Positions 1-45,892 of a stretch of 45,892 nucleotides of DNA are shown piece by piece. Below the pieces are notes generated by a model that saw nothing but the letters and a program-made list of their open reading frames with translations, ran no database searches and was not told the DNA's origin. A program made the translations under genes and the position numbers. Every line of letters begins with the position of its first letter. The first letter of the stretch is position 1. This stretch comes from Nitrospinota bacterium (GTDB lineage: Bacteria; Nitrospinota; Nitrospinia; Nitrospinales; VA-1). The stretch is taken from the NCBI GenBank assembly GCA_038108555.1, contig JAYNIA010000016.1:1-45892 (forward strand), written 5' to 3'.

Positions 1-1448
1 CCGTAGTATTCATCGGATTTAACCACGACCTTTCCATTGGGAGCGTATACCCTCAAGTGATAGTTTTCGTCAAGAATAACTGTATCCTTGGTTTTATTAC
101 CGCTCAGGTCGGTCTGCGTCAGTCCATACAAAATGAAATGTCTCTCAAAAATATCAGGTGTGTTCAGTTCGGGGCCCTGAATGTAGCGGCCTCTCCTATA
201 AACAATTTTTTTAATGGGTCCCAGGAAGGGAGCTTCAATTCCCGGGCTCTGCGACATCAACGTGGGTTTCTCACCAAAGGGACGAATGATGCGAAAATAA
301 AGGTTAACGTCTCCCCAGAGTTGTTTAAACCTTTTGCTTCCTTTTTGTTTTTCTATTACAAAAGATTCCAGTTTTGTTCCCTTTTGGTTGGTGACAAAGA
401 TTTCATCACGACCATTGCCGTTGATATCGCCAACATCCACACCCCAGAATCGGTCGAATCCTTTTTTCTTTTTTATTTGTCCTATTTTTTTTAGCTTGCC
501 ATTTTTTTGTTTAAAAACCATGACGCGGTATTTATCTATAAGGACAAGTTCGTTTTTACCATCCCCGTTCAGGTCTCCCACATCGAAGTCCACCATTTCA
601 TAAGGGAATATTTCCTTGTCAATAAACTTGAAGACTTTTTTACCCCTCTCAAAACTGGTTTGTGGACCTCTTTCCATTTCCCGGCGTACTGTTCTGCCAG
701 GTAATTCATCGGACAACACCTTGGCTTGTTTTTGCAAAGAGCCATCTTTTGCAGAGACCAGTTTGTAACTCAAAACCATTTTCCCTTTAACCGTTCGGAC
801 ATTGGGAATCAAAATAAGGTCGGCCTTGACTTCCCTGTTTAGCTTCTTCAGGTTTCTGGATTTTAAGGCTGAATTCTCATTGAGTTTTTTGTCTGCCATC
901 CACAAACCCAAATCAAAAGCAGGGACTTCAAAACGCGGATGCTTGTTCAATTTTTTTTCAAGGTTGAGACGAAGCCAATCTGCATCAATTTTTTTCCGCG
1001 TGTTTATGTTGGGCGGTGCCACCAGGAAGGTTAACTTCTGAAAAGGGCTTCGCACACCATCCCCTTCTTTTGGAAGGACGGTTGGATTGAGTAACCGGGC
1101 GTGGGAGAAATCTTTTCTCACTTCCAGTATCTCAATTTCACCCAGGTCGGTCTCTTTGCGACCTACCTTCTTTTTGGTCACGGGATGGAACAGGTCTCTT
1201 CCGTACCGGATCAGTTTCAACCGGTCTCCTTTTTTAACAGCCATTCCGCGTTTAAGGTCGAGGGTCAATCCGCTTCCTTCTACTGAGATAACATAGCCCT
1301 CGAGAGGCGGATATAAAGATTCAATCTGAGAGACGATTCGGTCTAACGTGGCATCCGATTGTGCATGGACAAGTCCGGGGGCGAGCGTTATTAATAAAAG
1401 AGCTGCAAATAGCGATGCTCCATGAATTTTGCGAATAAATTTACGCAT
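1..1448 (-). CDS. Exported protein with FG-GAP/VCBS-like repeats (3' end runs off the window)
   Basis: Not in the ORF track. Manual translation from ATG 1448 gives MRKFIRKIHGASLFAALLLITLAPGLVHAQ (signal peptide), a FlgT-C-like segment (HPVTKKKVGRKETDLGEIEILEV), and DVGDLNGDGKNELV / DVGDINGNGRDEIFV motifs. The frame is open to the window edge. Confidence 0.8.
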   Translation of the reverse strand, partial: MRKFIRKIHGASLFAALLLITLAPGLVHAQSDATLDRIVSQIESLYPPLEGYVISVEGSGLTLDLKRGMAVKKGDRLKLIRYGRDLFHPVTKKKVGRKETDLGEIEILEVRKDFSHARLLNPTVLPKEGDGVRSPFQKLTFLVAPPNINTRKKIDADWLRLNLEKKLNKHPRFEVPAFDLGLWMADKKLNENSALKSRNLKKLNREVKADLILIPNVRTVKGKMVLSYKLVSAKDGSLQKQAKVLSDELPGRTVRREMERGPQTSFERGKKVFKFIDKEIFPYEMVDFDVGDLNGDGKNELVLIDKYRVMVFKQKNGKLKKIGQIKKKKGFDRFWGVDVGDINGNGRDEIFVTNQKGTKLESFVIEKQKGSKRFKQLWGDVNLYFRIIRPFGEKPTLMSQSPGIEAPFLGPIKKIVYRRGRYIQGPELNTPDIFERHFILYGLTQTDLSGNKTKDTVILDENYHLRVYAPNGKVVVKSDEYY

Positions 1449-1500
1449 AAAGAAAGTTTGTTTTGAGAGAGTTTAAATCCGTTCCCCCCGGTTGAGGGTT

Positions 1501-2715
1501 TTATGTGTCCAACAGCTGAACGGCAACCTGGGCGCCTTCTTTAATTTCAGATTCTTCCAAAGGAAATACCAGTAATCCATTGGCATTGGCTGCTGATTTT
1601 AATACTCCGGACCCCTGTTCACCGGCCGGGGTAACCGTATATTCCCCGTTATGGGATGAGACCACGGAACTTAAAAAGTGCAGTCGGCCCGGTTTTTTGT
1701 GGATCGTTCGTGTTAATTTTGCCTGTACCGTTTGATGCATTAAATCCGAACATCCCATGACCTTTTTTAATGAGGGACGGACAAACTGCTCAAAAGATAC
1801 AAAAGAAGATACCGGGTTGCCGGGAAGCCCGAATATGGGGGTGTCTCCGATACGACCAAAAGCGAGGGGTTTGCCCGGTTTCATTGCCACTTTCCAAAAG
1901 AGCATTTCGTTGCCCATTTTTTGCAGACTGGCTTTGACGAGATCGTAATCCCCCACTGAAACTCCACCGGAGGAAACCACAATATCGGATTGAAGTGCCC
2001 ATTCAAATTTTTCCATCAGATCTTTTTCTGTGTCTTTTGCAATTCCCAGATAGACTGGAATTCCACCGGCAGATTTTATTTGCGCCGCCAGCATGTGGCC
2101 ATTGCTGTTATAAATTTGCGGTCCTTCCGGTTTTTGGTCGAGTTCGAGAATTTCATCTCCCGTTGAAAGGATGCTAACGGTAGGTCTCTGGCCCACAGCC
2201 ACTTGCGATCGTCCTACTACAGCCATCATACCAATATGGGCAGGACTCAGAGTGACCCCTTTTTTAATGACGACTTCGCCCTTGGCAACATCTTCACCGG
2301 CTTTGCGGATGTTTTCTTCAACATCGGCCCTGTCTTTTGCGAGAATGAAGTTCCCGTCTTTATCTGTATCTTCCTGCATCAATACTGCGTTGGCACCTGC
2401 GGGGATGGGGGCTCCTGTCATAATGCGCATGGCCTGGCCCGGTTTTAGGGTTCCCTTGGCAGAGTAACCCGCTGCAATTTCTTCAACCACTTCGAGCTTG
2501 ACTGGTGATTCCGGTGTGGCCTTTTCAATGTCTTCGGCGATCAGGGCGTAACCATCCATCGCAGAGTTGTCCAAAGGGGGATTGTTCAGTCCCGCTACAA
2601 TATCTTCCGCAAGCACTCTTCCCAGGGCCTCGCCGAGAGAAACTTTCTCAACGCCTTTAAATTGAATTTTTTCCAGAATGTTTTTTCTTGCAACTTCAAC
2701 GGGGGTCAAACTCAT
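1501..2715 (-). CDS. moeA: Molybdopterin molybdenumtransferase (MoeA/gephyrin-like)
   Basis: NSAMDGYA, RIMTGAPIP, STGDE, SSGGVSVGDYD, KPGKP and GLPGNPVS motifs. Confidence 0.97.
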   Translation of the reverse strand: MSLTPVEVARKNILEKIQFKGVEKVSLGEALGRVLAEDIVAGLNNPPLDNSAMDGYALIAEDIEKATPESPVKLEVVEEIAAGYSAKGTLKPGQAMRIMTGAPIPAGANAVLMQEDTDKDGNFILAKDRADVEENIRKAGEDVAKGEVVIKKGVTLSPAHIGMMAVVGRSQVAVGQRPTVSILSTGDEILELDQKPEGPQIYNSNGHMLAAQIKSAGGIPVYLGIAKDTEKDLMEKFEWALQSDIVVSSGGVSVGDYDLVKASLQKMGNEMLFWKVAMKPGKPLAFGRIGDTPIFGLPGNPVSSFVSFEQFVRPSLKKVMGCSDLMHQTVQAKLTRTIHKKPGRLHFLSSVVSSHNGEYTVTPAGEQGSGVLKSAANANGLLVFPLEESEIKEGAQVAVQLLDT

Positions 2716-3851
2716 GGTGTCTCCCTTTTTTGATAAACAACTAATCTCATATTCCTCTTTTCATAATCTTCCGCTGTGTTGATGTTCATAAATTTTGACC
2801 GGTCCGCTTCATGAATCTTTAATTTTTTAAATGGGAGTGGCTCAATAATCCGGGTCAGGGAAAGCTCTCTTCTTGACATGGCTTCAAACAGGGGAACGAT
2901 GAATTTAGGCTCGTAAATGGCGCACATGGGCTCATAACCGAATCGGCCTTTTTGAACATAGCAGGTGCCATATCTCAATGGGTCTCGGTTTTGTAATATG
3001 GCCTCGAAATCTTCTTCTTTTAATAAAGGCATATCGCATGCGGTTATCATCCATGCCTTATCCGGGAACCGACCCATCAAAGTCGCGAGCCCTCCCACTG
3101 GTCCCAGCTTGATGTGCTCGTCATTGATACGTTCGACATCTTTGATTTCCGGAAGAGAACTCATATCCAGATCGGCACGAGAGGAAAGAAATACTTTCTC
3201 GCAGAATTTGCTCAACAGGTTGGCGGCTTTTTCTGTTCCCGTTTTGCCCTCGTAGTTTAGCGCAAACTTTGGTTTTCCCATTCGCTTGCTTTCGCCACCT
3301 ACAAAGACCGCCCCAAATATTTCGCTGGCACATCTTTTGAAATGACCATTGACGAAGTCAAAGATTTTTTCGACTTCATCGCGATGGAAAATAGGAATGC
3401 CCTGCTCAACAAACTGTTCCAGAGTTCCAGTCCCTTGGTGCACAATTGCGCAAATTCCCTTGCTGTCAGGGGGTATTGGAAGCTTTCCTTTTTCATCCAA
3501 AAACACAATTTTGTTGAATGGAGACTGCTTGTATCCTTCAATCAGTATGCAATCGCAACGTTCTAACGCGTGCGTGATGGTGAGTTGCTTGAAATCATTA
3601 TCTGCCAACACTCCAAAATGGGTCGGGTCATTGATTGCCACAATTCCGGCACCTGCTTCCCTTACACGGGCGGTGTCCTTCCCGCTTTTGTCCATACTGA
3701 ATCGGTGGGAATCGTGTTTGTAGTAACCCACACGGATATCTTCTTCAGCAAACCGTTTGGTTAAACGTTCAAGCAATGTGGTCTTACCCACTCCGGAAAA
3801 ACCCGCAAAGCATAAAAACGGGGTTTTAAATTGTTCCCAATAAACATCCAT
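2712..3851 (-). CDS. mobB/mobA: Bifunctional MobB (N-term)-MobA (C-term) molybdopterin-guanine dinucleotide biosynthesis protein
   Basis: GFSGVGKTT, KHDSH, GKDT and ILIEGYK (MobB), then GGESKRMG, GPVGGL, ACDMP, EPMCAIY and NINT (MobA). 4-nt overlap with moeA. Confidence 0.92.
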   Translation of the reverse strand: MDVYWEQFKTPFLCFAGFSGVGKTTLLERLTKRFAEEDIRVGYYKHDSHRFSMDKSGKDTARVREAGAGIVAINDPTHFGVLADNDFKQLTITHALERCDCILIEGYKQSPFNKIVFLDEKGKLPIPPDSKGICAIVHQGTGTLEQFVEQGIPIFHRDEVEKIFDFVNGHFKRCASEIFGAVFVGGESKRMGKPKFALNYEGKTGTEKAANLLSKFCEKVFLSSRADLDMSSLPEIKDVERINDEHIKLGPVGGLATLMGRFPDKAWMITACDMPLLKEEDFEAILQNRDPLRYGTCYVQKGRFGYEPMCAIYEPKFIVPLFEAMSRRELSLTRIIEPLPFKKLKIHEADRSKFMNINTAEDYEKRNMRLVVYQKRETP

Positions 3852-3939
3852 ATAGGGTACGCAACCTTGTATAATAAAGGCCGAACGCGCATGTTTTTGC
3901 GTTCGGCAGGTAAGTCATTAAAAAAGAGTTAATTAGACT

Positions 3940-3968
3940 ATTATTTCGCAGCCGTCTGATGCTGTCAA
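3940..3968 (-). promoter_or_regulatory. Putative sigma70 promoter of the mobBA-moeA operon
   Basis: TTGACA-17nt-AATAAT on the minus strand. Confidence 0.5.
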
Positions 3969-4042
3969 CCCTTTTCCTTTGGGAGGGTTACAGGAGAAAG
4001 TAACGATAAAAACAATAATTGGCAGGAAGGGTAAATCGCTGG

Positions 4043-5038
4043 ATGAAAATAAAACAGTTTAAAAATATTTGGGCGGTACTGGGGGCTTTTTTATTTTTAT
4101 TAAATAGTCCGTCCTTTGCGGATGAGGTTAACACCTCAGAGGCTCCAGAAGTCCCTCCACATACCTCGCGGTTCATGCCCGAGACCGTCGTGGTGAATTT
4201 TGAAGCGAAAGAGTTTGAAGGTCCTCTAGCCGATGGAAAAAACTACAAATTCTGGAGTTTTAATGGGACGGTTCCCGGACCGATGATTCGGGTCCGTTTG
4301 GGGGATACAGTAGAATTTCATCTTTCAAATGCCGATGACAGCCAATTCCCCCACAATATTGACCTTCATGCCGTCAACGGTCCGGGGGGCGGAGCAGCAG
4401 CTACCCTGGTTGCTCCGGGAGAGAAGAAGGTTTTTCAATTTAAAACCCTGCACCCGGGACTCTTTATTTACCATTGCGCTTCCCCGGTCCCCAGCATTCC
4501 CGAACATATATCCAACGGTATGTACGGACTGATCCTTGTCGAACCCAAACATGGTTTGTCCCGGGTAGATCATGAGTTTTATGTTTTTCAAAGTGAGTTC
4601 TTCACCAAACCTACTGATGAAGATGAAACTGTATTGGAATTCAATATGGCAAAAGGGTTATCCGAGCAACCGGATTACATTGTGTTTAATGGGAGGTCCG
4701 GGGCGTTGATGGGAGACAATGCCTTGCAGGCAAATGTGGGAGAAAAGATTAGAATCTATTTTGGCAATATAGGCCCGAACTCCTCATCCTCCTTCCATAT
4801 TATTGGTGAGGTTTTTGATCAGGTTTATTTGGAAGGGGCTTTAGATGGAATTGCTAATAATAATGTGCAGACCACTTTGGTTCCATCAGCAGGAGCAGCG
4901 ATTTTAGAATTTAAAGTTGATGTTCCCGGAAACTACTTATTGGTTGACCACAGTATATTCAGAATCAATAAGGGTGCCGTGGGTGTGCTAACCGTTACAG
5001 GAGAGAAAGACCCAGAGATATTTCGTGTCCTAGATTAA
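4043..5038 (+). CDS. nirK: Copper-containing nitrite reductase (AniA/class II-like)
   Basis: PHNIDLHAV, YHC...EHISNGMYG, SSFHIIGE and LVDHS supply the type 1/type 2 Cu ligands and catalytic Asp/His. Sec signal peptide from ATG 4043 (ORF track starts at 4019). Confidence 0.95.
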   Translation: MKIKQFKNIWAVLGAFLFLLNSPSFADEVNTSEAPEVPPHTSRFMPETVVVNFEAKEFEGPLADGKNYKFWSFNGTVPGPMIRVRLGDTVEFHLSNADDSQFPHNIDLHAVNGPGGGAAATLVAPGEKKVFQFKTLHPGLFIYHCASPVPSIPEHISNGMYGLILVEPKHGLSRVDHEFYVFQSEFFTKPTDEDETVLEFNMAKGLSEQPDYIVFNGRSGALMGDNALQANVGEKIRIYFGNIGPNSSSSFHIIGEVFDQVYLEGALDGIANNNVQTTLVPSAGAAILEFKVDVPGNYLLVDHSIFRINKGAVGVLTVTGEKDPEIFRVLD

Positions 5039-5053
5039 TTACCTTTCTATGGG

Positions 5054-7114
5054 CTACGCAGAATAAAGGGAAGCTTTTATTTCTTTTTCAATTTGCGGGT
5101 TGGCAGGCCGGTTTCCGAAACGCACTTTTTCGTAATAATCAATGATTAGCTCCACCTGTTTGATTCTGGTGGCAGGAATAGAGCTTTTCAGAAGTTCCCT
5201 CGCTGTCAGGCTTGGGCTAATTTTTATTCCCTCTCTCTCTAGTTGTTTTTGAAGGTCTTTATAAAATTTTACCGCATCGGGAAGGGCTGGAGATTGCCGG
5301 TGTTGCCGGAGTAATGAATAAATGGCGATGGCTGCAATCAAAAATAATAAGAGCCACTTTTGGCTTTCGACCCACCTTTGGGCATCACTCAAATTCATTG
5401 AAGGTAGATTTTTTATAGATTCCAACATATCGCGGCTGCCGGAGCGGAAAAACTGGACCATATTTTCCTGGTCCTTGTAAGAGTAACGAATTATATAGCG
5501 TTGCCAATTCATTCTTAGCAGGTCCATGGTTTTTGCAAAAGGACTGGGCGTGGATGTTACGACCAGGTTGGGGTCCGGAGGTGTCGGGTCATACACCACC
5601 CAACCTTTTTGGGGAATAAAAGCTTCAACCCAGGAGTGGGCGTGGCTTTGCCTGATGATCAGGTAATTGCCCCACTCATGCCATTCAACTCCGGTGAACC
5701 CATTGACCAGCCTTGCCGGTATTCCTGATTGTCTTAACAAGATGGTCATGGCCGAAGCAAAATACTCGCAATGCCCTTCTTTCCGGTCAAACAGGAAATA
5801 TTCCAAAGCCGTTTTATCGGGATCGTTTTGCATGTCCAGCGAATACTTGAAATCCTTAAAGTGGTTGAGAATATTGAAAGCCTTTTCTTCAATTGAATCG
5901 GCAGACTGAGTCAGTTCATTCGCAAGGCTTATGGTGGCTTCACTGGTTTGTGGTAGTTGTAAAAATCTGTCGGGGAAAATGTTTTTGTCTGAACCAGGAA
6001 CCTTTAGATTGTAGGTTGTATTCGGATTGGATATTTCTGAAACCAGAGTGTATTTGTCAGGCCCAGATCTTGAGCGGTCGGTTTTTAAGACGAACCCCTG
6101 ATTCATTTTCAAATTTTTAAAATTACCATCTACAAATAGGGGGACTCCATGCGTAAACAAATATGGCACTTCAAAAGATTCCAAATAGACCGTTTGTTCG
6201 ACCACCTCTCTGGGTTGGGAGATTTTGAAAAGCCCCAGGCCCCTACCGGGTTTGTTGGGCAAACTGAACTCATTGCTCAAGGTAGAGTTCCAGGTCTTTC
6301 CGTTGTAATGGTCCAAAACAACCCCACGCCAAAGTATTCGTGAATTGGGGCGGTAGGGTTTTCCATTGCGTGTGTACTCGACACGCATCACTACAGAAGA
6401 GTTTTGTTTGATTTTCCCAACATCTCCGAGTGTGACTACATCCGAAAATCCGGTGATCGGTTGAGAGGAATTGTTTAAGGCCATAAACCCGAGTCCTAAC
6501 CGGGGAAAGGAAATGAAAATGGCCGCGGTTAACAGGAAACTCAGCAGAACCACTCCTGTAGACCACCCCACAAAAGCTTTTTTCAATTTCTGGTTTTTCC
6601 CCTGATTCCGGAACGATTTAGGTTGGCTTCGTCCGCCCGCTTGTTCGGACATCAAATGGTAAAAAATCAGGCACCAACTCAACACTAGGTAAAACCCAAA
6701 AAACACACCGCCAAATGCCAGCCCCTGTACATACAAAGCACCAATTAAGAGGCAGATAATGGCAATCAGGTAGCCAAATAAATAATCATTAAATTCTGTT
6801 TTATAAATAAAACGGGTGTAAAGGAGATAGACCAGAAACCAGGATATGAGATTGATAACAGGCAGGTCGAATCCAAAATAAAGCAGCGTTATCAGTAGAA
6901 ACCCCCACGTAGACTCTGGAATTTTATAGGATGGGGAGACAGGAATAGTTGAACGGTATTCCAACACGTAGCAGTAGATCAAACCGGCAATGAGAATTCC
7001 CCCGGTCAGCCCGGAAAAAATTTCACTCAAAGTCAAACAGCATAGGGCCAGTCCGGCAAGCAGATAATTGCTGATCAAGAACCCTGTGCGAAGGTTAAGT
7101 GTGAAGTTTGACAA
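5054..7114 (-). CDS. DUF3488/transglutaminase-like membrane protein (TgpA family) with C-terminal DUF4129-like region
   Basis: Multi-TM N-terminus; WRGVVLD; GHCEYFAS, HAHSWVE and YDPTP (Cys-His-Asp triad); YEKVRFG. Confidence 0.88.
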   Translation of the reverse strand: MSNFTLNLRTGFLISNYLLAGLALCCLTLSEIFSGLTGGILIAGLIYCYVLEYRSTIPVSPSYKIPESTWGFLLITLLYFGFDLPVINLISWFLVYLLYTRFIYKTEFNDYLFGYLIAIICLLIGALYVQGLAFGGVFFGFYLVLSWCLIFYHLMSEQAGGRSQPKSFRNQGKNQKLKKAFVGWSTGVVLLSFLLTAAIFISFPRLGLGFMALNNSSQPITGFSDVVTLGDVGKIKQNSSVVMRVEYTRNGKPYRPNSRILWRGVVLDHYNGKTWNSTLSNEFSLPNKPGRGLGLFKISQPREVVEQTVYLESFEVPYLFTHGVPLFVDGNFKNLKMNQGFVLKTDRSRSGPDKYTLVSEISNPNTTYNLKVPGSDKNIFPDRFLQLPQTSEATISLANELTQSADSIEEKAFNILNHFKDFKYSLDMQNDPDKTALEYFLFDRKEGHCEYFASAMTILLRQSGIPARLVNGFTGVEWHEWGNYLIIRQSHAHSWVEAFIPQKGWVVYDPTPPDPNLVVTSTPSPFAKTMDLLRMNWQRYIIRYSYKDQENMVQFFRSGSRDMLESIKNLPSMNLSDAQRWVESQKWLLLFLIAAIAIYSLLRQHRQSPALPDAVKFYKDLQKQLEREGIKISPSLTARELLKSSIPATRIKQVELIIDYYEKVRFGNRPANPQIEKEIKASLYSA

Positions 7115-7231
7115 TCGAAATCCTATTATCTAGAATGATTTCTTTTTCAAAACCAAAGGGGGCCAAGGCCTCTTTTTATCGTTTTTTCTTAAAATATAAC
7201 AATATTATCGCTAATTTTATCTGGAGGTTCC

Positions 7232-7786
7232 ATGAACATTTTTGTTAAAGGCATTGCCGCAAGTTTAATGGGAGTATTGATGACCGGGACGGCGGCACAG
7301 GGTGGGGAAATAGCAGTCATTGAAACCACCATGGGAAATATTGAACTGGAATTTCTGGAAGATGTGGCTCCAGGGCATGTCAAAAATTTCAAAGATCTGG
7401 CGAATAAAGGGTTTTATGACGGCACCACCTTTCACCGGGTCATTCCAGGCTTCATGATTCAGGGTGGTGACCCCAACTCCAAAAGCGATGACCGCACCAC
7501 GCACGGGATGGGTGGTCCTGGCTACTCCATTAAAGCCGAGTTTAATAACACCCCACATGACCGTGGAATCCTTTCAATGGCACGCTCGCAAGATCCGAAC
7601 AGCGCAGGTTCGCAGTTTTTTATAGTGGTAAAAGACGCTCATTTCCTGGATGGTCAATACACCGCTTTTGGCAGAGTGATCAATGGGATGGATGTGGCAG
7701 ACAAAATTGTTAATGCTCCGCGCGATGCCAGGGATAATCCCAATGAACGGATAGAAATGAAATCGGTGAAAATTGAGAGTCGGTAA
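7232..7786 (+). CDS. Cyclophilin-type peptidyl-prolyl cis-trans isomerase, likely exported
   Basis: FHRVIPGFMIQGGDP, LSMAR, SAGSQFFI and LDGQYTAFG; N-terminal signal-like segment. Confidence 0.96.
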   Translation: MNIFVKGIAASLMGVLMTGTAAQGGEIAVIETTMGNIELEFLEDVAPGHVKNFKDLANKGFYDGTTFHRVIPGFMIQGGDPNSKSDDRTTHGMGGPGYSIKAEFNNTPHDRGILSMARSQDPNSAGSQFFIVVKDAHFLDGQYTAFGRVINGMDVADKIVNAPRDARDNPNERIEMKSVKIESR

Positions 7787-7814
7787 AGTTTTTTAAATGG
7801 ATTTAAAAAAATAA

Positions 7815-8171
7815 ATGGAAAACGAATTTAAAATTAATGTCTACGAAATAATGGGAACTTCCACTCCTGCAGGCAGAACCTCGGAGGATGGGGAACCTGC
7901 AGGGGATACCATTAGACAACTGATAATGGATAACTGGGAGAAGTACGAAAAAATTATGGTGTATTTCGAAGGGGTAGTTCAAATGACCCGTCCTTATGTG
8001 GACGAGGCCTTTGCCAAAATTCTTGAGGTATACACTTTGGACCAGTTTAACCAGAAACTGCATTTCCCCGATGCCAATGACCGGATCGTAAAAAGTTTAA
8101 ATGATGCGATCAAGCTCCGATTGAAGATCATCCAAACCCAAAGGGAACGCGAAGAACAACAAAATATTTAA
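7815..8171 (+). CDS. STAS-like (DUF4325-like) protein
   Basis: EDGE...VYFEGVVQMTRPYVDEAFAKI pattern typical of DUF4325. Confidence 0.65.
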   Translation: MENEFKINVYEIMGTSTPAGRTSEDGEPAGDTIRQLIMDNWEKYEKIMVYFEGVVQMTRPYVDEAFAKILEVYTLDQFNQKLHFPDANDRIVKSLNDAIKLRLKIIQTQREREEQQNI

Positions 8172-8183
8172 AGGTTTTGTTTG

Positions 8184-8786
8184 TTATTTGAGGGAGGTTT
8201 TCGCAACTTCTTCAATAAAGGGATCCAGGAAACCTTTAATCGCGTCTGCGTTTTGAACTGTATAGATCTTGTTGTAAACGGTCATTGGCTCATCAACCAG
8301 AACCGCTTTTGCCTCTTCTAATTCCTTGATGGCTTTTTTATTGTCCGGTTCGGTTGTCACTTCCATGTTTTGCAGAAGGTCTGCCTTCCCCAGGCAGGGT
8401 ACGGCATTTCCGATTGCAGCCACCACCATTCCTGAGCGATGTCGATCTGCGAGGAGCAACCGAAGAAGTTTATCCTTCCATAAATAGGTTCTTGCTCCAC
8501 TGCCGCCAATTACGATGACTCCGTGAAACACTCCCTTGATTTGGCGGACTCCCTTTGCTGCAGAAACATAACTGTCACCAGTTATTCCCTCAATGGCATC
8601 CACAATCAGGACATCCGGATTTGCTCGTCCCGACTTCATCCCAACCGCTTCTTTTAATTTGCTGGAAGCAACAAGAACCTTGGCACCTTCAGAGTTCATA
8701 GCTTCAAAAACGGGATCAAACTCGCTTTCCAAATAATAATCTTTGGGAATGATGATCAGTACATTTTTGCCTTCAAGCCGTGCCAT
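8184..8786 (-). CDS. DJ-1/PfpI family protein lacking the canonical Cys
   Basis: GKNVLIII...ESEF, VIVIGGSGA; VAAIGNA at the VAAICHG position. Confidence 0.85.
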   Translation of the reverse strand: MARLEGKNVLIIIPKDYYLESEFDPVFEAMNSEGAKVLVASSKLKEAVGMKSGRANPDVLIVDAIEGITGDSYVSAAKGVRQIKGVFHGVIVIGGSGARTYLWKDKLLRLLLADRHRSGMVVAAIGNAVPCLGKADLLQNMEVTTEPDNKKAIKELEEAKAVLVDEPMTVYNKIYTVQNADAIKGFLDPFIEEVAKTSLK

Positions 8787-8862
8787 TTTTCAATACCCTT
8801 TAATTTAAAATTTGAAGGCCGCACGGAAAAACAAATCGTGCAGCCAATGTTTGTGTTTTTCT

Positions 8863-10773
8863 TCACCCGTGATCCAGGGGAATGGTTAATGTCTGGTTGG
8901 AGGAGTCTAGCATAAAGCGGTAGAGTAGAAACCCGTTTTTTGCATAAAGCTGTTCTCCATGTTTAATCAGTAAATTTTTAAATATGGCTCTTTCACCCAT
9001 GGTTAAAGCAGAGTTCTTTCCAAATACGTAATCAAAATTGAATAATACATGGGTGATTCCCCGCTTTTTTAACCGGATCAAAATGTCTGCCGCATAAACT
9101 CCCTTATCAATGATCTCAGTCAAGGTATGTGCTTCGAAAAAGGTGTCGCTGAAAAAGGGTCGATCCATCAGGTATCCGAAGTTTCTCATATAAACAAGCA
9201 ACACCTTGTCATCTTTCGTCAACATTTCATTGGCCGCCTGATAAGAAGGAAAAGCTTTTATTTGCCGGGCCAGAAACTGTTCCCGTGATTCTTTCTTTAG
9301 AAGGTAGGACAAGGGATTAACCTGAAACCATTCTTTCGTTATTGCTGAGGTATTGAAAAACAAACCGAGAGCCAGGATTCCGGTTAATAAAAGCTTTTCC
9401 ATCTTCCCGATTTGGTATTTTTGTGTCAGTCCAGCTAGGCCGAAAATCAGTAGAACCGCGAGAAAGGCCAATGCCGGTGCCAAAAGACGGATATATTGGG
9501 TTTGTACGAACCAGAATACCAGTAACAATACACACACAATAACTGCAGGGAAAGATTTGCGATTCAAACCTATAAGGGCAGGGAATAATAGTAAGTAAAG
9601 GATTCCAACCTGCCCATCAAACTTGAGCGAATGAGGTTCGCTGAAAAACGTCAGGTTGATGGGGAGTGATAAAAAATCTAAAAAGCTGTGTCCCATTCCA
9701 AAAGAGGAATAGTATTGAAATTGCATTTGGGAACGTGCGATGTCCCAGTTAATTTTGTCTTTCCCGTCAAAAATATTCATGAAAAAGGGAGCCACCGGGT
9801 TTCCTGTAAAAAAGTAGTTCCGGGCCAGCCAGGGGGAAAGGATCAATAGCGAACCCAAAACCAGGATCAGGCATTGGGCCAGGGTTTGCCGTGAGTTGTT
9901 TTGGGATCGGCCCTGAATCGCGAGTCCCAGAAAGGCCAGTGGCAAAATGATTACTGAAGTTAACTTGGTCGCCACAGCAGCGCCTGCAAATAGTGTCATT
10001 AAGATGAACCACCCAGCCTGTTTTCTCTCGTAGCCGTTTTCCCATGAATAAAAGGCCAGAAATATGTAAGCGGCTGCCTGCAAATCAACATAGGCAGAGG
10101 AGGCCACACTGAAAAAAGTGGGAGTGGCTATAAATACCAGCGGGGTCAACAGGGAAAAAATTTCATTGGTGTGTTTTTTGGTGTAATGCCAAAGTGCAAA
10201 CAAAAGCAAAAAAACGATTCCCAAACCTGTCAACTGTGCTAAAGAATCCGAACTCAAAGCCAAAGCAAAAAGATAAAGCATCTCTATTTGCTGAGGGAAA
10301 AAGGAATAAATATTGTTGGGCAGGCTGATCAAGCCACCCGCTTCAAGATAAGCCTTGGGTGCTGCCAGGTGATAAACGAGTGCATCGGTAGCAAATGCAG
10401 GGGCCAATGCCAGACATATTAAAAGAAGGGAAAGTAGCCCAAGAAAGAAAAGGGCCATATTTCTTATTCCACCATCTTCTGCGGGTTTTGGTGTGAGTTT
10501 GCTGATAAAAGCCGGAACTTTTTTCAGGTGCAACAGGTTTTTCCAACCCAGAGCCAGAAAAATCCCTAAAACTCCCCAACAGGCCATGGGATGAATCCAA
10601 CCGGAAAAGACAAGGAAGGTGATGATCCCGGAAAAAATAATAGATCCCAGTGTGGTGGAGAATAAAACAGCTTCACTTGTATTTGAAAATTTTAATCCGG
10701 ATATTTTGTTTGAGAGGAGTTGTCCGGAATTATGGAAAGCCAGAAAGATTAAAAGGAAGAGTGCGAAATCCAT
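8863..10773 (-). CDS. Polytopic membrane glycosyltransferase (GT-C fold, ArnT/GT39-like)
   Basis: Many TM helices; DALVYHLAAPK, SAYVDL, ATK and PWLARNYFFTGNPVAPF motifs. Confidence 0.75.
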   Translation of the reverse strand: MDFALFLLIFLAFHNSGQLLSNKISGLKFSNTSEAVLFSTTLGSIIFSGIITFLVFSGWIHPMACWGVLGIFLALGWKNLLHLKKVPAFISKLTPKPAEDGGIRNMALFFLGLLSLLLICLALAPAFATDALVYHLAAPKAYLEAGGLISLPNNIYSFFPQQIEMLYLFALALSSDSLAQLTGLGIVFLLLFALWHYTKKHTNEIFSLLTPLVFIATPTFFSVASSAYVDLQAAAYIFLAFYSWENGYERKQAGWFILMTLFAGAAVATKLTSVIILPLAFLGLAIQGRSQNNSRQTLAQCLILVLGSLLILSPWLARNYFFTGNPVAPFFMNIFDGKDKINWDIARSQMQFQYYSSFGMGHSFLDFLSLPINLTFFSEPHSLKFDGQVGILYLLLFPALIGLNRKSFPAVIVCVLLLVFWFVQTQYIRLLAPALAFLAVLLIFGLAGLTQKYQIGKMEKLLLTGILALGLFFNTSAITKEWFQVNPLSYLLKKESREQFLARQIKAFPSYQAANEMLTKDDKVLLVYMRNFGYLMDRPFFSDTFFEAHTLTEIIDKGVYAADILIRLKKRGITHVLFNFDYVFGKNSALTMGERAIFKNLLIKHGEQLYAKNGFLLYRFMLDSSNQTLTIPLDHG

Positions 10774-10834
10774 CAGCTTAATCTAAAGGGGAGCAGGCGC
10801 CCTGAAAAAGGCAGGCAATTTAAGCAAGTCGATT

Positions 10835-12001
10835 TTAACTGGAAACTCCGCTTGTCTCGTTTTGGACAAACAACGAAAATTCTTCGCTGGCTTCTTTGTA
10901 ATCATCAAACCAGGCGGCCTCCGGATTTCTATAAAATGCTAAAAATCGGGCGTTATCTTCGGGGCTTGCTGCGCGTGCGTATTTGAAGAAAATTTGATCT
11001 TCGGTCATTCCCACAACTTCAATTTTTCCCGACTCGTGAGACATGACCAGTCGTGCTCTCTTTGCCAGGCCGGAACAACGTATCCTGGCTTTTTCAAAAA
11101 TTTCATAACCTTTTTCAATGGGTACCGAGTAAGTTTCATTTCCCAGTGTTGGCCGACACAAAAACACATAGTATGGGGGAACTCCCATAAATGAAAGCTT
11201 TGAAAACAATTCTGCGAGTACATCAGGATCATCATTCACCCCTTTAACCATAGGCGTCTGGTTAACCAGCGTCACCCCGGCATCCATCAACACATTAAGG
11301 CCTTCAATAGCCTGAGGTGTGAGCTCCCGCGGATGGTTGAAATGAGCCATGATATAGATTTTTTTCTCCTGGGTGCTGTATTTGCGAAACATTTCCAACA
11401 AGGAGGAATCATTAAGGATTCGAAAAGGATTGAACGCAGGGACCTTGGTTCCAATGCGAATGATTTTAACGTGATCAATTTCACGGAGCTGTTTAATGAT
11501 CGGCTCCAGTTTGCTGGTCGAAAGGATTAAGGGATCGCCGCCCGTCAATAATACGTTGTTGATTTGTTTGTTATTTTTAATGTACTCAATTCCAGGACTG
11601 ACATTCTTAGTAACCTCATCATTCTCATTCATAAACAAACGTTTACGAAAACAGAAGCGGCAATAGGCAGCACAAACTTCGTTGACCAGCAACAATGCGG
11701 TGGAGGTGTATTTATGCTCTAAACCATGGACTTTAGTGTATTTTTCTTCATTGGACGCATCAAGCTCACCCCATTCATTCAATTCTTCCACATCGGGCAT
11801 GATGATGCGTTTGATAGGATCGTTTGGATCGTCCCAATCAATGAGAGATTGGTAGTAGTCGTTGGTCCTGAATACGAATTTATCGTTAACTTTTTGCATT
11901 TCCTCCCGCTCGGTATCGGTGAGTTGAGGAATTTGCTCAAGCTTGGTTAAGTATTTGATTTTTTTAAATTGTGAGCTGAGGTGTTTTAATAAAACGTTCA
12001 T
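10835..12001 (-). CDS. KamA-family radical SAM/PLP 2,3-aminomutase (substrate probably not lysine)
   Basis: GLEHKY, CAAYCRFCFR, LLTGGDPL, HFNHPRE, NQTPMVKGVND, PYY and SGKI; GGAGG RBS. Confidence 0.92.
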   Translation of the reverse strand: MNVLLKHLSSQFKKIKYLTKLEQIPQLTDTEREEMQKVNDKFVFRTNDYYQSLIDWDDPNDPIKRIIMPDVEELNEWGELDASNEEKYTKVHGLEHKYTSTALLLVNEVCAAYCRFCFRKRLFMNENDEVTKNVSPGIEYIKNNKQINNVLLTGGDPLILSTSKLEPIIKQLREIDHVKIIRIGTKVPAFNPFRILNDSSLLEMFRKYSTQEKKIYIMAHFNHPRELTPQAIEGLNVLMDAGVTLVNQTPMVKGVNDDPDVLAELFSKLSFMGVPPYYVFLCRPTLGNETYSVPIEKGYEIFEKARIRCSGLAKRARLVMSHESGKIEVVGMTEDQIFFKYARAASPEDNARFLAFYRNPEAAWFDDYKEASEEFSLFVQNETSGVSS

Positions 12002-12439
12002 CTAGCACCTCCTTGATAAACAGTTAATATATTGTTTTTTATTGAGTTTTCTCCCCGAAAAAGCTCAAACAAGCAAAAACCATCCCCTTCCTCAAAACTG
12101 AGGAAAATAGAACTTAAAATTCTAGGGAGAGGATTATTTAGGTACTTAGCCGGGCATCACCACGATTAAGTAAAGTGAGGGTTTCGACTTGTGTTCAAAT
12201 AATACTTGATTCGTTCGTGGCTCGCAACCCTATTTGGGTGAATCCACCCCAGTTTGGTTATGAATAAAAAATTCAAGTTATTGAAAATTAAAAGATAAGT
12301 AAATTATTTATAAAAGTTGTCTCAGGGTTAATCCTCAGCGTTAATGAAAGAAGAATTTTCTTTGAAATTACGAATTAAACCAGTTTTTCGGTATGAAGTT
12401 TTGCCCAAAAATTGAAGGTTTTTTGCGTAAGAAAATTTA

Positions 12440-12467
12440 TTGACAGAAAAACCTCATGGACTATAAT
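12440..12467 (+). promoter_or_regulatory. Consensus sigma70 promoter upstream of the cytochrome c genes
   Basis: TTGACA-16nt-TATAAT. Confidence 0.8.
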
Positions 12468-12646
12468 GCGATGCTTTAAATCAGCCTTTAATAGCATTCT
12501 CCTGATGAAGGGGGATATTCTGTTTGGGATGGTTCAATGGGCGGTTGGGATAGGCAATCCAAGCCCGTTTAATGAGGCAACAGACTGTTAATACAGGTTT
12601 TTTATAGTAAGCTTTGATCCACTATTTTAAAGAGGAGATTGTTTCA

Positions 12647-13075
12647 ATGAAAAAGGCTTTAATTCTGAGTGTGATGGTAGTATTCAGCTTGTTTGCAGTT
12701 AGCTCTGCTTTCGCAGGCGGAACATGTCCACAACCTCGCAAAACCAAAGCGGCACCTGGCAGTGTGGCAAAAAAAGACATGACTGCAAAAGCGGATGCAG
12801 CAAATGGTAAAAAACTCTATCACAAAACCGCAAAACCTATGGCTTGTAAAAACTGCCATGGTGACAAAGGTGATGGAATGGGTAAATTGGGTAAAGCTTT
12901 GAAACCCGGACCTCGAAACTTCACCTGTGCTAAAACCATGGCAAATGTATCTGCAGGTCAAATGTTCCATATCATCAAAAATGGTTCTGCCGGTACAGGT
13001 ATGTCCAAGCAGAAGCTTTCTGATAAAGAAATCTGGGATGTTGTCAAATACATCCGCTCTGAGTTCGTAAAATAA
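12647..13075 (+). CDS. Periplasmic monoheme cytochrome c, Lys-rich (paralog 1)
   Basis: Signal peptide (SSAFA), CKNCH, PRNFT and GSAGTGM (axial Met); GAGGAG RBS before ATG 12647. Confidence 0.92.
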   Translation: MKKALILSVMVVFSLFAVSSAFAGGTCPQPRKTKAAPGSVAKKDMTAKADAANGKKLYHKTAKPMACKNCHGDKGDGMGKLGKALKPGPRNFTCAKTMANVSAGQMFHIIKNGSAGTGMSKQKLSDKEIWDVVKYIRSEFVK

Positions 13076-13091
13076 AGTTAACACTTTATTT

Positions 13092-13128
13092 AAAAGGCAA
13101 ACCGCTTTTGCGGTTTGCCTTTTTTTTT
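13092..13128 (+). terminator. Rho-independent terminator
   Basis: aaaaggcaaaccgc-tttt-gcggtttgcc followed by a poly-T run. Confidence 0.9.
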
Positions 13129-13260
13129 GCCTTTTTTATCTTTAGGCAACACTTTATATATATGGTGGATTGATTTAAAGTTCAGTCAGGTTCCATTTTT
13201 CCATGTAATAATTAATCTCTTATTGGAATTTTTCCCAATATTTTAAAAGGAGATAGTTTG

Positions 13261-13695
13261 ATGAAAAAGGTTTTTATATTGAGTGCTATAGTAATTTTTG
13301 GTCTTTTTACTGTTAGCTCTGCTTTCGCTGGAGGCAAATGCCCTCAGCCTCGTAAAACCAAAGCTGCTCCTGGTGGTATGGCTAAAAAGGATATGACCAA
13401 AAAGGCGGATGCGGCTAACGGTAAGAAAATTTACATGAAAACCGCAAAACCAATGGCTTGCAAAAACTGCCATGGGGACAATGGGGACGGAGGCGGAAAA
13501 TTGGGTAAGGCCCTGAAACCTTCTCCTCGTAACTTTACCTGTGCCGAGACTATGAAAAAGGTTTCAGCCGGCCAGATGTTTTTTATTATTAAAAATGGTT
13601 CCCCCAACACAGGTATGGTTGCTCACGGTAAAACTTTGAAAGATAAAGAAATCTGGGACGTGGTTAAGTACATCCGCTCTACTTTTGTAAAATAG
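13261..13695 (+). CDS. Periplasmic monoheme cytochrome c, Lys-rich (paralog 2)
   Basis: Signal peptide, CKNCH and GSPNTGM; long stretches identical to paralog 1; AGGAG RBS. Confidence 0.92.
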   Translation: MKKVFILSAIVIFGLFTVSSAFAGGKCPQPRKTKAAPGGMAKKDMTKKADAANGKKIYMKTAKPMACKNCHGDNGDGGGKLGKALKPSPRNFTCAETMKKVSAGQMFFIIKNGSPNTGMVAHGKTLKDKEIWDVVKYIRSTFVK

Positions 13696-13706
13696 TTTTC
13701 ATGAAC

Positions 13707-13742
13707 AAAAAAGGGTAAGCCGGGTGGGTTTACCCTTTTTTT
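13707..13742 (+). terminator. Rho-independent terminator
   Basis: aaaaaagggtaagcc...gggtttaccc followed by a T run. Confidence 0.8.
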
Positions 13743-13774
13743 ATAGCCTTTTCCGTTCATTGCTCCATTGTATA

Positions 13775-14722
13775 ATGAACCCAGTTCAACTTTTTTCGGA
13801 GCCCTCTTTGAATTTCCCCCGGTATTCCAATTTGTTCCTGCATGGATTTTTTTTAATTTTGTTCCAAATCTTGGTGTGTGCAGGTCCCGTTTCTGCTGAA
13901 AAATTGGGCTCCTCAAAAAAACCGATTAGGATGATGTTTGTTCCCTCCGGGGATGCTCAGGTCATTATCAAAGGAGGCCAGGAGGTAGCCGGGCTTTTAC
14001 ATCAGGAAACCGGGCTGCATTTTAAATCTTCAGTGGCAACCAGTTATGCTGCTGTGATCGAAGCTATGGGTGCCGGCAAGGTTGATATCGGCTGGCTGGC
14101 CAGTTTCAGCTATGTATTGGCAAAAGAAAAATACGATGTTGAACTGCTTCTGATCGTCCAGCGGTTTGGCAGTCCCTTTTACAGGGGACAAATCATGGTT
14201 CGGACAGATAGCGGAATAAAGTCTTTAAACGATTTGAAGGGCAAACGGTTTGCCTTTGTCGATCCCGCGTCTACCTCAGGCCATTTATACCCCAAAACCC
14301 TGTTGCTTTCCAAAGGACTCGACCCCAAAACATTTTTTGGAAAATCCATATTCGCAGGCTCTCATAACGCCGTAGTCCTTTCAATATTGAAAGGGGAAGT
14401 GGACGGTGGAGCGGCCTATGATGGTTCGAGGGCCGCTGTTGCCAAATCTTATCCCGATGTTTTTGAAAAAATAAAAGTCCTGGCCTACACCCGTGAAATT
14501 CCCAACGACACGGTGTCGATTCGTAAAGAGTTTCCTGAAGACTTGAAAGTAAAAATAAGAAACGGACTCAAGAAAGTATCACGAAGTCCAAAAGGGAGCA
14601 GGATATTGAAAAAGTTGTATGGCATCAGTGGCCTGGTGGATCTGGATGGATTGTTCGATCCGGTCCGCGAAGCGGGAAGATTGCTGAATCTTAATTTGGA
14701 AACCTCGAATGCTAAAAATTGA
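13775..14722 (+). CDS. phnD: Phosphate/phosphite/phosphonate ABC transporter substrate-binding protein
   Basis: SYAAVIEAM, AFVDPASTSGHLYP, AGSHNA and IPND. Start uncertain: ATG 13775 chosen because the ORF-track start 13724 lies inside the terminator. Confidence 0.88.
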   Translation: MNPVQLFSEPSLNFPRYSNLFLHGFFLILFQILVCAGPVSAEKLGSSKKPIRMMFVPSGDAQVIIKGGQEVAGLLHQETGLHFKSSVATSYAAVIEAMGAGKVDIGWLASFSYVLAKEKYDVELLLIVQRFGSPFYRGQIMVRTDSGIKSLNDLKGKRFAFVDPASTSGHLYPKTLLLSKGLDPKTFFGKSIFAGSHNAVVLSILKGEVDGGAAYDGSRAAVAKSYPDVFEKIKVLAYTREIPNDTVSIRKEFPEDLKVKIRNGLKKVSRSPKGSRILKKLYGISGLVDLDGLFDPVREAGRLLNLNLETSNAKN

Positions 14723-15446
14723 ACAGCTTTGCAAAATATACAGCAAAGGGGTAGAAGCCCTTAAAGATATTTCTCTAACCGTTAAAGCGGGAGAGTTTGT
14801 GGTGGTGTTGGGTAAAAGCGGATCGGGTAAGTCGACGTTACTGCGTTGCATCAACCGCCTGGTTGAGCCGACCTCCGGAAGGATTTTTCTCAATGATGAA
14901 GAGATTACCGGAGCTTCCAATGGCAAGCTTCGTAGGCTGAGACAAAAAATAGGAATGGTGTTTCAACATTACAACCTGGTATCCCGCTACTCTGTTCAAA
15001 CGAATGTGTTGACCGGAAAACTGGCCTCCCAATCTACCGCAGCTTCTTTTTTCAATTTGTTTCCCCAGTCCGACCTGGAAAAAGCGCAAAATGTATTGCT
15101 GCGGCTGGGCCTGGATGATAAGGAATGGGAGCGGGCGGATAACCTGAGTGGCGGACAGCAACAACGGGTGGGTCTGGCGAGGGCTTTAATGCAGGAACCA
15201 AAGCTGGTTCTTGCCGATGAACCGGTTTCCAGTCTCGACCCTGCTACCTCCAGGCAGATTTTGGATTTGCTCGCAGAAATCAACAGAGAAGATGATGTGA
15301 CGATAATTTGCAACCTGCATTTGCCGGCATTGGCCCGTGAATATGGATCACGGATCATTTGTTTGAGTGAAGGACGAATGGTTTTTGATGGTCCTTCGAC
15401 TGAACTGAGCGAAAACGAACTCCACTCTTTTTACGATTCACAATAA
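14709..15446 (+). CDS. phnC: Phosphonate-type ABC transporter ATP-binding protein
   Basis: GKSGSGKST, LSGGQQQRV, LADEPVSSLDP and CNLH. Confidence 0.92.
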   Translation: MLKIEQLCKIYSKGVEALKDISLTVKAGEFVVVLGKSGSGKSTLLRCINRLVEPTSGRIFLNDEEITGASNGKLRRLRQKIGMVFQHYNLVSRYSVQTNVLTGKLASQSTAASFFNLFPQSDLEKAQNVLLRLGLDDKEWERADNLSGGQQQRVGLARALMQEPKLVLADEPVSSLDPATSRQILDLLAEINREDDVTIICNLHLPALAREYGSRIICLSEGRMVFDGPSTELSENELHSFYDSQ

Positions 15447-15500
15447 TCCTTGGCTGACGTACAATCTCCGGGAATATTAATAAGTTGAAATACTGAACCG

Positions 15501-15899
15501 ATGCTTGAACCCTCAGAAAAACAGTTGAGACAATTTGGCCTGATGATGGCGGGGGTGTTATCCCTTTTTTGTGGTGTTTTCTTTTACAAAAACTGGATCA
15601 TCGCTGCAAGTGTTCTCGGGGTCTTGATTTTGTTTTTTGGTGGTATGGGGCTTGTCGTTCCCATGGGTCTTCTTCCCGTCCATAAAAAATGGATGGCCTT
15701 TGCCGAGGTGATCGGGAACTTCAATGCCAAAGTTATTTTGAGCCTTGCTTATTTTCTGGTATTTACTCCCATCCGCCTGGTGGCCTCGCTATTCCGGGAA
15801 GACCCTTTAAGAAGAAAGATTGAACCTCAAAAAGAAACTTACTGGCTCGATTGTGAACCTCGTGATCCGGACCCCAAACGTTATGAAAAACAATTTTAA
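15501..15899 (+). CDS. SxtJ-family membrane protein
   Basis: QLRQFG, WMAFAEVIG, YFLVFTPI, DPL, TYW and terminal QF. Confidence 0.8.
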   Translation: MLEPSEKQLRQFGLMMAGVLSLFCGVFFYKNWIIAASVLGVLILFFGGMGLVVPMGLLPVHKKWMAFAEVIGNFNAKVILSLAYFLVFTPIRLVASLFREDPLRRKIEPQKETYWLDCEPRDPDPKRYEKQF

Positions 15900-15932
15900 T
15901 CCCGGCTCCCCAAATATTTAAAAGGACTTTGT

Positions 15933-16307
15933 ATGGAAAATATTCATAAAGAAATACTCGGATTGATGGGGAAAATCGATATCGACTGCCACGATGAAAA
16001 AGACACCATCATTATTGATCTGGCTGGCCAGTTGGATATTTATAATTCAAATGATTTGAGTCGCCTGATCGATGCCTATATTGAAAGGGGATTTAAAAAA
16101 TTCATCCTGAATTTGGACAAAGTCACTTACCTGGACAGTTCTACGATTAGCGTTTTTATCCATTGTTTTCAAGCTCTTAAGGAGGATGGATGGTTTGTTT
16201 TGGCGGGATTGCACGGGGCTCCCAAAGAAGTCTTTGAGCTGGCCAAACTCCATGATGTGTTTGAGATATATCCAGATGTTCCTGCCGCGATGAAGAAAAA
16301 TTCTTGA
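15933..16307 (+). CDS. STAS-domain anti-sigma factor antagonist
   Basis: LAGQLD, ILNLDKVTYLDSS and VFELAKL...FEIY. Confidence 0.9.
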   Translation: MENIHKEILGLMGKIDIDCHDEKDTIIIDLAGQLDIYNSNDLSRLIDAYIERGFKKFILNLDKVTYLDSSTISVFIHCFQALKEDGWFVLAGLHGAPKEVFELAKLHDVFEIYPDVPAAMKKNS

Positions 16308-16503
16308 ATTTTTGGACCTTTCTCCCCCAGTTGGTCTGAGACTTTACCCGTAGGAATGGTCTTTGAAATGTGTTACTTTATTTATATTCTATAAAGATCG
16401 GTTAAACAGTTTCTTAATCCGGTTGAATGGGTAGTTAAAAATCATGGTTCCTTATTAAAGGGCAAGCGTTTGTCGCTGGCTTCCCCCAATTTTGAGGCCT
16501 TAA

Positions 16504-17004
16504 ATGAAAATGCACTTGATGCGGGTGTGGATGGCGGCATTTGTTATGATAGCGTTCTTCTCCCCAATTCAGGTTTTAGCCTCGGACCCCGAAAATGGTT
16601 TTGACAAACCCCAGAATGCCTCAGATATACCCAAGGAACCGGGTTGGAGGCATCCTTCTTACCGGGGATGGGAGTCTTTGAGCGTTCCCGGTTTGGTGGC
16701 GACCTACTATGATTTGGATTTAGATCGTCAACTGGATTATATGGTCATTCGAAAAGTGATTCGAAAAGCCTCTTCGGAGGAAACGACGATTGAGCAAGCT
16801 ATCGAAACCGCTAAATTTGATAATTTAAGCGTATTCTTTTCGCATCCGGTCGTATATTTTACAAACAGAAATCCACTTTTTTATTGCTTGGGTGTGGATT
16901 ACAGACGCAATTGCCGAGACATCTGGGTCGATATTGCGGAAGATGGTTTGAACGGCAATGAAGAACTTTATACATTATCATCGCCGAGCCTTGGGGTTCG
17001 TTAG
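16504..17004 (+). CDS. Exported hypothetical protein
   Basis: Signal peptide (QVLA), YDLDLDRQLDY motif, two Cys, DGLNGNE. Confidence 0.7.
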   Translation: MKMHLMRVWMAAFVMIAFFSPIQVLASDPENGFDKPQNASDIPKEPGWRHPSYRGWESLSVPGLVATYYDLDLDRQLDYMVIRKVIRKASSEETTIEQAIETAKFDNLSVFFSHPVVYFTNRNPLFYCLGVDYRRNCRDIWVDIAEDGLNGNEELYTLSSPSLGVR

Positions 17005-18550
17005 AAAGAAAAAGAGCCTTTTTTTCTTTTGTATTTTGATAGCTTGGGCCTTTGGACCGCTTCCTGTTTATTCCCATTCAGAACATGGTAATGACTCTGG
17101 AAATCCTGCCAAAAGCAAAAAGGAATTGTTGCGCCTGGGGTCCACGGTTTACAAACATATGTGTGTGTTTTGCCACGGACACGATGGAAATGGGGGAGGC
17201 AAGGCCATGGCCTACCTTTACCCGTGGCCCAGAGATTTCAGGAAAGGCGTTTTTAAGTATAGAACCACCCCCTTTGGATCACTACCAAGAGATGCGGATA
17301 TCTATCGGACGATAACCCGTGGAATTCCCGGTACCTCCATGCCAGCATGGAAGGGAGCGCTGTCGGAGGATGAAACCTGGGGCGTAATCGAGTATATTAA
17401 AACTTTTTCAAAACGTTTTACAAAAGATAAACCTAAAGAGGCCATAGTTGTTGGTGAAATCCCTGTTTCTGATGAGGATTCCATAAAAAGAGGGCATAGT
17501 ATTTACAAGGAAATGCGGTGCTCACGCTGTCATGGTAGCGATTTGAAAGGCGATGGGCCCATTGCCGATGAGCTTTATGATATTTGGGACCATCGAATTT
17601 TTATTTATGATTTGACCGACCCAAATGCCTTTAAATTTGGTTTTGATAAAAAAGATTTGTTCATGATCCTGACAACGGGGATTGATGGAACCCCGATGAA
17701 GTCATACAATCATCTAAACGATCAGGAACGATGGGACCTGGCTTCGTTCATCGAGTCAAAAATAAACAAGGAGTTGCATAAACCGGCAGAATATGAAACT
17801 GACCTGATAACTCATGTTGTTGATGAAGAGATTGATATGGACCCCGGCAATCCGATTTGGGATGGCATTGAGGTACAAAATATCCACACCATTCCACTCA
17901 ATGCCCGGCGAGATCCTATCGACCAGATTCAGTTTCAGTCGGTGATGAACGATGAGGGAATTGCCTTCAGGTTGCAATGGGAGGACCCTGTCCCGAACCG
18001 GACTTCCAGCCGGCATCAAGATTTTAAAGATGCGATAGGGATGCAGTTCGCCCTGGGTGATGTTTTATTACATAAACATGGCCATAATGAGCCCTTCTTT
18101 GGGATGGGAAACCGCAACAAGGTGGTGAATATCTGGCAGTGGCGGGCTGACTGGCAAACGGAGATAGAAACAAAGGAAGAGCTGGAATATGCCACTCAGG
18201 GGATGGACCTGGATACCATGATTTTTGGCGGCGAGGTCAACCCGGTGGATTCGTTGAATCCTTTCAGGGATGTCCCTGTGGAGGAGCTAAATGCTGAGGG
18301 ATTTGGTACACTAACCCCCCAGCCACAGACAAAACAGAATGTTCTTGGAAAAGGTGTTTGGAAAGATGGCAAATGGAGTGTAGTATTTTTCCGTACACTG
18401 GATACTATCAATAAATGGGATATTCGCTTTCAGCGGAAAATTCCCGTCCTTGTGGCATTTGCTGTTTGGGATGGGAAACATCAGGACCGAAACGGGCGAA
18501 AGGTCATTTCAATGTGGCAGCGCCTGAAGGTCCCTTCGCCTGCTGATTGA
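16958..18550 (+). CDS. Diheme cytochrome c fused to an ethylbenzene-dehydrogenase-gamma/NxrC-like heme-b (DOMON-like) domain
   Basis: CVFCH and CSRCH, each followed by GT(S/P)M; C-terminal LQWED, FKDAIGMQF, VNIWQWRAD, AEGFGTL and VAFAVWDG..RNGRK. Start uncertain. Confidence 0.88.
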   Translation: MKNFIHYHRRALGFVRKKKSLFFFCILIAWAFGPLPVYSHSEHGNDSGNPAKSKKELLRLGSTVYKHMCVFCHGHDGNGGGKAMAYLYPWPRDFRKGVFKYRTTPFGSLPRDADIYRTITRGIPGTSMPAWKGALSEDETWGVIEYIKTFSKRFTKDKPKEAIVVGEIPVSDEDSIKRGHSIYKEMRCSRCHGSDLKGDGPIADELYDIWDHRIFIYDLTDPNAFKFGFDKKDLFMILTTGIDGTPMKSYNHLNDQERWDLASFIESKINKELHKPAEYETDLITHVVDEEIDMDPGNPIWDGIEVQNIHTIPLNARRDPIDQIQFQSVMNDEGIAFRLQWEDPVPNRTSSRHQDFKDAIGMQFALGDVLLHKHGHNEPFFGMGNRNKVVNIWQWRADWQTEIETKEELEYATQGMDLDTMIFGGEVNPVDSLNPFRDVPVEELNAEGFGTLTPQPQTKQNVLGKGVWKDGKWSVVFFRTLDTINKWDIRFQRKIPVLVAFAVWDGKHQDRNGRKVISMWQRLKVPSPAD

Positions 18551-18615
18551 ATCTCTCAATAGAGAAATTAATTTTTTTCGGAAACGCGTTTTAAAATAAT
18601 TTGGAGATTGGTTTC

Positions 18616-20205
18616 ATGTCAGAAGAAAAGGAAATGGAGGAGACTGAATCGGAAGACTCGCTTACCGTGTCTGAAGATGATGAACTAGATCTGGATGAAA
18701 TGGATGAGGAGGAAGAGGAAGCTCCTGAAGAAGTCAAGGAGGTTGGCGCCTATCTTGTTATTGGACAGGGCGATTTCTCCATGACTCAATCCAACAGAGG
18801 TGCCGATGACCCGGGGGATAATACCCTAAGCGAGCCTCAGTATATCGAAAAGTTTGGGGATATGCTGTTTGTAGCCGATCGGGGTAACCATCGCGTAGTG
18901 ATATGGGAACAGTTTCCGGAAGAAAATGGTGAGCCTTGCTCCCTGGTTTTGGGACAGGAAGATTTTGCAGATTGTCTTGAAAATCGTGGAATGACCACAA
19001 CGCTGGATGAAATGACCTCGGGACTGGGTGATGAATCTCTGGATGGATTCACCATCAGTAAAGCAGAAGAGGATACACTCTCTCAGCCTGCTGGAATTCA
19101 AGTGATTGATGGAAAGCTTTATGTTGTAGATAGTGGTAACCATCGTATTCTCCGCTGGTCAGGCATTCCTTCAGAGGACGGAGAGGCACCCAGTCTGGTA
19201 TTGGGACAGGATAATCTGGATGACAACGAAGCGAACAGGCGTGGCTTTGTTGGGTCGGGTTCGTTGTTTTTCCCAATGGGAATCAATTCCAGTGACAACC
19301 AACACATTTTTGTTGCTGATAAGGACAATCATCGTGTGCTTTTATGGAATAAAATTCCATTCAGTGATGGTTGGAATGCCGATATATCCCTCGGCCAACG
19401 GGGAATGGACGAAAGATGGCCGAATCAGGGGGACTTTGACAACGTAGCATCAGACACACTCAGTTTCCCAACCGGTGTTTTCTACGATGCCGAAAGGGAA
19501 AAGGTATTTGTTGTAGATCAGGGTAACCACCGAGTTTTGATCTGGAACAAACTCCCGAGGGAAACTGGAGTGGCGGCAGATGTTGTGGTTGGACAAAAAG
19601 ATTTTCTAAGCAGAGAACCCAATTCAGGAAAAGGCGCTAAACGAGCCTGCCAGGAAGGAATGTATTTCCCCACCGATGTAGTGGTCGGTGAGATGGGAAT
19701 GTTTGTTTCTGATACCGGAAACAACCGCGTGTTGTATTGGAAAGAAATACCCACCGAAAATGGCCAGCTTCCGGATTGCGTGTTTGGCCAAACAAATTTC
19801 AATGAAAATAAAGCCAACCGGGGAGTGGAAGGTGAAGCCACAGCAAGTACGCTGGACGACCCCTTTGGGCTGCTTTTGATTGAAGAAGAGGAAGAAGAAG
19901 GTGGTCTTCGGGAAATCCCAATGCCAGACGATGACGATGATGAGGAGACTGCTCTAGCAAACACTGAAGGAGGGGAGGAAGAGGAACCTCAGCCGAACTT
20001 CAAACTGTTTATTGCAGACAGAGGAAATTCCCGAGTTGTTGTTTGGGATGAACTGCCTTATCCAAAAGAAGAAGAGAAGGAAGAGGAAGAATTTGAAGAG
20101 CTTCAGATTGATGATGAAAATACATTGATCGGTGACGACGATGACGATGATGATTACTTCGACGATGATGACGAAGTCCCACCGGGAGAGCTTCCATCCG
20201 CCTGA
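18616..20205 (+). CDS. NHL-repeat beta-propeller protein with very acidic termini and insertions
   Basis: Repeated LFVADRGNHRV / VVDSGNHRI / VADKDNHRV / VSDTGNNRV and VLGQxDF motifs; poly-D/E tracts; GGAG before ATG 18616. Confidence 0.88.
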   Translation: MSEEKEMEETESEDSLTVSEDDELDLDEMDEEEEEAPEEVKEVGAYLVIGQGDFSMTQSNRGADDPGDNTLSEPQYIEKFGDMLFVADRGNHRVVIWEQFPEENGEPCSLVLGQEDFADCLENRGMTTTLDEMTSGLGDESLDGFTISKAEEDTLSQPAGIQVIDGKLYVVDSGNHRILRWSGIPSEDGEAPSLVLGQDNLDDNEANRRGFVGSGSLFFPMGINSSDNQHIFVADKDNHRVLLWNKIPFSDGWNADISLGQRGMDERWPNQGDFDNVASDTLSFPTGVFYDAEREKVFVVDQGNHRVLIWNKLPRETGVAADVVVGQKDFLSREPNSGKGAKRACQEGMYFPTDVVVGEMGMFVSDTGNNRVLYWKEIPTENGQLPDCVFGQTNFNENKANRGVEGEATASTLDDPFGLLLIEEEEEEGGLREIPMPDDDDDEETALANTEGGEEEEPQPNFKLFIADRGNSRVVVWDELPYPKEEEKEEEEFEELQIDDENTLIGDDDDDDDYFDDDDEVPPGELPSA

Positions 20206-20239
20206 TCATTTGATTTTAACAATTAGAAAGTAATACCAG

Positions 20240-20275
20240 CGGCTTGGGCAGTGATTGCCCAGGCCGTTTCTTTTT
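20240..20275 (+). terminator. Rho-independent terminator
   Basis: cggcttgggca-gtgat-tgcccaggccg followed by tttctttttt. Confidence 0.75.
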
Positions 20276-20289
20276 CCATTCAAATAAAT

Positions 20290-20814
20290 ATGCCAAAGAT
20301 ACTTATCATTCAGGGCAGCCTCAACCCACAGTCAAAAACCGCAATTGTGGTTCAGGAAGCGGAGAAAATTCTGCAGGGAATAGAGGATATTGATTTTCAA
20401 ACCCTGGACCTCAGGTCTCTGGATATGCAGTTTTGTGATGGGCGTAAACTTAAAGAATACAATTCCGACACACAAAAGGCATATAAACAGGTTGAAGAGG
20501 CAGACGGTTATATAGTCGGAATGCCGGTCTATTGCTATTCGGTTTCCGGTCCCTTAAAAAACTTTATAGATATTACTTCTTCGGCGATGGAAGAGAAGTC
20601 GGCAGGCATTCTTTGTACTACGGGAAGTTCCATGTCTTATCTCGCATCTGCGGACCTCGCAAAAATCCTTGCTTATGAATCTGATGTTTTGTCAATCCAA
20701 CCGGTGGTCTGTACCAGTTATGAAGATTTTAAAGAAGGAAAGCTGGTGAGTAAAAAGGCCCAGGAAAAACTCCAAGCCATGATCGATGTTCTTGTAAGTC
20801 AAATAAAGAAATAA
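20290..20814 (+). CDS. NAD(P)H-dependent FMN reductase (flavodoxin-like)
   Basis: IIQGSLNPQSKT and ADGYIVGMPVY..SVSGPLKNFID; ATG at 20290. Confidence 0.88.
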   Translation: MPKILIIQGSLNPQSKTAIVVQEAEKILQGIEDIDFQTLDLRSLDMQFCDGRKLKEYNSDTQKAYKQVEEADGYIVGMPVYCYSVSGPLKNFIDITSSAMEEKSAGILCTTGSSMSYLASADLAKILAYESDVLSIQPVVCTSYEDFKEGKLVSKKAQEKLQAMIDVLVSQIKK

Positions 20815-20823
20815 CCTGAACGG

Positions 20824-21840
20824 TTATTGGCAATAGGGCGGGATGCCTTCCTCAACGTGCAGGCCGGATTTGCCAGCTTTTATATTTTCATAATTTTTTC
20901 TGACACCGGATGCCAACTTTTTCATGGAGCTTTCCATCGTTTCCATAATTTGTTCGGCACTGTCCTTTAAAACATTTCCGAACTTGGGCTGGCATTTCAG
21001 GTTTCCCACATCACAGCAGGGAGTCATTTCTCCATTTTGTTGAATCGTCATAATGTCAATGGAACCGCGAGCCGCAGGACAACCTATCAGGTATTTATCC
21101 CTGGGAAAAGGAAGGGAGGTCATGGCCCGGTATCCATTTTTATCAACATCGAAGGCGGGAAGCAGGCTGATACCAAAAATAAATTCGGGTTTGCTTGCAA
21201 ACGCTTCCGTATCTCCCATGTGAGCGGTAAATAATTTTTCATCGCAGTTTGGATGTTCTTTAACCAGGCTTTCTATTTTTTGCGCATAGGTCTCGAGAAG
21301 CTCAGTCACATGCGGAAAGTTTTTTTCCTTGAAAAAATTGTATAGCAAACCAATCTGGTTTTTCAGGTCTGAAAGGGATTCATAAACAACATTTACGATC
21401 AGTTTGTTTTGAAGTTCCAGCATTTTTTCCAGAAAAGGTTTTTGCGAGCTTTCCCATGCTGTTGGATAAAGGGTGATATCCACTCGGGCATTTAATTTCA
21501 TGATTTCGACCAGCCGCAACCAGCGCTTCGATTTTTCTGAAAGGATGTCCAGATTGGTATGCAGGCAAACATGCGGAGTCACTGTTTGAAAAATTTTACA
21601 AATTTCTACAATGTCCGGATTTTGTGAGGCCTCTCCTCCGGTCAGGTTGATTTCCTGTTGGGCAAGGGTATTTAACACTTCCACATTTTTTATTTTTTCT
21701 GCCATGCTCCGGGCCTGTTCTATCGTCATATGCCATTCAGAAACCGGGTGCTCCATCAGGGGTTCATAAACGTGGCAGGAAATACACTCGTCACGGTTAT
21801 AGCGGTTGCAGCTGGTTTCGACAAAGATACTGAGCACCAA
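20824..21840 (-). CDS. Radical SAM protein with non-canonical CX7CX2C and a twitch/SPASM-like C-terminus
   Basis: CNRYNRDECISC, NLTGGEA, HTN and CPAA...NGEMTPCC...C..KFGNV. Confidence 0.8.
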   Translation of the reverse strand: MVLSIFVETSCNRYNRDECISCHVYEPLMEHPVSEWHMTIEQARSMAEKIKNVEVLNTLAQQEINLTGGEASQNPDIVEICKIFQTVTPHVCLHTNLDILSEKSKRWLRLVEIMKLNARVDITLYPTAWESSQKPFLEKMLELQNKLIVNVVYESLSDLKNQIGLLYNFFKEKNFPHVTELLETYAQKIESLVKEHPNCDEKLFTAHMGDTEAFASKPEFIFGISLLPAFDVDKNGYRAMTSLPFPRDKYLIGCPAARGSIDIMTIQQNGEMTPCCDVGNLKCQPKFGNVLKDSAEQIMETMESSMKKLASGVRKNYENIKAGKSGLHVEEGIPPYCQ

Positions 21841-21897
21841 ATGTCTCCGGAAAATTTTTGTTCTTTTTGTTTAGGCTATCAGATTTTGCCTGTGATA

Positions 21898-23283
21898 TTA
21901 ATCTTTGAATTGAATGTGGATGAAGGAAACCGGTGGGGGTGGTGAGTGAAAGGCCGCTTCGATATCTTTTTCACGGTAACCCAGTTTCCTTAGAGGTTTA
22001 AAAGCAGCTAATACCTCTTCTTTTGTTACATAAGCGACAGTATCAGGAACTCCGCGATTGCTAAGGTTTTTAGCCAGTTGCTGAATTAGTTTCCTCTGCT
22101 TTTTAGGGGTCCCCGGCATGGGAGGATATTCCAGTTTTCCGGGATAGGGGCTATGGTACACCGCGTTCAAAGCCTGCAGGGTACGAAGCATTAAAATGTC
22201 TCGATCCCAGCCTTCCATATGGGCTACCTGCGGATGGTTTTGCACAATTTCAACCACTCCTGTGACGTCTGCTTCCATATTTTGTTTTACATATTCGTTT
22301 TGATATTCCCGTTTTACATCTGAATATCCGATTTCACGCCCAACATCCTCAAGCAGAGGAAAATTCACCATGAAAGTGTATTGCCCACCATACAAATTAA
22401 AATAAGGTCGGCCTTCCTGGTTCAGGTCTTGATACTCAAGCATCCCATAGTCGAATCCGGTATAACCCAGGCTGTTTGGAGTGAGAAGCTCTTTGGCTTT
22501 TTTTAAGGTGGCAAAGGCTCCTGTGTTGATGGGAATGGGTATTCCATCGCTCAGTTGTTGCATGTGATTTTGTAACGCCTTTGAAAAGGGCCAATCACTG
22601 AGGTCCACCCTTTGAAAATCTCTTTCCCAATGGATCGCATCCAGAAAGGGAGTTCGTTGGCCTAGATTAATAAGATCTTTTTCCTGGAACTGTTGTAGAA
22701 AATTTCCCTCGTTCAATTCTGGAAAATCCGGTGGAAGATGGGGGCAAAGATATTCCTCGTAAAACTGGTTTTCATTTTTAATCAAAACTTTTGTGGCCAG
22801 GTCATCCCATATTTCATTGGAAATTATTTTTGTGACAGACTTGGGTCGAAAACAATTCAGATTTTCTGCATCAACTCTGACCGTTGAAAACCTTCCACTA
22901 TGTTGATTGAGGCGTGGATTCGATTTTGCCCCTTTCAGAATTTCTTCGGACTCATCACAAAGAATGTAATGAGTGAACGGATAAACCTGTTGATTGAAGT
23001 CAATTTCTTTCAGGCGGCTTAAAAAACATCCCGCAAGGTTGCCATTGCCCACTCCCCATTCCTGAATGGTCCAGACCCCGTCATCCGGCTTTTCCCCTAC
23101 TGTTTGCTTGTAAAAATCTTCTGCGAGGGTATGTGCCAGCCGGTGGTCGAGACTCACATAAGTTTGAAAATGGTTGTGGATTGCAGGGCCTTTAATTCCA
23201 TAGAAAATGGAATTGACATGCGTCTGCCACTGGTCCGAGGGTTTGAATTCCCCAAGCGCGATCATGTCGAGGGGGCGCATCAT
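21898..23283 (-). CDS. SAM-dependent methyltransferase, MidA/NDUFAF7-like
   Basis: QEWGVGNGNLA, IISNEIWDDL, GFDYG and QYTFMVNF motifs. Confidence 0.78.
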   Translation of the reverse strand: MMRPLDMIALGEFKPSDQWQTHVNSIFYGIKGPAIHNHFQTYVSLDHRLAHTLAEDFYKQTVGEKPDDGVWTIQEWGVGNGNLAGCFLSRLKEIDFNQQVYPFTHYILCDESEEILKGAKSNPRLNQHSGRFSTVRVDAENLNCFRPKSVTKIISNEIWDDLATKVLIKNENQFYEEYLCPHLPPDFPELNEGNFLQQFQEKDLINLGQRTPFLDAIHWERDFQRVDLSDWPFSKALQNHMQQLSDGIPIPINTGAFATLKKAKELLTPNSLGYTGFDYGMLEYQDLNQEGRPYFNLYGGQYTFMVNFPLLEDVGREIGYSDVKREYQNEYVKQNMEADVTGVVEIVQNHPQVAHMEGWDRDILMLRTLQALNAVYHSPYPGKLEYPPMPGTPKKQRKLIQQLAKNLSNRGVPDTVAYVTKEEVLAAFKPLRKLGYREKDIEAAFHSPPPPVSFIHIQFKD

Positions 23284-23302
23284 AGAATAATGAGGTAGGA
23301 AA

Positions 23303-24421
23303 TTATTCGCCGCTGCTTTCGCGTAGCGATTCCAGTCCGGCAGAATCCTCTCTCAGGTCGGCACCGCTTGCTAACTTACTGGTCTGGGAGACACCACCTG
23401 GAATATTGGCTGGGTTGTCGCCAGCGCCCACGGCTTGTTGTTCGGGTTCATTCATGAGCGCTTCGTATTTGCTGTAGGCATTTTGTGATTCTTCCATCAA
23501 ACCGACTTCTTTGTAACAGCTATATAGATTCAACCAGGCTCCTGAATCCTGTGGATTGAGACTGACCGAAACTTTTAATTCTTTAATGGCGGCTTCAATG
23601 CGTCCCATATTTGCATATAAGGTCCCCAGATTGGTGTGCGGCAGGGAATAGTCTGGGGCTAATTCACTGGCTTTGTTAAAAGCTTTTATCGCATCGTCTA
23701 CCATGTTTTGAGCCGCATAGCAGCTTCCCAAATTACAGTAGGCCTGGGTATCTTTTTCATCTATTTCGACGACACATATGGCGGCATCAATGGCTTCTTC
23801 AAAACGGTCGGAATTAAAATAGGCATTTGATAATGCTGCGCGTAATTCTTTGTTTTCAGGGTCAAACATTAGAACTTTTTTGAGGGCAACGATTTCCTTG
23901 TCATACGCTCTCAGCATTCCATAGGCTGCTGCCAGATTGGCATAGCTGGTAGTGTCGGTCGGATCAATTTTAATGGCTTTTTCAAAAGCATCCGCGGCAC
24001 TCTCATACATATCTCTCAGAAGATAAACACCGCCAAGGTTGAATAAAATTTCAGCATCGTTCCTGTCCAGTTCATGTGCCCGGTTGAGTTCGATTAATGC
24101 TTCTTCTTCATGATTGAAAAGAACATAAGCAGTACCCAGCAGTTTGTAGACGCGAGGGTTCTTCGGAGCTTTATTGCGAATGGTTTTAAGTTGCTTTATG
24201 GCCTCTTCGTAATTGCAACCATCAATCATGAGAGTCGCCAGTTCCAATTGCAAATCCAGATTGTCAGGATCCGTTTTCAATTCTTTACGGACTTGCCGGG
24301 TTTTTTTGCTGATCGCCATTTCCCGTTTGGTTTCTTCAGGATCACGGACGCCCAGTTCCTCAAAAATCTCCGGGTCAATTTTCATGGTGATCCAGTCTGT
24401 TGGTTTTCCGGCTTTAGCCAT
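23303..24421 (-). CDS. Tetratricopeptide repeat protein
   Basis: About 8 consecutive 34-aa TPR units (NLG..Y...A...A..L.P). Confidence 0.93.
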   Translation of the reverse strand: MAKAGKPTDWITMKIDPEIFEELGVRDPEETKREMAISKKTRQVRKELKTDPDNLDLQLELATLMIDGCNYEEAIKQLKTIRNKAPKNPRVYKLLGTAYVLFNHEEEALIELNRAHELDRNDAEILFNLGGVYLLRDMYESAADAFEKAIKIDPTDTTSYANLAAAYGMLRAYDKEIVALKKVLMFDPENKELRAALSNAYFNSDRFEEAIDAAICVVEIDEKDTQAYCNLGSCYAAQNMVDDAIKAFNKASELAPDYSLPHTNLGTLYANMGRIEAAIKELKVSVSLNPQDSGAWLNLYSCYKEVGLMEESQNAYSKYEALMNEPEQQAVGAGDNPANIPGGVSQTSKLASGADLREDSAGLESLRESSGE

Positions 24422-24473
24422 AAAACACGCGCTCCAAATTTGTTGAATTCAATTGTTTAAAAAGAAGATATCA

Positions 24474-24502
24474 ATTCTAGGCGATACACCTGCCCCTGTC
24501 AA
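24474..24502 (-). promoter_or_regulatory. sigma70 promoter of the TPR-methyltransferase-radical SAM operon
   Basis: TTGACA-17nt-TAGAAT on the minus strand. Confidence 0.7.
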
Positions 24503-24588
24503 CCCGGGCCTCGCCCGGGGGAAAATAGGTCTGAGCTTTTATAGGCTACTCAATGTATCCAAGCTTCTGGATAGGAGGGTGTAAAAAA

Positions 24589-24618
24589 ATCCCCCTGATA
24601 AGGGGGATACAGGGGGTT
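24589..24618. repeat. REP-like palindromic repeat
   Basis: atccccctgataagggggatacagggggtt; its reverse complement matches 44477-44509. Confidence 0.75.
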
Positions 24619-24677
24619 GCTTGATGCCTCCCCTCTATAAAACTAGAACCTGGATACACATTGGGCTTTACAACTGG

Positions 24678-25031
24678 CTAGGAAGTGGTGCCTATCTCGA
24701 TAGATATTTCTAGGTTTTTAACTTTTAAAGAAATGCCTTTATCATATATGGTTTCAATCCAGACTTCTTTTTTATCGGGGAAATACGCTACTGTATTAAA
24801 TTGCTCATCTGAGCCTGGTCCTTCGGTCATGCCTTTTTCTATTTTATATTTTTCTACATGACTAACAATGAGTATTAAATTTTGTTGATTTTCTTCTGAA
24901 TAAAATGGGATTTTGAAAATAAAAATTTTTGGTTCAAAAATGATTTCATTCTTATCTAATAAGCTATCATGAATTATATCGTTAATTAATGTTAGGTTTT
25001 TAGATTCCAGTATAGTTGTCAAATATGGCAT
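24678..25031 (-). CDS. AT-rich hypothetical protein
   Basis: 117-aa ORF with plausible composition; visibly more AT-rich than its neighbours. Confidence 0.65.
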   Translation of the reverse strand: MPYLTTILESKNLTLINDIIHDSLLDKNEIIFEPKIFIFKIPFYSEENQQNLILIVSHVEKYKIEKGMTEGPGSDEQFNTVAYFPDKKEVWIETIYDKGISLKVKNLEISIEIGTTS

Positions 25032-25186
25032 TTAACTTTTTATCTCTTTGGTAATAGAATGGGAAGAAGAGTTTTTCCCGAACATTTTACTTCTGATCGG
25101 TAAATATTGATTTGAATGTTAAGTTAAGGGGGCAGGTCGATTATTGACTATATGTGTATGCTTTCATCATTTATACAAAATTTACA

Positions 25187-26983
25187 TTAGGGGGCCACAC
25201 TCGTGGAGGCCATATTCAAAATTTCTTCTTTTCCGTAATGGTCGAGGTAGAGAAGGAAATGTTCCCGAGAAAGGTAGTTCCAGATTTTACGGGAGGGAAA
25301 ATGCTGTTCTATTATGGAATCGAAACGTTCATAAACATCCATGACTTCTTCCCTTGGCATTCCCTTTTTGATTTCATAATCAAATACGATAGCCATGTCG
25401 CGATCCGGATCTTGAATGATCCGGTCAATTTTGAACTTTGCCGGGTTGTGATAAATTGCGGAGTCTTTTTCCAGGGCGAAAATCGATTGTCCCACCGAGT
25501 GTATGGTACCGCTTTGCATTTCAGAATTTTCAATCGTAAATTGAATCGTATCTTCCGCTTCGTCTCTTTCTTCTGTAGGAAATCCAAAAAATAAGTAGAG
25601 GTGGTTCCAAATTCCAGCTTCCGAGCTGTGTCGCAAAACGGCTCTTTCTGTTTCCTGGTCACAGCCTTTATCAATGACTGACAGAATACGGTCGTTGGCA
25701 CTTTCTAGTCCGAAAAACAGCATGAGAAATCCTGCACGATAGATATCGTCAAAAAGTTCTGCGGATTCCTTTTCGCTAGACTCGAATTTCAGCATTCCCA
25801 GAGAACGCATTTCCACCCCACGTTTTAATATTTCTTTCGACATGCGGTTAAACGCGTTTGGAGAAATGGCTTCGTCTGAAAAAGTGAAATACTTGGTCTT
25901 GTATTTTTTTGAAAGATGATCCAGTTCTTCGGCGACCCTCACTTCATTTTCTTTTCTGTAATGCGAGTCATAAATAAAACTGTGGGTGCAGAAAGTACAT
26001 TTCCCCCAATAGCATCCCCGGCTGGACATATAAGGAAGCACAGGATAGGGCATCAGATATTTTTCCAGGGGTAACTGGTCAAAAGTCGGGCAGACCAGCT
26101 CCTCATAAGGTAAAGCCTCGGTTTTGGGATTGCGGATGACCTGGTTGCCTTCCAGATGAATCAGGTTTGGGACTGTGTGTAGCGGTTTATTTGCTTTAAG
26201 ATGGCAGACCAGCTGGTCAAGCGGAAGTTCTCCTTCAGATACGATCAGACTGTGGAAAAATTCTTTAAATAATTCCTGTTTGTCATCCAGCAAGTCCGCG
26301 TGACGATTGAAAACACTACCACCCACGACAATGTGTAGATGGGGGAAACGGCGACGAAGCTGGCGCGCCAGGGTGAGACCGGGTATGACCTGTCCGATAT
26401 GTATGATAGAAAGTCCGACAATTCCGTATTCGTCCCAGGGTATTTTGGGAGTCAGGTAATTTTCGAACATATGTAGGAATGGGTTGCGCACGGTGTCTTC
26501 AGTTGCGCTCAATATTCCCGCCAGGTTTTCTTCCGGATTCCCCTGCATGAAAAATGAATCGAGATCCACACGACTGGGGTGATGTGCATAGGATATTAAT
26601 TGCATTGCAATTTTAAGGTTTGTGTAAGCTTTGCTGTATATGTCGAATTGAAAGAACCGGTTTTCGTCTTTCAGCACATTTTTTGCATCTTCTACCTCAC
26701 TAAGAACGGACTCCAGAAAGTCTGTATCTGTCAGGATATCGTTGTAAACGGGCCGCACCTCCTGATCTTCTGTGGCTCTTGTAGGGTCGGCAAGGCGTTT
26801 GCGGATGGTCTCTACACAGTATTCCAGGTACTCCCGCGACAAAAAAACATCGTAACATTCGATGTTTAGGTCATACTGGTCTACTGCATGGCCCTTCGAC
26901 TCCAAATGGGCTTTTAGAGTGGGTAGGGCCAAATAAGGTTGGCTGGGATACCATTGCGGCGGAAACAGGAGAGCGACTTTCAC
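25187..26983 (-). CDS. Cobalamin-binding-domain radical SAM protein
   Basis: LLFPPQWYPSQPYLALPTL, VGLSI, IVVGGS, SEGE, SRGCYWGKCTFC, FSDE, FGLES and FFGFPTE; GGAGG RBS before GTG. Confidence 0.9.
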   Translation of the reverse strand: MKVALLFPPQWYPSQPYLALPTLKAHLESKGHAVDQYDLNIECYDVFLSREYLEYCVETIRKRLADPTRATEDQEVRPVYNDILTDTDFLESVLSEVEDAKNVLKDENRFFQFDIYSKAYTNLKIAMQLISYAHHPSRVDLDSFFMQGNPEENLAGILSATEDTVRNPFLHMFENYLTPKIPWDEYGIVGLSIIHIGQVIPGLTLARQLRRRFPHLHIVVGGSVFNRHADLLDDKQELFKEFFHSLIVSEGELPLDQLVCHLKANKPLHTVPNLIHLEGNQVIRNPKTEALPYEELVCPTFDQLPLEKYLMPYPVLPYMSSRGCYWGKCTFCTHSFIYDSHYRKENEVRVAEELDHLSKKYKTKYFTFSDEAISPNAFNRMSKEILKRGVEMRSLGMLKFESSEKESAELFDDIYRAGFLMLFFGLESANDRILSVIDKGCDQETERAVLRHSSEAGIWNHLYLFFGFPTEERDEAEDTIQFTIENSEMQSGTIHSVGQSIFALEKDSAIYHNPAKFKIDRIIQDPDRDMAIVFDYEIKKGMPREEVMDVYERFDSIIEQHFPSRKIWNYLSREHFLLYLDHYGKEEILNMASTSVAP

Positions 26984-27098
26984 TTTTCCTCCTTTTTTAT
27001 AGCCGTTATTTCTTGCGAAATTGGTAATAGCACAGGCATAAACCTAAACAAATTTTGGAATTTATCCTAAAAAGTTTTTGGAGCTTGTTTTATAGGTT

Positions 27099-27128
27099 AG
27101 CATATATTTATTCTGAAAACCCTGTCAA
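27099..27128 (-). promoter_or_regulatory. Putative sigma70 promoter of the B12 radical SAM gene
   Basis: TTGACA-18nt-TATGCT on the minus strand. Confidence 0.55.
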
Positions 27129-27313
27129 CCACTGGGCGCAGAGCCGACAGGTCTATTTCTTACTTTTAGCTAAAAAAACCTCAAGCTTCTGGAGTTGGGG
27201 TAGCCCTTTTATTCTACCTGGTTAGAGGAGGGACAAATTTAACGAAACTATTATTAAAGTACTAACATCTGTATTCGTTTAGGGGCCTGATACATTGGCC
27301 CCTCGCCGGGCAG

Positions 27314-27343
27314 TTGACAGTGTTTAGGGAAAAGGATTATACT
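27314..27343 (+). promoter_or_regulatory. Putative sigma70 promoter
   Basis: TTGACA-18nt-TATACT. Confidence 0.65.
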
Positions 27344-27410
27344 TACGAGATTCCCAGAACTCTTTTAAAAATATTGGTTTATTGTTTTACCTTGTGAAGG
27401 AAGGAGATTT

Positions 27411-28016
27411 GTGTTGAGCGACCAGGATACTGAAACAAAAGAAACAGCGGATTCTTCGGAAGCGCCGGAACAAAAAGAGGTAGATCACCTTTCCGATTTA
27501 AGTGAATTGGAGAAAATCAAGGCCGAGCTCCAAAAAGAAAAGGAAAAGGCAGCTCAGGAACTTGCCGAGGGTGAGGAGGAGGAAGAAGATTTAAGGGAGG
27601 TAGATTACCTTCAAAAACTAATCACCCTTTCAGTCAAGTTTGATCACCATATCGGTATGTACCTTATGCCCGCTTTTATTGATTGTGGACTGAAATACGA
27701 CCACCGTCTTGCTGAAAGTTATACCGTGCAGTTAACGACAATTCAGTCGTTTTTGCGTCTTCTAGAAAAAGTGGATGGCGTGACCCGTGAGGAAGTGACC
27801 AAGCAATGTATTTTAAATTTGAGAAACATTCTTCAATTGGTCCATAAAAACATGGTTAAACCACTTTTCCGGGAAGTGGGTTTGATGAAAAAGAAACCGA
27901 AATCGGAAAGTCTGGACAATTTCAAAAAGAACTGGAATGAGCGAATAGAGGAATTCCAGAAAACCTGTGACTTTGAGTATCAGATACTCGATGTAAAAGG
28001 GTTTTTGTTAAAGTAA
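27411..28016 (+). CDS. Hypothetical helical protein with acidic N-terminus
   Basis: 201-aa ORF with AAGGAG RBS; E-rich first 60 aa; no family recognised. Confidence 0.8.
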   Translation: MLSDQDTETKETADSSEAPEQKEVDHLSDLSELEKIKAELQKEKEKAAQELAEGEEEEEDLREVDYLQKLITLSVKFDHHIGMYLMPAFIDCGLKYDHRLAESYTVQLTTIQSFLRLLEKVDGVTREEVTKQCILNLRNILQLVHKNMVKPLFREVGLMKKKPKSESLDNFKKNWNERIEEFQKTCDFEYQILDVKGFLLK

Positions 28017-28109
28017 ACAGCCTGAATGGGAGGGTCCGTTAAAAGGCCGGTTCTAAACAGGAAGTAATAAAATTTCAGTTTAAATGTCTGGTTGCAGGCA
28101 TATGGCTCT

Positions 28110-28131
28110 AGAGCCCCTTAAGGGGCTCTTT
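28110..28131 (+). terminator. Putative terminator hairpin
   Basis: agagcccct-ta-aggggctct followed by tt; weak U-tract. Confidence 0.45.
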
Positions 28132-28183
28132 CCTATTGGAGTCCTATCAATGCAAACAGCTGGGAATATGAAAGGGATAAATT

Positions 28184-29179
28184 TTGGCTGAAGAAACTGT
28201 CAGCGAGGAAGGGGAAGATTCAAAAGCCCTTGAAGTTGTAGCTACGGAAGAGACTCTTCCTGAAGAACAACCCAAGGTTGACCACAGTAAACTGTATGTC
28301 TGGGTGGCCGACACCGGGAATGATCGAATACAAAAATTTGATGGTAATGGAAAACTGCTGATGCAGTTTGGAACCTCTGGAGGCACAAGGCCTCCCTATG
28401 TCCCGGGGGAGTTTAAAACGCCAAGTGGAGTTGCGGTTGACCTGGAAGGCTATATTTGGGTGGTGGATACCGGCTGTCATCGGATACAAAAGTTCGATCC
28501 GGAGGGAGACTTCTTTCTGGAGTTTGGAACCGAAGGCTGGGGGCAAGACAAATTTTATATGCCTGAGGAAATTGTGGCAGAGCCTATGGGCACTATTCTC
28601 GTTGCCGATACCTCCAATCATTGTGTGAAACGCTATGACGATGATGGCGAGTTTATCCTCAGTTTTGGTTATGCAGGGAACTTTGATGGTTTCATGAAAT
28701 TCCCCGTTGGAATTGCTTTGGACCGGGAAGGGAATATTTATGTTGCAGACCGGGATAATCAACGGATTCAGATTTTTAACGAAGACGGTCAATTCCTGTC
28801 CAAATTTGGGGAGTATGGTTTTGAGCCGGGGCGACTGAACTACCCTACGGGTATAACAGTGCGTAGAGATGGTACTTTGATTGTTGCTGAGAAAAGCCAA
28901 AACCGCCTGCAGCTTTTTGATCGAGAGGGGCATTCTCTCGGGATCATTGGTGATGCAGGCAAACGCGATGGTCAGTTCAACTGTCCCTCTTCGGTGGTGG
29001 AAGACCCCTACGGCTACGTGTTTGTGGTCGATACCATTAATCAGAGAATTCAGAAATTTGATCCAGACCTGAATTTTATGGCCAAGTGGGGAATCGTAGG
29101 TAAAGACCCCGGCCAATTTTATAACCCATCCGGTATTTGTCTGTCATGGGAGCCCGACTGGGCGCCTCAGGAAGAGTGA
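28184..29179 (+). CDS. NHL-repeat six-bladed beta-propeller protein (TRIM71/NHLRC-like repeats), acidic N-terminus
   Basis: Six repeats of G.F..P.GIA.D..G.IYVAD..N.RIQ.F. Confidence 0.93.
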   Translation: MAEETVSEEGEDSKALEVVATEETLPEEQPKVDHSKLYVWVADTGNDRIQKFDGNGKLLMQFGTSGGTRPPYVPGEFKTPSGVAVDLEGYIWVVDTGCHRIQKFDPEGDFFLEFGTEGWGQDKFYMPEEIVAEPMGTILVADTSNHCVKRYDDDGEFILSFGYAGNFDGFMKFPVGIALDREGNIYVADRDNQRIQIFNEDGQFLSKFGEYGFEPGRLNYPTGITVRRDGTLIVAEKSQNRLQLFDREGHSLGIIGDAGKRDGQFNCPSSVVEDPYGYVFVVDTINQRIQKFDPDLNFMAKWGIVGKDPGQFYNPSGICLSWEPDWAPQEE

Positions 29180-29182
29180 TTC

Positions 29183-29809
29183 ATGAAAAGCCAACCTGTT
29201 TCTAAATTCCTTCAAGAAATGCGATTTCCAAACTGTTTTATTCTTTCATTCCTGTTAACCGTTTTTATCTCTGTTGGAAATGTGTGGGCTGAAGGTAGTA
29301 AGGATGAGATCTTCGGAGGCCAGATTTTGTCAATGACCGAAGAAAAGCCTCCTCTGACCCCCTCCAACGACCCCCGATTTAAAGATAATAATGATGGGAC
29401 GGTAACCGACTTGCAAGAAGGGTTGATGTGGAAGAAATTCGATTTTTATCAGGAAAAAAAAATATGGGCAAGTTGGGAGGAATCACAGAAACTTTTAGAA
29501 AAGTTTAATGAAGAAGCGTATGCAAGTTACTCGGACTGGCGGTTGCCTACACGCGAAGAGCTGAAAACCCTTTATGAGGAAGATAAAAAAGTTCCTTGGA
29601 AATATTACTGGACGGAAAATTTTATACATATTGATCCTATTTTTGGCTATTCGCATTGTTGTTTCTGGTCGAGTGAACTTTATAAAGACAAATATGCCTG
29701 GGGATTCAACTACATTGGCGGAAGAGCTTATCCCAGTATGAAAGGTGGAGGTCAGTATCACCTTTCTTTGTCAACGATTCGTCCCGTCAGGACGGTTAAA
29801 AAAAAGTAA
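29183..29809 (+). CDS. DUF1566/Lcl-domain protein with signal peptide
   Basis: RFKDNNDGTVTD..GLMW, YSDWRLPTREEL, FWSS and terminal IRPVR; hydrophobic signal ending VWA. Confidence 0.9.
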   Translation: MKSQPVSKFLQEMRFPNCFILSFLLTVFISVGNVWAEGSKDEIFGGQILSMTEEKPPLTPSNDPRFKDNNDGTVTDLQEGLMWKKFDFYQEKKIWASWEESQKLLEKFNEEAYASYSDWRLPTREELKTLYEEDKKVPWKYYWTENFIHIDPIFGYSHCCFWSSELYKDKYAWGFNYIGGRAYPSMKGGGQYHLSLSTIRPVRTVKKK

Positions 29810-29885
29810 ACTGAAAAAACGATTTCCCATCTTTGAATTTTGCAAATAAACTTTTCAACTTGTCTCTGCAATTGAGTCCAAGCCT

Positions 29886-30707
29886 ATGAGCGAAGAAGAA
29901 AAAGAAGAGACCTCTGAAAATGAATCCCCTGAAGAATCTTCGGAAGATTCTGCTGAAGATAGTTCTCCTCAAGCTGAGTTAGAAGAGGGTGAAGCGCCTG
30001 ATTCGGAAGAAGAACTGGAAGATGAGGATGAGGAGGAGATTGAGTTCGACCTCGAGGCGCAGGTCGAGGAATTTCGAAGGTTAATCGAGGAAGACCCGGA
30101 TAACTGCGTTAATTATTATAATTTAGGTGAAGCCCTTGCAGAGTTGGGGCAAGCAGGCGAGGCAAAGGAAGCTTTCGATCTGGCTCTGGAATTGGATGTG
30201 AATCAGGAGTTCAGTTCCATCATTCATTTGGGGATTGGTAATCTATATTTTCATCAGTTGATGTCGGGGATCCAATCGAATGTTGTTAAAAGCTCGGTGG
30301 GAATGCTCTCACAGCATAAGCAGCAAAACTCCATAGACTCTGTTACCGGGGATGATTATTCCATCCCCATCGGTGAGTTTGAAAAAGCCATTCAGCACCT
30401 TCCAACCCTCAATGCGGATGAAGATATTGTCGATTATGTCCGGAATAATGCACCCAAACAAATTTCGACCATTTACTACAAATGGGCTTCCGATTTATTT
30501 GACAAAGCGCGGCAACTGGAAAATTACGGGGATGAAATAAAAGATATCAAGCAGGGCCTTAAATATTTGAAAAAGACTATAGAGATTGACCCCAACCATG
30601 CTCAGGCGAACTTGATGGTTAAGTATGGCAAGAAGATGTTGATGGAGGGATTCAGTATTTACGATGAGTATGGTTTCGAAGCAAAAACAATCCCTGGAAC
30701 GGGGTAA
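29886..30707 (+). CDS. TPR-containing protein with a long acidic N-terminal tail
   Basis: About 55-aa D/E/S tract; YYNLGEALAELGQAGEAKEAFDLALELD; TIEIDPNHAQA. Confidence 0.82.
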   Translation: MSEEEKEETSENESPEESSEDSAEDSSPQAELEEGEAPDSEEELEDEDEEEIEFDLEAQVEEFRRLIEEDPDNCVNYYNLGEALAELGQAGEAKEAFDLALELDVNQEFSSIIHLGIGNLYFHQLMSGIQSNVVKSSVGMLSQHKQQNSIDSVTGDDYSIPIGEFEKAIQHLPTLNADEDIVDYVRNNAPKQISTIYYKWASDLFDKARQLENYGDEIKDIKQGLKYLKKTIEIDPNHAQANLMVKYGKKMLMEGFSIYDEYGFEAKTIPGTG

Positions 30708-30731
30708 TGCATTTCATAGGTGGAGTAAATA

Positions 30732-31127
30732 ATGCCAAATATAGATGATTTGATAAGGGATAGGTTGAGCAAAGATGGACAGGTGCTCAATTTAAAGGCT
30801 CAGTTTTTGAGAGAAGTCGGGGCCAAAGAATTAGCGAAGAGGGAAGAGTTGAAGAATGTTCGGGCCATGGACCTGTCGCAAAATGGGATTGGAGATGAAG
30901 GGGTTAAAGCAATAGCAGAATCCGATGTCTTTTCAAATTTAAGAAACTTGAATCTGGCATCCAACAATATCAGTGATGAGGGAGCCAGATGCCTGGCCAC
31001 ATCAAAAAAATTAAATAATCTTCGCAGCCTTCAGTTGGTCGTTAATGATATTTCAGAAGAAGGTGAAAAGATATTAAGGAATTCTACAGATTTGACCAGT
31101 CTGACGTCTCTAAAGTTCAGAGTTTAA
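30732..31127 (+). CDS. Small leucine-rich-repeat protein (RI-like LRR)
   Basis: MDLSQNGIGDEGVKAIA, LNLASNNISDEGARCLA and LQLVVNDISEEG; 28-aa period. Confidence 0.9.
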   Translation: MPNIDDLIRDRLSKDGQVLNLKAQFLREVGAKELAKREELKNVRAMDLSQNGIGDEGVKAIAESDVFSNLRNLNLASNNISDEGARCLATSKKLNNLRSLQLVVNDISEEGEKILRNSTDLTSLTSLKFRV

Positions 31128-31258
31128 AAGGGTTTTGGGTGGCTCAATTCGGGGTTCCACAGGCAGAAAAAGCATTAAAAAAGGCTTCCGGGGCAGGGGT
31201 TGGAAACTATTGAAAATACAGGGTTTTTGGGGGCTAAAATTATAGTTTTATTAAACGC

Positions 31259-31287
31259 TTGACTTCCCTTGGGGGTTTTGATATTTT
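31259..31287 (+). promoter_or_regulatory. Putative sigma70 promoter
   Basis: TTGACT-17nt-TATTTT. Confidence 0.5.
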
Positions 31288-31464
31288 CGGGCCACTCTAG
31301 TCAGACCAGTAGGTTTGCTGGGTAGGTTCCGTTCTTTATCAGGCAAGGCAAATAGTCGGAGCCCCACAACTTTAGATAAGATTCACCGATTTAGGTTGAT
31401 GGATTTATAAATTTATTAGGTTGTTTCGGGTTTACTTTAAATCAAGCTTCGAAAGGGGGAGCAA

Positions 31465-31959
31465 ATGAGAAAGACCGTTTTAACTTTGTTTGCAGTATTG
31501 TTTGTATTTTCTTCAGTAGCCAGCGCAAATGTTGGTACATTGAAAGCTGGTGCTTCAGCTGACTGTATTCGAGCTAGCTGGGTAATTGAAAACATCAGTG
31601 AAACCAAAGACACCACCGTTCATATTGATATCGGGAAAATGGCGTATTCTTACACCAAAAACTTTGACCGAACTTTGGAGCCGGGTGGATTCTTGGCAAA
31701 TTCTTTGGAACTTAAAACCACTTTCACCAACAAAGGTCCTGCTGACATCCTGCTGAACTGTCAAGCTCACCGTGTTGAAAACGCTAACCGTGTTGAGTGG
31801 AAAAAAGATGCAGGTTCTCACAAAACTTATCAGAATAACTACCATCTGGACCATGTAACTCCTGGCACATACATTGAGCCTGGAATGGGTCAACCAGAAG
31901 GTACAGAGCGTGGTCTTTTCAGTCAGGTTAACGGACAGCAACGCGAAGGCGAACGCTAA
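31465..31959 (+). CDS. Exported hypothetical protein
   Basis: Signal peptide (VASA), two Cys, GGGGGAG RBS, own terminator. Confidence 0.82.
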   Translation: MRKTVLTLFAVLFVFSSVASANVGTLKAGASADCIRASWVIENISETKDTTVHIDIGKMAYSYTKNFDRTLEPGGFLANSLELKTTFTNKGPADILLNCQAHRVENANRVEWKKDAGSHKTYQNNYHLDHVTPGTYIEPGMGQPEGTERGLFSQVNGQQREGER

Positions 31960-31977
31960 GACCAGTTTGAATTAAGT

Positions 31978-32008
31978 GCCGGGGGGCTTTGCCCCCCGGC
32001 TTTTTTTT
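31978..32008 (+). terminator. Rho-independent terminator
   Basis: gccgggggg-ctttg-ccccccggc followed by T9. Confidence 0.92.
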
Positions 32009-32087
32009 TGGAATTTTTTTGGACATTGAAGCCCAAGGCTAAAAAATTATAAAATACAGAACATAATAAATTTTTGATGAGGCAAAA

Positions 32088-32582
32088 ATGAGTGAAAACA
32101 GGTTTGTGGAAAATGGTGACGGTACCGTAACGGATAACCTTACCCAGTTGATGTGGATGCAAAATGACTCGTATTTGGATCTGTTGCGTTTTGTCACTCA
32201 TAGCGGGGCTCTGAAGTACATGGAAAAGAAAAATAAAGAAGTCTTTGCCGGGCATACGGACTGGCGTTTGCCAAACAAACGAGAGGCGCACTCCCTATTT
32301 GATCAGGATAAAGAAATCAAGGATAAATACGACATGGTGATACACATTGATCCGGTGTTCACAAGCGGATGTGGTTATGATACATGGACCAGCAATGTAA
32401 GAGGGAAGATTACCGCCTATTGCTATTCCTTTGGCAGTGGCTCAGGAGGCCACAAGGAATCAGAAGACACTTTAAACTCCAGTGTGCGGCTGGTGCGGGG
32501 AGAATTCGACAATTCAAAAGCCAAGATTACATTTGTTCCGGAAGTCAGGGATAAAATAACTCAGGGAGGGGGCTGGAGGTAA
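32088..32582 (+). CDS. DUF1566/Lcl-domain protein
   Basis: RFVENGDGTVTD..LMW, FAGHTDWRLP, TWTS and VRLVR. Confidence 0.92.
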   Translation: MSENRFVENGDGTVTDNLTQLMWMQNDSYLDLLRFVTHSGALKYMEKKNKEVFAGHTDWRLPNKREAHSLFDQDKEIKDKYDMVIHIDPVFTSGCGYDTWTSNVRGKITAYCYSFGSGSGGHKESEDTLNSSVRLVRGEFDNSKAKITFVPEVRDKITQGGGWR

Positions 32583-32875
32583 CCTCCGTTCTATGGAATT
32601 AAACCTGGAATCAAATACCCACAAACGTTGCAAAATCAGAGGTTTTAAGTCAGCGCAAAACCTTATTTGAGTTGAAAATAAAGGCCTTGAATGGTATTTT
32701 GTACTATTAAAAACAATAATGATTCAAAGAGAGTCAACACTCTATCTCCTTGTTAAAGTTTACTGGGTCAGTGCTTATCCCGAATCCCTCCTGCTGGAGT
32801 GAGAAGACAATAAGCAAAGTCTCTTTGAATAGACGGGATGGAAAGGGTGTTTTTTTTATTGCTGTTATTTGAGGT

Positions 32876-33319
32876 GTGAAAGTGGCGCAGCCAAACTGGA
32901 AAAAAAACGACAATGGTACCATTGAAGATCATGATACCGATTTGATGTGGGTTGTAAGGGATTCCAGACAGGAATTGGGCAAATGGCTAAATTGGGACGA
33001 AAGTATGGCTTATGTAAAGGCTTGTAACGAGCAAAATTATCTGGGATACAATGATTGGCGTTTGCCGAGTAAAAGCGAGGTGCGTTCCATTTTAAAAAAC
33101 AAGGAGCCCTATCGCGAGATGTTCCTGAATCTACCCAAAAAGCCCGCCCGGCGTGTTTCGAATTACCAGGCAGGTGGAGAAACGAGTTTGTGGACTTCTG
33201 AAACCCGATATGACTCATATGCGTGGAAGTGTTACTTTCCCGATTTAAAAGAAGTATGTGTAGATCAATCGGTTTCAACCACAGGAACTTCGGTTCGAAT
33301 GGTCCGCGATCTGGATTGA
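32876..33319 (+). CDS. DUF1566/Lcl-domain protein
   Basis: NDNGTIED..LMW, LGYNDWRLPS, LWTS and VRMVR. Confidence 0.9.
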   Translation: MKVAQPNWKKNDNGTIEDHDTDLMWVVRDSRQELGKWLNWDESMAYVKACNEQNYLGYNDWRLPSKSEVRSILKNKEPYREMFLNLPKKPARRVSNYQAGGETSLWTSETRYDSYAWKCYFPDLKEVCVDQSVSTTGTSVRMVRDLD

Positions 33320-33344
33320 ATATTTTAAATAGACGAGGTTAATA

Positions 33345-33950
33345 ATGTCTGACGAACAGGAAGAGTTTGAAGAGGTTTCTGATCCCGATCTTTTGGATGA
33401 TGACACCGAAACCGAATGGGTGGGTGAAGAAGAATGGGGCGATGAGGAGGAAGAAGATGTCGCTCTTGTAGAGGAAGAAGTTCCAAACTTCATCGACAAT
33501 GGGGATGGGACCATCAGTGATACGCGTACCAACCTGATGTGGAAAAAAGATGATTCTTTCAAGGAATATGGTTATGGAATCAACTGGTTTGAAGCTCAGG
33601 ATTATTGCGAAATGTTAAACGAAAAACAATTCGCCGGTTATGATGACTGGAGATTGCCCAGTGGTGAAGAGGCCAAAAGCGTTTTCTCCTTCACTCAGTC
33701 CAATACAGATAAAGATGGTGCTGAAACTCATATATCAGATTTGTTTGAGCCCGGAGGTGGGCACAATACATGGACTTATGAAGAAAAGCCGGATTATGAA
33801 CAATATGCGCAGAAGTTCAGTTTTGTAACGGGCAATGATATGTGGGAGCACAAAGATAACGAGTATTCCCATTGCAGGGTGACCCGTGATGTGGTTCAGG
33901 ATGAGTGGGAACCTGAATGGCGAAAAGATACCAAAGCGTTTGAACGATAA
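33345..33950 (+). CDS. DUF1566/Lcl-domain protein with acidic N-terminal tail
   Basis: About 45-aa D/E tract; FIDNGDGTISD..LMW, FAGYDDWRLPS and CRVTR. Confidence 0.92.
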   Translation: MSDEQEEFEEVSDPDLLDDDTETEWVGEEEWGDEEEEDVALVEEEVPNFIDNGDGTISDTRTNLMWKKDDSFKEYGYGINWFEAQDYCEMLNEKQFAGYDDWRLPSGEEAKSVFSFTQSNTDKDGAETHISDLFEPGGGHNTWTYEEKPDYEQYAQKFSFVTGNDMWEHKDNEYSHCRVTRDVVQDEWEPEWRKDTKAFER

Positions 33951-33993
33951 TTTTTAATTGTCTGAAGTTTAGAAAAGACAGAATTGGAGTTTT

Positions 33994-34212
33994 GTGAGCC
34001 ACTACATGATTTTTGGAAAAGACGATTGCCCTCATACCCAAAAGGCAGTTTCGGATTTCAAGGAAAAACACCGTTCTTTTATTTATATTAATGTGGACAA
34101 GGATCCACATGGATTAAAAAAGTTGTTGGAATATTCCAATGATCAATATGTTGTTCCGGTAATTGTCAATGTCGATGAAGACAGTGTTGAAATAGGTTAT
34201 ACCGGGGAATAG
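33994..34212 (+). CDS. Glutaredoxin-like protein (Cys homolog of the UXX-star selenoprotein family)
   Basis: IFGKDDCPHT, YINV..DP, VPVIV and IGY. Confidence 0.8.
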   Translation: MSHYMIFGKDDCPHTQKAVSDFKEKHRSFIYINVDKDPHGLKKLLEYSNDQYVVPVIVNVDEDSVEIGYTGE

Positions 34213-34253
34213 AACTTAGATGCCACTGGGTAACCCGGTGAAGGACTAAAATT

Positions 34254-34754
34254 ATGGAAGAAAATTTACCGCAAAAAGCAGATCAACAACTGGCGGAACA
34301 AAAAGACGACAAACCCAAAAGGTTTGTCGAAAAAGGCCGGGATGTTGTGTTCGATAATAAAACCCGTCTTTACTGGTTAAAGAAAGACTCCTGGCAGGAT
34401 AAAGGAAAATTTTATAACTGGCACGAAGCCACTGAATTTGCCGCAAGAAAGAATATGAGAAAAATCGGCGGCTTTGATGATTGGCGGCTTCCCAATGTTG
34501 ATGAAGCAACTTCACTCTATGATGAAAATTGTGAGATCCCCGGGAAGGGTGGCACCCGCCTTCACATTGACCCGATTTTTCCTGAAGGTGCGTTCAAAAC
34601 CGGATGGATTGCAGGTGATACCTCTACAAGGAGACCCCGGTTCGATTATAGCGAGGGGAAGGTGGTAAGTGTTGAGGAGTACAGCTTTGGTTCGGTTCGG
34701 ATTTGCCGCAAAGATGTGGTTGTGAAGCACCAGTCTGCTCCTCGAAGAAGGTAA
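34254..34754 (+). CDS. DUF1566/Lcl-domain protein
   Basis: VFDNKTRLYW, GGFDDWRLP, HIDPIF and VRICR. Confidence 0.9.
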   Translation: MEENLPQKADQQLAEQKDDKPKRFVEKGRDVVFDNKTRLYWLKKDSWQDKGKFYNWHEATEFAARKNMRKIGGFDDWRLPNVDEATSLYDENCEIPGKGGTRLHIDPIFPEGAFKTGWIAGDTSTRRPRFDYSEGKVVSVEEYSFGSVRICRKDVVVKHQSAPRRR

Positions 34755-34759
34755 AACCG

Positions 34760-35641
34760 ATGACAGAATCCACAAAACTAAAATACATTGATAATGGCGA
34801 TGAAACCGTGTCAGATACCAGGCACGGTATCATGTGGATGAAAAACGACACCTGGCTGGAATTGGGCCGGTTGATCACCTGGCACGAAAGCCTGGAGCTT
34901 GCCAAAAAAAAGAACGAGGAAAAATTTGCGGGCTATAGCAACTGGCGGATTCCCTCTGCATCGGAAGCTAAATATCTTTTTGATTCTGGATCCAGCAACA
35001 CTGATGTGGAAGGTTGTGAAATCCACATTGACCCTATTTTCCCTTCAGGTTGCGGTTTTTCAACCTGGACGAGTCAGACCCGGGGCGCAAAGGCCGCTAT
35101 GTCTTACGACTTCAGGTCGGATTATGAATACTGGCTGGCAAAGGAGAATGACGGGTTCCCCAGTGCGGTTAGATTAGTAAGGAGTGAAAAGGAGGAAGAG
35201 GAAGACCCGGATTTAGTTCGAATCGAAAAACAAAAGGATGGAACGATCATAGATAACAAAACCGGCCTTCAATGGAAAGCCGATGATTCTTATATGGATC
35301 TGGATAAATGGGTGACTTGGGAAGAGGCAAAAACCTATGTAGTCGAACTAAATCGCAGAAGATTTGCAGGTTTTGAAGACTGGAGACTGCCTACTCGGAA
35401 AGAAGCTCAATCCATTTATGACGCAGCGAACCCTGTGACAGATAATTATGGGGATACAATTTTTCTGATTAAAGGATTTCCTGCAGGAGCAGGGCAAACA
35501 TCGTGGACAAAAACCCTGCACAAAACAGAAAGGGGCATGGCAATTCGATTTCATTTTTATAATGGCGATTATAAATGGCATCAAATGGGGTTAAGAAGTC
35601 ATGGGGTTCGAGCGGTCCGTACGCTTAAAAAGGATGCCTGA
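34760..35641 (+). CDS. Tandem two-domain DUF1566/Lcl protein
   Basis: Two copies (DNGDETVSD...WRIP...VRLVR and DGTIID...WRLP...VRAVR) joined by an EKEEEEDPD linker; ATG 34760 preferred over ORF-track 34703. Confidence 0.92.
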   Translation: MTESTKLKYIDNGDETVSDTRHGIMWMKNDTWLELGRLITWHESLELAKKKNEEKFAGYSNWRIPSASEAKYLFDSGSSNTDVEGCEIHIDPIFPSGCGFSTWTSQTRGAKAAMSYDFRSDYEYWLAKENDGFPSAVRLVRSEKEEEEDPDLVRIEKQKDGTIIDNKTGLQWKADDSYMDLDKWVTWEEAKTYVVELNRRRFAGFEDWRLPTRKEAQSIYDAANPVTDNYGDTIFLIKGFPAGAGQTSWTKTLHKTERGMAIRFHFYNGDYKWHQMGLRSHGVRAVRTLKKDA

Positions 35642-35649
35642 ATAATTTT

Positions 35650-36105
35650 ATGAGTGAAGACAACAAACCCCAGACGCGTTTCGTGGAAGGGGATAGCGAT
35701 ACGATAATCGATTGTGCCAAGCGACTGGTTTGGTTAAAGCAGGATACCTGGCAAATCACGGGTAAGTGGATGGGCCAGTTGCAGGTCAAGGAATTTGCCG
35801 AAACTTTAAATAGAAAACGGTTTGCAGGGTTTTCAAACTGGAGACTGCCTACGGCAAACGAGGCGAAAAGTCTTTTCAACAAGAACTGGAAGAACTCGGA
35901 TAATTCCGGCAAAGAGATGTATTTGTCAGATATTTTCGATTCCGGGAGTTGTTTTTTATGTTGGACCAGTGATGTCAGGCACAAAGTGCAAGGAGTTCGC
36001 TTTAGTTATCGAAAAGGGGTAACGATGTATGATGATATTTATCGTACATCAAGAGGATCTTCGCGACTGGTTCGGGATATTGAGGATAATGAGGATTTGA
36101 TCTAA
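35650..36105 (+). CDS. DUF1566/Lcl-domain protein
   Basis: TIID..RLVW, FAGFSNWRLPT, CWTS and SRLVR. Confidence 0.9.
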   Translation: MSEDNKPQTRFVEGDSDTIIDCAKRLVWLKQDTWQITGKWMGQLQVKEFAETLNRKRFAGFSNWRLPTANEAKSLFNKNWKNSDNSGKEMYLSDIFDSGSCFLCWTSDVRHKVQGVRFSYRKGVTMYDDIYRTSRGSSRLVRDIEDNEDLI

Positions 36106-36123
36106 AAAGGATTGTATTGGGAA

Positions 36124-36609
36124 ATGGAAAAAAGATTTATCGACAATGGCGATGGAACGGTCACCGACCTGGAAACAAAATTAATGTGGAAACAGACGGA
36201 CTCTTTTCAGGATACAAGCCAATGGTCGAATTGGTTCAAGGCTAATGATTATGTTCGCGACCTGGGAATTAAAAAGTTTGCAGGATATACGGATTGGAGG
36301 ATGCCAACTTTGGATGAAGCGGAAAGCCTCCACGATGAAAATCATAGTATCAAGGATACGGATAGAATGGATATTTTCATCAGTGATGCTTTTTCTCCAG
36401 GAGGGGGATTTACGACATGGACATCGAATGAGATGCCACATGCCACCGCCGCAATATTCTATTATAGATATGGCCATGCCAATTCAAATCATAAAGAAGA
36501 TATCACAAAGGATGCTGTGCGGGCGGTTCGGGATGTAGAGAAGAAGGATGTGGAACGCGGAGTGTTTAAAAAGTATCCCGGTTTTTCCGATTCCCCGCTT
36601 CCTCGCTAA
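36124..36609 (+). CDS. DUF1566/Lcl-domain protein
   Basis: RFIDNGDGTVTD..LMW, FAGYTDWRMPT, TWTS and VRAVR; ATG at 36124. Confidence 0.92.
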   Translation: MEKRFIDNGDGTVTDLETKLMWKQTDSFQDTSQWSNWFKANDYVRDLGIKKFAGYTDWRMPTLDEAESLHDENHSIKDTDRMDIFISDAFSPGGGFTTWTSNEMPHATAAIFYYRYGHANSNHKEDITKDAVRAVRDVEKKDVERGVFKKYPGFSDSPLPR

Positions 36610-36653
36610 TAAAGGGATATTAAAAAATTTTCTTGATTAATTATTGAAGGGAA

Positions 36654-37496
36654 ATTGTCATCGAAAGCTACAGAGAAATAAATAAGCAGGAAAGTGAAAA
36701 TTCGGTACTGACTTACCGATTCGAGGAAGAGGACTATAAAAATAACTATGTCCTGGAGGACTATTACCACACCAGTCCCTTTTTCGACTACAATTATGTG
36801 GTCTTATACCTGCGGGATATGGACAATCCGGGGAATTCGTTTGCCTTCCAGGTTAACTTTAATAAAACATTCAATACGATTCCAGATCATCCGAAATTGA
36901 CGGACGTTCAGACTCAGATTGCAAAAGGTTTTGCAAAAAATGCAGCGGATGAATTGATCCTGCTTTTTAAACAACGGGCTATTGAAGCAAAAGCGTATGG
37001 TGAAAAAAATCCAGCGACGTATCTGGAATTTGAACCCGGTCGTTATTTTAATTTCATTGAATTAATTCCGCGAAATAATGAAATGTTGGACTTTAAACAT
37101 GGGTCCGATCAATATTTTGCCGAAGATTCCTATGACATTGACCCTCGAAATGACAATAGATGCTTGAAATTGTCCTTCTTTAAATTCCAATTGGACAATT
37201 CCGACCAGGCACCTATTTTTTCTACCACTTATTATTTCGATGAAAAATTGAGAGAGCAGGAGGATGCAAAGCTCACTCCAAAAAATAACGAAATGCTGAT
37301 TGCGTTGAACCAGTTTATACCGGATCTAAACGATCGGCTGAAAAAGAGATATAAAATTGCAAAAAAAATTGGAAACGATCTTCTGGAAAAACAGGAACCT
37401 GTAGAAGTAAAACATGAAAAGATAAAACCAAACGACCCCTGTCCATGCGGGTCGGGTAAGAAATATAAAAAGTGTTGTGCAATGATGGTGAATTGA
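36654..37496 (+). CDS. SEC-C metal-binding motif protein (start uncertain, 36654-36798)
   Basis: C-terminal [17 protein letters not shown]; frame open upstream to the TGA at 36645. Confidence 0.82.
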
Positions 37497-37544
37497 TTTT
37501 CTAATAAACAATTGAGACCTGGTCTCATTTTCCGGAATTAAATA

Positions 37545-38117
37545 ATGGCAAAAGAGAGAAAAGTAAAAAAAGTTCAAGCCCGGCATATTCTTGTAGGCTC
37601 TAAGGAGCTTGCAGAAGAATTAAAAGTGAAAATAGATGAAGGGGCAGAATTTACCAAACTGGCTGAAGAACATAGTGAGTGCCCGTCCAAAAAACGGGGT
37701 GGAGATTTGGGTTGGTTTGGTAAAGGGGCTATGGTGCGTCCTTTTGAGGTGGCCGCCTTTACCGCTCAGGAGGGAGAGGTTGTTGGTCCTGTCCATACGG
37801 AGTTTGGTTGGCATTTGATCTATGTTTATGAAATCCAGGAAGATGTCGATGCGGATGCAGGACCTCCCACCGGAGACGAGGATGCGGATGAGGGTACCTT
37901 GCGTCTGGTAGCAGAAAATTATGCGCATGAATTTATGATGCTGGGTTACACCAGTAAAAAAGTGTTGAGTCTTTTTACCAGCCCTCATTTCAAATCAGCA
38001 AACACGGTTTACAATATCCTTGGAGAAGAAGTCATTAACGAAATCATTGCCCAGGTTTTTGGACAGAAGGTTGAAAAGTCTGAAGGCGAGGGGTCGGGAG
38101 AGGAAACCGCGAAATAG
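37545..38117 (+). CDS. Parvulin (PpiC-type) PPIase fused to an additional C-terminal domain
   Basis: ARHILV, HSECPS, GGDLGWF, MVRPFE and TEFGWHLI, then an acidic linker and a ~60-aa helical domain. Confidence 0.92.
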   Translation: MAKERKVKKVQARHILVGSKELAEELKVKIDEGAEFTKLAEEHSECPSKKRGGDLGWFGKGAMVRPFEVAAFTAQEGEVVGPVHTEFGWHLIYVYEIQEDVDADAGPPTGDEDADEGTLRLVAENYAHEFMMLGYTSKKVLSLFTSPHFKSANTVYNILGEEVINEIIAQVFGQKVEKSEGEGSGEETAK

Positions 38118-38133
38118 AATTTTTTGAAGGAAT

Positions 38134-38173
38134 AAAAAAAAGCGTGGCTCCCAAAGGGAGACCACGCTTTTTT
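38134..38173. terminator. Bidirectional rho-independent terminator
   Basis: A8-gcgtgg-ctccc-aaa-gggag-a-ccacgc-T6 between convergent genes. Confidence 0.9.
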
Positions 38174-38184
38174 ATTGCTCATTA

Positions 38185-39765
38185 TTAAAGGGTGACACTT
38201 TGAACGTTTATGATATTGGCGGTATTTCGGAGCTCTCGCAAAGCTTCTGTGGTCGGCGGTATATCGATGTTGATAATTGCCACAGCTTTGCCGCCATCTT
38301 CCACTCTTCCCAGATGGAAACCTGCTATATTCAAATTGTGCTTGCCGAGAATATTTCCCAGGTTGCCGATGACGCCGGGAACATCCATATTGTTCAGCAC
38401 CAGCATATTTTTTGAAAGAACGGCTTCCAGGCTGTATTCCTCAAACTGCACAATTCGAGAATCTCCTTTTCCGAAAATACTGCCGATCACTCGATGGGTT
38501 CCTTTTTCTGTGGTCACTTGAACCTGAATGGTGCTGGTGTACTCATGCACTTCATTACTTTTTGATTCTTGTACCTCAACTCCTCTTTCTTTGGCGATGA
38601 AGGGAGCGTTGACCATGTTCACACCATCGATGGATTTGTTCAGGAGTCCTTTTATTATTGCGATTGTAATGGGTTCTACGGTCAGGCCAGCAACCTCTCC
38701 ATTGTAGGAGATTTCGATTCGTGTAAGAGCCTCTTCCGTTACCTGGGATAAGAAACCGCCCAAATCTTCTCCCAATACCAAGTAAGGTTTGATTTTTGCC
38801 AGGGTGTCCGCATCAATGGATGGAACGTTGACAGAATTTCGAATGTTTCCATATTTAAGGTAATCGATAATCTGGTCACAAATAGCGATCGCAACTTTTT
38901 CCTGGGCCTCTCCAGTAGATGCTCCCAGATGCGGGGTACAAGTGATTTCATCCACCTGAAGCAATGGGCTGTCCAAAGCCAAAGGTTCTTTGGAATAAAC
39001 GTCGAGAGCGGCCTGTGCCACTTTCTTTTCTTTGATAGCTTCGATCAAAGCGTCATCATCGATCAAACTTCCACGAGCACAGTTTACGATTCTTATCCCC
39101 GGTTTCATGATGTCAAACTCTGCTTTGCCCAAAAGGGCCTTGCCATCTGCGAGCCCAGGAGTGTGAAGGGAAAGGAAATCAGATCTTGCGAGCAGGTCAT
39201 TCAACTCTACCAGTTCCACACCTGCTTTTTCCGCTCTTTCCTGTGAGATGTATGGATCATGAACGATTATCTTCATTTGAAAGGCTCGTGCGCGGTCAGC
39301 GACCACAGATCCGATGCGGCCAAAACCAATGATACCCAGAGTTTTTTCGAAAAGTTCAACACCCATAAACTCTTTAGGAGCCCATTTTTCATTTTTAAGT
39401 TTCCAGCTTGCCCGGGGAATGTTGCGCGACATGGAAAGCAGCAGGGCCATGGAATGTTCTGCGGTTGTGATTAAATTTCCTTCCGGGGCATTCATGACAA
39501 TGACGCCTTTTTGACCGGCAGCATCCAGATCAATATTGTCAACCCCGATACCGGCTCTTCCAATAACCTTAAGGTTTTTGGCTGCTTCAATTATTTCTGC
39601 AACTACTTTGGTAGCACTTCGAACAATCAGCCCATCATATTCAGGAATGATTTCGATAAGTTCTTCCTTGGACAGTCCGGTCTTAACATCGACATCAATT
39701 CCGGACTCTTTTTTTAGAATTTCAACTCCTGTTGCGGAGAGGTTGTCTGAAACCAAAACTTTCAT
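38185..39765 (-). CDS. serA: D-3-phosphoglycerate dehydrogenase (type I, ASB+ACT)
   Basis: IGRAGIGVDNID, GFGRIG, NCARG and TPHLGAST.EAQ; C-terminal ACT (DVPGVIG). Confidence 0.97.
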   Translation of the reverse strand: MKVLVSDNLSATGVEILKKESGIDVDVKTGLSKEELIEIIPEYDGLIVRSATKVVAEIIEAAKNLKVIGRAGIGVDNIDLDAAGQKGVIVMNAPEGNLITTAEHSMALLLSMSRNIPRASWKLKNEKWAPKEFMGVELFEKTLGIIGFGRIGSVVADRARAFQMKIIVHDPYISQERAEKAGVELVELNDLLARSDFLSLHTPGLADGKALLGKAEFDIMKPGIRIVNCARGSLIDDDALIEAIKEKKVAQAALDVYSKEPLALDSPLLQVDEITCTPHLGASTGEAQEKVAIAICDQIIDYLKYGNIRNSVNVPSIDADTLAKIKPYLVLGEDLGGFLSQVTEEALTRIEISYNGEVAGLTVEPITIAIIKGLLNKSIDGVNMVNAPFIAKERGVEVQESKSNEVHEYTSTIQVQVTTEKGTHRVIGSIFGKGDSRIVQFEEYSLEAVLSKNMLVLNNMDVPGVIGNLGNILGKHNLNIAGFHLGRVEDGGKAVAIINIDIPPTTEALRELRNTANIINVQSVTL

Positions 39766-39841
39766 TATCAAACTCCAATATTAATATGCTTAACCACCTT
39801 GGCCCAGGTGGCAATGTTAGCCAAAGATTAAAAGATAACTC

Positions 39842-40924
39842 TTAGGCCTTACGCTTTTCAAAATCATCCATATAATTAATCAGGGCATCTACCCCGGCTT
39901 CAGGCATGGCATTATAGATACTCGCCCGCATTCCACCCACAGAACGATGCCCTTTAAGGGTGGTCAACCCGGCCTCCTCGGCACCTGCTAAAAATTCTTT
40001 GTCCAGGTCGGCATTTGCCAGAACAAAGGGTATATTCATCCAAGACCGCGAAGCTTTTTCCACGGGATTGCTATAGAAGCTCGAATTGTCAATCGCGGCA
40101 TACAATTTATTGGCCTTGTTTTCGTTCAACTTTTCCATTGCGGAAAGTCCACCTTGCTCTTTCACCCATTTGAAGACCAGGCCGGCTAAATAGAGAGTGT
40201 ATGTCGGAGGCGTGTTCAACATGGAGTCCGCTTCCGCTTGTTTCGCGTAATCGAAAACACTCGGAGTGATGGGTAACGAATCCCCAATGAGATCATCGCG
40301 AACAATGACTAATGTTACTCCGGCCGGTCCAATATTTTTTTGCGCACCCGCATAAATCAGACCAAAACGGCTCACATCGATGGGACGGGATAAAATCGTT
40401 GAGGAAAAATCGCCAACCAGTGGCACATCTCCGGAATCCGGAATCCAATGAAATTCTACACCGCCTATGGTTTCGTTTGGAGTGTAGTGCACATAAGCCG
40501 CATCTGAGCTCAAAGACCAACTCTCAAAGGGTGGAATTGTGGTGAAATTATCCGCTTCCGATGAGGCCGCCACGTTCACCTCACAATATTTTTTTGCTTC
40601 ACTAATGGCTTTCTTCCCCCAGGCACCCGTCCAAATATAATCTGCTTTTGTTTTACCGCGAAGCAGATTCATGGGGATGGTTGCAAATTGAGTCGTCGCA
40701 CCCCCCTGTAGAAACAGGACCTTATAATTCTCGGGTACATCAAACAATTCACGGACATCTTTTTCCGCCTCGGCGTGAACAGAAACAAATTCTTTGCCTC
40801 TGTGACTCATTTCCATGATCGAAGCCCCGGCACCATGCCAATCCAGCATTTCTTCCTGCGCCTGCTTTAACACGGACTCTGGTAACATGGCTGGGCCCGC
40901 ACTGAAATTAAATTTTCTGGGCAT
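39842..40924 (-). CDS. serC: Phosphoserine aminotransferase
   Basis: FNFSAGPA, EMSHR, AGAQKNIGPAG, NTPPT and GHRSVGGMRASIYNA. Confidence 0.98.
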   Translation of the reverse strand: MPRKFNFSAGPAMLPESVLKQAQEEMLDWHGAGASIMEMSHRGKEFVSVHAEAEKDVRELFDVPENYKVLFLQGGATTQFATIPMNLLRGKTKADYIWTGAWGKKAISEAKKYCEVNVAASSEADNFTTIPPFESWSLSSDAAYVHYTPNETIGGVEFHWIPDSGDVPLVGDFSSTILSRPIDVSRFGLIYAGAQKNIGPAGVTLVIVRDDLIGDSLPITPSVFDYAKQAEADSMLNTPPTYTLYLAGLVFKWVKEQGGLSAMEKLNENKANKLYAAIDNSSFYSNPVEKASRSWMNIPFVLANADLDKEFLAGAEEAGLTTLKGHRSVGGMRASIYNAMPEAGVDALINYMDDFEKRKA

Positions 40925-41248
40925 TACTAACTATCTCCTATTTTGGTCATGAGAGACAAAAACTCTCTATGGCTTATTCAATCTTCAAATTTAATATAAA
41001 TTTTCCCTTAGGTCTCAAAGAGACATAGCGCCATTTAAATCCAGTCTGGGGGAAAAAGAGGGTTGGGGGTATTATGGATTACTGGGCTTTTGAAGAAAAA
41101 AACCCAAACTCACCCCGATCGATGTTCGACCATGAAGCACCTTTTATAATAGAAAATGGCTTTAAAATCCAATCTTTTTTAAGAAAATAGCCTTTGTGGG
41201 AGGTGCGCAAACCCTAATTTTTGGCGGGAGAATCCAAAACGGTAAAAT

Positions 41249-42391
41249 TTAGGATTGGGGTTTTTCTTCCTCAGAATCGTCCGGCGATTCCAACTCCAGT
41301 CCCAGGTCTTCAATCTCTATTTCAGGGACTTCGTTGTTGGATGTGGAAAGTGGACCCTCAGAATCGTCAATTTCCAGGTTGAGATCAATTTCTTCCAATT
41401 GGCTGGCAAGTTCAGAGGGATCAGGATCGTTTGAAGGCGGAGGTTCATACCCCAGATCCAGTTTGATTTCATTATCCCCTAAATCCAGTTCGGGGCTTTC
41501 CCCTTCAGAAGGTGATGGTTCTGCGTCATTTATCTCCAGCATTGGCTCATCAATGGTCAATGCTGGCTCCTCCGATGGGTCGGAAATTTCCAGAACGGGT
41601 TCGTCTTCAGATTGGGCCGTTTCCGGCTCGGTTATTTCCAACATTGGCTCATCGATGGTTAATGCTGGCCCTCCCGCCAGATCGGGAATTTCCAAAACAG
41701 GTTCCTCCTCCGACAGGGTAGGTTCGGTGATTTCCAGCGTTGGTTCGTCGATGGTAAGCGCTGGCTCTTCTGCTGGATCGGGAATTTCCAGAACATCTTC
41801 GTCTTCTGAGGCGATCGGCTCTGGCTCGGTTATTTCTAAAGCAGGTTCCTCAATGGAAAGTGTGGGCTCTTCCGGGTCGGTGATCTCAAGCACAGGTTCC
41901 AATGAAGGAGATTCGCCTGATTCATCTAGGATTATGGCCTCTTCAGAAGTTTCTTCCACCGGTTCGGTGGATTTGGCTTCCTCAGTGACTTGAAAAGGTT
42001 CCAGCCCCAAACCTTCAACCTCAACCTCTCCCAAGTCAATATCTGCATTTGGGTCAAACTCCAACGGTTCAAATTCTGAAACCTCCTGATCCGTTGGAAT
42101 TTGGGCTTCTTCAATTTCCCCTTCCTGGATCTCGGGAAGGTCTAAATTGAAGTCCCCGGTTTCCGGGTCGATGAAGGATTCCGGCTCTTCCTTTTCAAGT
42201 ACGGCTACATTTTCGGGACTATTTTCCTCCAAAGCCTCCTCTTTTTTCACTTCAGGTGGACCCCCGAAGATGTAAAAAGACTCCTTTCCCGTCAGTGCTG
42301 GCAGGTTTTTAGCCTTTTTGAACTTAAAACCACAGGCTCCGCAGGTTTTGGAGATTTTGAAGGAAATATAACCGCATTCAGGACATTGCAT
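41249..42391 (-). CDS. Zinc-ribbon protein with an extremely acidic, Pro-rich repetitive tail
   Basis: MQCPECG...CGACG; the remainder is E/D/P-rich with EPxLEI repeats; ATG at 42391. Confidence 0.82.
   Translation of the reverse strand: MQCPECGYISFKISKTCGACGFKFKKAKNLPALTGKESFYIFGGPPEVKKEEALEENSPENVAVLEKEEPESFIDPETGDFNLDLPEIQEGEIEEAQIPTDQEVSEFEPLEFDPNADIDLGEVEVEGLGLEPFQVTEEAKSTEPVEETSEEAIILDESGESPSLEPVLEITDPEEPTLSIEEPALEITEPEPIASEDEDVLEIPDPAEEPALTIDEPTLEITEPTLSEEEPVLEIPDLAGGPALTIDEPMLEITEPETAQSEDEPVLEISDPSEEPALTIDEPMLEINDAEPSPSEGESPELDLGDNEIKLDLGYEPPPSNDPDPSELASQLEEIDLNLEIDDSEGPLSTSNNEVPEIEIEDLGLELESPDDSEEEKPQS
41500..41899 (-). repeat. About 4 intragenic tandem repeats of ~32-34 codons
   Basis: Units like EPVLEIPDPAEEPALTIDEPTLEITEPxxSEE; recurring ctcatc(a/g)atggt and gaaatttcca at DNA level. 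Confidence 0.8.
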
Positions 42392-42509
42392 GTAAAAAAA
42401 ATATCCCAAAAATGGCGTAACGTCAAGAAAAATAAATAATTATGGGATTCGGATACTTCTGTGCCAGCCCGGAAAAGCCATAAAAAATGGGTAAATAGAG
42501 GTCCTTAGG

Positions 42510-42538
42510 TTGACGATGAGGGTGGATTTGGTTAGAAT
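42510..42538 (+). promoter_or_regulatory. Putative sigma70 promoter
   Basis: TTGACG-17nt-TAGAAT. Confidence 0.65.
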
Positions 42539-42624
42539 CAAGAAATCCAATTAGTTAATTTAAGGAACGGCCTACAGGGCCAGACTGTTTTCAGCGGTCC
42601 TGTTTCTTGGGGGGGAGATTTAGG

Positions 42625-43251
42625 GTGAAAAAAATCAGCCATTTATTTAATCTCTTGTGCTTTAAATTGGGCGAAACCATCTTCCCCATCTTTGAGCCCT
42701 TGCTGAAACTCGCTGAAAATAAAAACCCTGAGGTTCGAAGGCATTTCAATCAAGCCATTGCCAGCCTGAATAATAGAAAACAGACCATCGCTCTTCTCAA
42801 TCTGAACATGGTTCTGAGCCTGAAGCCCAACCATTTTCTCGCGCGCGTCTTCCGGGGCAGAATATATGTCCAGGAAGGACAATACCGCCTGGCATCTGAA
42901 GATTATCTGGAAGCTAACCGCATCAGCCAGTACCGATTCATCCATTACGACCTGTACCGCGAATATTTGAAGTCGGTAAATAACGAGTTTGGCAGTCAGG
43001 GGGGACCGATCCTGGAAAAATTTGATGATGTCTTTGAGTCCATGAATCTGATTTCAGGGGGACCGGATTGGGAACCCGAGGCCGGCCAGGAAATTCAGGA
43101 AAATCTCTCTCTCATCGAAACCGATGAAACTTACCAAATGCAGGAATTGACTCCCGAAGAAAAAGAAAAATTTGATATATTAGGCCCCATATCCCAACAG
43201 GAAATCGAAGAAACTGATTGGGATTCGTTTATGGATGAACTTGATTCCTAG
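42625..43251 (+). CDS. TPR-containing protein with acidic C-terminus
   Basis: VLSLKPNHFLARVFRGRIYVQEGQYRLASEDYLEA (TPR); GGAG before GTG 42625. Confidence 0.75.
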   Translation: MKKISHLFNLLCFKLGETIFPIFEPLLKLAENKNPEVRRHFNQAIASLNNRKQTIALLNLNMVLSLKPNHFLARVFRGRIYVQEGQYRLASEDYLEANRISQYRFIHYDLYREYLKSVNNEFGSQGGPILEKFDDVFESMNLISGGPDWEPEAGQEIQENLSLIETDETYQMQELTPEEKEKFDILGPISQQEIEETDWDSFMDELDS

Positions 43252-43302
43252 TTGGAATCCAAACTCATCCCCTTCCTGTTTTAAATTTTTAGCGGATACC
43301 AA

Positions 43303-44451
43303 GTGATCAAAAGGATTGATCTGGAAAAACTTGAATCAACCATGCTGGCTCCCTATGCCATGAAAAGTGGTGAAAGCCTGGGTCGCCAACACCCGGAAGA
43401 GGAACACCCCTACCGCAGCCGGTTCCAAAGAGACCGTGACCGCATCATCCATACCTCTGCATTTCGGAGGCTGGAATATAAAACCCAGGTGTTCGTTTAC
43501 CATGAAGGTGATTACTACCGAACCCGGCTTACCCATTCGCTTGAAGTGGCGCAGATTGCAAGGTCCATTTGCAAATCCCTGCAACTGAATGAAGACCTTG
43601 CCGAATCCGTTGCGCTTTCACACGATCTGGGCCATCCGCCATTCGGTCATACCGGACAGGATGTTTTGAACCGGTTGATGAAAGACCATGGGGGATTCGA
43701 ACACAACAAACAAAGTCTGCGAATTGTAAAACTACTCGAAAAAAGATATCCCGACTTTGATGGACTCAACCTGACCTGGGAAGTACTGGAGGGCATCTGC
43801 AAACACACGAAAGACGATGAAAACCCTATCACCTCACAGGAGGGAGTGCGCTATCCATCACTGGAAGCACAGATCGCAGATTTGTCAGATGCCATCGCCT
43901 ACAACGCACACGATCTCGATGATGGCATCACCTCGAACCTTCTCGATGTCGAGCAACTAAGACAAGTCGCACTGTGGAAAGAGAACGAAGACCGGTTCGA
44001 TGAAAACTATTCGGGACTGGATTTCAAACTGAAAAAATACCAGGTGGTGCGGGGCATCATCAATGAACTGGTCACCGACCTTCGCGAAGCTACCCTGAAA
44101 AATATTGAGCAACATAATGTGAACAATGTGGATGAAATTCGCCGGGCTCCGAAACGAATCGCCGCCTTCAGCAAAGAGGTGGCGGAAAAAAATACCGAAC
44201 TGAAAAAGTTCCTGCATAAAAACATGTATTCGCATCGCAAGGTATTACGGATGGAGTTCAAAGCCAAACTGACTCTGAAGGGGATCTTCGAGGCTTACAG
44301 CAAAATGTCGGGACTCCTCCCCGAATCCGTCTTAAAAAATGAATCGCACGGTCCGTTGGAACGACGCATCTGCGATTACGTTTCCGGGATGACCGACCGC
44401 TACGCACTCAACGAACATAAAAATCTTTATGGTTCAGATGAAGAGGGCTGA
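43303..44451 (+). CDS. dgt: Deoxyguanosinetriphosphate triphosphohydrolase-like protein
   Basis: FQRDRDRI, RRLEYKTQV, RTRLTHSLEV, HDLGHPPFGH and DYVSGMTD. Confidence 0.96.
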   Translation: MIKRIDLEKLESTMLAPYAMKSGESLGRQHPEEEHPYRSRFQRDRDRIIHTSAFRRLEYKTQVFVYHEGDYYRTRLTHSLEVAQIARSICKSLQLNEDLAESVALSHDLGHPPFGHTGQDVLNRLMKDHGGFEHNKQSLRIVKLLEKRYPDFDGLNLTWEVLEGICKHTKDDENPITSQEGVRYPSLEAQIADLSDAIAYNAHDLDDGITSNLLDVEQLRQVALWKENEDRFDENYSGLDFKLKKYQVVRGIINELVTDLREATLKNIEQHNVNNVDEIRRAPKRIAAFSKEVAEKNTELKKFLHKNMYSHRKVLRMEFKAKLTLKGIFEAYSKMSGLLPESVLKNESHGPLERRICDYVSGMTDRYALNEHKNLYGSDEEG

Positions 44452-44476
44452 GAGAATCGAATTCAAATTTATAATT

Positions 44477-44551
44477 AACCCCCCTTAATCCCCCCTTATC
44501 AGGGGGGATATATTATTTGACCTCCCCCTGAGAAGGGGGACTGAGGGGGTT
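44477..44551. repeat. Inverted pair of REP-like palindromic repeats
   Basis: aaccccccttaatccccccttatcaggggggat ... ctccccctgagaagggggactgagggggtt. Confidence 0.8.
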
Positions 44552-44569
44552 GCCTTTAATTTTAATCCA

Positions 44570-45124
44570 ATGAACAACATCAAATCCATATGCGTCTTCT
44601 GCGGTTCCAGCGAAGCGGTGGACGACCGTTATAAAAAAGTCGCCACCGAACTGGGTCGCGAAATCGGAAAGAGGGGAGTCGACCTGGTTTACGGCGGTGC
44701 CTCGATTGGACTGATGGGTTGTGTTGCCAGAGGCGTGCATGAAGAGAGGGGGAAAGTCATTGGCATCCTCCCCGAGTTCTTCCACAAAAAAGATATCGGC
44801 TACCTCGATGCAGACGAATTGATCGTTACGGTGGATATGCGTGAAAGAAAAGCAAAGATGGATGAACGCAGCGACGCGTTCATTGTATTGCCGGGAGGCA
44901 TTGGAACGCTGGAGGAAGCGATTGAGATTTTATCCTTAAGGCAACTGAAACAGTCCAGCAAACCCCTGGTGTTTATCAATACCGATGGATTTTACGACAA
45001 ACTCAACGAAACCTTTGATGCGATGATCGAGCAGAACTTCGCAAAGGATAACATCCGCGAAATGTTTGCAATGTGCCCCGACCCTCAAAGCGCGATGGAA
45101 TATGTCTTTAGCTATGGAGTTTGA
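44570..45124 (+). CDS. LOG-family nucleotide phosphoribohydrolase (TIGR00730-like)
   Basis: ICVFCGSS, LVYGG, GLMG, MRERK and PGGIGTLEE. Confidence 0.95.
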   Translation: MNNIKSICVFCGSSEAVDDRYKKVATELGREIGKRGVDLVYGGASIGLMGCVARGVHEERGKVIGILPEFFHKKDIGYLDADELIVTVDMRERKAKMDERSDAFIVLPGGIGTLEEAIEILSLRQLKQSSKPLVFINTDGFYDKLNETFDAMIEQNFAKDNIREMFAMCPDPQSAMEYVFSYGV

Positions 45125-45245
45125 TATTTTTTGCCACAGATGTACCCGTTCCAGGCATGTGTTATGCTCAACCTTAAACTTCATGCCCTGAAAGGGTAAA
45201 GGCTAAGGAAAGTTATCACAAACACGGATGAACAGAGGTGATAAA

Positions 45246-45280
45246 CTCCTCCCCTATCATGAGGGGAGGTTGGGAGGGGT
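45246..45280. repeat. REP-like palindromic repeat (variant)
   Basis: ctcctcccct-atcatg-aggggagg-ttgggaggggt; same hairpin plus G-rich tail architecture as the other copies. Confidence 0.65.
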
Positions 45281-45371
45281 GTGGATTTTTCTTTCCCTCT
45301 GTGTTGTATTACAGCCACTTACATTCAGTAGTGGATTTAACCCCTTGATTTAGATTGATTAATTAAGCAAT

Positions 45372-45806
45372 TTAAGCCTTGTTGATTTTGTCAATATCGT
45401 TACACAGTTTTACAAAGGCTTTGAGTATGTCAGTTGCGGTGATGATGCCAACCAGTTTGTTTTTATGGACCACGGGCAAAGCACCAATTTTTCTTTTAGC
45501 CATAATCGCTGCTGCATCTGCTGCCCTTTGTTCTGGTTCAACAGTTATGACACCTCGTCGCATAATGTTTTTTACTTTCCGGGTAGAAAGCTTGACGGTT
45601 GTGCCGTCTGGATTGACAACGAAGTTCTTTTTAGGTCCAAGAATTTTTTTAAGATCACGGTCTGATAAAATGCCGACCAGTTTATTGTTTTCAACGACAG
45701 GCAGGTGACGGATATTTTCAAAATTATATAAAAAGAATACCCTGTCCAGGTTATCGTTGGGGTTTACGGTGATCGGGTTTTTTGACATCAGTTCTTTGAC
45801 TTTCAT
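45372..45806 (-). CDS. CBS-domain pair protein (AcuB-like)
   Basis: IRHLPVV..LVGILSDRD and IGALPVV..LVGIITATD. Confidence 0.93.
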   Translation of the reverse strand: MKVKELMSKNPITVNPNDNLDRVFFLYNFENIRHLPVVENNKLVGILSDRDLKKILGPKKNFVVNPDGTTVKLSTRKVKNIMRRGVITVEPEQRAADAAAIMAKRKIGALPVVHKNKLVGIITATDILKAFVKLCNDIDKINKA

Positions 45807-45892
45807 GTGATTTTCCTGGCGCGCCCTGTTAAATTTTTTGCAAAGTTATGAAACGATAATCTTAACACAACGAGGACCGTCGCTAAAGGTAA

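Follow-up and report, generated by a model that had tools for sequence, protein, structure and literature searches.

The closest described relative of the proteins studied here is Lcl of Legionella pneumophila, whose C-terminal domain (8q4e) belongs to the same Pfam family, has the same fold and is the top sequence match (E 2.4e-5). Lcl is a single trimeric adhesin with a collagen stalk; it is secreted and binds glycosaminoglycans (PMC11162425). Domains of the same family also occur as CLec2/DUF1566 targets of diversity-generating retroelements (DGRs), e.g., LdtA (PMC5758913). A third comparison is provided by the CLec sets of cyanobacteria, with many dispersed paralogs per genome, some of which have caspase-like partners, as do members in the sister lineage of Nitrospinales. 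The cyanobacterial paralogs are products of recent duplication, frequently form fusions with kinases and come with active DGRs; they are linked to signalling and were proposed to tune regulatory interactions (PMC7517822).

Here we describe a panel of ~23 stand-alone Lcl_C paralogs in Nitrospinales. In contrast to the cyanobacterial sets, the panel is ancient, is kept as one-to-one orthologs and has no DGR. In contrast to Lcl, 18 of its members are leaderless, and the paralogs show the signature D[ST][WYF] together with an inserted loop of greater length. In the marine water column, no known nitrite oxidisers are more abundant than Nitrospinales (PMC10839748). The ~23 Lcl_C genes and about 18 LRR genes are kept even in genomes of 1.6-1.7 Mb, which points to a core process. 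We found no account of such a panel or process in the literature searched; the supplements of Kop 2024 (PMC10839748) and Lucker 2013 (PMC3578206) may include the genes.

The window, i.e., the whole stretch of DNA that was analysed, comprises 45,892 nucleotides of a Nitrospinota bacterium (contig JAYNIA010000016.1). The features of the locus are as follows.

27314..27343, + strand: sigma70-like promoter match (11/12) upstream of the block, a consensus match only
27411..28016, + strand: U, protein without an assigned family, acidic N-terminus, predicted four-helix bundle; single copy, nearly order-specific
28184..29179, + strand: NHL-repeat beta-propeller (PF01436), leaderless, acidic N-terminus
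29147..29161, + strand: WEP[DE]W motif at residues 322-326 of NHL, within its C-terminal tail, in 19/19 orthologs
29183..29809, + strand: Lcl_C paralog A, signal peptide (predicted exported)
29886..30707, + strand: TPR protein, its N-terminus the most acidic of the proteome
30732..31127, + strand: LRR_6 (RNI-like) protein; the genome encodes 18 of them
31465..31959, + strand: SP, secreted (leader-bearing) protein without an assigned family, probably its own transcription unit
32088..32582, + strand: Lcl_C paralog B, leaderless; retained but relocated in family f3
32876..33319, + strand: Lcl_C paralog C, leaderless; its C-terminal segment is the best conserved of all (dN/dS 0.007)
33345..33950, + strand: Lcl_C paralog D, acidic N-terminal tail, WEPEW C-terminal tail (33906-33920)
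33994..34212, + strand: CPxT glutaredoxin-like protein, Uxx-star family (PF00462; NF041114 74.9 bits, cut-off 72)
34254..34754, + strand: Lcl_C paralog E, leaderless
34760..35641, + strand: Lcl_C paralogs F and G in tandem, one leaderless gene (FG)
35650..36105, + strand: Lcl_C paralog H, leaderless, basic C-terminal segment
36112..36609, + strand: Lcl_C paralog I, leaderless
36708..37496, + strand: protein with a C-terminal SEC-C motif and an N-terminal region without an assigned family; start (CTG 36708) inferred from orthologs
37545..38117, + strand: leaderless parvulin prolyl isomerase (PF00639) fused to an order-specific helical domain

A preliminary description of this DNA had reported eight co-oriented genes with nine DUF1566 domains. 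This was borne out: eight genes of the + strand spanning 29183-36609 encode nine PF07603 (Lcl_C/DUF1566) domains, all of which score above the Pfam gathering cut-off (52-83 bits against 34.9; E 1e-13 to 3.5e-43). The array is not uninterrupted. The TPR (29886), LRR (30732), secreted (31465) and glutaredoxin-like (33994) genes intervene, and a terminator-like hairpin (31978-32000) follows the SP gene within the block. A repeat scan of the cluster detected paralogy only, and the total number of sites in a promoter scan, consensus matches all of them, was at chance level. The best start of the FG gene is ATG 34760, where its orthologs begin, and not TTG 34703.

The motifs quoted previously are present but degenerate. 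Strict forms occur in just two to five of the nine domains (GDGTVxD in 2, LMW in 5, FAGxxDWRLP in 3, WTS in 5, VRxVR in 5, [ND]DS[WFY] in 3 and IHIDP[IV]F in 3), while the looser forms WR[LIM]P and D[STF][WFYR] and a final RxxR are each found in 9/9. The AF2 model of FG (pLDDT 76, pTM 0.71) has a C-type-lectin fold, and its best structural match is 8q4e (Z 8.8, rmsd 4.4, 110 residues). Further matches at Z 6-7 are Bd2740, TvpA, PorK, CarF, PvdO and Mtd; Foldseek returned weak C-type lectin rows and nothing stronger. The nine domains are Lcl_C/DUF1566 domains, with a C-type-lectin-like fold as predicted by the FG model. No collagen or other stalk domain was found in the eight genes, seven of which are leaderless, unlike an Lcl-type adhesin. 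No output domain is fused to any panel member, and a search for longer proteins returned FG orthologs and generic multi-domain proteins alone, with no informative fusion. In a search of a representative library, giant multi-copy surface proteins took up the matches, and no subfamily range emerged.

The genome encodes 25 Lcl_C domains, 16 of them outside the cluster. Their copy number is 21-28 in all 51 near-complete Nitrospinales genomes, which vary in size from 1.6 to 5.3 Mb. For 22 of the 25 domains there is one clear ortholog in each of four genomes from four families (G063, G019, G021, G029), and leader status is kept in each group. The nine cluster domains each form a one-to-one ortholog clade across families (SH-aLRT 96-100, the only support calculated for these quick trees of 141-142 columns, whose deep nodes are weak). 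Cluster members do not form a clade separate from the dispersed ones. Paralog D is present in one copy in 71/77 genomes of the order and in 0/15 others. The one-to-one orthology proposed for checking was thus found across relatives, in agreement with an old panel diversified by paralogy, and none of the findings named beforehand as counter-evidence came up. The array itself is conserved, but at 7.4 kb it is too narrow as the unit of interest. The larger unit consists of the ~23 fixed paralogs genome-wide together with the co-distributed LRR, U and parvulin-fusion genes.

The C-terminal segment (hereafter tip) differs strongly between paralogs, as noted previously: mean identity is 14% versus 35% for the core. 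Within orthologs it is conserved as much as the core or more (dN/dS 0.007-0.107 versus 0.06-0.16), so that hypervariability among close relatives was not seen. Such strong purifying selection indicates fixed specificity and not diversification. Nine columns are invariant in each group but differ from one group to another, and seven of these lie in the tip. Tips of paralogs F, G, H and C2 have 5-8 invariant Lys/Arg; other tips are acidic or aromatic. The tip is a predicted binding site because it is homologous to the variable region of DGR-targeted DUF1566 proteins, whose position it shares. The low pLDDT at the conserved tips of the FG model would fit folding on a partner.

Unlike LdtA-type targets, the paralogs have no DGR machinery, as had been claimed. 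In this genome (91.85% complete; positive controls were detected) there are no RVT_1 and no Avd matches, no DGR hairpin pattern and no copies of the paralogs that resemble a template. With 24 genes as queries, none of the 43 non-self nucleotide hits was a template repeat that differs from a variable region at adenines, and no GC-rich 3' ends occur in the cluster. An intact Avd exceeds the cut-off in just 3/77 genomes of the order, and in all three the DGRs adjoin FGE-type domains as their targets.

The restriction of the signal peptide to the first of the eight genes was confirmed: a Kyte-Doolittle hydrophobicity screen called a leader in 19/19 orthologs of paralog A (29183) and in 1/365 orthologs of the other seven genes. 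The same screen found leaders in 0/19 NHL orthologs and 19/19 SP orthologs. Among the ~23 proteins of the core panel, 18 have no export signal. The other five are predicted to be exported, and therefore one compartment fails to cover the whole family.

Several neighbours share the order-restricted range of the panel. U is present in 74/77 genomes of the order, with one weak match in 15 others; the C-terminal helical domain of the parvulin in 74/77 and 0/15; and LRR_6 repeats in 51/51 and 0/7. U and the parvulin lie 9.5-13.9 kb apart in 52/53 genomes that have both on one contig. U has no family match and no PDB sequence match (Atlas hits 0.79). Its model (pLDDT 70) resembles BDLP and mitofusin bundles best (Z 12), but these are common helical bundles, and we rejected a relationship to BDLP, mitofusin or Avd as unspecific. 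The parvulin C-terminal domain presumably resembles small nar/nxr-operon proteins. A role in NXR maturation is unsupported, as the matches are only close relatives or fragments and the Atlas hits (0.86-0.87) are leads only. For SP, neither a family nor a PDB match was found.

A tail motif is common to two cluster proteins. Of 3117 ORFs, NHL and paralog D alone contain WEP[DE]W, each of them once and in the tail, against an expectation of 0.04 occurrences; it was first noticed by eye and the statistics were applied afterwards. The tail of paralog D reads [WYH]EPxW in 57/57 orthologs, with W first in 47, and 200 shuffles yielded no shared pattern of two tryptophans. A second common motif, EYGFE, is found in an NHL loop and the TPR tail; this sharing may be due to chance because the motif is part of the standard NHL loop. 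The WEPxW tail, the LRR expansion, two single-copy cluster genes with the range of the panel and the DGR relic described below are newly noted here.

The block is syntenic, but this is weak support for the earlier interpretation, because 12/13 dispersed paralogs, too, have retained a neighbour unrelated to them, and this holds even in family f3. With such high background synteny, gene order is weak evidence for one pathway. That interpretation therefore stands in part: the old leaderless paralog panel is upheld, synteny as its support is not. In f3 the block is retained though both flanks differ, and paralog B lies outside the cluster but is not lost. No common neighbour theme was found among dispersed paralogs; some of them adjoin metabolic enzymes. 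In one shallow published metatranscriptome of a relative (PMC13768755 Table S10) every cluster gene is transcribed at ordinary levels. Transcript levels of the paralogs range from 135 to 539, compared with 3,746-6,963 for nxrA and nxrB, and the inferred ortholog of SP ranks 29 of about 2,890 genes. TIGR03479 detects NXR/NAR-like genes in 6/15 genomes outside the order. It does not discriminate, and thus the range of the panel does not single out NXR.

Our preferred reading, which we consider possible though somewhat short of probable, is a lineage-specific intracellular network of fixed-specificity lectin-fold adaptors. Each leaderless protein would be cytoplasmic and would hold its own protein or peptide partner by the conserved tip; the ligands would be proteins rather than glycans. 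Intracellular binding and the formation of hetero-oligomers, suggested earlier as alternatives, are both putative. The NHL, TPR and LRR proteins would be its scaffolds, NHL and paralog D may dock on a common partner through WEPxW, and the parvulin and glutaredoxin are candidate modulators. The departure of paralog B from the cluster in f3 without loss, the lack of common neighbours of dispersed copies, the largely background synteny and the export of five core members speak against the adaptor reading. The conserved tips, the WEPxW tail and the cultured Nitrospina strains make the discovery of partners experimentally direct.

The paralogs might instead jointly build a single hetero-oligomeric ring, cage or filament, each position having its own subunit, by analogy with paralogous rings such as CCT and the proteasome. 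Such assemblies are typically marked by a fixed set of one-to-one paralogs from which none is ever lost. In addition, the E, FG, H and I genes, spaced by 5-10 nt, can be reordered, F and G are fused in one modelled protein (pTM 0.71), and CLec-fold PorK is among the fold matches; the Lcl domain trimerises (PMC11162425). We regard this assembly as unlikely, since 14 core members are scattered singly around the genome, five are exported, and transcript levels are ordinary and four-fold uneven, though the data are shallow. We also doubt that the proteins have separate, unrelated jobs and that the cluster consists of old tandem duplications preserved by slow genome rearrangement in the order. The high background synteny, the absence of a separate cluster clade, the free relocation of paralog B and the splitting of the block by a terminator-like hairpin and long spacers agree with this, but the same restricted range of the non-homologous U, parvulin domain and LRR, the U-to-parvulin distance of 9.5-13.9 kb and the conserved tail common to NHL and D do not.

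It appears improbable that the individual domains sense or carry a small anionic metabolite, a nucleotide or a glycan rather than a protein. The basic surface of Lcl binds sulfated glycosaminoglycans (PMC11162425), four tips are rich in invariant Lys/Arg and metabolic enzymes lie beside some dispersed copies. Against this, fused output domains are absent, tips of other paralogs are acidic or aromatic, and the adjoining genes encode modules for protein interaction and folding instead of enzymes that share a ligand. A protein without a leader can be exported when it is bound to a partner, as in the case of NxrB-type subunits. Export with A or SP to a periplasmic role, possibly in the electron chain of nitrite oxidation, is nevertheless very improbable for the panel: the leaderless genes adjoin the leaderless parvulin and glutaredoxin, most leaderless groups have no invariant cysteine pairs, and NXR/NAR-like genes occur outside the order. 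In its favour, close relatives outside the order all look exported where complete, in four families the exported paralogs C69 and C7 still lie beside genes for NxrC-like proteins and cytochrome c, and SP is secreted and highly transcribed. The least probable reading is a defence or toxin-immunity battery recognising foreign molecules. Both the CLec and the LRR fold serve in recognition, and some members in the sister lineage carry fused caspase-like domains; on the other hand, copy number is fixed, tips are under strong purifying selection and no toxin, effector or RT gene lies nearby.

The intracellular adaptor network would have an exported ancestry. An exported DUF1566 subfamily would have radiated on the Nitrospinales stem, most copies then losing the leader and each variant being frozen. 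The panel may descend from surface proteins once diversified by a hypermutating element, and if so, a hypervariable receptor library was turned into fixed housekeeping specificity. In its full form this history is somewhat unlikely: the founder of the marine nitrite oxidisers would have lost the retroelement, frozen ~23 variants of its library of surface binders, brought 18 of these into the cell and joined them, along with a new LRR family and with partners of the TPR, NHL and parvulin types, into an essential, eukaryote-like protein-interaction network that defines the order. A DGR link probably exists as history, in the sister lineage, for this subfamily. Neither 80 genome loci nor 76 viral loci contained an intact DGR aimed at it, and a search of 12 sister-lineage loci gave no template repeat. 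The sister lineage has exported members of the same subfamily, one of them immediately ahead of a degraded DGR cassette, of which remnants of hairpin, avd and RT are left; such relics were seen on two contigs of one MAG (G034), and deep tree nodes are weak. Against a profile built exclusively from the 17 leaderless domains, sister-family genes score 101-134 bits and the relic-linked gene 116, whereas generic DUF1566 domains mostly score 80 bits or less.

The Lcl_C/DUF1566 (PF07603) genes of the window belong to a real, conserved panel that employs a known domain in a previously undescribed way. A profile search of the window recovered the eight co-oriented genes with nine domains (A to I, F and G in one gene) that the preliminary description had placed at 29183–36609. 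They do not form an uninterrupted array: TPR, LRR, secreted SP, and glutaredoxin-like genes lie between them, with the U and NHL genes on the upstream side and the SEC-C and parvulin genes on the downstream side. The motifs it had listed hold in a relaxed form, not in the strict one. A leader is indeed confined to A, since a hydrophobic leader was found in 19/19 A orthologs versus 1/365 for the remaining seven genes. In B, C, F, H, and I only a few residues separate the start from the domain, which leaves no room for a signal peptide even if the start were corrected. The reported lack of diversity-generating retroelement (DGR) machinery also stood, as RVT_1, Avd, and a template-like repeat had no match in the genome (91.85% complete).

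The unit is a genome-wide panel that exceeds the array: 16 of the 25 Lcl_C domains in the genome lie outside the cluster amid housekeeping genes. Named homologs are proteins of Nitrospina, Nitrospinaceae, and Nitrospinales. The count is 21–28 in 51/51 near-complete genomes of the order Nitrospinales, independent of genome size, and 0–17 in 15 genomes from other orders. For 22/25 domains one clear ortholog was found in each of four genomes (four families, one genome of 1.7 Mb). These 22 and one further leaderless group absent only from this assembly give a core of about 23 domains, 18 leaderless and five exported. The further group occurs in four relatives (L345, L275, L324, L285) and is probably missing here due to an assembly gap. 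In the same four-family comparison, the dispersed paralogs C34 and C35 vary among genomes, and C22 is a generic domain of this genome only. Paralog D is single-copy in 71/77 order genomes with completeness of 80% or more and absent in 15/15 others. In quick trees every cluster domain is a separate clade (SH-aLRT 96–100), deeper nodes are not resolved, and cluster members are not separated from dispersed ones. Two related secreted proteins without a Pfam or NCBIfam match (L032:2161-2637 and 3396-3851) are encoded upstream of dispersed paralog C29.

As had been noticed, the C-terminal segment (tip) differs strongly among paralogs: past the conserved tryptophan they are 14% identical versus 35% in the core. 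Within orthologs this variable segment is frozen. Its dN/dS of 0.007–0.107 is at or under the core value of 0.06–0.16 (pairs with pS 0.05–0.5, 7–99 per domain). Nine columns stay constant inside groups yet differ between them, and seven of these lie in the tip, whose character extends from basic in G and H to acidic-aromatic in D. An AF2 model of F-G (pLDDT 76, pTM 0.71) has a C-type-lectin fold, is closest to Lcl (8q4e, Z 8.8), and is of low confidence precisely at the conserved tips. By homology to the DUF1566 DGR targets treated in the consulted part of PMC5758913, the tip is a putative binding site.

Members of the same subfamily were also found in family f5, which belongs to another order of the class, where four genomes carry them; single members occur in a few other phyla. 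On a profile built from 17 leaderless domains only, f5 members score 101–134 bits, exported paralogs of this genome 103–141 (C40 59), and generic DUF1566 domains mostly 80 or less. Among the f5 sister entries in the matches listed (at least 19), 15 have a leader and four are split or truncated; they cluster with C34 and C35 in a quick tree (SH-aLRT 98). In genome G034 the 3' end of one such gene is GC-rich (0.62 versus 0.43), and next comes a hairpin nearly identical to the one that G036 has before an intact avd-RT cassette. In DGR targets, a hairpin following the variable region is an established feature (passages of PMC3240598 and PMC4372165). An Avd N-terminal fragment follows the hairpin (E 0.003 against DGR Avd, 0.074 against NF033474), together with RT C-terminal fragments, which best match RTs from intact phage DGRs that target DUF1566 (E 4e-9). 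Comparable remnants lie on a second contig of G034.

Loci where a decayed DGR cassette follows an exported-type Lcl_C subfamily gene
L148:2400-3734 (G034:C243)
L154:2056-3206 (G034:C117)
L151, 3' end

The G034 relics (GC-rich 3' end, hairpin, Avd and RT fragments) indicate that the subfamily has been a DGR target. DGR targeting before the Nitrospinales radiation is a candidate reading based on one 81%-complete MAG (G034). The relics gave no template repeat, and among 80 genome loci and 76 viral loci none had an intact DGR aimed at the subfamily. The upstream partners at the decayed cassettes have caspase-like (Peptidase_C14) domains. DGR cassettes with template/variable repeat pairs occur in three Nitrospinales genomes (L251 in G026, L252 in G057, L253 in G068) and target FGE-type domains, unrelated to the panel; two further cassettes (L247, L248) lie outside the order.

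The panel proteins share PF07603 membership with Lcl-type adhesins (PMC11162425, in part) but are not such adhesins, nor are they among active DGR targets. Their closest parallel lies in the CLec paralog sets that cyanobacteria use in connection with signalling; as far as the consulted text of PMC7517822 goes, those sets are recent, fused, and DGR-linked, unlike the Nitrospinales panel. Literature text searches for DUF1566 in Nitrospina and related terms, with subscription papers outside their scope, gave no account of the panel, and term look-ups in the main texts of PMC10839748 and PMC3578206 and the supplement of PMC13768755 gave no description.

Several companion genes are as characteristic of the order. 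LRR_6 repeats were found in 51/51 order genomes versus 0/7 others. This genome has 18 LRR_6 proteins, two with leaders; they form a stand-alone, order-restricted RNI-like family (16 leaderless, two with signal peptides), a pattern as in Lcl_C.

Examples of LRR genes in this genome
C1:124354-126501
C6:67243-70906
C18:17914-19064

U is present in 74/77 order genomes, with one weak match outside, and the parvulin C-terminal domain in 74/77 versus 0/15 others. Across 3117 ORFs, the motif WEP[DE]W was found two times versus 0.04 expected, once each in the NHL and D tails. It is kept in 19/19 NHL orthologs, and D orthologs have [WYH]EPxW in 57/57, the first residue being W in 47. None of 200 shuffles gave a shared two-tryptophan pattern, but the motif had been spotted before the test.

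We tentatively favor, at somewhat less than even probability, a panel of intracellular adaptors. The leaderless Lcl_C proteins would each have a fixed specificity, LRR, TPR, and NHL proteins would serve as their scaffolds, and WEPxW may be a docking motif. The gene order bears on another explanation. The order of 16 genes is identical in 16/20 examined loci (one of the 20 partial); in family f3, B is absent from three loci, which also have H and F-G swapped, and B lies elsewhere in 4/4 tested f3 genomes. The U and parvulin genes are 9.5–13.9 kb apart in 52/53 genomes with both on one contig (72 genomes hold both). However, a control showed that 12/13 dispersed paralogs, too, have retained an unrelated neighbour in f3; much of the cluster order is thus accounted for by slow rearrangement. 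Paralogs with unrelated jobs, clustered through tandem history and genome stasis, seem unlikely to us, and we consider a single hetero-oligomeric assembly of the paralogs similarly improbable. The paralogs could also be small-ligand sensors, which we doubt strongly. Piggyback export of the leaderless proteins is very improbable, and a defense role even more so. In G017 (L009; C1:875367 and 1404133) the cluster is apparently in two parts some 530 kb apart, and none of B, C, and D was found in this 86% complete genome; an assembly gap may explain this.

Expression was taken from the published metatranscriptome of Ca. Nitromaricola pontica (supplementary rows of PMC13768755), with cluster orthologs inferred by gene order and length starting at serA. 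The eight Lcl_C genes average 135–539, ranks about 335–2,544 of about 2,890; the inferred ortholog of SP reaches 1,531 (rank 29), nxrA 3,746, and nxrB 6,963. Zero is a frequent value in single samples. Table S10 also lists NITPON_00613, an additional gene of 1,020 nt located between those inferred to encode TPR and paralog A. SP itself (31465–31959) is secreted and has two invariant cysteines. The SEC-C gene (36708–37496) probably starts with CTG; its orthologs open with a CxNPxCDC-like motif, degenerate and seemingly internally repeated in the window copy, and the SEC-C tail is missing in family f3 and some others.

Three N-termini encoded in the window rank among the most acidic in the proteome, and a second NHL protein has a very acidic N-terminus.

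Second NHL gene and the gene before it
18601–20205, second NHL protein
16958–18550, diheme cytochrome c fused to an EB_dh (NxrC-like) domain

The exported paralogs C69 (L023:3901-6915) and C7 (L022:1163-4313) sit beside NxrC-like heme b and cytochrome c genes, an arrangement retained in all four families examined. Elsewhere in the window, moeA and mobAB adjoin a multicopper oxidase gene (1501–5038), a phosphonate-type ABC binding protein and ATPase precede an SxtJ-family gene (13724–15899), and a B12-binding radical SAM gene (25187–26983) is divergent from the cluster.
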